Origin: an uncultured Rikenellaceae bacterium
Lineage (GTDB): Bacteria > Bacteroidota > Bacteroidia > Bacteroidales > VadinHA17
Reading direction: 5' to 3'
Assembly (NCBI GenBank): GCA_964515985.1
Contig: CAZEWS010000006.1
Location: 1-33,222, forward strand
Length of the DNA stretch: 33,222 nt
Shown here: positions 1 to 33,222 of the stretch, piece by piece
Position numbering within the stretch: the first letter of the stretch is position 1
Layout of the letters: each line of letters starts with the position of its first letter
The notes under the pieces: generated by a model
Told to the model about the DNA's origin: nothing
The model's input: the letters and a program-made list of their open reading frames with translations, nothing else
Databases searched by the model: none
Made by a program: the position numbers and the translations under genes

Positions 1-132
1 ATGCTAATAATGAGATATAATAATAAATTTGAACATCTTAGTGGTCAGACGAGTAGGTTGTAAAATTAAAAACCCAACAAGATTATGGAACATAGCCTTG
101 ATTAATTAGATGAGTTAGGTTTATCAGTTGTG

Positions 133-1326
133 TCAATACAAAAAGCCAAACAGCCAGAGAGGAATTTTATTATCAAAACCGTATTCGATGTCATCGGTTA
201 CTAAGTACGCATTTTTTGTTCCGGCAATCTGTTTTGTGGTTTTGTTTTTGCCGCCTATTTCAAAAGTATATTTATCATCGATCAGAAAATCGCCGATTTC
301 AGGATATGTGACCTTATGGTTTACACTAAGTTGACTAAGGAAAAAGGTTTCACGCAGATTTCCTTTGTTAGTGGGTTTTTCAGTCAGTGCATACATCAGG
401 TTCGTATTTTGAAGGTAAAGTTTATCAGGTTTATTCAGATAGTTAATCCCAAAAGTATCTTTACTAAGCCACTTTACAATTCCAGCCTTTTCGAGATAGA
501 ATAAAAACTTTAAAAGAGAATCGCGTGAGGTGCCTGTTTGCCTGGCAAGCTTCTGAATATTTGGAGTATATGGAACAATCCGTGACAACACCGCAAGCAT
601 TTTTTTCATTTTTATCACCGAATAAAAATCTATATGATGAATTGCAGGCAAATCACTCTCTAATACAAGATTGGTGATACTCAACAATCGTTTTCTGTAA
701 TTTACTCCTGTTTCAATAAAAAATGGATAATAGCCATACTGTATATATTCGGAAAAATATTTCAGGGGTTTTATCTTTTCAAGTATCTTCCAATACAGAT
801 CCCGTTTGGCATTGAGTACCTGCTCTAATTTTAGCATTGGCAATACAATTTTATATTTCAACTCAATAAACTCCCTGAAGGAAAGGCCGGGGAGGTGATA
901 AACCATCGCCCTGCGACTAAGGTCGTGCGACCCACGGTATATATCCAGCGCTGAAGAACTTGTAAAAACCACCTTCAGGTCAGGTAAATTGTCATAAATA
1001 TTTTTTAGCTCCTGCGACCAGTTAGGGTATTTATGTACTTCGTCAATAAACAGATATTCGCCTCCTTGCTTAACAAAGTTTTCGGCAAAGTAAACCAGAT
1101 GATTTTCAGAAAAATATATATCATCTAAACTTATATATAACGATTCTGTTTTCTTCGGCAACATTTTTTTCATATATTGGAGAATTAGCGTTGTTTTTCC
1201 GCTTCCTCTGGCACCAGAAATCCCTATTAGCTTGTCAGGCCAGTATATTTTATCAACCAGAAAACGAGTAAATACCAATGGTATTCTCCTTATATGCTCG
1301 TTTGATATTTCCGTAAGTCTTTCCAT
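133..1326 (-). CDS. AAA+ ATPase of the AAA_14/DUF4143 type (orphan ATP-binding protein)
   Basis: Walker A GARGSGKTT and Walker B LFIDEVH are present, and the C-terminal half resembles DUF4143. The track start at 1347 is TTG and lies inside a TAtaTTTG box, so ATG at 1326 (MERLTEIS...) is preferred. Confidence 0.8.
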   Translation of the reverse strand: MERLTEISNEHIRRIPLVFTRFLVDKIYWPDKLIGISGARGSGKTTLILQYMKKMLPKKTESLYISLDDIYFSENHLVYFAENFVKQGGEYLFIDEVHKYPNWSQELKNIYDNLPDLKVVFTSSSALDIYRGSHDLSRRAMVYHLPGLSFREFIELKYKIVLPMLKLEQVLNAKRDLYWKILEKIKPLKYFSEYIQYGYYPFFIETGVNYRKRLLSITNLVLESDLPAIHHIDFYSVIKMKKMLAVLSRIVPYTPNIQKLARQTGTSRDSLLKFLFYLEKAGIVKWLSKDTFGINYLNKPDKLYLQNTNLMYALTEKPTNKGNLRETFFLSQLSVNHKVTYPEIGDFLIDDKYTFEIGGKNKTTKQIAGTKNAYLVTDDIEYGFDNKIPLWLFGFLY

Positions 1327-1344
1327 ATCTGAAGTATTTATTGA

Positions 1345-1352
1345 CAAATATA
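1345..1352 (-). promoter_or_regulatory. candidate Bacteroidota -7 box TAtaTTTG upstream of the ATPase gene
   Basis: The reverse complement of caaatata matches the TAnnTTTG consensus, 18 nt upstream of ATG 1326. Confidence 0.35.
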
Positions 1353-1387
1353 GTAATTATCACTAACATATTATTGAAAATAAAATA

Positions 1388-1415
1388 TATTTTCACTAAT
1401 ACAGTAGTGAAAATA
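1388..1415. promoter_or_regulatory. perfect 11-bp inverted repeat TATTTTCACTA-N6-TAGTGAAAATA (possible operator)
   Basis: Read directly from the sequence. It lies in the divergent region between the ATPase gene and the metallophosphoesterase gene. Confidence 0.3.
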
Positions 1416-1592
1416 AGGAAATAAAACACATATAGATAAGTGATTTAAAATAAAGGATTCTATTTCTGTGGGCTGAATTCCAACAAGACAGAAACATATT
1501 GGCGCAGAACCTTCACTTAAGTCAGTAGGCCTGAAATTATGATGCCATTCTCTTATGTAGTAACAGACCTGCCAAAATCGGCAGCAGGTAAA

Positions 1593-1626
1593 CTCGTCAG
1601 ACGAACTGAAGAAGTCGTCTGACGAG
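1593..1626. repeat. perfect hairpin CTCGTCAGACGA-N10-TCGTCTGACGAG
   Basis: 12/12 complementary arms. It is preceded at 1567-1589 by ACCTGC..GCAGGT, a relative of the CTGCC/GGCAG module seen elsewhere in the window. Confidence 0.5.
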
Positions 1627-1727
1627 CAGTTAATATTATACTATTTGGTTACTGTTAAACCAGAATTATAACTTTACCCTTTTTAATTATCTACGAATAG
1701 ATCGCTTCACAAAATTTAAAAAATCAT

Positions 1728-1735
1728 TATGTTTG
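1728..1735 (+). promoter_or_regulatory. candidate -7 box TAtgTTTG
   Basis: Matches TAnnTTTG, 64 nt upstream of ATG 1799. Confidence 0.35.
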
Positions 1736-1798
1736 TAAAAAAATTAACCGGGCAAACCGGAAAAAACAAAAAATAAGTAAGCTAAAACATCTATTACC

Positions 1799-2719
1799 AT
1801 GAAAAAAAGTACTTTCTCTAAATTCGCAGTAATCCTTTTAATAAGTTTATTACTGATAACTTCCTGCCGGAATAAAAAAACCGGCTCTGAAAGTGTTCCA
1901 GAATACACATTCAGCTTTGCCTTTTTAACGGATATTCATCTTCAACCCGAAAAAAATGCCGTTGAAGGATTCCAACAGGCAATTGATACGTTAAACAAGC
2001 TCAAACCCGATTTTGTCATTACCGGGGGGGATCTTATTATGGACGTACTGGCTCAAACCGAGGGACGTGCAGACACATTGTATAATCTTTACCTGGAGGC
2101 AATAAAAGAGATAGATATGCCCATATACAATACCATAGGCAACCATGAACTGTTTGGTATATATGAAAAAAGCGGAATAGATCCCTCCCATGAACTTTAT
2201 GGCGATAAAATGTTCGGGAACAGAATCGGCGAAAAACATTATGCCTTTAATCATAAAGGCTGGAGGTTTTATATCCTTGATGCTATAGACGAAACAGAAG
2301 AGAGAACATATTACGGGCATATTGACCAGGAACAAATGGATTGGCTAAAACAAGACCTTAACAGTGTGGATAAAAATACACCTATAGCCATAAGTGTCCA
2401 TATTCCATTTATTACGGTTCAAACCCAGCTTTTACAAGGTCCATTGGCGCCAAACGGTCCGGGTGGTGTGATTACAAACGGACAGGAGGTGCTGGAACTC
2501 TTCAAAGATTTTAATTTAAAACTTGTTTTGCAAGGTCATTTGCACTTCCTCGAGGATATTTACGCACAGGGAATTCATTTCATTACAGGAGGAGCCGTAT
2601 GTGCTGCCTGGTGGAACGGCCCGAGAAACGGTATGGAAGAGGGATTCCTTATGGTTGATGTCGACGATGAAAAAATTGACTGGAGATACATTGACTTTGG
2701 TTGGGAGGTTAATGAATAA
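1799..2719 (+). CDS. metallophosphoesterase (calcineurin-like), lipoprotein
   Basis: Lipoprotein signal LLITSC. Motifs DIH, GGDLIMD, GNHE and GHLH are typical of the calcineurin-like phosphoesterase fold. Confidence 0.8.
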   Translation: MKKSTFSKFAVILLISLLLITSCRNKKTGSESVPEYTFSFAFLTDIHLQPEKNAVEGFQQAIDTLNKLKPDFVITGGDLIMDVLAQTEGRADTLYNLYLEAIKEIDMPIYNTIGNHELFGIYEKSGIDPSHELYGDKMFGNRIGEKHYAFNHKGWRFYILDAIDETEERTYYGHIDQEQMDWLKQDLNSVDKNTPIAISVHIPFITVQTQLLQGPLAPNGPGGVITNGQEVLELFKDFNLKLVLQGHLHFLEDIYAQGIHFITGGAVCAAWWNGPRNGMEEGFLMVDVDDEKIDWRYIDFGWEVNE

Positions 2720-2720
2720 T

Positions 2721-4946
2721 ATGGTTACGTCCGTTAATAAAAAATCCTTTGGCGCTGCTCCTGTCTTTTTTACTGCCATTTCCACCATTCTGGGAGCAAT
2801 TCTGTTTCTTCGTTTTGGTTTTGCTGTTGGTACATTAGGATTTTTTGGGGTATTGCTGATCCTTCTGGTAGGACACATGGTCACAATACCCACAGCACTG
2901 GCTTTATCAGAAATTGCCACCAATGAAAAAGTTGAAGGCGGGGGTGAATATTTCATCATTTCCCGCTCATTCGGATTAAACATTGGAGCAACCATCGGGA
3001 TCTCCCTGTTTTTTTCACAGGCAATCAGTGTGGCGTTTTACGTAATTGCCTTCACCGAGGCTTTTGAACCTGTATTCAATTTCTTCAGGGATAGTTTCGA
3101 TATCGTTCTTCCACGACAGGTAGTCAGTCTGCCGGCAATGGCATTATTATCCTTTCTGATATTGAAAAAAGGCGCTAATCTTGGTGTAAAAGCATTGTAT
3201 TTTGTTGTGGTTATTTTATTTATTTCTTTAACGCTGTTTTTTCTCGGTGAGACGGATTATTCCCAAACCAGTGAACCTAAATTCTTTTCAGGCTCATTCC
3301 GCAATATGAGCGATTTTTTTATTGTATTTGCCATTGTTTTTCCGGCATTTACCGGGATGACTGCGGGAGTTGGCCTTTCAGGCGATCTTAAAAACCCCAG
3401 ACGATCAATACCTTTAGGTACCATAACGGCTACTGTTTTAGGAATCATCATTTATCTGTTCATATCCTGGAAACTGAACATTTCTGCCAGTCCGGAAGAC
3501 CTTGTCTCAAACCAGCTCATAATGAGTAAAATTGCTCTTTATGGTGTCATCGTTATTCCTCTTGGATTAGCCGCTTCAACCATATCTTCCGCCCTGGGTT
3601 CTGTTATGGTTGCACCCCGTACACTTCAGGCTTTGGGTGTTGACCGGTCATTTCCATCGTCAAAACTAAATACATTCATTGCCCGTGGTAAGGGTGAAAC
3701 CAACGAACCATTCAACGGTTCAGTCATTACCTGTTTCATTGCATTTATCTTTGTAGCCCTGGGTAGTGTTAATGTTGTTGCAGAGATTATCTCCATGTTT
3801 TTCATGGTGACATACGGTTCCATTTGCCTTATTTCCTTTCTTCATCATTTCGGAGCCGATCCTTCCTACCGGCCTTCTTTTCGTTCAAAATGGTTTATCT
3901 CAATGCTTGGTTTCATTATGTGCACCTGGCTGATGTTTAAGATCAATACCTTTTATGCCCTGGCTGCCTTGGTTTTAATGACATTCATCTATATATTCAT
4001 TCATTATCACCATCGCGAAAGGCAGGGAATTGAAGCTATTTTTCAGGGTACGATGTTCCAAATGAGCCGTAACCTGCAGGTTTTTCTCCAAAAATCAAAG
4101 AAAATTGGCAGCAGCCAAAAGTGGAGACCTTCAGTGATCTGTGTCTCACAGGATTCCTTTGAACGGGATAATGCCTTTAAATTGTTAACATGGATATCCC
4201 ATCGTTACGGCTTTGGCACCTACATTCATTTGATTGAAGGATATTACTCCAGAATTGTTCATCTTGAGGCAGATCAATTGCTAACCCAATTAATCGAGAA
4301 ATCTGAAGATGAAAAATCAAGAGTATTCATGGATACCATAATATCTCCATCCTACACTTCTGCCATCGCCCAGATCATCCAGTTACCAAGCATCTCAGGA
4401 ATGGACAATAATATGATCCTGTTTGAATTTGATAAGGAGAATCCGGTTAACCTGTCTCAAATTATTGATAATTACGCTCTCAGCCGGTCAGGAGATTACG
4501 ATGTTTGTGTTTTGGGAACCTCCGGGAAGAAAATAAATTATAAAAAGGGTATACACGTTTGGATCAGGAGTTACGATTTTGAAAATGCAAATCTAATGAT
4601 CCTTTTAAGCTACATTATCCTGAGCCACCCGGATTGGAAAAAAGGAATGATTAAAATCTTTGATGTTTGTGATGAAGCAGAATTGGATCAGACAAGGAAA
4701 AACCTGGTAAATCTGGTAAGTTCCGGACGCCTTCCTATATCACAAAAGAATATCCGGATTCTGAAAAAAGAAGAAAACGTCCATATCAAAACGCTTATCA
4801 ATGAGAAATCGTCCGAAGCCGGATTAACTCTTTTGGGCTTCCGCGGAGAACAACTGAAGCATGATAAAGAAAGTCTGTTTACCGGTTATGAGAATGTTGG
4901 AAATATTCTCTTTGTTAACGCAAGGCAACAAAAAATAATTAAATGA
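2721..4946 (+). CDS. APC-superfamily permease with SLC12 (cation-chloride cotransporter)-like C-terminal domain
   Basis: About 12 predicted TM helices are followed by a ~300-aa cytoplasmic domain. The track ORF starts at 2523 inside the upstream gene. ATG 2721 (MVTSVNKK; alternative 2712) sits at the upstream stop, 2717-2719. Confidence 0.8.
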   Translation: MVTSVNKKSFGAAPVFFTAISTILGAILFLRFGFAVGTLGFFGVLLILLVGHMVTIPTALALSEIATNEKVEGGGEYFIISRSFGLNIGATIGISLFFSQAISVAFYVIAFTEAFEPVFNFFRDSFDIVLPRQVVSLPAMALLSFLILKKGANLGVKALYFVVVILFISLTLFFLGETDYSQTSEPKFFSGSFRNMSDFFIVFAIVFPAFTGMTAGVGLSGDLKNPRRSIPLGTITATVLGIIIYLFISWKLNISASPEDLVSNQLIMSKIALYGVIVIPLGLAASTISSALGSVMVAPRTLQALGVDRSFPSSKLNTFIARGKGETNEPFNGSVITCFIAFIFVALGSVNVVAEIISMFFMVTYGSICLISFLHHFGADPSYRPSFRSKWFISMLGFIMCTWLMFKINTFYALAALVLMTFIYIFIHYHHRERQGIEAIFQGTMFQMSRNLQVFLQKSKKIGSSQKWRPSVICVSQDSFERDNAFKLLTWISHRYGFGTYIHLIEGYYSRIVHLEADQLLTQLIEKSEDEKSRVFMDTIISPSYTSAIAQIIQLPSISGMDNNMILFEFDKENPVNLSQIIDNYALSRSGDYDVCVLGTSGKKINYKKGIHVWIRSYDFENANLMILLSYIILSHPDWKKGMIKIFDVCDEAELDQTRKNLVNLVSSGRLPISQKNIRILKKEENVHIKTLINEKSSEAGLTLLGFRGEQLKHDKESLFTGYENVGNILFVNARQQKIIK

Positions 4947-5212
4947 ATAAATCAGTTCACCAAATATTTCCAGTTTGCCTTCTTTTCGTCCTGGTTTTTT
5001 TCTCCTGCACAGCTTCTTGTGAGAAGAAGAACAAATCCGTCCCTGACAAGCCGTATGTAGTTATGCTGTCTCTTGATGGTTTCAGATGGGACTATCCAAA
5101 TAAAACAAGCACGCCTAATCTCGACAAGATTGCTGAAATCCTTGGATTTAATCCCGCTCCTGTTGACGGAAAGCTGGAAAACGTTAAAGCAATGCTAAAA
5201 GACAGCCAATGA
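4943..5212 (+). pseudogene. internally deleted nucleotide pyrophosphatase/phosphodiesterase (ENPP / type I phosphodiesterase) remnant
   Basis: Signal peptide plus N-terminal motif YVVMLSLDGFRWDY..TPNLDKIAE is joined in frame to a C-terminal-type motif ILGFNPAPVDGKL. It is 89 aa, whereas the family is typically around 400 aa by my recollection. ATGA overlap with the upstream stop. Confidence 0.6.
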
Positions 5213-5280
5213 GTTCTGAACAACCCGGCAGCCGTCCATTGGAGAATCGGTAAATAAGCCGGGATGTTCAGTGAACAGGT

Positions 5281-7242
5281 TCATTCATCAAAATTTTCGT
5301 TTTCAGTGTCACTCCTGATGATTTCAAATTTTTTATCATACCTGATAAAAAACATTTCTTTATTTTCAAAACCATCTGAACGGTAATTACGCTGAAAGTT
5401 GTAATTAGCATGCAGCAAGTCAATCTTGTATCGTGATACATTGTTTCTGAATCTTCTTCCATATCTGCCAAAACCACTAAGAAAGTAAAACATGATATCA
5501 TAACCCTGCCAGGCAAAACTGAATTGGTTAGGTTCAGTATGGAATTGTTTCCTGAATTTCATTATAAAATTCTTCACATCATCGTTTTCATAATCCAATA
5601 AAAACGGTGTGTACAGATGCAGATCCAAATTACAAAAATGTTCAAGTTCAATGCTTCTAAACCTTTGCCAGTTATGATATCCAAACAACTTTATCTTATA
5701 ATCCGGGGCGAGTGTATTCAGGTTTGAAACCACATTGCTCACAAAAGCTTCATTACCTGAAGCAACCAGTACGATATTATCAATATCACTTGATAAAGCA
5801 TGCTCAATACTGTTTATGGCATCATTCTTCGTGATTTGATTATTATAAACCACTTCCTTAAAAACCACTTCGTTAAAAAATGTCCGGTAGAAAAAATAAG
5901 AAAACAAATTTCGTTTTAATTCATTAATATGCTCTGTTTCCAAACTATCTCCCGGATGAATCATAACAATATTCTTATCATAAAATCGCGAAATGTAGTT
6001 CGTTATTTTATCAAATTCCGTTGATAAAGAAGGTCTGATCTGAAACAGATAGGGATTATCCTCTAAAAGTTCACTACGAGACGACAGGGGAGAAACCACC
6101 GGAATACGATATGATTTCGCATAATCGGCAACCATTCTCATGTTGAAAGAATACACAGGACCAATAATAAGATCCATTTTCCTGAGTTTTCCTTCCTCCA
6201 AAAGTTCCTGAACCGTTACAGAATCATTTTCTGTATCAAAAACAAAAAGATTAATCGACAATCCTGCTTTTTGCAACGAATCGATTGCAATAAAAGCACC
6301 TTCGTAGAACTCAAGAAAATTCAGACTTTTTGGATACATCCATGTTTCTTCCCGTTCGATGGATTTGAAAATTCTATTCCCAAACTCATCTATTTCAGAA
6401 GAATCGATAACAATCCGTTCGTCATTCTCATCAAGATAAAAAGGAAGCATAAGGGCTACATCAATTGTTCCTGAAATTTTAAAGTCGCCGGGCAAATCGA
6501 ATTCCATATCCAGGGAATCAACAGGCTCCTCAATATTGTTCATATTTTGGGCATAACTAATGCTAAAAATGTCAATCTTTTTCTTTTCAACAGGAATCCT
6601 GAGATATTGACCATATTTTGGACCACCTTTTAAACCATCATTGGATCTCCTGATCTCACGAACCGGAACCATGAATTTCCTTGAAATTGAATACAATGTT
6701 TCCTTTTTCCCAACACGATAATACGTAAAATGGTCTTCATCATGATCGAAATTTTCAACATTGGTTTGAAACCTTTGTTTAGGAATCTTGATTCCTGTTC
6801 CGATTGGGATATCATTAATATCCAATTCAGGGTTATGTTTTAAAATCTCTTCAGCTTCAACACCATAATCAACCGAAAGTGAATAAATTGTTTGGTTTTC
6901 CTCAATAACATGGTAAATATATTTTCCCGGTTCTTCCGGTTTAAATTCTTCGATTTCATTATTCTCAACTACCGGTATTTTCAAAGCCTGCCCGGGTTGT
7001 AAACCAAATTTTACAGTTGGGTTTTCCTTCGATATCTCTTTTTGCGAAACAAAATAAACCCTGCTAATGGCAAATAAGGTTTGACCTTTTTTAACAATAT
7101 GAATGTAATAGGGTTTACCCTCCAGTATGATCTTATCTTTTGATTTCTTAACCTCAACAGGCTCATCCTGTCCATACAAGGCTCCAATCAAAACAAGTTG
7201 AATAATAATTGCCGTAATAAAGCCGGAAGGTGATTTCAACAT
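5281..7242 (-). CDS. LysM (x3) plus periplasmic-binding-protein-like domain protein
   Basis: Three LysM repeats (e.g. YIHIVKKGQTLFAISRVY..., YHVIEENQTIYSLSVDY..., YYRVGKKETLYSISRKF...) precede a type-I PBP-like C-terminal half. The track start 7254 is TTG; ATG 7242 gives a clean signal peptide. Confidence 0.8.
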   Translation of the reverse strand: MLKSPSGFITAIIIQLVLIGALYGQDEPVEVKKSKDKIILEGKPYYIHIVKKGQTLFAISRVYFVSQKEISKENPTVKFGLQPGQALKIPVVENNEIEEFKPEEPGKYIYHVIEENQTIYSLSVDYGVEAEEILKHNPELDINDIPIGTGIKIPKQRFQTNVENFDHDEDHFTYYRVGKKETLYSISRKFMVPVREIRRSNDGLKGGPKYGQYLRIPVEKKKIDIFSISYAQNMNNIEEPVDSLDMEFDLPGDFKISGTIDVALMLPFYLDENDERIVIDSSEIDEFGNRIFKSIEREETWMYPKSLNFLEFYEGAFIAIDSLQKAGLSINLFVFDTENDSVTVQELLEEGKLRKMDLIIGPVYSFNMRMVADYAKSYRIPVVSPLSSRSELLEDNPYLFQIRPSLSTEFDKITNYISRFYDKNIVMIHPGDSLETEHINELKRNLFSYFFYRTFFNEVVFKEVVYNNQITKNDAINSIEHALSSDIDNIVLVASGNEAFVSNVVSNLNTLAPDYKIKLFGYHNWQRFRSIELEHFCNLDLHLYTPFLLDYENDDVKNFIMKFRKQFHTEPNQFSFAWQGYDIMFYFLSGFGRYGRRFRNNVSRYKIDLLHANYNFQRNYRSDGFENKEMFFIRYDKKFEIIRSDTENENFDE

Positions 7243-7279
7243 ACAGATAATCAAATAATTATATACATAAACTTAATAA

Positions 7280-7287
7280 CAAAGGTA
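7280..7287 (-). promoter_or_regulatory. candidate -7 box TAccTTTG
   Basis: Reverse complement of caaaggta, 38 nt upstream of ATG 7242. Confidence 0.35.
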
Positions 7288-7492
7288 CTAAAGTATTATC
7301 CCATAACAAAACATATATTCATTTTAGAACTCAAAATAACTAACTGTTTTATTGATGATTTTTTTGAAAAAGTTATTTGGTTATTGGGTTGTTCAACTGT
7401 TTAGTTGTATTAAAAAGGATTAATTCGTACCTTTCTGTATTGAAGTTATTCCGGAATTTTAGCATTGTATTCATCATAAATCATTGTATGAT

Positions 7493-8557
7493 ATGTTTTC
7501 TTTCATAAAACAACTATTCGGAAATAAGTCTGGCAAATCCCGCCGCAGACAAAAAATTCAAGAAGCAACCATTCAATTCAAAGATTCACCGGCAGTAAAA
7601 GAAAAACGCTATAAACAGCCTGATGCTGATGTTCATAAACTTATGATCCAGGCTACCCGGATTAGGAAGGGAAATGGATACCCGGAAGCTATTGAATTTT
7701 TAAAGGACATTGCTGAAGTATATGTCAGGAAAGGGAACACTGCCCTTGTAGCCTGTATGAACAAATTAATTCCATACATGAAGAGGGATGAATCAGTAAG
7801 TTATTCTGTAACATACCAATACCTGGAAGATATTATTCAAAGAATGCCAAAAAAGGATCCGTATTTTCTGGCATTACACATTACCATGGCTGATCTGATA
7901 AAAAGCCAAAATATCTATCAATCGATATCCTACCTGGAAAACTTAATGGATCAGGTAAAGACAAATATTGATTTTTATGATATTTTAATTAAAAGAATTG
8001 ACCTCTATATTGAGAAAAAGGACGATAATAACGCCAAAAACCTATTACCCGTAGCCAGGAATTTACTTCATACCAACCTGGACCGTTATGATTATATTAA
8101 AAAAGAAAGAAAATGGTTCAGGAGTTGTGCTAATCTGAATTACTCTCTGACCGGCAGATCCGGAAAAATTGAATACTTATTTAATCGTTTTGTTGAGTTT
8201 ATCCTTGACATGGCCAGGGTTCTCGATCCATTGCAAATCGAATCATTCCACCACAGAAAAGATTTATACTATAAGAAAGAAAGGGGGTTTGAAGATAGCG
8301 ATAAATTTAATTCAGCCCTGGAGGAATTAAACATTGAAAGTAAAAAAGAATTCATAATAAAGCAGTTGTACGGTTATGCTTTTGAAGAAATCCCCCGGCT
8401 TCTCGGGATCACAGAAAAACAAATCCATTTTAAACCAGGTCAGGAAGAAACCATTGAGGAACTGAGGGAAAAGAAATTATTTTCAAGGAAGCCTTTCAGG
8501 GAATTACCCGAGATAGAAAATTATATCAGGCAATTTGTTGAGAAACATACAAAATAA
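7493..8557 (+). CDS. hypothetical protein, predicted all-helical, no recognisable family
   Basis: Long uninterrupted ORF. ATG 7493 is preferred over TTG 7484. No signal peptide and no motif I recognise. Confidence 0.55.
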   Translation: MFSFIKQLFGNKSGKSRRRQKIQEATIQFKDSPAVKEKRYKQPDADVHKLMIQATRIRKGNGYPEAIEFLKDIAEVYVRKGNTALVACMNKLIPYMKRDESVSYSVTYQYLEDIIQRMPKKDPYFLALHITMADLIKSQNIYQSISYLENLMDQVKTNIDFYDILIKRIDLYIEKKDDNNAKNLLPVARNLLHTNLDRYDYIKKERKWFRSCANLNYSLTGRSGKIEYLFNRFVEFILDMARVLDPLQIESFHHRKDLYYKKERGFEDSDKFNSALEELNIESKKEFIIKQLYGYAFEEIPRLLGITEKQIHFKPGQEETIEELREKKLFSRKPFRELPEIENYIRQFVEKHTK

Positions 8558-8647
8558 ACCGGCTGCATGAACGTTTTCATCAACACAATTTTTTTATATT
8601 CCGACGTTAAACATATTCTGAATATTCTATACAAAAGTTAAAGTAGA

Positions 8648-9022
8648 ATGCAAAGAGTATTATTAATTATTGTACAATTATCAATATTAGTAACATTAAA
8701 AGCTCAAAACTACAGTATTTATGGTACTGTTAAAGATAAAAATACCGGAGAATTTCTTATAGGCGCAACAATTTATATTAAAGATAAGAATATTGGGACT
8801 GTTACAAATAATTACGGTTTTTATTCTATAACATTACAAAAAGGTGAATATGCAATAATATTCTCCTATCTTGGGTATGAATCAACTAGAAAAGATATCT
8901 TATTAAATAATAATTCTTTGATTAATGTTGAATTACAAATCGGAACAAGAGCAATTGAAGAAGTTGTAGTAACTCCTTATACAAGAGATAAGAATATAGA
9001 ATTTACATTATTCGAAAAATAG
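8648..9022 (+). pseudogene. N-terminal fragment of a TonB-dependent receptor (signal peptide plus carboxypeptidase-regulatory-like domain only)
   Basis: YSIYGTVKDKNTGEFLIGATIYI..GFYSITLQKGEYAIIFSYLGYES..EEVVVT is the typical CarboxypepD_reg N-domain. The ORF stops after 124 aa with no plug or barrel. Confidence 0.6.
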
Positions 9023-9093
9023 CATTAGATGAGTTATTAAAGGAAAGACTTTTAGAGATTGAAGCGAAAAAGAATAATATTTCAGTTAAAGAT

Positions 9094-9846
9094 TTGTTAA
9101 GTTCACTTTACACAAAAAAAATCAATAAACCTGCTCTTTCAAAATTTAGTGTATTAAACCAATACGATAACGGAATTCCTACTTTAGAAAGAACCTTAAC
9201 ATATTATGATATAAATTCTAAAAAAGGACGTACTTTATTGATAAATAAATATAAAGAGTTTGTTCTGCAACAATATATTGATTCTTTAAAAAAAGCATTT
9301 AATACCAAAATATTATTAAAACCTCCTCTGTCGCCAATTATTAAAGTAGAAAATTTATTAGTTCATTATAGAGGCAACCTAAATTCTAAAATAACATTTT
9401 TAGAAATTTCTGATTTTGAATGTGTTATGTGCAAGGAATATGTTCCGCTTTTTGATTCTTTATTTATTAAATACAAAGAATTAGTCCGTTTTGGTTATTC
9501 TCATTTTGGATCGTACGTATCAGTTTGTGCTATTGCAACAGAATGTGCAGCAAAACAAGGAAAGTTCTGGGAAATGCATGATTCTATTCTATATTCTGTT
9601 GAAATACCTGATACAAATGATATTTTTAGAATTGCACATAACTTAAATCTAAAAATGGATAGATTTAAAAATGATTTTAATAATAGAGAAATTGCTGATA
9701 AGATTGAAGATAATTTCTATGCGTTAGAATCAGCAGGTGTATATGGAACTCCAACAATTATGGTAAATAACAGGCTCATTTTTAATTCTTCATCAATTGA
9801 AGAAATCGAAAAAACTCTTCAATATGAAATTAAAAAGAATAGATGA
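9094..9846 (+). CDS. DsbA-like thioredoxin-fold protein, probably 5'-truncated
   Basis: CVMC (CxxC) motif and a C-terminal GTPTIMVNN motif. The frame is open back to 8992 (..ALDELLKERLLEIEAKKNNISVKDLL) with no ATG, and the track start is TTG. Confidence 0.55.
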   Translation: MLSSLYTKKINKPALSKFSVLNQYDNGIPTLERTLTYYDINSKKGRTLLINKYKEFVLQQYIDSLKKAFNTKILLKPPLSPIIKVENLLVHYRGNLNSKITFLEISDFECVMCKEYVPLFDSLFIKYKELVRFGYSHFGSYVSVCAIATECAAKQGKFWEMHDSILYSVEIPDTNDIFRIAHNLNLKMDRFKNDFNNREIADKIEDNFYALESAGVYGTPTIMVNNRLIFNSSSIEEIEKTLQYEIKKNR

Positions 9847-9877
9847 AAAAATAGGCCAAAGTTATAAGTGGGATTAA

Positions 9878-9905
9878 CCACAGGAGTGCAGGGCACTTCC
9901 TGCGG
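9878..9905. terminator. imperfect GC-rich hairpin between convergent genes (possible bidirectional terminator)
   Basis: CCACAGGAGTGC-AGG-GCACTTCCTGCGG has one mismatch and one bulge. The flanking T/A runs are weak. Confidence 0.3.
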
Positions 9906-9925
9906 TTTACCCCTCATGTTATCTT

Positions 9926-10885
9926 TCAATATTTATAATTTATACCTTTCAGGTATTCCAAAACATTCTTCTCAATCCGTCTTAATACATTGCTGCTATC
10001 CACCTTTATGAACCTTTCACCTGTGATTTTTTCGTACAGCTCAATGTACCGCTCTGATACCTGGTTAACAAAATCATCTGTCATTTCGGGCACTACCTGC
10101 CCCTCTTTACCCTGAAACCCATGCTTGATTAACCACTCACGCACAAACTCTTTTGAAAGCTGTTTTTGTGGTTCTCCTTTCGCAAGCCTTTCTTCATAAC
10201 CTTCTGAATAAAAATAGCGTGACGAATCCGGGGTATGGATTTCATCAATCAGGAATATCTGGTTTTCTTTTTTACCAAACTCGTATTTCGTATCTACCAG
10301 GATCAATCCTTTTTCTGCAGCCATATCCGTTCCACGCTTAAATAGCTTTTTTGTAAATTCTTCGAGCAATTCGTAATCCTTTTTATTCACTAAGCCCCTG
10401 GCTATTATTTCTTCTTTTGAAATATCTTCATCATGACCCTCTAAGGCTTTGGTGGTTGGCGTGATGATAGGCTCCGGAAACCTCTCGTTTTCCTTCATTC
10501 CATCAGGCAATGGGACTCCACATAGTTTCCTTTTTCCCGATTTATATTCCCTCCAGGCATGCCCCGCCAGATAACCCCTGATCACCATTTCAACCATTAT
10601 GGGTTCCACGTATTGCCCTATGGTAACCATTGGGTCGGGCGACGCAATTTTCCAATTGGGTACGATGTCGTTTGTGGCATCGAGAAATCTTGTGGCAATC
10701 TGGTTCAGTATCTGACCTTTATATGGTATCCCTCTCGGAAGAACAACATCAAATGCTGAAATCCTATCCGATACGATCATTAACAGATATTTGTCCGAAA
10801 TGTTATAAACATCACGAACTTTACCTTTGTAGATACTTTTTTGCCCTGGTAGTCGGTAATTGGTTTTTACTATTGCCTGGTTCAT
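9926..10885 (-). CDS. purC: phosphoribosylaminoimidazole-succinocarboxamide synthase (SAICAR synthetase)
   Basis: [17 protein letters not shown] and [11 protein letters not shown] motifs; about 319 aa, the long-form PurC. Confidence 0.95.
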
Positions 10886-11272
10886 GGTTTTTGGTTCTCG
10901 GTTCCCGGTTCTCAGTTCCCGGTTACAAACACAAAATTCTCCTCCTTAGATAAGGAGCCTGCCCGAAAGAATGAATTCTTTCATTCAGGCGGGGGGAGGT
11001 GGTCTGACCAATTATTTCCTTAATTTTATATCTACCACCCCTCCCCCGTAGGGATGCCTGTGGCACTGTCAAGGAGGGGAATTTTTGTTGGTGCATATAG
11101 CCGAATACAATTCAGCTCTACATCCGTACCTTTCACATTTATCTTTTTCCCCTATGAAATGCTACTTTGCAGCAGTGGCTCTGCCACTATTTCACAGGGT
11201 AAACTTTTGTCTTTTGTATTGTCTCTTAATTCAAATCCCCTTCTCCCCTTCTCCCCTTCTCCTTCACAGACT

Positions 11273-11298
11273 CTGCCAGGTCCTTCGGACGCTGGCAG
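11273..11298. repeat. CTGCCAG-GTCC-TTC-GGAC-G-CTGGCAG hairpin module
   Basis: Seen directly. Same architecture as 11416-11441 and 22228-22253. Confidence 0.8.
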
Positions 11299-11415
11299 GT
11301 CTCTCCCAGTCTCTTAGTCTCTCTTTCTCTCAGTCCCTTAGTCACCCAGTCTCCCCATCACCCAGTCCCATTAGCCTCATCCTCTCAACCTTAGCCTCTG
11401 TTTTTTTTACCAACC

Positions 11416-11441
11416 CTGCCAGGTCTTAGAGACTCTGGCAG
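11416..11441. repeat. CTGCCAG-GTCT-TAG-AGAC-T-CTGGCAG hairpin module
   Basis: Seen directly. The inner stem differs from the other copies by compensatory changes. Confidence 0.8.
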
Positions 11442-11692
11442 GTCTTCTATCAATCAGAAATCCTCAATCAACAATCCGAAATTCAAAATCCCTTAATCCG
11501 AAATCCGCAATTACTCGCTCCCGCAATCCTTCACTCAATCCTGCTCGTGAGACATTCTGTTCGCTTTGCTCTATCCGAAATAAAATGACGAACCGACCGA
11601 CCGACCGAAGTCATTCGGGCAGGGAACTTCGTCCTACTGATCTCTTTTTCATCCCTTTCCCTATTACCCAGCACCTACAATTCTTTCACTTC

Positions 11693-12673
11693 TCACCTTT
11701 CACTCTTCACATCTTTCATCTTTCTTCCTTCATCCTTCTTTTCGTATGCTTTTACAATATCTTTCACCAATTTATGACGAACGACGTCACGCAGATCAAA
11801 TTCAATAACAGCAATTCCCTCGATGTTTTTCAGAATCCTGGTAGCCTGCCATAAGCCGGAATCGTTTATACTCGGAAGGTCAATCTGGGTAATATCTCCG
11901 GTAACAACAAATTTCGAATTTTGTCCCATCCGGGTGAGAAACATTTTAAGCTGGTTCATTGTGGTATTCTGTGCTTCATCCAGGATGACAAAAGCATCTT
12001 CCAGCGTTCTACCCCTCATATAGGCCAATGGAGCGATTTGAATAGTTCCTTCTTCAAGATAAATGGCCAATTTTCTAACCGGAATCATGTCACGAAGAGC
12101 GTCATACAAAGGTTGCAGATACGGGTCAAGTTTCTCCTTTACATCACCAGGCAGGAAGCCAAGATGTTCACCTGCCTCAACAGCCGGCCTCGTCAGAACT
12201 ATCCGGCGTACTTCTTTGTTTTTCAATGCCCTGACAGCCAAAGCAATTGCCGTGTATGTCTTGCCGGTACCAGCCGGACCGAAAGCCAGAAGAATATCAT
12301 TGGTCTGATATTCCTTAACAAGACTAACCTGATTTACAGTTCTGGCATAAATTGGTTTCCCTGTATTTCCGTATATAATTGGCTCTTTAAAATCCCCGTT
12401 TGACGCAGAAATTTGATGAGATGTGTCGAATAACAATTGTTCAATATCCTCCTCATGGATAAGGTTATATTTATGGCAATAATCCACAAGTATATTTATT
12501 TTTATCTCAAAATCGTTAATTTCCTCTTCTTTACCAATGACTTTTAATTCATTTCCTCTTGCTACAATTTTTAATTTAGGGAAAAATCCTTTGATCTTAT
12601 CCAGGTGTTTATTTTTCACCCCGTATATATTAACAGGATCAATCCCATCTAAATATATGATCTTTTCATTCAT
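11693..12673 (-). CDS. phoH: PhoH-family ATPase
   Basis: Walker A GPAGTGKTY, Walker B ILDEAQN and the ITQIDLP motif. Confidence 0.93.
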   Translation of the reverse strand: MNEKIIYLDGIDPVNIYGVKNKHLDKIKGFFPKLKIVARGNELKVIGKEEEINDFEIKINILVDYCHKYNLIHEEDIEQLLFDTSHQISASNGDFKEPIIYGNTGKPIYARTVNQVSLVKEYQTNDILLAFGPAGTGKTYTAIALAVRALKNKEVRRIVLTRPAVEAGEHLGFLPGDVKEKLDPYLQPLYDALRDMIPVRKLAIYLEEGTIQIAPLAYMRGRTLEDAFVILDEAQNTTMNQLKMFLTRMGQNSKFVVTGDITQIDLPSINDSGLWQATRILKNIEGIAVIEFDLRDVVRHKLVKDIVKAYEKKDEGRKMKDVKSER

Positions 12674-12693
12674 TTAATTTGCACAATAATGAT

Positions 12694-12701
12694 TACTTTT
12701 G
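12694..12701 (+). promoter_or_regulatory. candidate -7 box TActTTTG
   Basis: Matches TAnnTTTG, 63 nt upstream of ATG 12764. Confidence 0.35.
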
Positions 12702-12763
12702 GCTAATACAAAGTAAGTTCATTTTTTCGATGAATAATAATATTTAGCTGAAGTTTTTTCCTG

Positions 12764-13579
12764 ATGCCCATCATTACCCTTACAACTGACTGGAACCTAA
12801 ACGATTTTTATACTGGAACATTAAAGGGAAAAATATTAAGTTTGTGTCCCAATGCGATTTTAGTCGATATCACCCATCAGATTCAAAGCTTCAACCTGGC
12901 TCAAGCTGCTTTTGTTATTAAAAACAGCTATCCCCATTTCCCCTCCGGCACAATTCATATTATAGGAGTTAACGCTGAAGCCGGAACCGATCAATCCCAT
13001 CTTGCAATTTACGCAGATGGACATTTTTTTATTGGATGTGACAATGGGATATTCGGACTGATATTTCGTGAAGAACCAAAAAAAATAATCAGAATTAAAC
13101 CTGAAAACACCGAACCCGTCAGCTTTCCTGCTTTTTCTGTTTTTGCCATTACTGCTGCGCGTTTGGCCAGGGGTGAAAAAATATCTGATCTTGGCAATCA
13201 GGTCAACAATTATGAAAAGAGGATCCCCTTAAGAGCTACTATTGAAGAAACAGGAATAACCGGAAGTATAATTTACATTGATTCGTATCAGAATGCTATA
13301 ACCAACATAACCAAAGATTTGTTTGAACGAATAGGAAAGAACCGGGTTTTCGAGATCCTGGTACAGAGTAATTATTACAAATTGAACAAAATAAACAGGA
13401 CGTATGGAGAAACCTCTGTGGGTGAGATCCTTGCTCTTTTTAACTCCTTGAACCTGTTGGAAATTGCCATAAACAATGGAAATGCTGCAGAGCTTTTAAA
13501 CTTAACGGTTGGTTCAACCATACGGATTAATTTCAAAAACAAATCAGAAAATTCAGATGATAATGACGAAGAAAGATAA
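12764..13579 (+). CDS. SAM hydroxide adenosyltransferase (DUF62; chlorinase/fluorinase-like family)
   Basis: N-terminal ITLTTDWNLNDFYTGTLKG and the overall length fit the family. Confidence 0.8.
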   Translation: MPIITLTTDWNLNDFYTGTLKGKILSLCPNAILVDITHQIQSFNLAQAAFVIKNSYPHFPSGTIHIIGVNAEAGTDQSHLAIYADGHFFIGCDNGIFGLIFREEPKKIIRIKPENTEPVSFPAFSVFAITAARLARGEKISDLGNQVNNYEKRIPLRATIEETGITGSIIYIDSYQNAITNITKDLFERIGKNRVFEILVQSNYYKLNKINRTYGETSVGEILALFNSLNLLEIAINNGNAAELLNLTVGSTIRINFKNKSENSDDNDEER

Positions 13580-14360
13580 TCTGGCTGCTTTTGAAGAGTT
13601 GCTTGATATTATGGACGAATTAAGAACCAAATGTCCCTGGGATAAGGAGCAAACTTTTGAAAGTCTCCGAAAGTTAACCATTGAAGAAACCTATGAATTG
13701 GGTGATGCTGTTTTAAGAAAAGATGTGCAAGGCATCAAGGATGAATTGGGTGATTTGATGCTTCATATCGTCTTTTATGCAAAAATCGGTTCGGAAAATC
13801 ATTATTTTGATATTGGGAGTATTATTCAGGCTCTTAATAAAAAATTAATAACCCGACATCCTCATATTTATGGAGATATTGAAGTAAGAAATGCTGATGA
13901 TGTAAAAAAGAACTGGGAAGAGATTAAGCTCAGAGAAGGCACAAAATCAGTTCTCGAAGGAGTACCTAAATCCTTGCCTGCCCTGGTTAAAGCAAATCGC
14001 ATTCAGGAAAAAGTAAGAGGTGTAGGATTTGATTGGGAACATAAGAACGATATATGGGCTAAAGTTGATGAAGAATTAAGCGAAATTAAAAGGGAATTAA
14101 TAAAGAATCAAACCAATTTGAATAATAATTCCCAACAGGAAAAAATAGAAGCGGAATTCGGAGACCTGTTTTTTACACTTATCAATGCTGCCCGGCTTTA
14201 TAAGATCGATCCCGAAAATGCCCTGGAGCGTACTAATCAGAAATTTATCAAACGTTTTACCTTCCTCGAAGATAAAGCATCAGAATTGGGTAAGCTCCTA
14301 AAGGACTTGAGCCTTGACGAAATGGATAAGATTTGGGAAGAAGCTAAAAAATTTGAATAA
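13563..14360 (+). CDS. mazG: nucleoside triphosphate pyrophosphohydrolase MazG
   Basis: LRTKCPWDKEQT, EETYEL and ELGDLM motifs, with a tandem MazG domain. The track start 13509 is TTG inside the upstream gene. ATG 13563 (or 13557) is preferred. Confidence 0.9.
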   Translation: MTKKDNLAAFEELLDIMDELRTKCPWDKEQTFESLRKLTIEETYELGDAVLRKDVQGIKDELGDLMLHIVFYAKIGSENHYFDIGSIIQALNKKLITRHPHIYGDIEVRNADDVKKNWEEIKLREGTKSVLEGVPKSLPALVKANRIQEKVRGVGFDWEHKNDIWAKVDEELSEIKRELIKNQTNLNNNSQQEKIEAEFGDLFFTLINAARLYKIDPENALERTNQKFIKRFTFLEDKASELGKLLKDLSLDEMDKIWEEAKKFE

Positions 14361-14373
14361 TAATTAGAGCAAT

Positions 14374-15207
14374 TTGAAATATATACTTGTTTTTCTTATC
14401 AGCTTGGTTAGCTTTTTTTGTAATGCCACAGGTTTACATCAAACAGGGATAAAAGATACTGTAGAAGTAAGGTTCGATAAAAAGTATTTTCTTTCCTATC
14501 TCACCGATACACGGGATATTTTTACGGCTCCTGCACATTGGAACAAAAAACAATGGATTTCGGCAGGGATAGTTCTGGGTACAACAGCAATTTTGATAAC
14601 TCAGGATGCAAAAATTCAGGGGTTTGCCCTGGATAACCGAACAGACTTTTTAGATAATGTTGCAAAGTACGGTTTTGAAAGATGGGGTGGCAGCAAAGTT
14701 TATACCAATTATTCACTGATTACCATGGGGGTATTTTATCTACACGGTGAATTATTCGACAATCAAAGAAGTAAAAGGGTTGCATTACTAGGACTGAAAA
14801 CCTTTGTGGTGACAGGGGCTATCCTGTACATTCCTAAATTCATGTTTGGCCGGCACCGGCCATTTGCTGATGATCCATCAGATCCCTATGCATGGGATGG
14901 CCCGTTTTCGGATCATTTGTCATTACCCTCCGGGCACACCACCTCCGTTTTTGCAATTGCATCCATCGTTGCCTCGGAATATAAAGATAAACCGATTGTT
15001 CCTGTTGTTGCTTATTCTATTGCCACCCTTACGGGTATATCGAGGGTATATGAAAACAAACATTGGGGGAGTGATGTTTTAATTGGAGCAGTGTTTGGTT
15101 ATGCTATGGGGAAATTGATCTATAACAAAAACAATTGGGGAATCCATATCAAACCGGTAACTACTCCTGAAGTAACAGGGGTGACTCTTACATTCCCTAT
15201 TCCTTAG
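14374..15207 (+). CDS. PAP2-family phosphatase (membrane)
   Basis: KxxxxxxRP-like, PSGH and SRVYENKHWGSD motifs. TTG start with no in-frame ATG nearby. Confidence 0.8.
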   Translation: MKYILVFLISLVSFFCNATGLHQTGIKDTVEVRFDKKYFLSYLTDTRDIFTAPAHWNKKQWISAGIVLGTTAILITQDAKIQGFALDNRTDFLDNVAKYGFERWGGSKVYTNYSLITMGVFYLHGELFDNQRSKRVALLGLKTFVVTGAILYIPKFMFGRHRPFADDPSDPYAWDGPFSDHLSLPSGHTTSVFAIASIVASEYKDKPIVPVVAYSIATLTGISRVYENKHWGSDVLIGAVFGYAMGKLIYNKNNWGIHIKPVTTPEVTGVTLTFPIP

Positions 15208-15658
15208 CAGGTTCAACCGGTTTATCTTTTTTACTTTTTGTTTCCTCTTTCTCACCCTGTTCTTTCTTTTCCGGTTTAAAATGAACCATTTCCAGTTTCT
15301 GGAGGAGGTTATACCAGTTAAATATCTTTTTCATATCAGATACATAAACCCTGTCTTTGTCATACCCGGGAAAAACCTCTTCAAAATATCTCTTTAGTTC
15401 TTCATTCGGCGATTTAAAATCTATTGTGGGACCACCATTTTCCTTTTCATGGATCTTCTTGAAAATATCAACCAGGGGAACATCTTCTTCCTTTGTAAAT
15501 ATTGCAATTTCCTCAAGAGAACTTACTCTCATGGTTGAGAAAGCACTCATTCGTTTCCTGGTTTCGAGGTTTTCAACGATAATTGCATTTCTGCCCTGGG
15601 ATATTAATTTAAATAAGCCTGGCTTACCACTAATTGCTAAAATATCCTTTAAATCCAT
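15197..15658 (-). CDS. DUF5606-like conserved Bacteroidota protein
   Basis: The N-terminus MDLKDILAISGKPGLFKL is characteristic. The track start 15682 is TTG; ATG 15658 is preferred. Confidence 0.7.
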   Translation of the reverse strand: MDLKDILAISGKPGLFKLISQGRNAIIVENLETRKRMSAFSTMRVSSLEEIAIFTKEEDVPLVDIFKKIHEKENGGPTIDFKSPNEELKRYFEEVFPGYDKDRVYVSDMKKIFNWYNLLQKLEMVHFKPEKKEQGEKEETKSKKDKPVEPAKE

Positions 15659-15682
15659 TTTGAAATCCTTGTTACTATTCAA

Positions 15683-16184
15683 TTATTCATTCGTTTTATC
15701 TTCCATCAAAACAGGAATAATGGAATACTGGAATACTGGAATAATGCCTGCCCTGTCTACCCTGTGAAACAGCAACTACGTTGCTCCTGCTACGCAGGGT
15801 TTCACGGGGTGAACCCTGTGAAATTTTATTATTTCTTTAGGGTTCACCCTGTTGTATTTATTGATTTATCCTACGTGGTAAAATGCGATGTAGGAGCTAT
15901 TTCTACACGGGAATACTGTCCCTACCAAAGGCCTGCCCGAAAGACTTCGGTCGGGCGGGCATCCCTTTGGGAGAATTAGGTGTTAAAGATATCCCTATGG
16001 GAGAGAACACTAAAACACACAAACACGTAAACACATAAATACAATAAAATAACATTTCAATCGCTAATAATTAAATAAAAGTAATTTAATCCAATACTCC
16101 AATATTCCAATATTCCGTAACTTATAATATCCTTCTTTTAACCGATTCGTTACAAATCTTTTTACAACGTTGCTATTATTCAAT
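15683..16184. repeat. mosaic intergenic repeat cluster B
   Basis: Bounded by octamer arrays GGAATAMT x4 (15714-15745) and their inverted counterpart (16091-16116). Contains a three-way-junction element, a GGTGAACCCT hairpin (15808-15848), and a 42-nt module (15870-15911) shared with 25470-25552. Confidence 0.85.
15760..15809. repeat. 50-nt element able to fold as a three-way junction
   Basis: The outer stem 15760-15770/15799-15809 has 11 bp including one G-T. It encloses AGCAAC-TAC-GTTGCT and CCTGC-TAC-GCAGG with no unpaired linker. An inverted copy lies at 25573-25629. Confidence 0.7.
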
Positions 16185-16904
16185 TTACGCTATTTTCCTC
16201 TCTTTCTTAATTTGTTTATATGCCTCATTCACTTTCTGAAACTTTTCTTTAGCCATCTTTTGAAAATCCTCACCAAGATAACTTACTTTATCCGGATGAT
16301 ATTTGATAGCCATATTTCGGTATGCTTTTTTTATTTCCTCATCTGTTGCATTACGATTAATTTCCAGAATTTTATATGCAGAGTCTGTTTTGGGAACAAA
16401 CATGTATTTTATTGAATCTTTATCTTTTGTACTGATTCCAAGGTAGGATGCAATAAGTTCGATGGTTTTAATCTCTTCCGGATGAATAATACCATCTGCT
16501 ATTGAAATCCCAAACAGAAAATGGATTAACTGCAGACGACTTGAATAATCAAGGTTTTGCTTTATTTGTAAGGCAACATCCCGAACTGAAACATGTTGTT
16601 TCAGGATATCGCGCAACATGATTATTGCTTCTTCGGCTGATTCATGCCCAAAGCTTTGCACGAAGTATTTCTTTACATATTCAAGTTCTGTCAGAAGCAC
16701 CTTTCCATCGGCTTTCATAACGGCAGCAACCAGTACAAGTAAACTCATTGCATAAGCACCGGCAGTAGTTCCCCTCTGATCTAAAACAGCCTTATCAGCA
16801 ACGCTTTCAAAAAGCGATCCAAGTGTAAACCCTAATAACCCGCCAATGGGTCCAAAAAAGGCCCACCCTAAACCTCCGCCTATCCATTTGGCAAATTTTC
16901 CCAT
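16185..16904 (-). CDS. TerB-like domain plus C-terminal J-domain protein (DjlA-like co-chaperone)
   Basis: J-domain AYKILEINRNATDEEIKKAYRNMAIKYHPDK at the C-terminus; glycine-rich TM segment at the N-terminus. Confidence 0.8.
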   Translation of the reverse strand: MGKFAKWIGGGLGWAFFGPIGGLLGFTLGSLFESVADKAVLDQRGTTAGAYAMSLLVLVAAVMKADGKVLLTELEYVKKYFVQSFGHESAEEAIIMLRDILKQHVSVRDVALQIKQNLDYSSRLQLIHFLFGISIADGIIHPEEIKTIELIASYLGISTKDKDSIKYMFVPKTDSAYKILEINRNATDEEIKKAYRNMAIKYHPDKVSYLGEDFQKMAKEKFQKVNEAYKQIKKERKIA

Positions 16905-16989
16905 TTATTTAAAATATCAATATTATTAGTAATTATTTTTTATTCGCTCCTCACAATAACCATACCATATTCAAATGCATGTAAAACAG

Positions 16990-17586
16990 TCAGAACAAGG
17001 ATGAATTACCCATAATTGCAGCATGGACTTCCAATATCTGTGGTATTAGCAATTGTTTATCATCATTAATAATGACATAATCAGAACGTTTTATTCTTTC
17101 TTCTTCATCAAGTTGGCTCTTCATCCTGTTACGAACTTCGCTTTCAATAACGTTATCTCTTTCCATCACCCTTTTTATTTTTAACGCTTCAGGAGCAGAG
17201 ATCGTTATAATTTTATCAAGGTGTTTATCAGCACCACTTTCAAAAAGGATCGCAGCTTCTTTTATAACATATGAGTATTCATTATGTAGTTCGGCCCAGC
17301 TAAGGAAATGTTCAAATACAATGGGATGGACAATTAAATTTACTTTCTTTATTTTTTTTTCATCATTAAATATCAAAGTTGCTAATCTTTCCCTGTCTAA
17401 TTTATTCTGCCTGTAAATCTTTTTCCCAAAGATACGGGTCAATTGATCAATGATCTGTGCATTGGATGCCATCAAATTACGGGCTTCGAGATCGGCATGA
17501 TAAACGGGTACACCTATCTTTTTAAAGATTTCACAAACCATGGATTTGCCGCTTCCTATTCCCCCTGTGATTCCAACTTTGAGCAT
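16990..17586 (-). CDS. coaE: dephospho-CoA kinase
   Basis: MLKVGITGGIGSGKS P-loop; about 198 aa. One-nucleotide overlap with the upstream gene (TAATG). Confidence 0.92.
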   Translation of the reverse strand: MLKVGITGGIGSGKSMVCEIFKKIGVPVYHADLEARNLMASNAQIIDQLTRIFGKKIYRQNKLDRERLATLIFNDEKKIKKVNLIVHPIVFEHFLSWAELHNEYSYVIKEAAILFESGADKHLDKIITISAPEALKIKRVMERDNVIESEVRNRMKSQLDEEERIKRSDYVIINDDKQLLIPQILEVHAAIMGNSSLF

Positions 17587-18584
17587 TATTTCTCAATAAT
17601 ATAGTCTACATTCATGGGATGAAAACGAACGGATCTGATATATCCGGGATATTTGACCAGGTCAACCTTTAATTTGTTACTGATTGATTTCTCTAATGAT
17701 TGATAATCAACTACAGCCCTGAACAGGTGGGAAGAAAGTTTATTATAATCACTCAACCCCACCAAAAAAGTAATAGAAACGGTTCGTGGAAATAATTTCA
17801 GGTCTAATGTGTCGGGCACATTTATGGTTTCGATGGGTATATCATATTTTGTTTCAGTGAATTGTTCCACAGGAATATTAACCATTACCTTCCTGGGCGA
17901 AAAGGTGACATTTTTAATATTTTCTATTGGGAGAGTTTTTTTCACTGTTTGGTTAACCTTAACCAGCTTTTGATGCTTTGTTTTCACCTCCGGTAGCGTA
18001 TCCAAAATCACATTCGGACCTAACAATGTAACACTATCAGGTTCAATTGTAATTTTGCCTTTTAACATAAACTGTTTTTCATATTCAATGTCTAAATCAG
18101 CAATAACCAGAACTTTTTTACTGACTATTTCATCAAATTCAAACATTAAGGTATCAGGAGAGATTTCAATAATCTGGATATCTGATTGCAATTGACGGGA
18201 AATTCGACTCTTGATATTTGAGGTAAGCAGATAGAAACCGGTAGAATTTTCATTTGTTATCTTAAATAAGGAGGAAGAATTATAGTTTATAATCAGGGGT
18301 ACCTTTGGGTTGCTTAACTTGTATTTCAATAAGGTATAACCAGGTGCCTTAACGATAAGATTTAGCCTGGTGGGCAAATCCTTTACCAATACTTTATGTT
18401 TTGGCAGGTTTGTATACTTTACAGGATAAGATATAAGCGAGGTAAAATTTTTATTTAACTCATTTAGAAACCATAGAATGGTTGAAACAAGAAGAAAAAC
18501 TAAAAACACAATAATTCTCTGGTCAAGCTTATATCTTTTACCTCGAATGTATTGCCGTAAATTCCAACCTTTTTGCTTTTTCAA
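17586..18584 (-). CDS. YbbR-like domain protein
   Basis: An N-terminal TM segment followed by repeated beta-rich YbbR-type modules. It occupies the conserved position between yajC and coaE in Bacteroidota. Confidence 0.65.
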   Translation of the reverse strand: MKKQKGWNLRQYIRGKRYKLDQRIIVFLVFLLVSTILWFLNELNKNFTSLISYPVKYTNLPKHKVLVKDLPTRLNLIVKAPGYTLLKYKLSNPKVPLIINYNSSSLFKITNENSTGFYLLTSNIKSRISRQLQSDIQIIEISPDTLMFEFDEIVSKKVLVIADLDIEYEKQFMLKGKITIEPDSVTLLGPNVILDTLPEVKTKHQKLVKVNQTVKKTLPIENIKNVTFSPRKVMVNIPVEQFTETKYDIPIETINVPDTLDLKLFPRTVSITFLVGLSDYNKLSSHLFRAVVDYQSLEKSISNKLKVDLVKYPGYIRSVRFHPMNVDYIIEK

Positions 18585-18650
18585 GACATGGTTTTTAAAA
18601 TCCCGAAAAACACGGTAGATCGTATCCCTTACCTGATATAAAAATCTATA

Positions 18651-18980
18651 TCAGAATTTCTTTTGAGCAGGAAGATCACTGGAATCTTTGAGGATTGCAC
18701 TTTTATCAATCTTTAATCTGACATTATCGCCTACGTCAACAACGATAACATTTTCTTTTATATCGGTAATTTTACCATATATACCACCTGTAGTAATAAC
18801 TTTATCTCCCTTTTTGACAGACGCTCTGAACGATCTCAGGTCTTTTTGTTTTTTCATCTGGGGACGAATCATAAAAAAATAAAAAACCAGAATAATTAAA
18901 ATCAGGGGTAAAAAAGTCATGATAGGGTTCTGGTCCTCCGACGCAGGTGTCATCATCAAAATGTAAACCAAGTTACTCAT
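18651..18980 (-). CDS. yajC: preprotein translocase subunit YajC
   Basis: A single TM segment, then RPQMKKQK...[14 protein letters not shown]..., the typical YajC signature. Confidence 0.9.
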
Positions 18981-19209
18981 CTTAATTCAATTAAATTAAA
19001 TTTTACTTTTTATTCTATTCTATTATTTCAGCAGATGTAGTTAAACTTTGCACAGGTGTATCGCTAGTTAGAGTCTGTCCATAAAGTCTCGAAATTTCTG
19101 TAGATTTGAATATTGAACAAGGAATGCTGATTTCTGATTTACAATGTATCCTTTTTGAATTTGCAAAGTAATAATAATTTTATTACACAACCAAGATATT
19201 GTCAGTCTT

Positions 19210-20163
19210 TCAACGATTCTCACCAATGAGACCCCTTCCACGTTTTACAATTTTCTTTTCCTGCTTCAGCTCATGAATGATTTTATCTAAAATCCCATTG
19301 ATAAAATTACTGCTTTTTGAAGTGCTGTAATATTTCGAAATTTCAATATACTCGTTAAAACTTACTTTGGTTGGAATTTCCGGAAATTCTATTATCTCAG
19401 CTATTGCCAATTGCATTACCAAAATATCCATAAAAGCAATACGGTCTATTTCCCAGTTTTGTGTATGCCGATCAATTAAAAGCCTGTATTCTTCCCCGTT
19501 TAAAATTGTTTTGCTAAATAATTGTTTTACAAAATATTTATCGTCTTCATTTTTATACATTCCCATTAATGGCATATTTTCATCCGAATCATCCTGAAAT
19601 CTTTTAATGGTTTTAATGACCATATTAATTACAAATTCCATATCATCGTTCCAGTAGATGCTCTGTTCCTCCAGGTTCTGGAATAATTCTTCTGACTGGA
19701 TAATCAAGTTTGAGTATATTTGGATTATTATCTTTCTGTCAGCCGTGTAAGAGTCTTCCTTGCTTTCAAGATATGATATATAATCTTCTGAATCGATTAT
19801 TTTTAAATAAAGATTTTTGATTAATTCAGGATAATTCTTCCAGTTTAATTTATTTAAGGAGAGAAAATTATTTAAATGCTTGTTAACCCTGAACTGCTTT
19901 ATTAACAGATTATTAATAAACCTTGTGTTCGGATTTAGATCTTCAAGTGTAGGTATCTTTTTTCCCCTGGAAAGTTCGATCCGCTCGTTGGCATAATCGA
20001 TAATTTCCACCAGAAGTAAAAACAGGTAGTGATATAATTCATAGGCCTTGTTTATACTAAAGAATAATTGCTTTTCTGAATGGGCAATTGATTCACTATT
20101 TGACTTATAATGAGCATAAAGGGTCTGTAATATCTTAACCCGGAGTAACCTTCTGCTTAACAT
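19210..20163 (-). CDS. nusB: transcription antitermination factor NusB (long Bacteroidota form)
   Basis: N-terminal RRLLRVKILQTLYA and C-terminal NFINGILDKI motifs. Confidence 0.85.
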   Translation of the reverse strand: MLSRRLLRVKILQTLYAHYKSNSESIAHSEKQLFFSINKAYELYHYLFLLLVEIIDYANERIELSRGKKIPTLEDLNPNTRFINNLLIKQFRVNKHLNNFLSLNKLNWKNYPELIKNLYLKIIDSEDYISYLESKEDSYTADRKIIIQIYSNLIIQSEELFQNLEEQSIYWNDDMEFVINMVIKTIKRFQDDSDENMPLMGMYKNEDDKYFVKQLFSKTILNGEEYRLLIDRHTQNWEIDRIAFMDILVMQLAIAEIIEFPEIPTKVSFNEYIEISKYYSTSKSSNFINGILDKIIHELKQEKKIVKRGRGLIGENR

Positions 20164-20196
20164 ATTTAAAAGAACTGGAATACATAGTAGTTAATG

Positions 20197-20204
20197 CAAA
20201 TGTA
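20197..20204 (-). promoter_or_regulatory. candidate -7 box TAcaTTTG for the nusB operon
   Basis: Reverse complement of caaatgta, 34 nt upstream of ATG 20163. Confidence 0.4.
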
Positions 20205-20292
20205 ATTATTTTTTCAAGTTGAGCAAAAATGGTCTTATTTACTATTTTCACGTTTTATTAGGGTTCTGTTACTTAAATAAAAAATTATTTTA

Positions 20293-20300
20293 TACATTTG
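20293..20300 (+). promoter_or_regulatory. candidate -7 box TAcaTTTG
   Basis: 33 nt upstream of ATG 20333. Confidence 0.4.
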
Positions 20301-20332
20301 ACCGTCAAATTATTCTAACTACATAAAAATCA

Positions 20333-20740
20333 ATGAAGATGGAAGATGAATTAGAAAAAAAGGAAGAACTTGAAAAAAGCGAAGAATCTGAGAAATTCGA
20401 AAGGGAAGAAATTTTCTCAAGAGCAGTAAGAGCTGGAAAAAGGACTTATTTCTTCGATGTAAAAGCAACCCGAAGAAATGACTTATACCTGACCATTACT
20501 GAAAGTAAAAAACGTTTTAATCGTGATGGTAGGTTCTACTATGAGAAGCACAAAATCTTTCTGTACAAAGAAGATTTTGACAAATTTTCAGAAGGTTTAT
20601 CTGAAGTGGTAAATTTCATCAAATCATCTAAAAATGAACCTATTGAAAATGAAGAAATAAAAAAGCCGGATGCAGACGATACATTAGTTGAAAACTATAC
20701 CAATGTAGAGTTTGAAGACCTGGAAGAAAAGAAGGAATAA
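20333..20740 (+). CDS. DUF3276 (PUR-alpha-like nucleic-acid-binding) protein
   Basis: RAGKRTYFFDVKATRRNDLYLTITESKK and HKIFLYKEDFDKF are typical of the family. Confidence 0.75.
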   Translation: MKMEDELEKKEELEKSEESEKFEREEIFSRAVRAGKRTYFFDVKATRRNDLYLTITESKKRFNRDGRFYYEKHKIFLYKEDFDKFSEGLSEVVNFIKSSKNEPIENEEIKKPDADDTLVENYTNVEFEDLEEKKE

Positions 20741-20742
20741 AT

Positions 20743-20772
20743 AAAAAAAGTCCCGGTTGGGGCTTTTTTTTT
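20743..20772 (+). terminator. rho-independent terminator
   Basis: AAAAAAGTCCC-GGTT-GGGGCTTTTTTTTT starts 3 nt after the stop codon. Confidence 0.65.
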
Positions 20773-20820
20773 GTACATCTTTTTATGATTAAGGCATAAC
20801 ATTTTTAAAAAATTGCTACA

Positions 20821-21118
20821 ATGAACCAGATTGTATACAAGCCAATCGGGTATATTCAAACTCCATTCCAACGACCTGAGAATATGCCGATACAGCCAAG
20901 TGCCGCCGAAGGAACTACAGGTAAAGTGGTTCTGTATCATGATTTTACAGCAGGATTAAAAGATCTGGAAGGTTTTTCACATGCTTATCTAATCTATCAT
21001 TTACATTATTAAACCCTTCATTCCTAATTTTGACAATCCGGAGAAAGTCAAAACCGGATGGTTCGCTAAAGTAAGTTCAAATTTTCCCAAACGAAAATCA
21101 GATAACCGGTTTAACTAA
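20821..21118 (+). pseudogene. trmO: tRNA methyltransferase TrmO/TsaA (YaeB family) remnant with internal deletion and frameshift
   Basis: N-terminal YKPIGYIQTPF...GKVVLYHDF..LEGFSHAYLIYHLH stops at 21012. A C-terminal-type KPFIPNFDNPEKVKTGWF... continues in the +1 frame to the stop at 21116-21118. The central RSPxRPNPIG region is absent. Confidence 0.65.
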
Positions 21119-21620
21119 GTAAAGCTGCAAGCTTTAAGTTACAAGCTAATTTCGACTCTTCCGTTCCCGGTTCTCAGTTCCCGGTTCCTGGTTCCTTTTT
21201 TCTTGTTTCTACTTGGTTCTCTACACTACGCGCTTTGTGCTTTTTCCAGCCGAATACAATTCGGCTCTATATTTCGGTCTAAGCTCCCCACCACATCTGC
21301 GTACTGCTTACTGCCTACTTCTGCTGCAACTACTAACTCTTCTCTCCAATCAGTATTCACTTTTTCCCCTGTTAAATGCTACTTCGCAGCAGTGCCCGCC
21401 TGACTTATTCCTGCCCGATTCAGGCCCTGTGAAATCGAATATTATTTCACTGGGCAGGCGGGTTCGTCATTCGAATAATCGTCAATCATTTATCAAACAC
21501 CCGGCACCCAGTATCCCAGCCCGTACCAATCGGCACGTTCGGGCGGGCAGCACCTTGCACCTAACACCCCAGTGAAATATGCTCCTTCGTCGCATTTCAC
21601 GGGGCAGGCCCAAAATCTTC
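21119..21620. repeat. mosaic intergenic repeat cluster C
   Basis: The 24-mer at 21163-21186 is identical to 10901-10924. Also contains the GCCGAATACAATTCGGC module (21249-21272), a nested hairpin (21395-21462) and a CCCCAGTGAAAT hairpin (21567-21604). Confidence 0.85.
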
Positions 21621-21914
21621 CTAACCGTATTTCTCCATTTTTTCCTCAATCGTTACATCCTGGTTTATTCTGCTATGGATCTTTAAATTAGCCAAAATCT
21701 CCGATGCACCGTTTTCGAAACAGTTTACCTGAACTTCTTTTATAAGTTCCATGATTTGGTCATAGTCTCCCTCTAGTACCGTTTCAAAAGGACAAACCAT
21801 GAATTTTATGCCAGACTCCTGAATAACCTGGATTGCGGCATCAATTATTTTATACGAATGAATGTTTTTAGCTGTAGGTAAAATTTGGATCGCTACGTTC
21901 ACTTTATTTTTCAT
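21621..21914 (-). CDS. MTH1187/YkoF-family thiamine-binding protein (DUF77)
   Basis: VNVAIQILP...CPFETVLEG pattern. The track start 21974 lies upstream of a TAtaTTTG box, so ATG 21914 is preferred. Confidence 0.75.
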   Translation of the reverse strand: MKNKVNVAIQILPTAKNIHSYKIIDAAIQVIQESGIKFMVCPFETVLEGDYDQIMELIKEVQVNCFENGASEILANLKIHSRINQDVTIEEKMEKYG

Positions 21915-21962
21915 AATGATTCGTTTAAATTGAAATAAGTTTATGGGTTTCGGGTTTATTTT

Positions 21963-21970
21963 CAAATATA
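21963..21970 (-). promoter_or_regulatory. candidate -7 box TAtaTTTG
   Basis: Reverse complement of caaatata, 49 nt upstream of ATG 21914. Confidence 0.35.
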
Positions 21971-22227
21971 GCATCGTCCAGCTTTCATTCTTCTAACTCC
22001 ACTCATTATTCTTTCCTGTAAATATAAAAAAATCCTAAAAATTTTCACTATGCTAATCTAAAGGAAGGAGTTCTTCGGACAAACTTTTTTAACATAAACA
22101 CATGAATACATTCACACACAAAAACTTCTTAAACAATTTAGCAGTTTAGCCATTTATCAAACAACCAGTATCCAGCAACTTCCCCTTCATCTTCTCAACC
22201 TAAATCTCAGCCTTTCCTTCACAGACT

Positions 22228-22253
22228 CTGCCAGGTTTTCCAAACTCTGGCAG
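22228..22253. repeat. CTGCCAG-GTTT-TCC-AAAC-T-CTGGCAG hairpin module
   Basis: Seen directly. This is the third copy with a compensatory inner stem. Confidence 0.8.
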
Positions 22254-22400
22254 GTCTTTTTCAAGTCGAATACAATTCGGCTCTACATCCGCACCTTTCA
22301 CTTTTTACTTTTATCTTTTCTCGTTCAGATCCCTCCTTTTGTCGGGATAAGTTCGACTATTGTTTTTCGCTACACCAGTTTGCGAAAATCAAGTCTCACT

Positions 22401-22408
22401 TACTTTTG
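22401..22408 (+). promoter_or_regulatory. candidate -7 box TActTTTG embedded in repeat motif TACTTTTGCC
   Basis: 129 nt upstream of feoAB. The same 10-mer occurs at 26537 and 26641. Confidence 0.3.
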
Positions 22409-22536
22409 CCTTTGATATTTTTTCTTTATCTTTATTTATTCTATATAAAAATAATAATGAATTGGCATTGCAAGAACAACAAATAAATTGTAGGTATGCC
22501 CTGCCTGAAAAGTGTATAGAAAATTATTTATAATCC

Positions 22537-25047
22537 ATGAATCTTTCGCAATTAAAAACAAACGAAGAAGGAGTCATTACAAAAGTCAGGGGAAGAGGTG
22601 CCTTTAGAAAAAGAATCACCGAGATGGGATTTATTAAGGGCAAGAAGGTAAAAGTGATAAAAAACGCCCCGCTAAAAGACCCCATTGAATACAGTCTTAT
22701 GGGTTATGAAATCTCATTAAGAAGAAGTGAAGCTCAGTTGATTGAGGTAATAACTGAGAAGGAGGCTACTGGTCTTTTTAACAAAAGATTTAATGGAGTA
22801 GAGGCTCAGGCAGGATTAGTTCAGTCAGCTAAAATCAAGGGGAAAAATATAAACGTTGCCCTTGTTGGAAATCCAAATTCCGGAAAAACAACACTTTTTA
22901 ATTATGCTTCACATTCCAGGGAACATGTTGGAAATTACGGTGGTGTTACTGTCGGTTCAAAAGCTGCAAAATTCCGACAGGAAGGATACACCTTCAATGT
23001 TGTAGATTTACCAGGCACATACTCTCTTTCAGCCTACTCACCCGAGGAACTATATGTTCGGAAGTTTATCTTTGGCGAAACACCAGACGTTTTAATCAAT
23101 ATTGTTGACGCTTCAAATCTGGAAAGGAACTTATACCTTACCACGCAATTAATTGATATGGATGTGAAGGTAATTATCGCACTGAATATGTATGATGAAC
23201 TCCAAAAACGAGGCGACCAATTTGACTATGAATCACTGGGAAAAATGATGGGGATACCTATTGTTCCCACAATCAGTTCAAAAGGACATGGTATTAAGGA
23301 ATTATTTAAAAAAGTAATTGATGTTTATGAAGACAAGGAACCGCTTGTCCGTCACATACATATAAATTATGGAAAGGAAGTTGAAAAATCCTTGAAGATC
23401 ATTCAAGACGAGATATGGAAGAATAAAAGCCTGACCGATATGGTTTCTTCCAGATTTTATGCACTGAAGCTTATCGAGAAAGATAAATCAGCTCACTTTT
23501 CACTTTCAAGATGGCCGAATTATAACGAGATAAAGGGAATTGCCGAGAATGAAATCGAAAGACTGGAAAAAATGTTTCATGAGGATAGCGAGACATTAAT
23601 AACCGATGCCAAATATGGATTTATCTCAGGTGCTTTGAAAGAAACCCTGATAAGTGGCCAACATAAACGAAATACAACTGACATTATTGATGCTTTTATT
23701 ACACACAAACTTTTCGGATTTCCCATATTCTTTCTCCTCATTTTTATTATGTTCTTTGCTACATTCGAATTAGGTCAGTATCCTATGAATTGGTTGGATC
23801 AATCCATTGTTTTATTTTCGGGATGGTTACAATCAATTATACCTGCCGGAGCGCTGAAAGATCTTTTAATCAATGGAATTATTGGAGGAGTCGGCAGTGT
23901 AATTGTTTTTCTTCCGAATATTTTAATCCTGTTTTTCTTCATTTCGTTGATGGAAGATACCGGCTACATGGCACGTGCTGCCTTTATTATGGATAAAATC
24001 ATGCATAAAATCGGGTTACACGGACGGTCATTTATTCCCTTGATAATGGGTTTTGGTTGTAATGTCCCGGCCATTATGGCTACAAGAACCATAGAGAACA
24101 GAAATAATCGCCTGGTAACCATGCTGATTAACCCTTTTATGTCATGTAGTGCCAGACTACCCGTATATATTCTGGTCATTGGAGCATTCTTCCCTAAGCA
24201 TCCGGGACTGGTTTTATTTATTATATATCTGATTGGCATCTTCATAGCAGCTACGGTGGCAAAAATATTAAAGAAAACTTTCTTTCGAACAGAGGAAATC
24301 CCTTTTGTTATGGAATTGCCATCATACCGCGTACCTACCCTAAAATCAACACTAAAGCATATGTGGTACAAAGGTGAACAATACCTGAAAAAAATGGGAG
24401 GGGTTATATTAATTGCATCCATTTTGATTTGGGCATTGGGATATTATCCAAAAAACGTCGCCTATTCCATCGACTACGATACCACTATTAGCACTCATGA
24501 AAGCCAGTATAACCAAGTATTAGAAAGCGTTAAGTTTGAAAACCCTGACAGATATTACCAAGTTTTAAAGGAAAAAAACGGAGTCATTCGTTCTCTCTTA
24601 CTGGCAAAAGAATCTGAAAAACAGGAAAAATCATACATAGGACAAATAGGTCAGTTCATAAAACCGGTACTCAAACCTCTTGGATTTGACTGGAAAATGG
24701 GTGTTAGCCTGTTAACAGGGATTGCCGCTAAAGAAGTTGTTGTAAGTACAATGGGTGTTTTATACCAGGCTGGAGCTGATATTGATGAAAAATCAGAAAC
24801 GCTAATTGGAAAAATAAGAGATCAAACATACACAAACGGGATTCGCTCCGGTGAAAAAGTTTATACTCCCGTTATCGCTTTCGGGTTTCTGATGTTTATA
24901 TTAATTTACTTCCCGTGTGTGGCAGTTATTGTTGCCATTAAAAAAGAATCAGGTAGCTGGAAATGGGCTTTATTTACCATATTTTATACCACATCACTTG
25001 CCTGGTTTGTTGCATTTGTTGTTTATCAGATAGGAAGTTTATTTTAA
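22537..25047 (+). CDS. feoB: ferrous iron transporter, FeoA-FeoB fusion
   Basis: N-terminal FeoA SH3-like domain (GVITKVRG...GFIKGKKVKVIK), G-domain VALVGNPNSGKTTLFN and DLPG, and a multi-TM C-terminal region. Confidence 0.95.
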   Translation: MNLSQLKTNEEGVITKVRGRGAFRKRITEMGFIKGKKVKVIKNAPLKDPIEYSLMGYEISLRRSEAQLIEVITEKEATGLFNKRFNGVEAQAGLVQSAKIKGKNINVALVGNPNSGKTTLFNYASHSREHVGNYGGVTVGSKAAKFRQEGYTFNVVDLPGTYSLSAYSPEELYVRKFIFGETPDVLINIVDASNLERNLYLTTQLIDMDVKVIIALNMYDELQKRGDQFDYESLGKMMGIPIVPTISSKGHGIKELFKKVIDVYEDKEPLVRHIHINYGKEVEKSLKIIQDEIWKNKSLTDMVSSRFYALKLIEKDKSAHFSLSRWPNYNEIKGIAENEIERLEKMFHEDSETLITDAKYGFISGALKETLISGQHKRNTTDIIDAFITHKLFGFPIFFLLIFIMFFATFELGQYPMNWLDQSIVLFSGWLQSIIPAGALKDLLINGIIGGVGSVIVFLPNILILFFFISLMEDTGYMARAAFIMDKIMHKIGLHGRSFIPLIMGFGCNVPAIMATRTIENRNNRLVTMLINPFMSCSARLPVYILVIGAFFPKHPGLVLFIIYLIGIFIAATVAKILKKTFFRTEEIPFVMELPSYRVPTLKSTLKHMWYKGEQYLKKMGGVILIASILIWALGYYPKNVAYSIDYDTTISTHESQYNQVLESVKFENPDRYYQVLKEKNGVIRSLLLAKESEKQEKSYIGQIGQFIKPVLKPLGFDWKMGVSLLTGIAAKEVVVSTMGVLYQAGADIDEKSETLIGKIRDQTYTNGIRSGEKVYTPVIAFGFLMFILIYFPCVAVIVAIKKESGSWKWALFTIFYTTSLAWFVAFVVYQIGSLF

Positions 25048-25104
25048 TTGAACCAAATACTAAAAAAAAAGACTCTTAAAAACTGAATACTAACGAAAAC
25101 TTCA

Positions 25105-25257
25105 ATGATACAGGAAATTATTGCTTTAACCATAGTACTGTTTGCAGGTATTTATACAATATACCAAACAATCCGATTTTTCTATCCGGCAAAGTCCGTA
25201 AAAGTAAACAGGGGTTGCGGATACTCATGCAGCGGATGTCCGGTTAAATCAAACTAA
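25105..25257 (+). CDS. FeoB-associated Cys-rich membrane peptide (50 aa)
   Basis: Not in the ORF track. MIQEIIALTIVLFAGIYTIYQTIRFFYPAKSVKVNRGCGYSCSGCPVKSN has one TM helix and a CxxxCxxC tail, and starts 57 nt after feoB. Confidence 0.65.
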   Translation: MIQEIIALTIVLFAGIYTIYQTIRFFYPAKSVKVNRGCGYSCSGCPVKSN

Positions 25258-25462
25258 GGCCTTATAAAAAATATTTTCTCTGTTCCAGTCCATGGAACGA
25301 TTTCTCCCGATTGAAAAAAGTATAGCCAGTTAATAAATGTGCCGTAACTGCTATTGTTTATAAGGAGTAAAGCTTTGCTTACGGCGTAATTATCCGGAGG
25401 TTAAATCAGGAATTTCCTTATTCCTAAATACCAACATTCTACCAAAGGTATCTCTTCAGGAC

Positions 25463-25629
25463 ATTATTCCCCTGTAGAAAAAGCTCCTACCCTGATGAAA
25501 TGTTTTCGTACCTCAAATTTCATAGGGCAAGCGTCGCATTTTACCCCGTAGGATAATTATTCCAACGGGGTGAACCCTGCGCAGCAGGAGCAACCTAGTT
25601 GCTGTTTCACAGGGTAGACAGGGTAGGCA
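25463..25629. repeat. composite repeat, an inverted counterpart of 15745-15917
   Basis: It comprises ATTATTCC, the 42-nt module interrupted by a 43-nt hairpin (25491-25533), and a 57-nt segment (25573-25629) that matches the reverse complement of 15745-15801 at 54/57. Confidence 0.8.
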
Positions 25630-25731
25630 TTCTTCCATTTTGCAATCATTCCCTGAATTTCCTAAAATTGTCTATATTTGAAAATTGAGATTTGAAATTT
25701 ATTTGTTTTTTGAATATTGTTTTTTGGTGCT

Positions 25732-25739
25732 TATTTTTG
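25732..25739 (+). promoter_or_regulatory. candidate -7 box TAttTTTG
   Basis: 68 nt upstream of ATG 25807. Confidence 0.35.
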
Positions 25740-25806
25740 AATGATTAAGACTTGATAGACAAGCACTGGTTATACAGGTTCATGTAAACTTCGAATAATA
25801 CTTACT

Positions 25807-26286
25807 ATGCTTGATTTTTTCTTATTAGTTTTCGGAATTATCTTTATGATCATCGGATTATTGGGTTGCATTCTTCCCATAATCCCCGGTCCGCCTCTCA
25901 GTTTTATCGGATTATTGCTGCTTCATTTCACAAAATTTGGTGACTTCACCTTTTCATTCCTGGTTATTATGGGATTTGTAGCTCTTGCCGTTACAATTAT
26001 CGATTACATAGTCCCCGTTTGGGGAACAAAAAAATTCGGAGGGTCAAAGGCAGGAATATGGGGAGCAACCATCGGACTGGTTCTTGGAATTTTCTTTTTT
26101 CCACCCATAGGAATTATCCTGGGACCTTTGACCGGAGCGATCATTGCCGAATCCATTACGGGAAAGGAATTTAATAAATCATTTATAGCCGGCCTTGGCT
26201 CTCTTTTCGGATTCTTAATGGGAGTTGTCATTAAACTAATCGCTTCATTTGTGATGACCTATTACTTTGTAGTAGAACTGTTTTGA
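25807..26286 (+). CDS. DUF456-family membrane protein
   Basis: Four TM helices and the N-terminal GCILPIIPGPPLSFIG motif typical of DUF456. Confidence 0.7.
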   Translation: MLDFFLLVFGIIFMIIGLLGCILPIIPGPPLSFIGLLLLHFTKFGDFTFSFLVIMGFVALAVTIIDYIVPVWGTKKFGGSKAGIWGATIGLVLGIFFFPPIGIILGPLTGAIIAESITGKEFNKSFIAGLGSLFGFLMGVVIKLIASFVMTYYFVVELF

Positions 26287-26371
26287 AAAACCTTACCGTT
26301 AACCGCGCTTGTTATTCAGAGATTAATATCATTAGGTCGTTATTAGCTCGCTTCGCTCGCGTAATTCGATA

Positions 26372-26459
26372 GTCATACAATGGTCATACAATAGTCATAC
26401 AATAGTCATACAATGGTCATACAATGGTCATACGATGGTCATATAGTAGTCATACGATA
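26372..26459 (+). repeat. tandem array 1: 8 x 11 bp, consensus GTCATACAATG
   Basis: Units counted by hand, with 0-3 substitutions per unit. Confidence 0.95.
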
Positions 26460-26558
26460 GTTTACCCTGTGAAATTGCGAAGCAATATTTCATGGGGTCA
26501 TTCAGTAGTAATCTGGTAGTATTACTTTGTACTTTTTACTTTTGCCTTTACTTGATTG

Positions 26559-26635
26559 GTCATACAATGGTCAAACAATAGTCAAACAATGGTCATTCAG
26601 TTGTCATTAGGTTGTAATTAGGTAGTGATTAGGTA
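26559..26635 (+). repeat. tandem array 2: 7 x 11 bp, degenerating from GTCATACAATG to GTGATTAGGTA
   Basis: Counted by hand. Preceded by TTACTTGATTG, as is array 3. Confidence 0.9.
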
Positions 26636-26729
26636 GTTTTTACTTTTGCCTTTTCACCCTGTGAAATACGAAGTAATTTTGCTTGCAAAATTATTTCACT
26701 GGGTAAACTTTTGTCTTTTTACTTGATTG

Positions 26730-26795
26730 GTCATACGATGGTCATACGATTGTCATACAGTAGTCATACGATGGTCATACAGTAGTCATTCAATA
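26730..26795 (+). repeat. tandem array 3: 6 x 11 bp, consensus GTCATACGATG
   Basis: Counted by hand. Preceded by TTACTTGATTG. Confidence 0.95.
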
Positions 26796-26850
26796 GTCTT
26801 TAAAAGTTTGAAAATTGTTGGGTATTAATTAACTAAAAAATCAGATTTCG

Positions 26851-26895
26851 ATGCAATTAGAAGAATTAAAAGTATATCAACTTTCCATGACGTGA
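26851..26895 (+). pseudogene. 14-codon stump resembling the N-terminus of a four-helix-bundle (23S rRNA IVS / Avd-like) protein
   Basis: MQLEELKVYQLSMT* follows the (D/E)L.V(W/Y)Q.(S/A)M pattern I recall for this family's N-termini. It runs straight into the right-hand repeat array. Confidence 0.35.
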
Positions 26896-27146
26896 GCGAA
26901 GCGAGCTTATGACAATAAATGACAGCGAAGGCGCAGCCTGAGCGAATGACACGAACGAAGTGAGTATATGACGGCGCAGCCAAATGACAATTGAATGACG
27001 CCCGCAGGGCTAATTACACGAGCGAAGCGAGTGAATGACGCGAACGCAGTGAGCTAATGACTACTGAATGACAGCCGAGCGCAGCGAGGCAAATGACACG
27101 AGCGAAGCGAGTGAATGACGCAAGGCACGCAGTGCCAAGCAAATTA
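26896..27146 (+). repeat. ATGAC-punctuated GC-rich array rich in GNA-triloop mini-hairpins
   Basis: ATGAC occurs 12 times in 26887-27119. The 26-mer ACACGAGCGAAGCGAGTGAATGACGC occurs twice, at 27016 and 27096. GCGAAGC occurs three times, alongside several GCA-loop hairpins. Confidence 0.9.
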
Positions 27147-28145
27147 CTATCCCATTGTTGCTACCATCACAGCCTTAATAGTATGAACCCGGTTTTCTGC
27201 CTCGTCGAATACTACAGATAATTCCGATTCAAAGACTTCGTCTGTCACTTCCATGCTCTCAAGTCCAAATTTTTGATAGGTCTCTTCACCTACTTTAGTT
27301 TCCCGGTTATGAAATGCCGGTAAACAATGTAAAAATTTCACATTAGGATTACCGGTTAATTCAACAACCTTTGCATTTACCTGGTAGGGTATTAATAATT
27401 TTATTCTTTCTTCCCATGTCGCATCCGATTCTCCCATGGAAACCCAAACATCGGTATAAAGGAAATCAACTCCTTTAACTGCTTCTTCAATATTTTTAGT
27501 TATGGTGATTTTTGTGCCGGATTTTTGAGCAATTTCCAAACATTGTGATACCAGTTCTTTATGCTGTTGACAATCCTCCGGGGCAGCTGCTCTGAAATCC
27601 ATTCCCATTTTCGCCGCTCCCACCAGCAGTGAATTCCCCATATTGTTACGGGCATCACCCAGATAGCAAAAACTAATTTCCTGCAAAGGTTTGTCCGAAT
27701 GCTCCATCATGGTCAGAAAATCAGCAAGAACTTGAGTGGGATGAAACTCATCGGTTAATCCATTCCAAACCGGGACTCCCGCATATTTACCAAGCTCTTC
27801 AACGATTTTCTGTCCAAAACCACGATATTCAATCCCGTCATACATCCTTCCCAGAACCCTGGCTGTATCCCTCATCGATTCCTTATGCCCGATCTGTGAT
27901 CCAGTAGACCCCAGATAAGTAACATGCGCACCCTGGTCGTAGGCAGCTACTTCGAATGCACACCGGGTTCGGGTTGAGGACTTTTCAAAAATAAGAGCAA
28001 TATTTTTCCCGTTTAATTTTTGTTGCTCAGTACCTGAATATTTTTCGTTTTTGAGATTAACTGACATATCAAGCAAATAATTAATCTCTTCAGCCGTGAA
28101 ATCCAATAACTTCAGGAAGTTTCTATTGTGTAAGTTAACAGTCAT
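27147..28145 (-). CDS. argF: ornithine carbamoyltransferase (ArgF/ArgI-like; possibly catabolic ArcB)
   Basis: [20 protein letters not shown] and HCLPA motifs, with strong resemblance to E. coli ArgI along its whole length. Confidence 0.95.
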
Positions 28146-28240
28146 TGTTGTTTTATTTATATGGGCTATATTCTAAAAGTTACATTATTTAACAAGGAAT
28201 ATTGTGCCATAGGTATTTCTTTGGAAGAATTTTGGATTGG

Positions 28241-28453
28241 TGGAATAATAGGAACTTCAACCAACCTGCCGGCTGGCAGGTATTCCAATTTTCCAGTATT
28301 ACTCACTCCCGCAATCGTTATTCGCTCCCACAATCCAAGCTCTGGAACCAGCTCATGAAGATTGGCTCTTACTTCGTTCGAGCCAATCGTTCGCTCAATC
28401 CTGCTCGTGAGACATTCTGTTCGCTACGCTCCCAGAATGGTTCCATTATTCCA
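28241..28453. repeat. 213-bp MITE-like element with 14-bp terminal inverted repeats
   Basis: TGGAATAATAGGAAC (28241-28255) pairs with the reverse complement of GTTCCATTATTCCA (28440-28453), giving TGGAATAATGGAAC with one indel. The interior contains a CCTGCC-GGCT-GGCAGG hairpin and the 32-mer shared with 11534-11565. Confidence 0.5.
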
Positions 28454-28524
28454 AAACTATATTATATCAATAAAAAAAATATGCCATCACAAATTATACA
28501 ATACTTAAAATAAAGCGTACATAT

Positions 28525-29481
28525 TCAATCCTCATATTCCATCGTAATTTTTGTCCCAAAGGTTTTATCCTCCAGTTTGGTGGCTTCTGTAATAACACTT
28601 TTTTCACCGCCATGCTCAATAAATTGCAGACATGCTTTTATTTTAGGCGCCATGCTCCCTTTGGTAAACATACCTTGTTCAAGGTATTTCAGGGTATCTT
28701 TATAGTTTAGAAATTCTTTGATTTCCTGATTTGGTTTTTTGTAATTTATATACACGTATGAAACATCGGTAAGGATATAAAATTTATCGGCATGGATGTT
28801 GATAGCAAGCAGAGCGGATGCTAGGTCTTTATCAATTACTGCTTCAACAGGAGAGATATTAAAATCTTCATCCATACAAACCGGTACTCCTCCTCCACCC
28901 GCAGCAATCACTATGTTACCGTCACGGGCAAGTCTTTCAATGATGTTTGCATTTTTAATCAATACAGGTTTTGGTGAAGGAACTACCCTGCGATATCCAT
29001 CATGCTCTTTAACTTCTTCTTTAAAAATCCAGCTTTTGCTTTTGTGCAATAATTTTGCTTGCTCCTTTGAATAAACTCTACCAATACGCTTTTGAGGATC
29101 TTTAAAAGCAGGATCATTTTTATCTACTACAACCTGTGTAACCAGGGTTACAACATTTTTTTTTATATTAAACTTATTCAGTATGTTCAGGAACACTCGT
29201 TCGATCATATATCCTATTCCTCCCTGAGAATCTGCCACACAAATATCAACAGGCATTTGTGCTATTCCATACAGTTCTTCACCGGCATCATTTCTCATTA
29301 ATATGTTTCCAACCTGAGGTCCGTTTCCATGAGTAATAACCAAATCATAACCCTCTTTTAGCAGAAAAATCAGGTTTTCCAGGGTTTTAGTAGTATTATC
29401 TTCCTGCTCATCAATAGTACCAACCTGATTTCCACGCAATAAAGCATTCCCCCCTAAAGCTACAACAGCTAATTTATTCAT
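28525..29481 (-). CDS. arcC: carbamate kinase
   Basis: MNKLAVVALGGNALL N-terminus, THGNGPQVG and AAGGGGVPV motifs. ATG 29481 is preferred over TTG 29487. Confidence 0.92.
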   Translation of the reverse strand: MNKLAVVALGGNALLRGNQVGTIDEQEDNTTKTLENLIFLLKEGYDLVITHGNGPQVGNILMRNDAGEELYGIAQMPVDICVADSQGGIGYMIERVFLNILNKFNIKKNVVTLVTQVVVDKNDPAFKDPQKRIGRVYSKEQAKLLHKSKSWIFKEEVKEHDGYRRVVPSPKPVLIKNANIIERLARDGNIVIAAGGGGVPVCMDEDFNISPVEAVIDKDLASALLAINIHADKFYILTDVSYVYINYKKPNQEIKEFLNYKDTLKYLEQGMFTKGSMAPKIKACLQFIEHGGEKSVITEATKLEDKTFGTKITMEYED

Positions 29482-29487
29482 AGTCAA

Positions 29488-29801
29488 TTTTTTGTCTGAA
29501 ATTTATTCCGGTCTACAAAACTATAAATTTTTTGTTTATTTTTACAGATACTCTGGCAGGTCTTTCTCCAGCCAAATACAATTCGTCTCTACATATTGCT
29601 CCAAGCTCTCCGCGCTACGCTCTCTGCCCCATTCTCCATGCTTCTTGCCCTTTATTTGGAGACTGTGGACTGCTGACTGGCGACTTTCCTGCCTATTGCA
29701 TTTAACTTTCTGATTTTCAAAAATAATTCACCCATAAAGACCTACTTTTAAATATATTTCATATTTTTATAGGCTTATAAATAAAAACCATTCCTATTAT
29801 T
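29488..29801. repeat. mosaic intergenic repeat cluster (half CTGGCAGGTCT module plus GCCAAATACAATTCGTCTCTACAT)
   Basis: The segment 29551-29594 has the same module order as 22245-22288. Confidence 0.75.
29516..29523 (-). promoter_or_regulatory. candidate -7 box TAgtTTTG for arcC
   Basis: Reverse complement of caaaacta, 35 nt upstream of ATG 29481. Confidence 0.35.
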
Positions 29802-30491
29802 GTGAGAATCAGTGCGTTTTTTTTAATAGGTACACTAATCGTACTCCTTCTGCCATCATGTAAAAAACCTTCTTCAAAAAAAATCAAAGAAGGGGAAATT
29901 CAATATTCCATTACATACCTGGAAAGTAAAATAAGTAGTATCCCCACCAACCTGCTTCCCGAAAAAATGACCTTAAAATTTAAGGGGAATAAAGCATATA
30001 CTGAAATTGACGGGTTCTTTGGGTTTTTCAACATCAGTAATATAACCGATTATTCCAAATCACTTAACTGGACTTTCCTGAAGGTTTATGGTCATAAGTA
30101 TCTGTATGCAGGAAAACGGGAAGAAATTGCTCCTGGTTTCGGGGGAATGGCAGATATCGAAATAGAATATACGGATAGCATTACAAATATTTGTGGGTAT
30201 GAATGCAAACAGGCCATTATTCATTTGCCAAACTCGATTGAAGGGCCATTGAAAGTGTTTTACACAAAAGAACTGGGACTTAAACACCTTAATTCCTCAA
30301 ATCCATACGGAGAAATAAACGGTGTAATGCTTGAATTTTATCTTACCCTGAGCACATTAAAAATGAAATTGGTAGCTGAAAGTGTTGTTGAAAAACAAAT
30401 TCCTGATAAATTTTTCAGGCGGCAAGGCGATTTTAAGCGAATTACAAAAGGGCAGATGGAAAAACTACTCGATAGATTAATGGAAGAATAA
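29802..30491 (+). CDS. hypothetical lipoprotein
   Basis: GTG start and signal peptide with lipobox LLPSC. I do not recognise a family. Confidence 0.55.
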   Translation: MRISAFFLIGTLIVLLLPSCKKPSSKKIKEGEIQYSITYLESKISSIPTNLLPEKMTLKFKGNKAYTEIDGFFGFFNISNITDYSKSLNWTFLKVYGHKYLYAGKREEIAPGFGGMADIEIEYTDSITNICGYECKQAIIHLPNSIEGPLKVFYTKELGLKHLNSSNPYGEINGVMLEFYLTLSTLKMKLVAESVVEKQIPDKFFRRQGDFKRITKGQMEKLLDRLMEE

Positions 30492-30889
30492 TCTTACACC
30501 TTACCTCCCGGTTTATCACTTTTAAAATACTTGGTATACCATAGTTCATGTAATTCTTTTTCCTAAATCCTTATACTTCTCCTTAGCCTAATATTAATCC
30601 CTTTCAAAATTAGCAGATTACTATGATAATACCCATTTTTTTAATTCACCCTGTGAAATAATCCCTATCTTTACTTCCTTAAATTATACTTTCTGTCTCC
30701 CGAAACCCGATAACTATCGGGTTCGGGATTGGCAGAAAATCACAAAACACAAATAACCATAATCAAATAAATACCAATATTCAATAACCAAATTCCAAAC
30801 TTCTAAAAAAAATGATCATTGTTTGAATATTGCAATTTCGGATTTGTAATTTACCTGCCCGGTGAAATTTTACATATGTTGTATTAATA
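30492..30889. repeat. intergenic region with partial repeat modules
   Basis: Contains a half-site CACCCTGTGAAATA (30647-30660, compare 26655), the hairpin CCCGAAACCCGATA-AC-TATCGGGTTCGGG (30699-30727), and CCCGGTGAAATTTT (30858-30871). Confidence 0.5.
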
Positions 30890-33222
30890 ATGGAAAAGAA
30901 AAACACCCAAAATAAAAAAGCAAAGAAAAAAACCAGGGGAATATTCAAACCGTTAAAATTCTTCACCGACGACCGGTTTAAATTGGTTCTGGGATTGTTT
31001 TTTATTGTTTTTGCCCTTTTTCTGACCCTTGCTTTTATTTCTTATTTTTTCACATGGAAAATCGATCAAAGCTTCGAATGGTCCGGCATATTCTCTTCAT
31101 CCGACATAAAAGTTGAAAACTGGTCAGGAAAAACCGGGGCTTATTTTGCTTTTCTTTTTTTAAATAAATGGTTTGGAATTGTATCCTTTTTATTCCCTTT
31201 GCTGCTTATCATTATTGGATTCAGATTGTTAAATCTAAAACTGCTTCCTGTTTGGAAAACAATAAAAGTTACGATTTTTGGTGTCATACTTATTTCTGTT
31301 TGTCTGGGATTTCTTTTCGGTGACACAGGCGGATATCTCGGCAGTGGTTTGGGAGGCAGCCATGGCTTTTTATTGAGTGAATGGCTGAATGCTTTCATAG
31401 GAAAAACAGGTACCGGTTTTTTACTTTTAGTGTCCGTTATAGCTTTCATCCTCTTTTCCTTTAGTAAATCGTTAGATTGGATTGGAAAACCACCGCCGGT
31501 AAAAGAAGATGAAATAACCCAGGATACCTTCTACACAAAGAAAGACAAGGCAGTATCCGTAATAAATCTGGGGGAAGACGACGAATCGGATGAAGACCTA
31601 ATGTTCGAAACAAAAGAAAAAGAAGAAAGTGAAAATGTTAAACTCACCATCGAACAAAAGATAGGCAATGACATTCTCACCAATGGAGAACTAAAGAAGA
31701 AACTCCTTGAGGATTATGACCCGACCCTTGATCTTTCTTCCTTTAAATTTCCACCTGTTAGTTTATTGGACGATCATTCCACCGAAAATTCTATTGTCAG
31801 CAAGGAAGAATTAATCAGCAATAAGAACAGAATTGTTGAAACACTGGGTAACTACAAAATTCAGATCGATAAAATAAAGGCGACTATTGGTCCTACGGTT
31901 ACATTATATGAAATTGTTCCGGCGCCCGGTATCAGAATTTCGAAAATAAAAAATCTTGAAGATGATATAGCTTTAAGCTTATCGGCATTGGGAATCAGAA
32001 TAATTGCTCCGATACCCGGAAGAGGGACCATTGGAATTGAAGTTCCCAACCGTAAGCCTGAGATCGTTTCGATGAAATCGATGATAACATCGAAAAAATT
32101 CCAGGAATCGGATTACGAGCTGGCAATTGCCATCGGTAAGACGATCTCGAATGAGACTTATATATTAGACCTAACAAGAATGCCACATTTATTGATAGCC
32201 GGGGCTACAGGCCAGGGAAAATCAGTAGGATTGAATGTTCTGATCACTTCATTACTATATAAAAAATACCCTTCCGAAATAAAATTTATTCTCATTGACC
32301 CCAAAAAGGTTGAACTTACACTCTATTCTAAATTAGAAAGGCACTACCTGGCAAAAATACCTGGAATTGAAGATGCTATCATTACCGATATTCAGGATAT
32401 CACTAATACACTGAATTCCTTATCGATTGAGATGGACCAGCGTTACGACCTCCTCAAAATGGCCCACGTCAGGAATATAAAGGAGTATAATGAAATGTTC
32501 AAGAACCGGAAATTGAATCCTGAAAAAGGCCATCGTTTTCTGCCCTATATTATTATGATTATTGATGAATTTGCAGATCTGATCGTGACAGCGGGAAAGG
32601 GAGTTGAGAATCCTCTTGCCAGGCTTGCCCAGCTTGCCAGAGCCGTTGGAATTCATCTTGTCATTGCCACGCAACGACCTTCTATAAATATCCTAACCGG
32701 TACAATTAAAGCCAACTTCCCCGTACGAATCGCCTACAGGGTAATTTCAATGATGGATTCCAGAACCATCCTTGACAGCCCCGGAGCAAATCAATTGGTT
32801 GGACGGGGAGATATGCTCATTTCTCCGGGCAGCGATCTGATAAGAGTGCAGTGTGCCTTTGTAAGTACAACTGAAATTGAAAAAATAACAGAATTTATCG
32901 GTTCACAGCGTGGCTATCCATCAGCTTTTCTACTACCCGAATATTCTGACGAAACCGGAGAAGATATGGGGGAAATTGACCTTCAAAAACGGGATCCGTT
33001 TTTCGATGAAGCCGCCCATATTGTTGTGCTTCACCAGCAAGGATCTACGTCCCTTATCCAACGAAAATTATCCATAGGTTACAACAGAGCTGGCAGGATA
33101 ATTGATCAATTGGAAGCGGCTGGCATCGTCGGCCCATTTGAAGGAAGCAAGGCCCGGCATGTTCTTATTCCTGATGAGTATTCTTTGGAACAATATTTGA
33201 GTAAGATTGACAGGGAAGAAAC
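30890..33222 (+). CDS. ftsK: DNA translocase FtsK (3' end beyond the window)
   Basis: Not in the ORF track because no stop codon lies in the window. The frame is open from ATG 30890 to the end. It has N-terminal TM helices, YKFPPVSLL, Walker A GATGQGKSV, Walker B IIDEFADL, and a C-terminal winged-helix STSLIQRKLSIGYNRAGRIIDQLE. Confidence 0.93.
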   Translation, partial: MEKKNTQNKKAKKKTRGIFKPLKFFTDDRFKLVLGLFFIVFALFLTLAFISYFFTWKIDQSFEWSGIFSSSDIKVENWSGKTGAYFAFLFLNKWFGIVSFLFPLLLIIIGFRLLNLKLLPVWKTIKVTIFGVILISVCLGFLFGDTGGYLGSGLGGSHGFLLSEWLNAFIGKTGTGFLLLVSVIAFILFSFSKSLDWIGKPPPVKEDEITQDTFYTKKDKAVSVINLGEDDESDEDLMFETKEKEESENVKLTIEQKIGNDILTNGELKKKLLEDYDPTLDLSSFKFPPVSLLDDHSTENSIVSKEELISNKNRIVETLGNYKIQIDKIKATIGPTVTLYEIVPAPGIRISKIKNLEDDIALSLSALGIRIIAPIPGRGTIGIEVPNRKPEIVSMKSMITSKKFQESDYELAIAIGKTISNETYILDLTRMPHLLIAGATGQGKSVGLNVLITSLLYKKYPSEIKFILIDPKKVELTLYSKLERHYLAKIPGIEDAIITDIQDITNTLNSLSIEMDQRYDLLKMAHVRNIKEYNEMFKNRKLNPEKGHRFLPYIIMIIDEFADLIVTAGKGVENPLARLAQLARAVGIHLVIATQRPSINILTGTIKANFPVRIAYRVISMMDSRTILDSPGANQLVGRGDMLISPGSDLIRVQCAFVSTTEIEKITEFIGSQRGYPSAFLLPEYSDETGEDMGEIDLQKRDPFFDEAAHIVVLHQQGSTSLIQRKLSIGYNRAGRIIDQLEAAGIVGPFEGSKARHVLIPDEYSLEQYLSKIDREE

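Follow-up and report, generated by a model that had tools for sequence, protein, structure and literature searches.

The three CTGCCAG/CTGGCAG hairpins present in a 33,222-nucleotide contig of an uncultured Rikenellaceae bacterium (hereafter the window, by which we mean this whole stretch of DNA) are very probably REPs, that is, short non-autonomous DNA repeats spread by a RAYT transposase (Y1/HUH; TnpA-REP). REP elements are a known kind of bacterial genome "filler". The family to which the hairpins belong is linked to a RAYT, in the case of the bulged type found in the window through two metagenome contigs, and the hairpins are not a dedicated structured-RNA gene but a DNA repeat tied to this transposase. 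The window itself is ordinary Bacteroidota chromosome (~36% GC) carrying purC, phoH, mazG, coaE, nusB, feoAB, a gene of the ornithine/aspartate carbamoyltransferase family and an amino-acid (carbamate-type) kinase gene; its species was found in subsurface and marine-sediment metagenomes. The long intergenic regions are mosaics composed of short repeat modules and G-poor heptamer-like arrays.

Scanning the window with the pattern CTGCCAG-N(8-16)-CTGGCAG yielded exactly three matches, all on the + strand (11273-11298, 11416-11441 and 22228-22253). CTGCCAG-N12-CTGGCAGGTCT is present in three copies against zero expected, and none of 100 dinucleotide-preserving shuffles matched it. The original prediction stands with respect to both the positions and the sequences of the three copies. 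The stem it had proposed is real but too short, since AGAC (11268-11271 and 22223-22226) extends the helix by pairing to the 3' GTCT beyond a second 1-nt bulge. The full unit hence reads AGAC[N]CTGCCAG-GTYY-NNN-RRAC[N]CTGGCAG-GTCT and comprises 35 nt and 15 bp with one 1-nt bulge on each side; folding of the three copies gave -19 to -25 kcal/mol (z = -3.6 to -5.5) on either strand.

REP copies 1 and 2 lie in the spacer that separates the stop of phoH from the start of purC. Copy 1 (11268-11302, - strand, likely the active or sense strand; 62 bits with the covariance model) reads AGAC-T-CTGCCAG-GTCC-TTC-GGAC-G-CTGGCAG-GTCT on the + strand, while copy 2 (11411-11445, - strand; 44.5 bits) has the inner stem GTCT/AGAC, the loop TAG and a degenerate outer foot with CAAC in place of AGAC. 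Copy 3 (22223-22257, - strand; 59.5 bits), with the inner stem GTTT/AAAC and the loop TCC, lies where a Thiamine_BP gene and feoAB diverge, a minority context for the bulged family. A conserved flank, CCTTCAC (GTGAAGG on the - strand), accompanies most copies in the clade; in the window it occupies 11261-11267 and 22216-22222 (both - strand), where the latter adjoins copy 3.

A covariance model built from 63 family members and run on the window matched only the three copies and a solo right half-unit, ATACTCTGGCAGGTCT, at 29548-29563 (- strand; 14.9 bits, E 0.33, 20 model positions deleted). This half-unit is a truncated copy or an internal-deletion derivative; it falls in repeat family D7 and is followed by the CCAGCCNAATACAATTCG module that also stands after REP copy 3. 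Among the shorter relatives that had been proposed, the one at 29551-29563 is accordingly genuine, whereas 28265-28280 and 1567-1589 gave no match to the covariance model even at E<=10 with filters off and have only their CCTGCC/GGCAGG ends in common with the hairpin family.

Several other repeats populate the window. A module consisting of a small hairpin, GCCGAATACAATTCGGC, followed by TCTACAT often stands directly after a REP in the window and in the sister MAGs (window positions 11099-11147, 21240-21289, 22256-22305 and 29562-29611). G-poor heptamer-like arrays (CCCAGTC, CTCAGTC, CCTTAAC and others) occupy 11303-11400 and flank most copies; over 11-12 kb in the window the GC skew amounts to -0.34, and the - strand of 11235-11262 carries (GGGGAGAA)x3, similar to a G-quadruplex motif. 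The spacer upstream of the carbamoyltransferase-family gene is filled by three blocks of tandem 11-mers (GGTCATACAAT and variants; 26326-26832), and another intergenic repeat family, with a unit of ~27-34 nt containing CGAGCGAAGCGAG, is represented by five direct copies and an inverted partner (26338-26366 and 26887-27121). Another dispersed repeat forms an 80-nt inverted repeat (15722-15801 vs 25573-25652) with 88% complementary arms 9.8 kb apart. Upstream of purC, a long nested hairpin (AATTCCCCTCC...GGAGGGGTGG...CCACCTCCCC...GGAGGAGAATT) with variable inserts is present both in the window (10935-11078, - strand) and in CSMAG_1571 (L119 2285-2410); it may represent a leader structure or a further palindromic module.

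In a scan covering one genome per species, the bulged form was found at 49 loci, nearly all of them in CSMAG_1571 and CSMAG_1309, the nearest relatives, whose PhoH proteins are 94-95% identical to that of the window. Exact bulged copies number at least 33 in CSMAG_1571 (a fragmented MAG) and at least 20 in CSMAG_1309, and a metagenome scan recovered at least 130 in at least 118 contigs; the closest Bacteroidota MAGs and sediment metagenomes thus contain at least ~190 further bulged copies beyond the window. These copies are extragenic, located between called ORFs within mosaic repeat arrays. In DNA metagenomes, the depth of the bin containing REP copy 1 and its flank was ~16x that of the neighbouring phoH; the sequencing runs examined are assembled contigs with DNA-like depth and show multi-copy depth and mosaic joints. 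A Pfam scan of 100 proteins flanking bulged copies revealed, among those listed, only assorted housekeeping families. One genuine copy was found in IMG/VR, and plasmids gave no match.

Copies are gained and lost quickly, with turnover between sister species. The orthologous phoH-purC spacer carries two copies in the window, one (rearranged) in CSMAG_1571 and none in CSMAG_1309 (L118), where the position of REP copy 2 is without a copy. No orthologous hairpin positions were found among the three close species, and the hairpin loci have no common flanking orthologues. In the CSMAG_1571 orthologue of REP copy 2 (L119 2110-2172), a second, 28-nt hairpin (CCGCCTTCGCATACTACGGCGGGCAGG-like) is nested in one arm. 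The same REP-arm position is occupied by this hairpin at several unrelated loci (L119 2129-2172; L227 6482-6544; L037 6749-6811; L007 3354-3416; L113; L228 ~6100-6205), and it represents either a secondary insertion at a specific site or a composite subfamily.

The arms of the window hairpins recur in a 34-nt perfect palindrome, AGACCTG-N-CAGGTTT-N4-AAACCTG-N'-CAGGTCT, of which the window form is a lineage-specific bulged derivative with two 1-nt bulges and a 3-nt loop. The first scan detected the palindrome as AGACCTGCCAGGTTT-N4-AAACCTGGCAGGTCT in Caldilineaceae, Ardenticatenaceae, Anaerolineae, Geobacteraceae and some Bacteroidota. A second scan, in which the centre base of each arm was left free, added cultured Flavobacterium, Gelidibacter and Autumnicola as well as Thiotrichaceae and Methylomonas to the hosts. 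The two arm-centre bases were complementary in 183 of 188 superfamily copies (A..T in 84, C..G in 80, T..A in 10 and G..C in 9), and the edge of the palindrome is sharp, falling between AG and ACCTG. Of 76 canonical copies in high-GC genomes, 31 lay "inside" an ORF, but naive ORF calling is not reliable in such genomes. In five Caldilineaceae/Litorilinea/Anaerolineae species the canonical palindrome is in frame (QTCQVxxNLAGL) inside a conserved ORF of ~280 aa without a Pfam hit (L039 7086-7919; L051 72-902; L053 3059-3910; L057 360-1196; L101 546-1325), with 76-84% protein identity on either side of the palindrome. At another locus (L011 5648-6416), a higB/higA toxin-antitoxin pair is situated between two canonical copies.

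The link to a transposase surfaced only after the centre-free scan and a wider clustering of ORFs within 2.5 kb around all palindromes; a first clustering of neighbour genes within 1.5 kb of 115 loci had revealed no transposase. A protein of ~200 aa with the motifs NHFH and YIHxNP is encoded at five loci (L264, L134, L076, L099 and L238) with a palindrome immediately on both sides, and in each of the five the centre-base type of the flanking palindromes is that of the host genome. The protein has a weak Pfam Y1_Tnp hit, and its best NCBIfam hit is "REP-associated tyrosine transposase" (E ~1e-15, below the equivalog cut-off); the RAYT hits score below the curated Pfam and NCBIfam cut-offs. Its homologues number more than 7,900, and many are named RayT by JGI. 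Four of the five canonical RAYT genes contain an additional in-frame palindrome directly downstream of the HuH motif (L099 2028-2055; L076 797-824; L134 6280-6304; L238 1438-1464; ...RIRENQTCQVSKNLAGLHS... in L099 and L076), and most of the top homologues encode palindrome-derived peptides at this HuH-adjacent site (QTCQV..LAGL, QTSEV..TSEV, ELTGL..LSAL).

The bulged type provides the sixth palindrome-flanked RAYT gene. The metagenome contig L343 carries a 227-aa ORF (6012-6695) with the motifs NHFH and YIHHNP (NCBIfam NF047646, E 7e-13); bulged copies lie on either side of it (5927-5961 and 6751-6785), and a third is in frame within it at 6290-6324. The copy at 5927-5961 is identical in 36 of 36 positions to REP copy 1 of the window (11302-11267, - strand). 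A second RAYT, on the metagenome contig L437, is truncated at an internal bulged copy. Scanning metagenomes for a bulged copy in forward orientation within a RAYT gave no match; the internal copy has the other orientation. Since neither the window nor the ~300 kb of sequence examined from both sister MAGs yielded a RAYT gene, the linkage of the bulged type derives from L343 and L437. Both RAYT loci also carry a sister hairpin beside the bulged REP (CTTCCAG-GTCC-GTT-GGAC-G-CTGGAAG; L343 6258-6288 and 6704-6732; L437 4660-4685), in which the arm pair G-C is changed to T-A.

The inverted arms might instead be read as the terminal inverted repeats of a MITE moved by a DDE transposase, and the ACCTGACAGGT core is indeed part of a reported terminal repeat, that of ISDge11 from Deinococcus geothermalis (PMC7674623). 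However, target-site duplications (k = 2-9) did not exceed chance level in 187 copies, and the only gene recurrently flanked by the palindrome is the Y1/HUH transposase; we therefore regard this possibility as extremely unlikely.

The inner stem of the hairpins had been predicted to change in concert, and this was borne out in a larger set of 63 copies (48 distinct) collected with the interior left unconstrained in the search. Pair 15-21 was CG in 33 of the 48 distinct copies, UA in seven, AU in two, UG in two, GC in one and other in three, and pair 16-20 was CG in 22, UA in 15 and other in 11. Across these two inner pairs, 25 double-change cells were observed as compared with 9.6±2.0 after shuffling, a value that none of 500 shuffles reached, although subfamilies (e.g., GTTC..AAAC and GACC..GGAC) mean that the independent events are fewer than the cell counts suggest. 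The arm-centre base covaries as well, and the picture was repeated among the matches listed for a separate metagenome set. Pairing of the hairpin is maintained. Breaks are not uncommon, however: of the changed cells, 27 keep pairing and 23 lose it on the strand read in the original prediction, as against 35 and 15 on the opposite strand, where more pairing is kept because most breaks, A·C on the first strand, are G·U there. The non-Watson-Crick cells on the reader's strand comprise 13 A·C and two G·U, with the reverse on the opposite strand, and the A·C to G·U ratio on the reader's strand was 12:1 among the metagenome matches listed.

Selection on structure rather than on primary sequence, as originally proposed, is too strong a formulation: pairing is kept, but the AGAC foot is nearly invariant although the first scan had left it free. 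Likewise, the loop, thought to vary freely, has T as its first base in at least 90% of the copies. Divergence of the arms is small, the arms themselves being fixed by the search patterns. Concerted changes in the two arms could also be produced by templated (quasi-palindrome) mutation, without selection.

Each arm (RRAC-N-CTGSCAG-GTYY) is itself near-palindromic, and both bulges fall at the same position of each 16-nt half; together with the solo half-site at 29548, these nested palindromes are what one might expect of a duplex-DNA site bound by a dimeric or tetrameric protein. Yet C-G, U-A and A-U alternate in the inner stem and four complementary combinations occur at the arm centre, and several complementary pairs at the same positions fit base pairing, not base-specific contacts. 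Nor was a recurrent neighbouring regulator found, so that we consider a binding site of this kind very unlikely.

The orientation of the copies is linked to that of the adjacent gene. On the 3' side, as seen in the reader's orientation, the nearest gene lies on the opposite strand (convergent) for 46 of 56 copies in the first set and for 87 of 111 among the metagenome matches listed, while more distant genes at the same loci are convergent in 55% (first set) and 66% (metagenome matches listed). In co-directional spacers, the favoured orientation prevails over the unfavoured one by 25:4 in the first set and 36:10 among the metagenome matches listed. Convergent spacers outnumber divergent ones by 14:5 and, among the metagenome matches listed, 31:6 (pooled, 45 vs 11, the metagenome part again being the matches listed). 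Hence, the copies are mostly (~80%) located downstream of genes. The - strand of the window, opposite to that read originally, is the sense strand and likely the active one; it corresponds to the coding strand of the RAYT in L343. Most tails read CTCCCAGT on the reader's strand, and GTGAAGG on the opposite one.

These observations lend some substance to the view that the hairpins are host-selected structured RNAs, i.e., 3'-UTR or intercistronic stem-loops acting as terminator, attenuator or mRNA stabiliser, whose RNA folding is selected and whose repeat nature is secondary. Orientation follows the adjacent gene in 78-82% of the copies (the metagenome part referring to the matches listed), and does so less with distant genes; gene 3' ends are preferred, as the convergent spacers attest; G·U is tolerated on the gene-sense strand; and the fold is stable. 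Against this view, a U-tract is missing on both strands in most copies and bulged copies were not called in a terminator scan. The Rfam search that had been suggested returned no hit at the gathering score, and E<=1 gave only sub-threshold miRNA-hairpin noise (Rfam 15). Moreover, hairpin positions are not kept between sister species, the same sequence flanks and interrupts a transposase gene, and the strand asymmetry could equally stem from the active DNA strand of the RAYT or from a non-template C-to-T bias. A host-selected RNA is thus possible, but on balance it seems doubtful. An intrinsic terminator, lacking a directly following U-tract in most copies and negative in the terminator scan, was rejected, and a tRNA scan found none.

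The REP/RAYT reading is in keeping with the REP/BIME elements and their RAYTs described previously (Nunvar et al. 2010, PMC2817692; Bertels & Rainey 2011, PMC3116915). Both are imperfect, bulged palindromes (here of 35 nt) that number tens or more per genome, lie exclusively outside genes and mostly at gene 3' ends, and are set among other short motifs in mosaics; they are free of target-site duplications and associated with a Y1/HUH gene that the repeat flanks; palindromy preserved by complementary mutations is likewise a reported REP property (PMC2817692). Classical REPs, however, have a 5' GT[AG]G or CGTC head (PMC3733652, PMC6006769) that is absent here, where the ends are AGAC and GTCT, both paired in the stem, and their arms are not themselves near-palindromic as they are in the window family. 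The REP flanks of RAYT genes are inverted (PMC2817692), whereas the flanking and internal copies of L343 all have the same, direct orientation; around the canonical RAYTs, flank orientation cannot be defined because the palindromes are perfect. The REP/BIME hosts are Gammaproteobacteria, while those found here are Bacteroidota, Chloroflexota and Desulfobacterota.

Another counterpart is TnpA-REP subclass 2.4 (Quentin et al. 2018, PMC6006769; Bertels group 4). It is characterized by an NH[IFV]H motif, by REPs that lie in frame within the gene, and by "double-foot" REPs, in which one end carries a tetranucleotide and the opposite end the reverse complement of that tetranucleotide (PMC6006769). 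The NHFH motif, the length of ~200 aa, the double-foot REPs, the occurrence in Bacteroidetes and scattered across phyla, and the in-frame REP in the RAYT gene (L099, L076, L134, L238, L343, L437) all agree. Compared by motif and description, the Y motif is YIxNNP in subclass 2.4 vs YIH[HLFN]NP here, and the foot is GT[AG]G/C[TC]AC vs AGAC/GTCT. The subterminal hairpins of IS200/IS605 elements are similarly imperfect, with extrahelical bases, one-strand recognition by a Y1 transposase and no duplication upon insertion; unlike these, the hairpins studied here are dispersed alone, far from the transposase gene, which appears to be low-copy. With Rho-independent terminators they share a GC-rich stem-loop 3' of genes, but most copies are without a U-tract and the sequence, not the shape alone, is conserved across phyla. 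A REP sequence family with an AGAC/GTCT foot, nested-palindrome arms and four complementary centre-base variants was not found in the searched literature, where a search by sequence strings retrieved only primers and one IS terminal repeat.

Judged from REP/RAYT and IS200/IS605 biochemistry, a single-copy RAYT would recognise the REP as a single-stranded DNA hairpin, probably folded from the - strand of the window, and would then disseminate copies. The four base pairs next to the loop would stay paired by compensatory change because a copy must presumably fold to be recognised and copied. Inserted copies would persist mainly 3' of genes in one orientation, where transcription would turn them into stem-loops of 3'-UTRs or intercistronic regions that lack a U-tract. 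Such transcribed copies may act on mRNA 3' ends, with a putative role in stability or attenuation. A speculative and rather improbable extension is that the host has kept the copies, beyond their existence as selfish REPs, as stem-loops of the sense-strand RNA that lack a U-tract and that mark or protect transcription-unit 3' ends in this Bacteroidota lineage; if true, it would explain the ~80% orientation, the restriction of G·U to the sense strand and the avoidance of divergent promoter regions.

The striking hairpins of the window and much of the repeat-rich intergenic DNA of this lineage are, on the REP/RAYT reading, very probably products of this system, and they caution that covarying hairpins in a multi-copy repeat should not be taken to indicate an RNA gene. 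The palindrome family is common to Chloroflexota, Bacteroidota (including cultured Flavobacteriaceae), Geobacteraceae and others, and its REP copies stand in frame inside the RAYT gene as well as inside an unrelated conserved ORF. Its cultured hosts make the rules of RAYT-REP recognition testable.

Follow-up and report, generated by a model that had tools for sequence, protein, structure and literature searches.

A 33,222-nt stretch of DNA from an uncultured Rikenellaceae bacterium (GCA_964515985.1 CAZEWS010000006.1:1-33222), referred to here as the window, carries a short intergenic sequence at 15760-15809 that an earlier note described as foldable into a three-way junction and as recurring in inverted orientation 9.7 kb away. 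This locus raises three questions: whether the junction is a real property of the sequence, whether the second copy shares it, and what kind of element would need such a shape.

Copy 1 and its decayed inverted counterpart

The sequence at 15760-15809 (copy 1) reads CCCTGTGAAAC / AGCAAC-TAC-GTTGCT / CCTGC-TAC-GCAGG / GTTTCACGGGG. ViennaRNA reproduced exactly the junction proposed in the earlier note, with no spare nucleotides: the minimum-energy fold consists of an 11-bp stem containing one G-T pair and two triloop hairpins, and no base is left unpaired at the junction. Folded as RNA, the + strand reached -28 kcal/mol (z -5.82, with none of 200 shuffles equally good) and the - strand -24 kcal/mol (z -5.28), while the two strands folded as DNA gave -17.7 (z -6.77) and -16.6 (z -7.17). 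Copy 1 thus forms the junction on each strand, as RNA and as DNA (z -5.3 to -7.2), and is more stable than its shuffled controls.

Sequence comparison agreed that 15745-15801 recurs inverted at 25573-25629 with 54 of 57 positions identical, and showed that the inverted repeat is longer than first noted, spanning 80 nt (15722-15801 / 25573-25652; Table 1). The three differences between the copies are a G/A in the 5' flank and the triloop changes TAC/TAG and TAC/TGC, and the longest exact stretch common to both is 28 nt. The claim that the internal differences lie in the triloops and leave the stems untouched holds for both inner hairpins of copy 2, which are intact, but not for the outer stem, whose 3' arm is mostly lost. 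Copy 2 lacks the GTTTCACGGGG arm, and beyond GCAGGG a different hairpin repeat begins (TTCACCCCGTTGG...CCTACGGGGTAAA), of which TTCACCCCGTTGG is the 5' arm. The family covariance model introduced below matched copy 2 over model positions 5-46 only, with a bulge and at 32.8 bits compared to 68.6 bits for copy 1. Folded alone, copy 2 gave a weak junction whose outer stem was 5 bp long (-10.6, z -2.3), and in 121 nt of context its best fold was not the junction. Having lost most of its 3' outer arm, copy 2 therefore represents a decayed element instead of a second junction. Furthermore, a contig assembled from sequencing run X5 carries the copy 1 bases within copy 2 at 25595 and 25624 (loop-1 and flank positions), indicating that those two differences are strain-level polymorphisms.

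BLAST segments revealed that both copies belong to two versions of a composite built from several small repeat modules. Two 43-nt indels separate the composites, and a module with family-type arms is involved in each (15802-15844 on the copy 1 side, 25491-25533 on the copy 2 side); these coordinates come from the BLAST segments, as a global MAFFT alignment of the composites did not resolve them. The hairpin repeat that replaces the 3' arm of copy 2 has a decayed counterpart at 15843-15880, and the 17-nt interior of the short member at 25490-25527 occurs seven times in the genome.

Table 1. Members of the repeat family and associated repeat features located in the window.
Position	Strand	Feature	Evidence
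11150-11199	-	Second full T-shaped element, of another subfamily (AGTGGC-AGA-GCCACT / GCTGC-AAA-GTAGC)	Family model, 65.1 bits, E 3.5e-17
15722-15801	+	Left arm of the 80-nt inverted repeat: 8-mer repeats, GCCTGCCCTGTCTA and the element minus its 3' arm	Pair at 88% (70/80)
15760-15809	+	Full T-shaped element (copy 1): 11-bp outer stem with 6-bp and 5-bp hairpins	Sequence; folds; family model, 68.6 bits, E 3.3e-18
15814-15842	+	Degenerate short member: arms CCCTGTGAAA / TTTCTTTAGGG, 8-nt interior, linked to copy 1 by TGAA	Sequence; X5 and X6 contigs rejoin at 15813
21425-21454	+	Short member: outer stem, 10-nt interior	Family model, 25.7-26.6 bits
21568-21604	+	Short member with family outer stem	Family model, 28.7 bits
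25490-25527	+	Short member: arms CCCTGATGAAA / TTTCATAGGG, 17-nt interior; in the copy 2 composite, not in the copy 1 composite	BLAST; family model
25540-25575	-	Different hairpin repeat CACCCCGTTGG...CCTACGGGGT replacing the 3' arm of copy 2	Sequence; BLAST segments
25566-25614	-	Copy 2, truncated: 5' arm and both inner hairpins (loops TAG, TGC), 3' arm shrunk to G-TTCAC	Sequence; model match 25570-25610; fold
26465-26497	+	One-hairpin member: outer stem and TTGC-GAA-GCAA	Family model, 26.8 bits
26657-26703	-	Member with family outer stem and one long inner hairpin	Family model, 32.5 bits

Several other repeats and genes were recorded in the window. A tandem 8-nt repeat, GGAATACT, lies directly upstream of copy 1 (15715-15740), and long arrays of the same 8-mer occur elsewhere in the source genome (C111:3415-3651, C14:5782-5874, C121:3546-3609). 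A small hairpin repeat of 27 nt, CCTGCCCGAAAGACTTCGGTCGGGCGG, is found at 11597-11623 and, about 120 nt from copy 1, at 15932-15958, the two being 93% complementary. Tandem 7-nt repeats (GGTTCCC/GGTTCTC) occupy 10884-10924 and 21160-21200; the latter array is 21 nt (three units) longer in runs X5 and X6 and hence length polymorphic. At 26326-26832, tandem 11-nt repeats (GGTCATACAAT-like, 19 registered copies) form three blocks interleaved with family-type hairpins. The gene at 16185-16904, named djlA in the earlier note, does encode a TerB and a DnaJ domain; at 92 bits, however, it falls short of the 162-bit NCBIfam DjlA threshold, and we refer to it as djlA-like. A single 836-aa ORF (22537-25047) encodes a fusion of FeoA and FeoB.

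A conserved three-way junction with covarying inner stems

The source genome (G000; 3.72 Mb in 426 contigs, 37.9% G+C, 77% complete) abounds in small repeats. Together, CCCTGTGAAA (a 10-mer) and its complement account for 215 occurrences compared to about 5 expected, showing that the repeat matches are far beyond chance. A covariance model built from 54 elements returned at least 145 matches in G000, corresponding to at least 112 distinct places (58 of 50 nt and 33 of 48 nt); these counts are lower bounds, given that 150 of 2720 first-look candidates were scored. About 14 of the copies are within 9 substitutions of copy 1 and form the same subfamily.

The superfamily has in common an outer stem, CCCTGTGAAA/TTTCACAGGG, whose arms are the sole part conserved in sequence (18 invariant alignment columns). 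The interiors are mostly 30 or 28 nt long and hold two hairpins of varied sequence, such as AGTGGC-AAA-GCCACT/GCTGC-GAA-GCAGC, AAAGGC-GAA-GCCTTT/ACTGC-AAA-GCAGT and AAATC-GAA-GATTT/ATTGC-GAA-GCAAT; one-hairpin and short-interior versions are present as well. The same hairpins recur in different combinations, and hairpin modules appear to be shuffled among elements. Furthermore, a second outer-stem variant, CCCTGTG(T/G)AAT / ATTCCACAGGG, with two hairpins of its own, is nested inside another member at C31:6601-6695 of G000 and was also found in C176 and C344.

To assess the inner structure, we assembled 106 distinct 50-mers from G000 and all fetched loci, chosen by outer-stem pattern alone. With the layout fixed at 6+5 bp, 92 of these 106 elements formed at least 10 of the 11 inner pairs, and 70 of them formed all 11, as opposed to 2 of 2120 shuffled interiors and 4 of 5000 random ones. 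Each inner pair occurs as several standard pair types in this set. Covariation was quantified in an alignment of 54 rows that had been pre-filtered for pairing, which inflates its percentage of paired positions. All 11 inner pairs have changed on both sides in this alignment, with 185 double-change cells compared to a shuffle mean of 51.6. The covariation score was 0.435 compared to 0.143 for shuffles, none of 500 reaching the observed value, and it fell to 0.113 or less when pairing partners were slid by 1-3 columns. The outer stem hardly varies and thus carries no covariation signal; what stands out is that very constancy. The copy census and covariation test proposed in the earlier note thus gave at least 112 places in the genome and compensatory changes in every inner-stem pair. 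The structural reading is supported, far more strongly than could be seen from the window, as the three-way junction is the architecture conserved across the whole family.

The 14 G000 copies of the copy 1 subfamily give a finer view. They carry 11 loop substitutions at 6 loop sites, and 22 changed pairs at 22 pair positions, of which 5 are still paired, 1 is compensatory (CTTGC/GCAAG in C19) and 16 are broken; by our reading of the table, 6 of these 16 are traceable to the replaced arm of copy 2. Stem-disrupting substitutions in other copies, which the earlier note would have counted against the fold, thus do occur, but loops change several times faster than stems: some copies are decaying while the family keeps the fold.

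Placement, turnover and distribution

Although ORFs of at least 120 aa make up 81% of G000, 82 of 90 elements lie outside them, with 4 fully contained in such an ORF and 4 overlapping one in part. Tandem, convergent and divergent spacers hold 36, 9 and 9 elements, respectively, compared to a background of 1486, 293 and 280, revealing no bias. Element-bearing spacers have a median length of 444 nt compared to 150 nt overall. In all 52 distinct well-formed elements of G000, both triloops are of the form R-N-A on the same strand and are closed by a C-G pair; loop position 1 is G in 78 and A in 24 of 104 loops, and position 3 is A in 101 of 104. This strand polarity is not universal: in other genomes, the loops of 23 of 82 elements belong to opposite classes, a pattern that flipping or exchange of single hairpin modules would produce. 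The orientation of the purine-loop strand relative to neighboring genes in tandem spacers likewise showed no bias (21 sense, 15 antisense).

Comparison between close relatives revealed that elements come and go as discrete units. One element present in G002 is missing from C111 of G000 as a clean 57-nt indel, the flanks being otherwise 85-96% identical. Elements of G001 sit inside two other repeat families of which the G000 copies have none, the differences being indels of 52 nt (TTTA plus a 48-nt element) and of about 60 nt. Furthermore, G001 has a 351-nt multi-module block, with a member of the copy 1 subfamily in it, that C319 of G000 lacks at the corresponding position. Flanks form 4-bp extensions of the stem (TTTA/TAAA, TTCA/TGAA or CTTG/CAAG), giving a unit of about 58 nt. 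No consistent target-site duplication was seen in three empty/filled comparisons (G002/G000 and G001/G000).

At the copy 1 locus itself, the spacer between the DUF5606/DUF6852 gene and the djlA-like gene consists of about 520 nt of stacked repeats in the window (15683-16184), compared to about 75 nt of unrelated sequence in G002, which belongs to the same genus (G002:C205:4831-4897). The flanks are 95-96% identical to the window, and the short spacer is too diverged from it to define insertion boundaries. In contigs from two independent runs (X5 and X6), position 15758 is joined straight to 15813, so that the 54 nt holding copy 1 and TGAA are missing. This skip is flanked by 11-nt direct repeats, which are typical of slippage deletion, and it may therefore represent a loss. 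More generally, these presence/absence polymorphisms could be losses and not gains.

The exact pattern was found in 9 of 41 related genomes, G000 included. Both remaining members of the genus carry it, as do 8 of the 24 further genomes of the family, and none of 16 genomes from other families of the same order does. A reversed-pattern control returned no match among the 41 genomes. An even sample of the phylum gave no exact pattern in 400 other genomes, indicating that the family is patchy and not a general trait of Bacteroidota. A scan of prokaryotes with one genome per species yielded at least 109 loci, from about 50 assemblies among the matches listed. Bacteroidota dominate these listed loci (Rikenellaceae, Prolixibacteraceae, Mariniphaga, Draconibacterium, Maribellus, Roseimarinus sediminis DSM 28824, Saprospiraceae and Lewinellaceae), and the remainder come from five Cloacimonadota bins and from Patescibacteria, Saccharibacteria, Parcubacteria, Ignavibacteriaceae, Balneolaceae, Spirochaetales, Bdellovibrionales and Gammaproteobacteria bins. 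Among 25 listed matches that were inspected, those outside the phylum mostly had the full architecture and the usual flanks. The matches in Roseburia and Lachnospiraceae looked like something else upon inspection. Low-copy carriers have 1-4 copies each, with inner hairpins of their own. The cross-phylum matches are mostly in metagenome bins, where wrong binning is possible, as it is for matches resting on a single contig. Runs holding this stretch of DNA are subsurface and sediment metagenomes; the sole RNA run found (X20) contained 0.04 of its sampled words. In two genomes of about 1 Mb each (G443 and G444), members lie at 4032-4081 of locus L200 (G443:C6) and 4055-4106 of locus L203 (G444:C27), in the rplK-rplA and rpsF-ssb spacers, suggesting that they are tolerated inside highly expressed operons.

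Interpretation and relation to known repeats

Taken together, the architecture is conserved with covarying inner stems, and the copies are intergenic, turn over as discrete units and decay individually. The family is probably a non-autonomous, REP/MITE-like mobile (selfish) repeat that acts as folded single-stranded DNA. The propagating unit would be the T-shaped three-way junction of 48-50 nt, or about 58 nt with the 4-bp stem extension. Only well-formed junctions would propagate, and individual copies decay after insertion, as copy 2 did. The element would be copied or moved as folded single-stranded DNA, and a putative structure-specific enzyme would read the invariant outer stem together with the junction geometry (arms of 5-6 bp, 3-nt loops), in a manner that may be likened to that of HUH/Y1 enzymes on REP hairpins. 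Four observations favor folded single-stranded DNA over RNA: the stem is invariant across phyla while arms of fixed size covary freely, both strands fold equally well, there is no relation to the direction of transcription, and the triloops are of the C-(R-N-A)-G type. The same observations are suggestive of an enzyme of this kind. C-GNA-G is a very stable DNA minihairpin motif.

A structured RNA element acting after transcription, such as a terminator, an mRNA stabilizer, a processing site or a small RNA, would also account for the very stable fold, the strong covariation, the intergenic location and the presence of members in the rplK/rplA and rpsF/ssb operon spacers of the 1-Mb genomes. We nevertheless consider this unlikely. 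The purine-loop strand is sense in 21 and antisense in 15 tandem spacers, divergent spacers are not depleted, the flanks are TAAA or TGAA with no T/U tract, and position within co-transcribed ribosomal operons argues against strong termination. In addition, presence varies between near-identical strains, some copies are decayed, and Rfam returned no match at E values up to 1 on either strand of window positions 15000-27500. C-G-closed triloops are, moreover, more typical of DNA hairpins than GNRA tetraloops are.

The confinement of sequence conservation to the outer arms (18 invariant columns) could instead suggest a double-stranded inverted-repeat site for a dimeric DNA-binding protein, the interior being a mere spacer, and the arms TGTGA...TCACA resemble CRP/FNR-type half-sites. 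This reading is very improbable: a mere spacer would need no pairing, whereas in 92 of 106 interiors at least 10 of 11 pairs are preserved within the fixed 6+5 bp layout. Interior length also peaks at 28 and 30 nt, and the half-sites are spaced quite unlike those of any known operator.

We consider very unlikely the suggestion in the earlier note that the inverted copies are a recombination substrate inverting the 9.7-kb djlA-feoAB segment. Although they are inverted and have 80 nt at 88% in common, their 28-nt exact run barely reaches the length that homologous recombination requires, the family comprises more than 100 copies dispersed in both orientations, and the three relatives compared are collinear over the junctions covered, with the same gene order and strand at the left junction in G002, G006 and G007 and at the right junction in G006 and G007. 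Logan contigs of the runs showed no opposite-strand joint between 15.8 and 25.6 kb among the joints listed, although a rare inversion could go unseen in contigs. Two of these joints, 15746/22258 (opposite strands) and 15808/25063, are uninformative, as their shorter sides measure 27-33 nt and fall inside repeats.

As candidate partners we looked at RAYTs, through genes of the Y1 family (PF01797). These occur in 34 of the 41 related genomes, with or without the element, with 8 matches in G000; their distribution does not track the element, and a RAYT link was rejected on the genes examined. Four of five distant carriers have PF01797 matches, and in the fifth, G443 (about 1.0 Mb), none was found. 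Six of the 8 matches in G000 have no family motif within 1.5 kb; the C31 Y1 gene, with family motifs 470-570 nt upstream of it, has other small hairpins on its flanks, and the match in C70 has family motifs about 600 and 860 nt away. The Y1 genes in G001:C262 and G006:C374 are framed by simple REPs of their own, with the T element outside. Thus, no Y1 gene framed by T elements was seen among those inspected, where T elements are merely close by within shared clusters of repeats; G000 being 77% complete, a gene could have been missed. Searching G000 for ORF-carrying units between outer arms 70-2500 nt apart recovered only ordinary genes or nested repeats, and Pfam analysis of 33 ORFs beside 11 elements in five low-copy genomes found unrelated housekeeping genes and no common family.

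The family is apparently undescribed in the sources searched. Literature searches with motif strings returned only primers and unrelated papers among the matches listed, and topic searches outside subscription journals returned no description of the element. The REP tables of PMC6006769, as far as accessible, contain none of CCCTGTG, CACAGGG and TGTGAAA, and the accessible text of a 2025 REP survey (PMC12306157) makes no mention of junction or branched forms. One hairpin repeat of the window, the CACGAGCG-AAG-CGAGTG type (at least 5 copies at 26338-26366 and 26887-27121), does resemble a REP of Bacteroidetes RAYT subclass 2.6 in the available part of the PMC6006769 supplement, and may be the true RAYT-linked REP of this genome.

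A close parallel is with REP/BIME/REPIN sequences and their RAYT (TnpA-REP, Y1 HUH), which, in the portions of PMC3116915, PMC6006769 and PMC3733652 available, are, like the family, short, high-copy, intergenic palindromes that cluster and nest. Both behave as sequence populations in which intact copies dominate, old copies are decayed and positions vary between relatives, and both probably act as folded single-stranded DNA. As far as the same portions go, REPs are single hairpins, sometimes bulged, with a GT[AG]G-like guide tetranucleotide at the foot, and flank a RAYT gene; the Y1/RAYT survey includes 'double foot' and 'atypical' Bacteroidetes forms among the single hairpins (PMC6006769). 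The family differs by its branched three-way junction and by a foot, CCCTG (CCCTGTG), that is preceded by TTTA, TTCA or CTTG and has no GT[AG]G guide.

The small dispersed repeats of Nostoc and other cyanobacteria, reportedly described by Elhai et al. in 2008 as having 21-27 nt and one hairpin, are likewise tiny mobile repeats with a conserved outer sequence and a variable hairpin interior that insert into other repeats, in genomes rich in tandem heptamers. By this description they are set apart from the family, which has 48-50 nt, two inner hairpins and a distribution in Bacteroidota and other phyla. Rickettsia palindromic elements, Correia, ERIC and RUP repeats measure 100-150 nt or more, and many such MITE-like repeats have terminal inverted repeats and target duplications or insert in frame into genes. 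They resemble the family in being non-autonomous, structured, dispersed and present or absent between relatives, whereas the family is mostly outside ORFs (82 of 90) and shows no target duplication. For a MITE one would look for a target-site duplication and an autonomous relative with matching ends and a transposase, and neither was found (three comparisons; G000 and 5 genomes). Integron attC sites, which form same-orientation arrays around gene cassettes beside an integrase, do not fit either: copies stand singly or in repeat clusters between housekeeping genes, in both orientations and on many contigs.

In shape, a close analogue is the inverted terminal repeat of AAV, a T-shaped structure of about 125 nt (145 nt with the D sequence) that is terminal on a linear viral genome and serves its replication; it is read by the HUH nuclease Rep, for which the stem is a sequence-specific site and the arms provide geometry. 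Both consist of a long stem around two small palindromic arms with 3-nt loops in single-stranded DNA. The likeness is one of analogy: the family elements are 50 nt long, chromosomal and dispersed, and there is no homology. By the same analogy, it is possible, though on balance doubtful, that the T elements are substrates of a candidate DNA-junction-specific enzyme (an unusual HUH/Y1 clade or another nuclease) that would recognize stem and arms much as parvoviral Rep does in its T-shaped terminal repeat, and that horizontal transfer has carried the pair among Bacteroidota, Cloacimonadota, Patescibacteria and others of sediments and the subsurface. If this were true, horizontal spread of the element-enzyme pair would explain the identical 10-bp stem across phyla.

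The family has practical consequences for the genomes that carry it. It inflates intergenic spacers, from about 75 to about 520 nt at the copy 1 locus, and breaks metagenome assemblies, many copies being at contig ends, and its members may be misread as regulatory RNAs or sites of inversion. Nothing links the element to a function for the neighboring djlA-like or DUF5606 genes. The cultured strain R. sediminis DSM 28824 carries a copy, which makes the family testable at the bench. REP-type repeats are understood as simple hairpins read by RAYTs, whereas this family needs a perfect three-way junction and bears no RAYT signature. It therefore points to a mode of recognition, and probably to an enzyme, not yet described for bacterial repeats.

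Follow-up and report, generated by a model that had tools for sequence, protein, structure and literature searches.

Short sequence modules recur between the genes of this Bacteroidota genome, and the locus at 22188-22301 raises the question of what they are and how they came to follow one another in a partly repeated order. Throughout, the window denotes the whole 33,222-nucleotide stretch of DNA that was analyzed. The first-pass annotation had described several gaps of the window as a BIME-like mosaic of roughly ten independently combining modules, had likened these to REP units, and had suggested a search for a REP-associated tyrosine transposase (RAYT); the outcome that would have spoken against it was that all are fragments of one longer duplicated sequence. 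Every module string that it quoted is present where it had been placed.

Genomic setting of the modules

The genes of the window, which has 36.7% G+C, are ordinary housekeeping genes of Bacteroidota type (Table 1). FeoAB finds its best match, at 66% identity, in Bacteroidales MAGs, and the sequencing runs that contain the window stretch are marine-sediment, cold-seep and subsurface metagenomes, among which the samples of runs X1 to X3 have the lineage at 6- to 27-fold depth; we conclude from both observations that the host is an uncultured Bacteroidota bacterium with no near reference genome. The intergenic gaps are unusually long (300 to 900 nt), and about 10 of them hold segments that BLASTN finds repeated in the window or in related MAGs, with none in coding regions. 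Three gaps rich in modules (11201-11600, 21201-21600, and 22001-22400) have a strong C-over-G skew, from -0.31 to -0.47, and in two of the three the G+C fraction is 0.47 to 0.49. Copies and neighbors of the module that we call E were counted in the window and at loci of related MAGs.

Table 1. Genes and intergenic modules discussed in the text, with positions in the window
Feature	Position	Strand	Remark
purC	9926-10885	-	Pfam
phoH	11693-12673	-	Pfam
DUF3276 gene	20333-20740	+	Pfam
Thiamine-binding protein gene	21621-21974	-	Pfam
Fused feoAB	22537-25047	+	Pfam
Ornithine carbamoyltransferase gene	27147-28145	-	Pfam
Amino-acid kinase gene	28525-29487	-	Pfam
GGTTCCC heptamer array	10893-10924	+	Same array at 21163-21195
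Predicted REP element E	11099-11121	-	1 stem substitution
Tail T1, copy	11122-11147	+	
K-type hairpin: CCCTATGAAAT, 28-nt interior of two mini-hairpins, ATTTCACAGGG	11150-11199	+	
Hairpin H, consensus-like	11268-11302	+	Followed by TCTCCCAG-type octamer array, 11302-11374
Leader (CATCCTCTCAACC..) and second H (CTGCCAGG at 11416)	11378-11445	+	No E after it
Module block: heptamer array, E, T2, K hairpins	21168-21606		439 nt; joint 21167 to 21607/21608
Predicted REP element E	21248-21270	-	Perfect stem; foot mutated, CTAT for CTAC
Tail T2 (ATTTCGGYCYARGCTC..CATCTGCGTACTGC..)	21271-21318	+	Commonest right neighbor of E, 12/66
K-type hairpin, nested pair (CCCGCCTG..(CCCTGTGAAAT..ATTTCACTGGG)..CAGGCGGG)	21367-21455	+	
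C/T-rich leader (CATCTTCTCAACCTAAATCTCAGCC..CCTTCACAG)	22188-22222	+	Often 5' of H
Hairpin H, AGAC(T)CTGCCAGG-TTTTCCAAACT-CTGGCAGGTCT	22223-22257	+	13- to 15-bp stem
H-E linker TTTTCA	22258-22263	+	Variable, T/C rich
Predicted REP element E, GTAG-AGCCGAAT-TGT-ATTCGACT	22264-22286	-	1 stem substitution against consensus
Tail T1 (ATCCGCACCTTTCACTTTT..)	22287-22312	+	Recurrent right neighbor of E
H right arm alone (CTGGCAGGTCT), linker TTCTCC, degenerate E	29553-29592	+	

Module E and REP anatomy

Module E (the GCCGAATACAATTCGGCTCTAC module) reads on the minus strand as GTAG-AGCCGAAT-TGT-ATTCGGCT followed by GG, with the GTAG foot set directly on an 8-bp stem that closes on a 3-nt loop, 23 nt in all including the foot. 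Two of its properties had gone unnoticed at first pass: the sequence of E is perfectly palindromic (AGCCGAAT-ACA-ATTCGGCT), and all window copies of E and of the hairpin module H lie on the plus strand. A REP has been defined as GT[AG]G at 0 to 2 nt from a 7- to 20-bp stem with a 2- to 5-nt loop (PMC6006769), and a GTAG foot with a short hairpin is likewise canonical REP anatomy in PMC3733652. Because its foot, 8-bp stem and 3-nt loop fit this published definition, E is, by anatomy, a REP of the GTAG type. Across the sampled loci, 50 CCGAAT-TGT-ATTCGG cores have GTAG directly before the stem-initial AG. Its 23 nt fall in the 20- to 40-nt range of REPs, stem and loop are likewise of REP size, and the energy of its fold in single-stranded DNA is -7.7 kcal/mol (z = -5.2). 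The dispersal of E, too, is that of a REP, with many copies, all those of the window lying in gaps. The comparison with REP units made at first pass stands for E, the one module of about ten shown to be a REP.

With up to 3 mismatches allowed, E (AGCCGAATACAATTCGGCTCTAC) has four matches in the window, at 11099, 21248, 22264 and 29570, all on the plus strand, and none in 100 dinucleotide shuffles. Set against a consensus built from 66 copies, each of the four carries one or two substitutions, for which reason they may be old, decaying relics. The GTAG foot is kept in three of them, the copy at 21248 reading TATAG, and the copy at 29570 has two stem substitutions and does not fold. At position 21270, all nine run X1 contigs that match from other E copies read C, as in the consensus CTAC, with a word depth of 3200. 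Inspection of the mutated window copies revealed no consistent pattern of wobble pairs that would mark a functional strand. As single-stranded DNA, 22188-22301 folds into two adjoining hairpins, H at 22223-22257 and E at 22264-22282 (z = -6.9).

Abundance of E in related genomes

One genome per species was searched for GAATACAATTCNGCTCTA. The Bacteroidota MAGs CSMAG_1309 and CSMAG_1571 hold at least 32 and at least 20 E loci, respectively, and among the E loci listed, three more are from Bacteroidota, one in CSMAG_2400 (L075) and two in P01_A01_bin.57 (L029 and L056). Also among those listed are a contig binned as Heimdallarchaeota, with the same adjoining modules, and one binned as Hydrogenedentota that bears a full E; both are probably misbinned. 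Word depth in run X1 is 1953 to 3200 over E against 26.7 on unique flanks, and metagenome depth over E is 30 to 120 times that of the flanks. The ratio in run X1 suggests that each genome equivalent has, to an order of magnitude, 100 copies of E, a figure in which related genomes in the sample add depth.

Companion modules and free assortment

The modules around E form several families. Module H (CTGCCAGG-N11-CTGGCAGGTCT) has three full copies in the window, at 11273, 11416 and 22228, against an expectation of 0, and its right arm stands alone at 29553. Two apical pairs of H covary, with compensatory changes found in 5 of 24 copies for one pair and in 9 for the other, and one variant has a 28-nt palindromic extension in the 5' arm. 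The leader CATCTTCTCAACCTAAATCTCAGCC..CCTTCACAG is related to CTCAACCT-type short tandem motifs. Family K, the GTGAAAT-type hairpins of the first-pass annotation, has 11-nt arms (CCCTGTGAAAT and ATTTCACAGGG) around interiors of 8 to 42 nt, typically of two mini-hairpins, and keeps a constant shape across very different sequences; in the copy at 21367-21455, the interior is broken by a second, nested hairpin pair. The interior said to be shared by the hairpins at 11157-11177 and 21374-21394 is indeed so, the AAATGCTACTTYGCAGCAGTG interior being 91% identical over 35 nt (11143-11177 versus 21360-21394). Neither H nor K nor the tails have a GTAG foot. Tandem arrays of 7-, 8- and 11-nt units occupy much of the remaining gap sequence.

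The left neighbor of E is an H-type arm in 37 of 66 copies, a CCCTCC..GGAGGG hairpin in 3 and something else in 26, and its right flank is one of at least six recurrent tails (T1 to T6) or one of many unique sequences. All six tails (4, 4, 3, 2, 3 and 2 copies) and 17 further right flanks are found with an H-type left neighbor. Between H and E stands a linker of 4 to 8 nt, of which 34 junctions show 24 variants. Full copies of H are followed by E in 11 of 25 cases, and most of the others by TCTCCCAG-type arrays. E is a free-standing unit, and the free assortment of neighbors around its 66 copies bears out the claim of independently combining modules. The order that recurs between gaps comes down to a preferred adjacency of H, a short T/C linker and E, together with common pairs of E and tail, and there is no fixed element.

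A RAYT in a sister genome

A tblastn search with E. coli RayT as query gave a match at locus L064 of CSMAG_1309 (E = 1.9e-4). The open reading frame at this locus, of 211 aa, has the HUH motif PNHVHLII and exceeds, at 27.1 bits, the cut-off of 23 for Pfam Y1_Tnp and, at 82.4 bits, the cut-off of 80 for the NCBIfam equivalog REP_Tyr_transpos; in an alignment made by eye, its IEYTINNPVKAGLV stretch pairs with the VDYIYINPVKHGWV stretch of RayT. Directly downstream are four copies of GTAGCTCCGAATTGTATTCGGAG, near-identical REPs in which the foot, the loop and six inner stem pairs are identical to those of E and two basal pairs are altered on both arms with pairing preserved. The four copies alternate with small inverted hairpins that end in CTAC, and one more such hairpin lies upstream of the RAYT. 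The search suggested at first pass has in this way turned up a REP-flanked RAYT in the sister MAG and no RAYT gene in the window.

The RAYT-side variant is rare, with 4 loci in the whole genome collection, at which it forms REPIN-like inverted pairs, a GTAG-hairpin A followed by a hairpin B-CTAC. On the strength of this restriction to 4 loci, we take E to be an amplified subfamily and the RAYT-flanking REPs to be a separate, low-copy subfamily. No further RAYT was found beside the RAYT-type variant in L242-L244. Among the 80 RAYT homologues listed, which come from Bacteroidota, Ignavibacteriota and Chlorobiota and have 38 to 54% identity, about 55 have at least one hairpin with GTAG, a stem of about 8 bp and a 3- to 5-nt loop within 500 nt. 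The closest listed relatives (49 to 54% identity) have a CCGAAT/ATTCGG stem and more distant ones other stems, so that hairpin sequence tracks the enzyme, as is expected of matched REP-RAYT pairs.

Contigs of runs X1 to X3 on the L064 locus carry the adjoining HD-domain gene at the depth of the window genome (about 25 in X1). Depth on the RAYT contig is 7.9, and contig joints bypass the RAYT open reading frame, passing from 5390 or 5442 to 6270. This depth and these joints indicate that the window-type genome probably lacks a RAYT at the L064 site, and it may have one elsewhere in the genome. A RAYT locus is present in some E. coli strains and deleted in others (REPtrons; PMC3733652).

Turnover and orientation

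Gap contents turn over fast. Gaps of CSMAG_1309 and CSMAG_1571 with 94 to 98% identical flanking sequence hold different module sets, and the block at 21168-21606 is missing from a run X5 contig with matching flank (17 differences in 600 nt), as it also is from contigs in X25 and X27. One metagenome variant has a 150-nt deletion between two ATTTCAC arms, with 7 nt of microhomology, and the GGTTCCC array varies by three units between metagenomes through a 21-nt insertion at 21162. A filled/empty site pair for a single unit, with exact junctions, was not recovered from Logan contigs, which break at modules.

The one-strand orientation bias of E is real, and it may follow either replication, as in IS200/IS605 (PMC6006769), or transcription. 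Of the H matches, 23 of 24 and 31 of 32 share the strand of E, adjoining module clusters agree in orientation 10:2, and where the flanking genes point the same way GTAG falls on the sense strand 31:6. In same-direction gaps, E stands at a median of 139 nt past the upstream stop and 323 nt before the next start; the median length of E-bearing gaps is 526 nt. GC skew at third codon positions (GC3) is -0.037 on the hairpin-CTAC strand, with a locus-level bootstrap interval, from which spurious ORFs were left out, that touches zero. It is suggestive of a G-rich (leading-sequence) GTAG strand, in other words of GTAG on the lagging-strand template. Pooled, the GC3 estimate had at first looked significant, and with this interval it is suggestive only.

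Comparison with known repeat systems

E. coli REPs and BIMEs with their RayT (TnpA-REP; the REPtron) resemble the system described here in the GTAG foot, the short hairpin, the many extragenic copies and the mixed clusters, as well as, for the sister MAG, in a single RAYT gene flanked by REPs at a locus present or deleted according to strain (PMC3733652, PMC6006769). BIMEs are alternating REPs joined by defined linkers, whereas E is single and co-oriented: 65 of 66 copies share the orientation of their locus, and a second E occurs at just one locus, in direct orientation to the first. The 24 linker variants in 34 H-E junctions are likewise unlike a strict BIME linker set; a strict BIME is further marked by the binding of IHF, DNA gyrase or DNA polymerase I. 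Further differences from E. coli REPs are the stem of only 8 bp, the partnership with a non-GTAG hairpin and tandem repeats, and the Bacteroidota host. The term BIME-like is apt for the look of the mosaic and for its probable working; strict BIME membership does not apply, alternating REPs and fixed linkers being absent.

Pseudomonas REPIN-RAYT systems are similar in that a RAYT with its own REP family persists across related genomes and in that RAYT-side REPs form inverted pairs. Unlike REPINs, the amplified E copies do not form doublets, and inverted doublets occur only at the four loci of the RAYT-type REP. Neisseria intergenic mosaic elements, and the heptamer STRR and small dispersed repeats of cyanobacteria, are also short families in variable order, with heptamer tandem arrays and with 20- to 30-nt units nested in hairpins; the likeness to the window is one of general description, and the sequences, the hosts and, where known, the enzymes are other. 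The palindrome HIP1 (GCGATCGC), hyper-abundant across most cyanobacteria, has no site in the window. A cyanobacterial origin, which the heptamer arrays had at first brought to mind, was rejected on this ground and on those of the 36.7% G+C, the Bacteroidota character of the genes and the FeoAB match at 66% in Bacteroidales MAGs.

GTAG REPs occur regularly with other palindromes in the GTAG-15 family of Anabaena variabilis and the GTAG-23 family of Thermomicrobium roseum (Di Nocera et al. 2013, PMC3733652). E shares with them the regular company of an unrelated palindrome that is also abundant alone, but in those families the REPs are inside the partner palindrome, while E lies 4 to 8 nt downstream of H. 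The 2013 survey reported GTAG families from Proteobacteria, Cyanobacteria, Chloroflexi and the PVC group and none from Bacteroidetes (PMC3733652). Bacteroidetes Y1 HUH proteins with REP-like flanks make up TnpA-REP subclasses 2.4 and 2.6 (Quentin et al. 2018, PMC6006769), and the REPs of subclass 2.4 are of the canonical GT[AG]G type (PMC6006769). Such proteins beside REP-like structures are what we see as well, but that paper does not describe the mosaic setting of the repeats in the window lineage, their number of copies or their bias in orientation (PMC6006769). A related Y1 HUH enzyme that reads a hairpin and a guide tetranucleotide is found in IS200/IS605 elements, whose strand-specific orientation is what an enzyme acting on the lagging-strand template should produce (PMC6006769). 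The bias of E to one strand resembles this orientation, with a link of E to replication that is suggestive only; unlike these elements, E is geneless, and it has a single hairpin in place of their two distinct ends.

Origin of the mosaic

The reading that we favor, at a probability of about 0.72, is that E is a GTAG REP spread by a RAYT and reshuffled with other small repeats in the gaps. Long gaps would collect several independent families of very small repeats, and E would be amplified in trans by the RAYT, a single-tyrosine (Y1) endonuclease with a His-hydrophobic-His (HUH) motif. The enzyme would recognize the GTAG foot and hairpin on single-stranded DNA and then cut and rejoin. E would insert, or persist, chiefly in gaps, often 4 to 8 nt downstream of H and beside K hairpins and slippage-prone 7-, 8- and 11-nt arrays. 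Repeated insertion, nested hairpin growth, slippage and inter-copy recombination would reshuffle the units, leading to a partly conserved order. The movement of E by a RAYT, its taking place at the replication fork on single-stranded DNA, and the manner in which H and K spread are all inferred. A bolder version, which is unlikely though conceivable, has three or more strand-specific single-stranded DNA hairpin elements (E, H and the Y-shaped K), all oriented by the lagging-strand template, with the non-GTAG ones moved by the same RAYT, less strict about the foot, or by an unrecognized enzyme. If this version is true, a community of E, H and K hairpins lengthens the gaps to about 500 nt at the median and rewrites them within species-level divergence.

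The modules could also be RNA-level cis elements (3'-end stabilizers, attenuators or terminators) under selection and spread chiefly by recombination, with the RAYT irrelevant today. The sense bias of E and its distances from stop and start, as given above, agree with such a role, as do the covarying apical pairs of H, the T-rich linker that often follows H, and surveys in which most REPs are located downstream of genes (PMC3733652). Of the four copies of E in the window, however, two lie between divergent genes, and RNA hairpin function alone leaves the orientation bias unexplained, since a palindrome folds either way round. In addition, a terminator scan found 2 sites against 1.8 in shuffles, with CTAC rather than a T run after E, and Rfam had no family that reached its gathering score anywhere in the window, nor any at E <= 1 within 20741-22536. 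Four candidate RNA runs showed even coverage, like DNA metagenomes. We regard the RNA account as unlikely.

It is improbable that the mosaic arose without a transposase, its hairpins and short tandem motifs being made and rearranged by slippage in replication, by template switches at palindromes and by gene conversion from gap to gap. Such processes would suit the 150-nt deletion with its 7-nt microhomology, the 21-nt heptamer expansion and the H variant with a 28-nt palindromic extension, and it is whole blocks that are present or absent, single-unit changes not being seen. Yet slippage fails to account for the dozens of 23-nt units, dispersed and near-identical, that have a conserved GTAG and unrelated flanks, or for the presence of the same anatomy beside RAYT genes across the phylum. 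Highly improbable is the outcome against which the earlier claim was set, that the modules are decayed fragments of one longer element, whether a MITE, an insertion-sequence end or a segmental duplication. E with T1 does recur (49 nt, 88%), as does the leader with H (53 nt, 81%), and T1 is followed by a K hairpin at another run X1 locus. Against this, left and right neighbors of the 66 E copies, in at least three left classes and at least six tails besides many unique flanks, combine in all pairings, which excludes one long repeat in fragments; the H-E linker differs in length and sequence, and 55 loci yielded no terminal inverted repeats and no longer consensus or common unit, whereas a MITE would be a unit of 100 to 400 nt bounded by such repeats and with target-site duplications.

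Implications

Work on REPs and RAYTs has been almost confined to Proteobacteria. Y1 HUH proteins with REP-like flanks were already known in Bacteroidetes, and what is unusual here is the single, co-oriented 23-nt REPs with a regular non-GTAG partner hairpin, along with very long, fast-changing gaps and a strand-asymmetric composition. The lineage offers a REP that is very compact, at 23 nt, and seems to have been amplified singly and not as doublets, one-strand orientation over many loci, and genomes that contrast naturally in whether they have the RAYT locus. It is accordingly a good test case for whether RAYTs drive the spread of REPs and whether that spread is tied to replication. In practical terms, the modules fragment metagenome assemblies at contig breaks and seem to cause misbinning, and the rapid turnover of gaps furnishes strain-level markers for cold-seep and marine-sediment Bacteroidota.

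A minor observation concerns C-GNA-G triloops, which are especially stable in DNA. They number 35 on the GTAG strand versus 16 on the other, a weak hint as to which strand matters.

Polymorphism at the RAYT locus

The REPtron (the gene for a REP-associated tyrosine transposase, RAYT, with its flanking REPs) at 5390-6270 of L064, a locus in the sister MAG CSMAG_1309, is a presence/absence polymorphism. Some metagenome contigs contain the gene at 92 to 94% identity (depth 7.9 in run X1), and in others joints bypass it, linking the small hairpins of both sides. The RAYT-type REP GTAGCTCCGAATTGTATTCGGAG, which shares its loop and six inner stem pairs with E, the 23-base GTAG-type module, occurs only three times outside the RAYT locus, at L242, L243, and L244, and in all three it lies 35 to 90 nt from a small hairpin in inverted orientation, with CTAC at its end. 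The two form a REPIN-like doublet of two different hairpins.

Hairpins, tandem repeats, and base composition

K-type hairpins, with arms CCCTGTGAAAT and ATTTCACAGGG, make up a large family in the window and its sister loci. Regular-expression matching there on both strands gave 39 matches, corresponding to about 20 sites, as most palindromic copies are found on both strands. The interiors are variable and often Y-shaped, with two mini-hairpins carrying GAA, GGA, or AAA loops, and one copy contains another, nested hairpin. An 11-nt tandem repeat (GGTCATACAAT, with variants) forms three blocks that have K-type hairpins between them; next come five copies of a 27- to 34-nt ATGACRCGAGCGAAGCGAG-type repeat. 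Units of both repeats recur in related MAG loci.

In the module-rich gaps (e.g., 11201-11600, 21201-21600, and 22001-22400), long stretches of the + strand are almost pure pyrimidine, and the GC skew of this strand is -0.31 to -0.47. Two of these gaps have an elevated G+C content, 0.47 and 0.49; that of 22001-22400 is 0.36, and the window mean is 0.37.

Features of the window
Feature	Position	Strand	Remark
K-type hairpins	11150-11199, 15760-15810, 21367-21455, 21568-21604, 25483-25620, 26465-26496, 26657-26704
11-nt tandem repeat blocks, then five-copy repeat	26369-26798 and 26887-27121
TsaA-like ORF	20821-21012		MNQIVYKPIGY...GFSHAYLIYHLHY*
ORF starting MEKKNTQNKKAKKK...	30890-33222	+	at least 777 aa, runs past window end

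Distribution and orientation in related genomes

Neighboring module clusters are oppositely oriented in only two loci, L003 and L001. Inversions could lie there, or the origin or terminus of replication. E was also found in contigs binned to other phyla: a B3_Heim contig binned as Heimdallarchaeota (L014) has it with H-type hairpin neighbors, as in Bacteroidota MAGs, and an SJ475 contig binned as Hydrogenedentota (L009) has the full E only. Both are probably misbinned; as markers of the lineage, the repeats could be useful.

Coding regions and metagenome variants

The TsaA-like ORF ends prematurely at 21007, a junction at which metagenome contigs from six of the eight runs compared (X1, X2, X5, X25, X26, and, less clearly, X14) hold ~184 bases that are absent from the window. 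Within this small gene, the window therefore has either a deletion or an assembly loss. In run X27, a single contig (depth 42.5) lacks 350 nt at 21731-22082 of the window, with 5 nt of microhomology at the joint; this removes the 5' part of a thiamine-binding-protein gene together with its upstream region. The ORF at the window's end, which has a membrane-like N terminus and may encode an FtsK/SpoIIIE-type protein, reduces the last gap to 30492-30889.

Follow-up and report, generated by a model that had tools for sequence, protein, structure and literature searches.

The 860-bp non-coding spacer between DUF456 and argF in the window (the whole 33,222-nt stretch of an uncultured Rikenellaceae genome analysed here) is best explained as the decayed remnant of a repeat-flanked four-helix-bundle gene cassette, an explanation we consider likely, including the function proposed below for its arms. 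The cassette has three parts: an upstream arm of GTCAT(T/A) units, a gene of ~120 codons belonging to PF05635/TIGR02436, and a downstream arm of AATGAC units. Both arms are built from one motif on opposite strands, always pointing inward. The locus in the window is a dead copy, and its interest lies in the cassette family that it revealed. Judged by sequence comparison, these cassettes are intact and conserved inside the operons of many Bacteroidota and related bacteria.

The spacer occupies positions 26287–27146, the 860 bp being the distance from the DUF456 stop codon (26284–26286) to the argF stop codon (27147–29, minus strand). It is organised as follows.

25807–26286, plus strand: DUF456, the upstream host gene (a listed ORF; Pfam PF04306 on the identical contig)
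26311–26369, plus strand: left arm, outer degenerate units, with GTTATT at 26311 and 26339 and GTAATT at 26361
26370–26460, plus strand: left arm array 1, 8.5 copies of the 11-bp unit DGTCATACRAT
26465–26497, plus strand: nested hairpin element A, CCCTGTGAAAT...ATTTCATGGGG, a member of a dispersed family and outside the cassette proper
26557–26637, plus strand: left arm array 2, 11-bp units decaying from GTCATACAAT to GTCATTAGGT, GTAATTAGGT and GTGATTAGGT
26653–26707, plus strand: nested hairpin element B, of the same dispersed family as element A, followed by the box TAAACTTTTGTCTTTT
26728–26798, plus strand: left arm array 3, 6.3 copies of GTCATACRRTD
26799–26850, plus strand: AT-rich leader from the arm to the start codon, 52 bp
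26851–26895, plus strand: putative gene stump MQLEELKVYQLSMT, 14 codons and a stop (hmmsearch, alignment)
26887–27147, plus strand: right arm, 12 ATGAC and 2 AATTAC cores
27147–28145, minus strand: argF, ornithine carbamoyltransferase, a host gene convergent with DUF456

Motif counts showed strict segregation within the spacer. GTCAT (n = 18) was confined to the left half (26372–26785) and ATGAC (n = 12) to the right half (26887–27115, within 233 bp), with no GTCAT on the right and no ATGAC on the left. The arrays face inward, GTCAT lying on the left strand and ATGAC on the right. In the rest of the window the two motifs occur at 0.87 and 0.46 per kb, giving chance expectations of ~0.4 and ~0.1 copies. 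The initial annotation had reported at least 18 copies of GTCAT, mostly in three 11-bp arrays, and 12 of ATGAC in 233 bp; our recount confirmed these numbers, and Tandem Repeats Finder placed the arrays at 26369–26461 (8.5 copies), 26557–26637 and 26728–26798. A 20-nt inverted repeat had been described at the outer edges of the spacer. The match itself holds (19/20, growing to 29 nt at 86%), but the placement does not, as the right copy (27012–27031) is internal and forms one of ~5 copies of a 22-bp unit made of AATGAC and a GC-rich filler. Across the spacer, inverted-repeat arms reach 29–39 nt at 79–86% with interrupted pairing.

Cores in the right arm are spaced by 5-nt fillers, by GC-rich fillers with GCGAAGC (n = 3), or by triloop hairpins (gcccGCAgggc, ggcGCAgcc twice, and ggcacGCAgtgcc), and the last core shares one base with the argF stop codon. 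The G + C content of the right half is 53%, against 37% for the window. One outer unit of the left arm also carries a GC-rich filler, AGCTCGCTTCGCTCGC, which mirrors the right-arm units. Two copies of a dispersed hairpin family (CCCTGTGAAAT...ATTTCAyrGGG), unrelated to the arrays and with 16 matches in the window versus 0.9 expected, split the left arm into its three arrays. The box TAAACTTTTGTCTTTT after the second of these has another copy at position 11200 of the window, and other spacers in the window are likewise rich in 7–8-bp tandem repeats and hairpins.

The predicted RNA fold of the spacer has z = −4.4. A promoter and terminator scan of the spacer found no terminator-like sites, and promoter-like matches did not exceed chance level. 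Rfam returned nothing relevant for the window at the gathering threshold, for the spacer at E up to 10, or for 13 intact cassette loci. A CRISPR array was rejected, since the 11- or 22-bp units run head to tail without unique spacers.

Between the two arms lies the ORF stump, co-oriented with DUF456 on the plus strand; the initial annotation had given it 14 codons, and this proved correct. It matches model positions 1–14 with E = 0.038 (hmmsearch, with a query of only 14 codons) and aligns at 79% identity with the N-terminal 14 residues of an intact homologue. As the stump has only 14 codons its statistical support by itself is modest, and the argument leans on its position and on the orthologous 30-codon stump described below. 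The stump ends where an in-ORF ATGAC (Met13–Thr14) passes into right-arm filler. The comparison identifies it as the probable stump of a four-helix-bundle (PF05635/TIGR02436) gene and the locus as a presumably non-functional, remnant member of the family. No intact cassette copy was seen in the 33 kb of this organism.

Intact homologues score 86–104 bits against PF05635 and 88–103 bits against TIGR02436, and PF05635 is the only family found between the arms of intact cassettes. Their gene, of ~120 codons, encodes a four-helix-bundle, Avd-like protein of the type found in 23S rRNA intervening sequences (IVS). With a dN/dS of 0.015–0.14, this protein is under strong purifying selection. Its closest solved structure is a homopentameric ring, 2GSC (PMC4990558). 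PHROGs gave only a weak match, to “Avd protein of DGR” (diversity-generating retroelement), and PADLOC gave no match; with no relatives among IMG/VR contigs either, a phage origin was rejected.

Loci in which the same flanks enclose an intact gene, which the initial annotation had suggested seeking, were indeed found: five GTDB genome loci, among the matches listed, carry intact PF05635 genes between GTCAT and ATGAC arrays, as do most of 80 metagenome loci. These 80 loci were sampled on protein similarity or pattern alone and are the closest relatives of the query. Matches to the cassette include Draconibacterium, Odoribacter and Rikenellaceae. A search of plasmids matched only a distant PF05635 gene from a Pseudanabaena plasmid (38% identical), which has no arrays around it, so that arms are not universal to PF05635. 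Within 300 bp upstream of their genes GTCAT occurs 339 times and ATGAC 63 times, and within 300 bp downstream ATGAC occurs 428 times and GTCAT 18 times. This corresponds to 15 GTCAT per kb upstream against a background of 0.75 per kb, and to 18.5 ATGAC per kb downstream against 1.06 per kb. At least three motifs were present on each proper side in 46 of the 65 loci having both flanks. The leader before the start codon is 45–140 bp long in intact cassettes, a length class that matches the 52-bp leader of the spacer. That GTCAT lies upstream on the sense strand of the gene was dropped as a polarity rule, as it is automatic for any gene between inward arms. What is informative is the inward orientation itself, the excess of hairpins in the arm that follows the gene, and co-orientation with host genes.

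Among long downstream fillers, a perfect stem of at least 3 bp was present in 56 of 146, compared with 12 in shuffles, and in 50 of these 56 the loop had 3 nt (GAA 33, AAA 5, GCA 4, GTA 3). Such mini-hairpins, which are GC-rich and show R-N-A triloops when read on the ATGAC strand, are enriched in the gene-downstream arm, and the right half of the spacer is alike. A strand test on the mini-hairpins, comparing G-T with A-C mismatches, gave 1 versus 6 and 1 versus 1, from very few cases. The upstream neighbour has the orientation of the cassette in 55 loci and the opposite one in 4; for the downstream neighbour the counts are 49 and 12. Host neighbours include coupled genes, such as the small and large subunits of NiFe-hydrogenase or a histidine kinase and a sigma-54 regulator, and the neighbours of five intact cassettes are housekeeping genes. 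Between near-identical orthologues the array copy number and the fillers differ, with motif and orientation kept.

At the argF–DUF456 site itself, one relative (L205) represents an empty site, having only a 44-bp terminator hairpin between the two genes. Another relative, represented by two assemblies (L207 and L208), has an orthologous relic that is less eroded: its stump retains 30 codons, and a GTCAT array with the fillers of the spacer begins at the argF stop. The spacer had been described as the empty shell of a cassette, and this description gains support from the same flanks enclosing intact genes elsewhere, from the relative with an empty site and from the orthologous relic. The cassette thus entered the DUF456–argF spacer, which in L205 contains only the hairpin. 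We suggest that the gene was later lost through a deletion that probably joined the in-ORF ATGAC (codons 13–14) to the downstream arm. This would have left behind the arms, the 52-bp leader and 14 codons, and the unrelated hairpin repeat would then have nested twice in the left arm. The present locus probably encodes nothing functional, and the relic would be at most a long structured spacer replacing the terminator between two convergent genes.

Since intact cassettes lie co-oriented inside host operons and have no terminators, they are presumably read through from the host promoter. A transcript crossing the cassette would show GUCAU repeats on entry and AUGAC repeats, with hairpins, on exit. 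The GUCAU and AUGAC arms could pair, so that the insert would fold as a self-contained stem-loop domain, by analogy with the 23S rRNA intervening sequences with a PF05635 protein, which are set apart in this way and excised by RNase III. Across phyla the core motif stays constant, and it is thus probably also read by a conserved factor, for which the cassette’s own protein would be the obvious candidate. The arms may therefore serve long-range pairing or insulation, the binding of the encoded protein, or both.

Several observations are in line with pairing between the arms, the fold score of the spacer (z = −4.4) among them. In two loci whose proteins are not each other’s closest relatives (L180 and L184), both arms have switched together from GTCATT to GTAATT, and in L137 one arm has GTCAGG and the other CCTGAC. 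The two arms share 6.1 9-mers within a locus compared with 2.2 across loci, and minimum-free-energy folds contain 53 arm-to-arm pairs compared with 16 when one arm is reversed. On the other hand, the fillers of the two arms are often non-complementary and many loci pair only in 5–6-bp blocks, which RNase III would cut poorly as a substrate. The co-variation could also arise, with no selection for pairing, if the inverted arrays undergo gene conversion.

It is possible, although we consider it considerably less probable, that the arms of what would still be a decayed cassette serve mainly to bind the encoded Avd-like pentamer at multiple sites. Its target would be the core in single-stranded RNA or DNA, in the manner of the TRAP ring and its spaced triplets, and the mini-hairpins would keep long fillers compact. 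From Bacteroidales to Ignavibacteria and Balneolales, the core GTCAT(T) is conserved, as is much of the 11-mer GTCATTCAGTD, despite the fast turnover of the arrays, and the protein is conserved in parallel, all of which favours binding. Furthermore, units are spaced by 7, 8, 10, 11, or (with a hairpin) 14–22 bp across homologous cassettes, which suits a single-strand reader better than a phased-duplex reader, and the core varies mainly at position 3, which can be C, A or T. Avd is the nucleic-acid-binding partner of the DGR reverse transcriptase. The homopentameric ring of the closest solved structure, 2GSC (PMC4990558), would also fit such a reader. Yet all units of L184 are GTAATT, with a protein 80% identical to GTCATT-flanked proteins, and a sense transcript shows GUCAU in one arm and AUGAC in the other, so only one arm would be bindable as RNA.

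More speculatively, these intra-operonic cassettes would be widespread in the FCB group (Bacteroidota, Ignavibacteria, Balneolales), and their protein, as a pentamer of the Avd/IVS family, and their arms might together form a self-recognising nucleoprotein or RNA module, of which the classical ORF-bearing 23S intervening sequences would be a special case. The role of the protein would be to read spaced cores in single-stranded nucleic acid, and that of the arms to fold the insert away from the host transcript. We hold this broader proposal only tentatively.

We think it rather unlikely that the cassette moves, or once moved, as a mobile element at the DNA level, its arrays being subterminal repeats (as in Tn7 and CACTA/En-Spm) or REP-like single-strand hairpin sites for a recombinase supplied in trans, and its gene-less inverted doublets MITE- or REPIN-like derivatives. 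Mobility would account for the presence and absence of the cassette at the argF–DUF456 site and for its occurrence in many unrelated operons. It would also fit the gene-less doublets, which are common in the inward arrangement (> <) and never seen in the outward one (< >) inside one spacer, among the matches listed, and an inversion of the cassette between L026 and L142 inside unchanged flanking genes. C-GNA-G triloop mini-hairpins are moreover typical of stable single-stranded DNA, as in d(GCGAAGC), the Streptomyces telomere palindromes and parvovirus termini. Against this, no transposase, recombinase or reverse transcriptase was found in or beside the cassettes examined, no cassette relatives were found among IMG/VR viral contigs, and no target-site duplication was evident at 26311 and 27147; the spacer of the relative with the empty site has diverged too far for an alignment. 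In an all-against-all comparison of loci, near-identical cassettes occurred only at one and the same locus, paralogous cassettes being ~70% identical at the nucleotide level, from which it follows that mobility is ancient or rare; recent transposition was rejected on the same grounds. Cassettes are also kept at orthologous sites while their flanks have diverged to 70–90% identity, and the protein is under strong purifying selection.

An assembly artefact of the repeat-rich stretch is highly improbable. The source is a metagenome-derived genome, and contigs from two independent Logan short-read assemblies of other runs break inside the right array, but they agree with the window for the first 55–75 bp of it. 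Over 6750 bp the sequence is identical in an independent NCBI MAG contig (GCA_009619225.1, WJOX01000288.1), both L207 and L208 contain the homologous array where it adjoins argF, and the same architecture recurs at many independent loci. Copy numbers within the arrays could nevertheless well be different. Equally improbable is that the arrays are slippage-born simple repeats or a REP/BIME-like terminator substitute around a chance ORF: other spacers in the window are full of short tandem repeats and hairpins and the 11-bp arrays clearly expand and contract, but the stump matches the N-terminus of a gene that occupies this position and orientation at dozens of loci, a relative has an orthologous stump of 30 codons, several phyla have motif, orientation and hairpin type in common, and the spacer showed no terminator-like sites.

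A decayed four-helix-bundle cassette remains our preferred reading, and its intact counterparts share a selected protein, one short motif in inverted arrays that bracket the gene, and fast array turnover with core and orientation kept. They sit inside essential-looking operons without breaking them. To our knowledge, no function has been established since the 1990s for PF05635 proteins outside diversity-generating retroelements, and we know of no agreed origin for ORF-bearing rRNA intervening sequences. The arrays offer a concrete cis partner for the PF05635 protein and, if the self-recognising module proposed above is correct, it would explain both the role of this protein and how such inserts arise. 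The predictions are that the protein binds GUCAU or AUGAC repeats, that RNase III processes transcripts at the arms and that host operons are insulated, for which core switches, ORF-less doublets and inversions are available as natural variants. For annotation, the cassettes explain a class of long ordered non-coding spacers and assembly breakpoints in Bacteroidota genomes.

The initial annotation could assign the spacer to no described class, and this still stands. GTCAT-armed four-helix-bundle cassettes were, as far as could be checked, not described in Rfam or the searchable literature, a literature search with sequence words, family names and Avd/IVS/repeat terms having returned no description of the cassette. 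Several known systems share part of the architecture. Type III toxin-antitoxin systems (ToxIN) also have a tandem array directly upstream of a small protein gene and transcribed with it, but the cassette units are 7–11 nt and not at least 34 nt, a second inverted array lies downstream, and the protein has no nuclease family signature and no PADLOC match. Plasmid centromeres and iterons, such as R1 parC with its two sets of 11-bp repeats bound by ParR, resemble the locus in the window, where 11-bp units run in phase in blocks on both sides of a short centre. In the cassettes, however, the blocks are inverted, chromosomal and in operons, with no partition or replication genes, and an iteron or centromere reading was dropped because spacing is not fixed (7, 8, 10, 11, 14–16 or 20–22 bp across homologous cassettes).

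Transposons with subterminal arrays and their MITEs (Tn7, CACTA/En-Spm, Ac/Ds) resemble the cassettes in having multiple copies of one short motif in opposite orientation at their ends, and in leaving internally deleted derivatives that keep only the ends. The cassettes differ in having no transposase, defined terminal inverted repeat, target duplication or evidence of recent transposition. REPIN-RAYT systems also place a gene between short inverted repeats, are accompanied by many more gene-less inverted doublets dispersed in intergenic DNA, and show long-term vertical inheritance. The cassette protein, however, is not an HUH/Y1 (IS200/IS605-like) transposase, the repeats are tandem arrays of pentamer cores (also in the gene-less doublets) whereas REPs are single 20–40-nt palindromes, and there are apparently many gene copies per lineage.

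Avd of diversity-generating retroelements is a distant homologue within the four-helix-bundle fold family PF05635 (PMC10053308), consistent with the weak PHROG match and the 2GSC pentamer. Unlike these retroelements, the cassettes have no reverse transcriptase and their neighbours are housekeeping operon genes; indeed, the identical contig of 6.7 kb carries DUF456, OTCase, AA_kinase and FtsK as neighbours, and no reverse transcriptase.

The closest known kind are the 23S rRNA intervening sequences of Leptospira, Coxiella, Brucella and CPR bacteria, which share the S23p/PF05635 family. That of Coxiella combines a PF05635 ORF with a terminal stem of 28 bp, which RNase III cuts, and with tandem heptamers ahead of the ORF (PMC4990558). 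As in the cassettes, for which pairing is predicted, the ORF is bracketed by inverted, pairable sequences, with short tandem repeats of variable copy number upstream (GACAGAT heptamers in Coxiella; PMC4990558), the insert is co-oriented in a host transcription unit without terminating transcription, and ORF-decayed and ORF-less versions exist (PMC4990558; PMC11270868). The cassettes differ in lying between protein genes and not in rRNA helices 25 or 45 (Rfam found no rRNA in the window), and their arms are arrays of 5–6-nt cores with variable fillers and GNA mini-hairpins, where the intervening sequence has one unique 28-bp stem. Finally, the intact cassette protein is under strong purifying selection, whereas the Coxiella ORF is decaying.

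The spacer between the DUF456 and argF genes is 860 bp long and has two convergent neighbours:

25807–26286, + strand, DUF456 gene, left neighbour of the spacer
27147–28145, − strand, argF gene, right neighbour of the spacer

The repeat counts of the initial annotation were reproduced, with all 18 copies of GTCAT in the spacer lying within 26372–26785 and none in the right half, and all 12 copies of ATGAC lying within 26887–27115 and none in the left half; outside the spacer the window contains 0.87 and 0.46 copies per kb, respectively. Tandem Repeats Finder likewise recovered the three 11-bp tandem arrays of the left arm (26369–26461, 26557–26637 and 26728–26798). The inverted repeat matching at 19 of 20 positions, described as marking the outer edges, was confirmed and can be lengthened to 29 nt at 86%, but it does not constitute a unique terminal repeat; its right copy belongs to a set of about five 22-bp units (AATGAC plus GC-rich filler). 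G+C reaches 53% in the right half of the spacer, against 37% in the window. An NCBI MAG contig is identical over 6750 bp, and two further short-read assemblies enter the right array and end inside it.

Two members of an unrelated hairpin family (CCCTGTGAAAT...ATTTCACAGGG, often followed by TAAACTTTTGTCTTTT) separate the three left arrays; the family is dispersed through the window with 16 intergenic matches versus 0.9 expected:

window 11150–11215, 15760–15824, 21367–21604, 25517–25614, 26465–26497, 26653–26707 and 30649–30868, hairpin family
L207 (a locus in a relative) 4580–4640, one hairpin copy nested in the orthologous arm

Other spacers in the window also contain many short repeats and hairpins. 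A second spacer with inverted symmetry (15683–16185) has four copies of GGAATAMT at 15714–15746 and three of the reverse complement CCAATATT at 16090–16116, enclosing ~340 bp of hairpin-rich sequence, and may be an analogous emptied element built from a different repeat family. The 800-bp spacer at 10879–11738 contains dense 7–8-bp tandem arrays (GGTTCCC, TCCCCTTC, TCTCTCAG, AATCCGA, CTTTCAC), and GGTTCCC/GTTCCCG heptamers, whose arrays are similar to cyanobacterial STRR-type arrays, occur again at 21163–21195, within 21163–21320. A small palindromic family (GACTCTGCCAGG...CTGGCAGGTC; 11267–11300, 11416–11447, 22225–22255, 29551–29565) is often adjoined by a box, AGCCGAATACAATTCGGCTCTACAT (11093, 21250, 22268, 29573). 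In the spacer upstream of argF (28240–28455), the inverted pair GGAATAATAGGAAC ... GTTCCATTATTCC encloses the palindrome CTGCCGGCTGGCAGG and TCGCTC-type short repeats.

A scan of one genome per GTDB species found at least 120 loci with four GTCAT at an 11-bp period. Among the matches listed, the window's unit DGTCATWCRRT is common to ~40, mostly from Bacteroidota, Ignavibacteria and Balneolales, and spacers with both orientations have the GTCAT array followed by the ATGAC array in every case. The same flanks surround an intact gene, as had been envisaged, in at least five loci where both arrays enclose a gene of ~120 codons. In five loci this gene belongs to PF05635 (23S rRNA intervening-sequence protein, 86–104 bits) and also to TIGR02436 (four helix bundle protein). 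The 14-codon stump at 26851–26895, MQLEELKVYQLSMT*, aligns with residues 1–14 of intact PF05635 proteins, with 79% identity to that of locus L026 and an hmmsearch E of 0.038 for its 14 codons (model positions 1–14). The window copy is a dead relic. Its stump ends at an ATGAC at codons 13–14 that passes straight into right-arm filler, and Met-Thr (ATG ACN) is natural at these codons in some homologues; together these suggest that the gene was lost by a deletion joining the ORF-internal ATGAC to an ATGAC unit of the arm.

Relatives support the interpretation of the spacer as the empty shell of a cassette. The nearest named ArgF relatives are from Maribellus (80%), which places the organism within the Bacteroidia. 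In L205, a locus with 81% ArgF identity, argF and DUF456 are convergent and 44 bp apart, an empty site whose whole spacer (4503–4546) consists of a single bidirectional terminator-like hairpin, AAAAAGAGCGGAA tcatg TTCCGCTCTT; unlike L205, the 860-bp window spacer contains no terminator-like site. Another relative, represented by L207 and L208 (82% ArgF identity), has an orthologous relic, with a GTCAT array from the argF stop codon onward and the same fillers as the window (tagccctgcgggc and tcactcg..gctc). The CCCTGTGA hairpin family occurs in it once, and a stump of 30 codons, MQLEELKIYQLSMDIAEKVHEVMKQILYYP*, faces argF in the same convergent arrangement as the window's stump. The cassette therefore predates the split of the window and L207/L208 lineages and has been eroding since; it is an old insertion.

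To sample intact cassettes by protein similarity alone, we used peptide patterns and tblastn against JGI metagenomes, giving 80 loci, those most closely related to the query. Within 300 bp upstream of the gene there were 339 GTCAT and 63 ATGAC, and within 300 bp downstream 428 ATGAC and 18 GTCAT; 46 of the 65 loci with both flanks had three or more of the appropriate motif on each side. Densities were 15.3 per kb (GTCAT upstream) and 18.5 per kb (ATGAC downstream), versus 0.75 and 1.06 per kb in the remaining sequence of these loci. Any gene flanked by arms that point inward automatically has sense-strand GTCAT upstream, whichever strand it occupies, hence it is the inward orientation itself, plus anatomy, genomic setting and evolution, that is informative. 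A Pseudanabaena plasmid PF05635 gene, 38% identical, has no arrays.

The core GTCAT is followed by T in 89% of family units, unlike the A of the window's left arm, and cores are spaced at 7, 8, 10 or 11 nt, or at 14–16 and 20–22 nt with GC-rich filler. Perfect stems of at least 3 bp occur in 56 of 146 long downstream fillers, versus 12 in shuffles, and in 50 of these 56 the loop is three bases long (GAA 33, AAA 5, GCA 4, GTA 3); upstream fillers have the complementary loop, TTC. As the window's right half holds exactly these elements (GCGAAGC, gcccGCAgggc, two ggcGCAgcc and ggcacGCAgtgcc), the left–right asymmetry already noted is a family trait (the left side AT-rich with 11-mers, the right side GC-rich with 22-mers), and the stump's orientation is consistent with it. 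Two loci (L157 2200–2500, L132 640–880) have long AATGAC arrays of 15–19 copies, not GTCAT, upstream of the gene, which may belong to a neighbouring cassette as its downstream arm or reflect a tandem arrangement. Gene-less inward doublets of a G-rich variant unit (GTCATTTAGGG/GTCATTTGAGG), with up to 10 units then 17 inverted units and 50–150 bp between arrays, occur in Saprospiraceae and Chitinophagales MAGs (L005, L030, L075, L102).

Neighbours are mostly co-oriented with the cassette gene (upstream 55 versus 4 opposed, downstream 49 versus 12), at a median gap of 134 bp, and five checked cassettes all lie between functionally coupled genes:

L134 2431–3027, intact, NiFe-hydrogenase small / large subunits, tightly coupled operon
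L136 2455–2933, intact, histidine kinase / sigma-54 response regulator, tightly coupled operon
MmgE/PrpD / citrate-lyase-like gene
sugar transferase / GT2 glycosyltransferase
OPT transporter / PqqD-like gene

Neither a reverse transcriptase nor a transposase adjoins these five or the window locus on its contig. Cassette position is unchanged in sets of loci with flanks 70–90% identical, and the protein's dN/dS is 0.015–0.14 between same-position pairs, in which the arrays diverge strongly in the number of units and the type of filler (4 versus 13 units, for instance, between loci with 99% identical flanks). Locus comparison found no near-identical cassettes at different loci, nor were any found in the viral contigs searched. 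The gene is inverted between L026 (4200–4840) and L142 (2490–2875), which share the flanking gene pair at 72–76% nucleotide identity, the outcome expected from recombination between inverted arms. The arms accompany a protein gene under selection as its conserved cis partners, sit at read-through positions and are not terminators.

In a transcript from either side, GUCAU repeats would come first and hairpin-bearing AUGAC repeats at the end, and pairing of the two arms would fold the insert as a separate domain. We infer, as the preferred reading, that this isolates the insert in the manner of 23S rRNA intervening sequences with a PF05635-family protein (PMC11270868); in that of Coxiella, RNase III cuts a 28-bp terminal stem and the ORF is preceded by tandem heptamers (PMC4990558). 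Pairing is supported by joint switches of both arms from GTCATT/AATGAC to GTAATT/AATTAC in L180 (12 and 16 units) and L184 (4 and 5 units), whose proteins are not nearest relatives, by GTCAGG with CCTGAC in L137, by 9-mers shared more between arms of one locus than of different loci, and by predicted folds (in 39 cassettes a mean of 53 arm-to-arm pairs versus 16 with a reversed arm; z = −4.4 for the window spacer). Against it, fillers are often mismatched, many predicted helices are only 5–6 bp, and gene conversion between inverted arrays could give the same co-variation.

The core and much of the 11-mer are the same across phyla despite fast array turnover, which argues for a conserved trans-acting reader of the motif. 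The encoded protein would be the obvious candidate, being homologous to the pentameric ring 2GSC and a distant homologue of DGR Avd, and variable spacing and compact mini-hairpins would suit single-strand recognition. Reading at the DNA level, with the arms as transposon-like ends or REP-like sites, is viable since C-GNA-G triloops typify highly stable hairpins in single-stranded DNA, although we consider it unlikely.

The cassette has no description in Rfam or the literature searched, so the view that it matches no described class holds. The window locus does not lie in rRNA, ruling out an rRNA intervening sequence, and it fails the defining features of CRISPR; DGRs are ruled out by the lack of a reverse transcriptase, REPIN-RAYT systems by that of a Y1 transposase and iterons by phasing that is not fixed. 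Closest in probable working is the ORF-bearing intervening sequence, from which the cassette differs in its placement in mRNA operons and in having repeat arrays in place of a unique stem.
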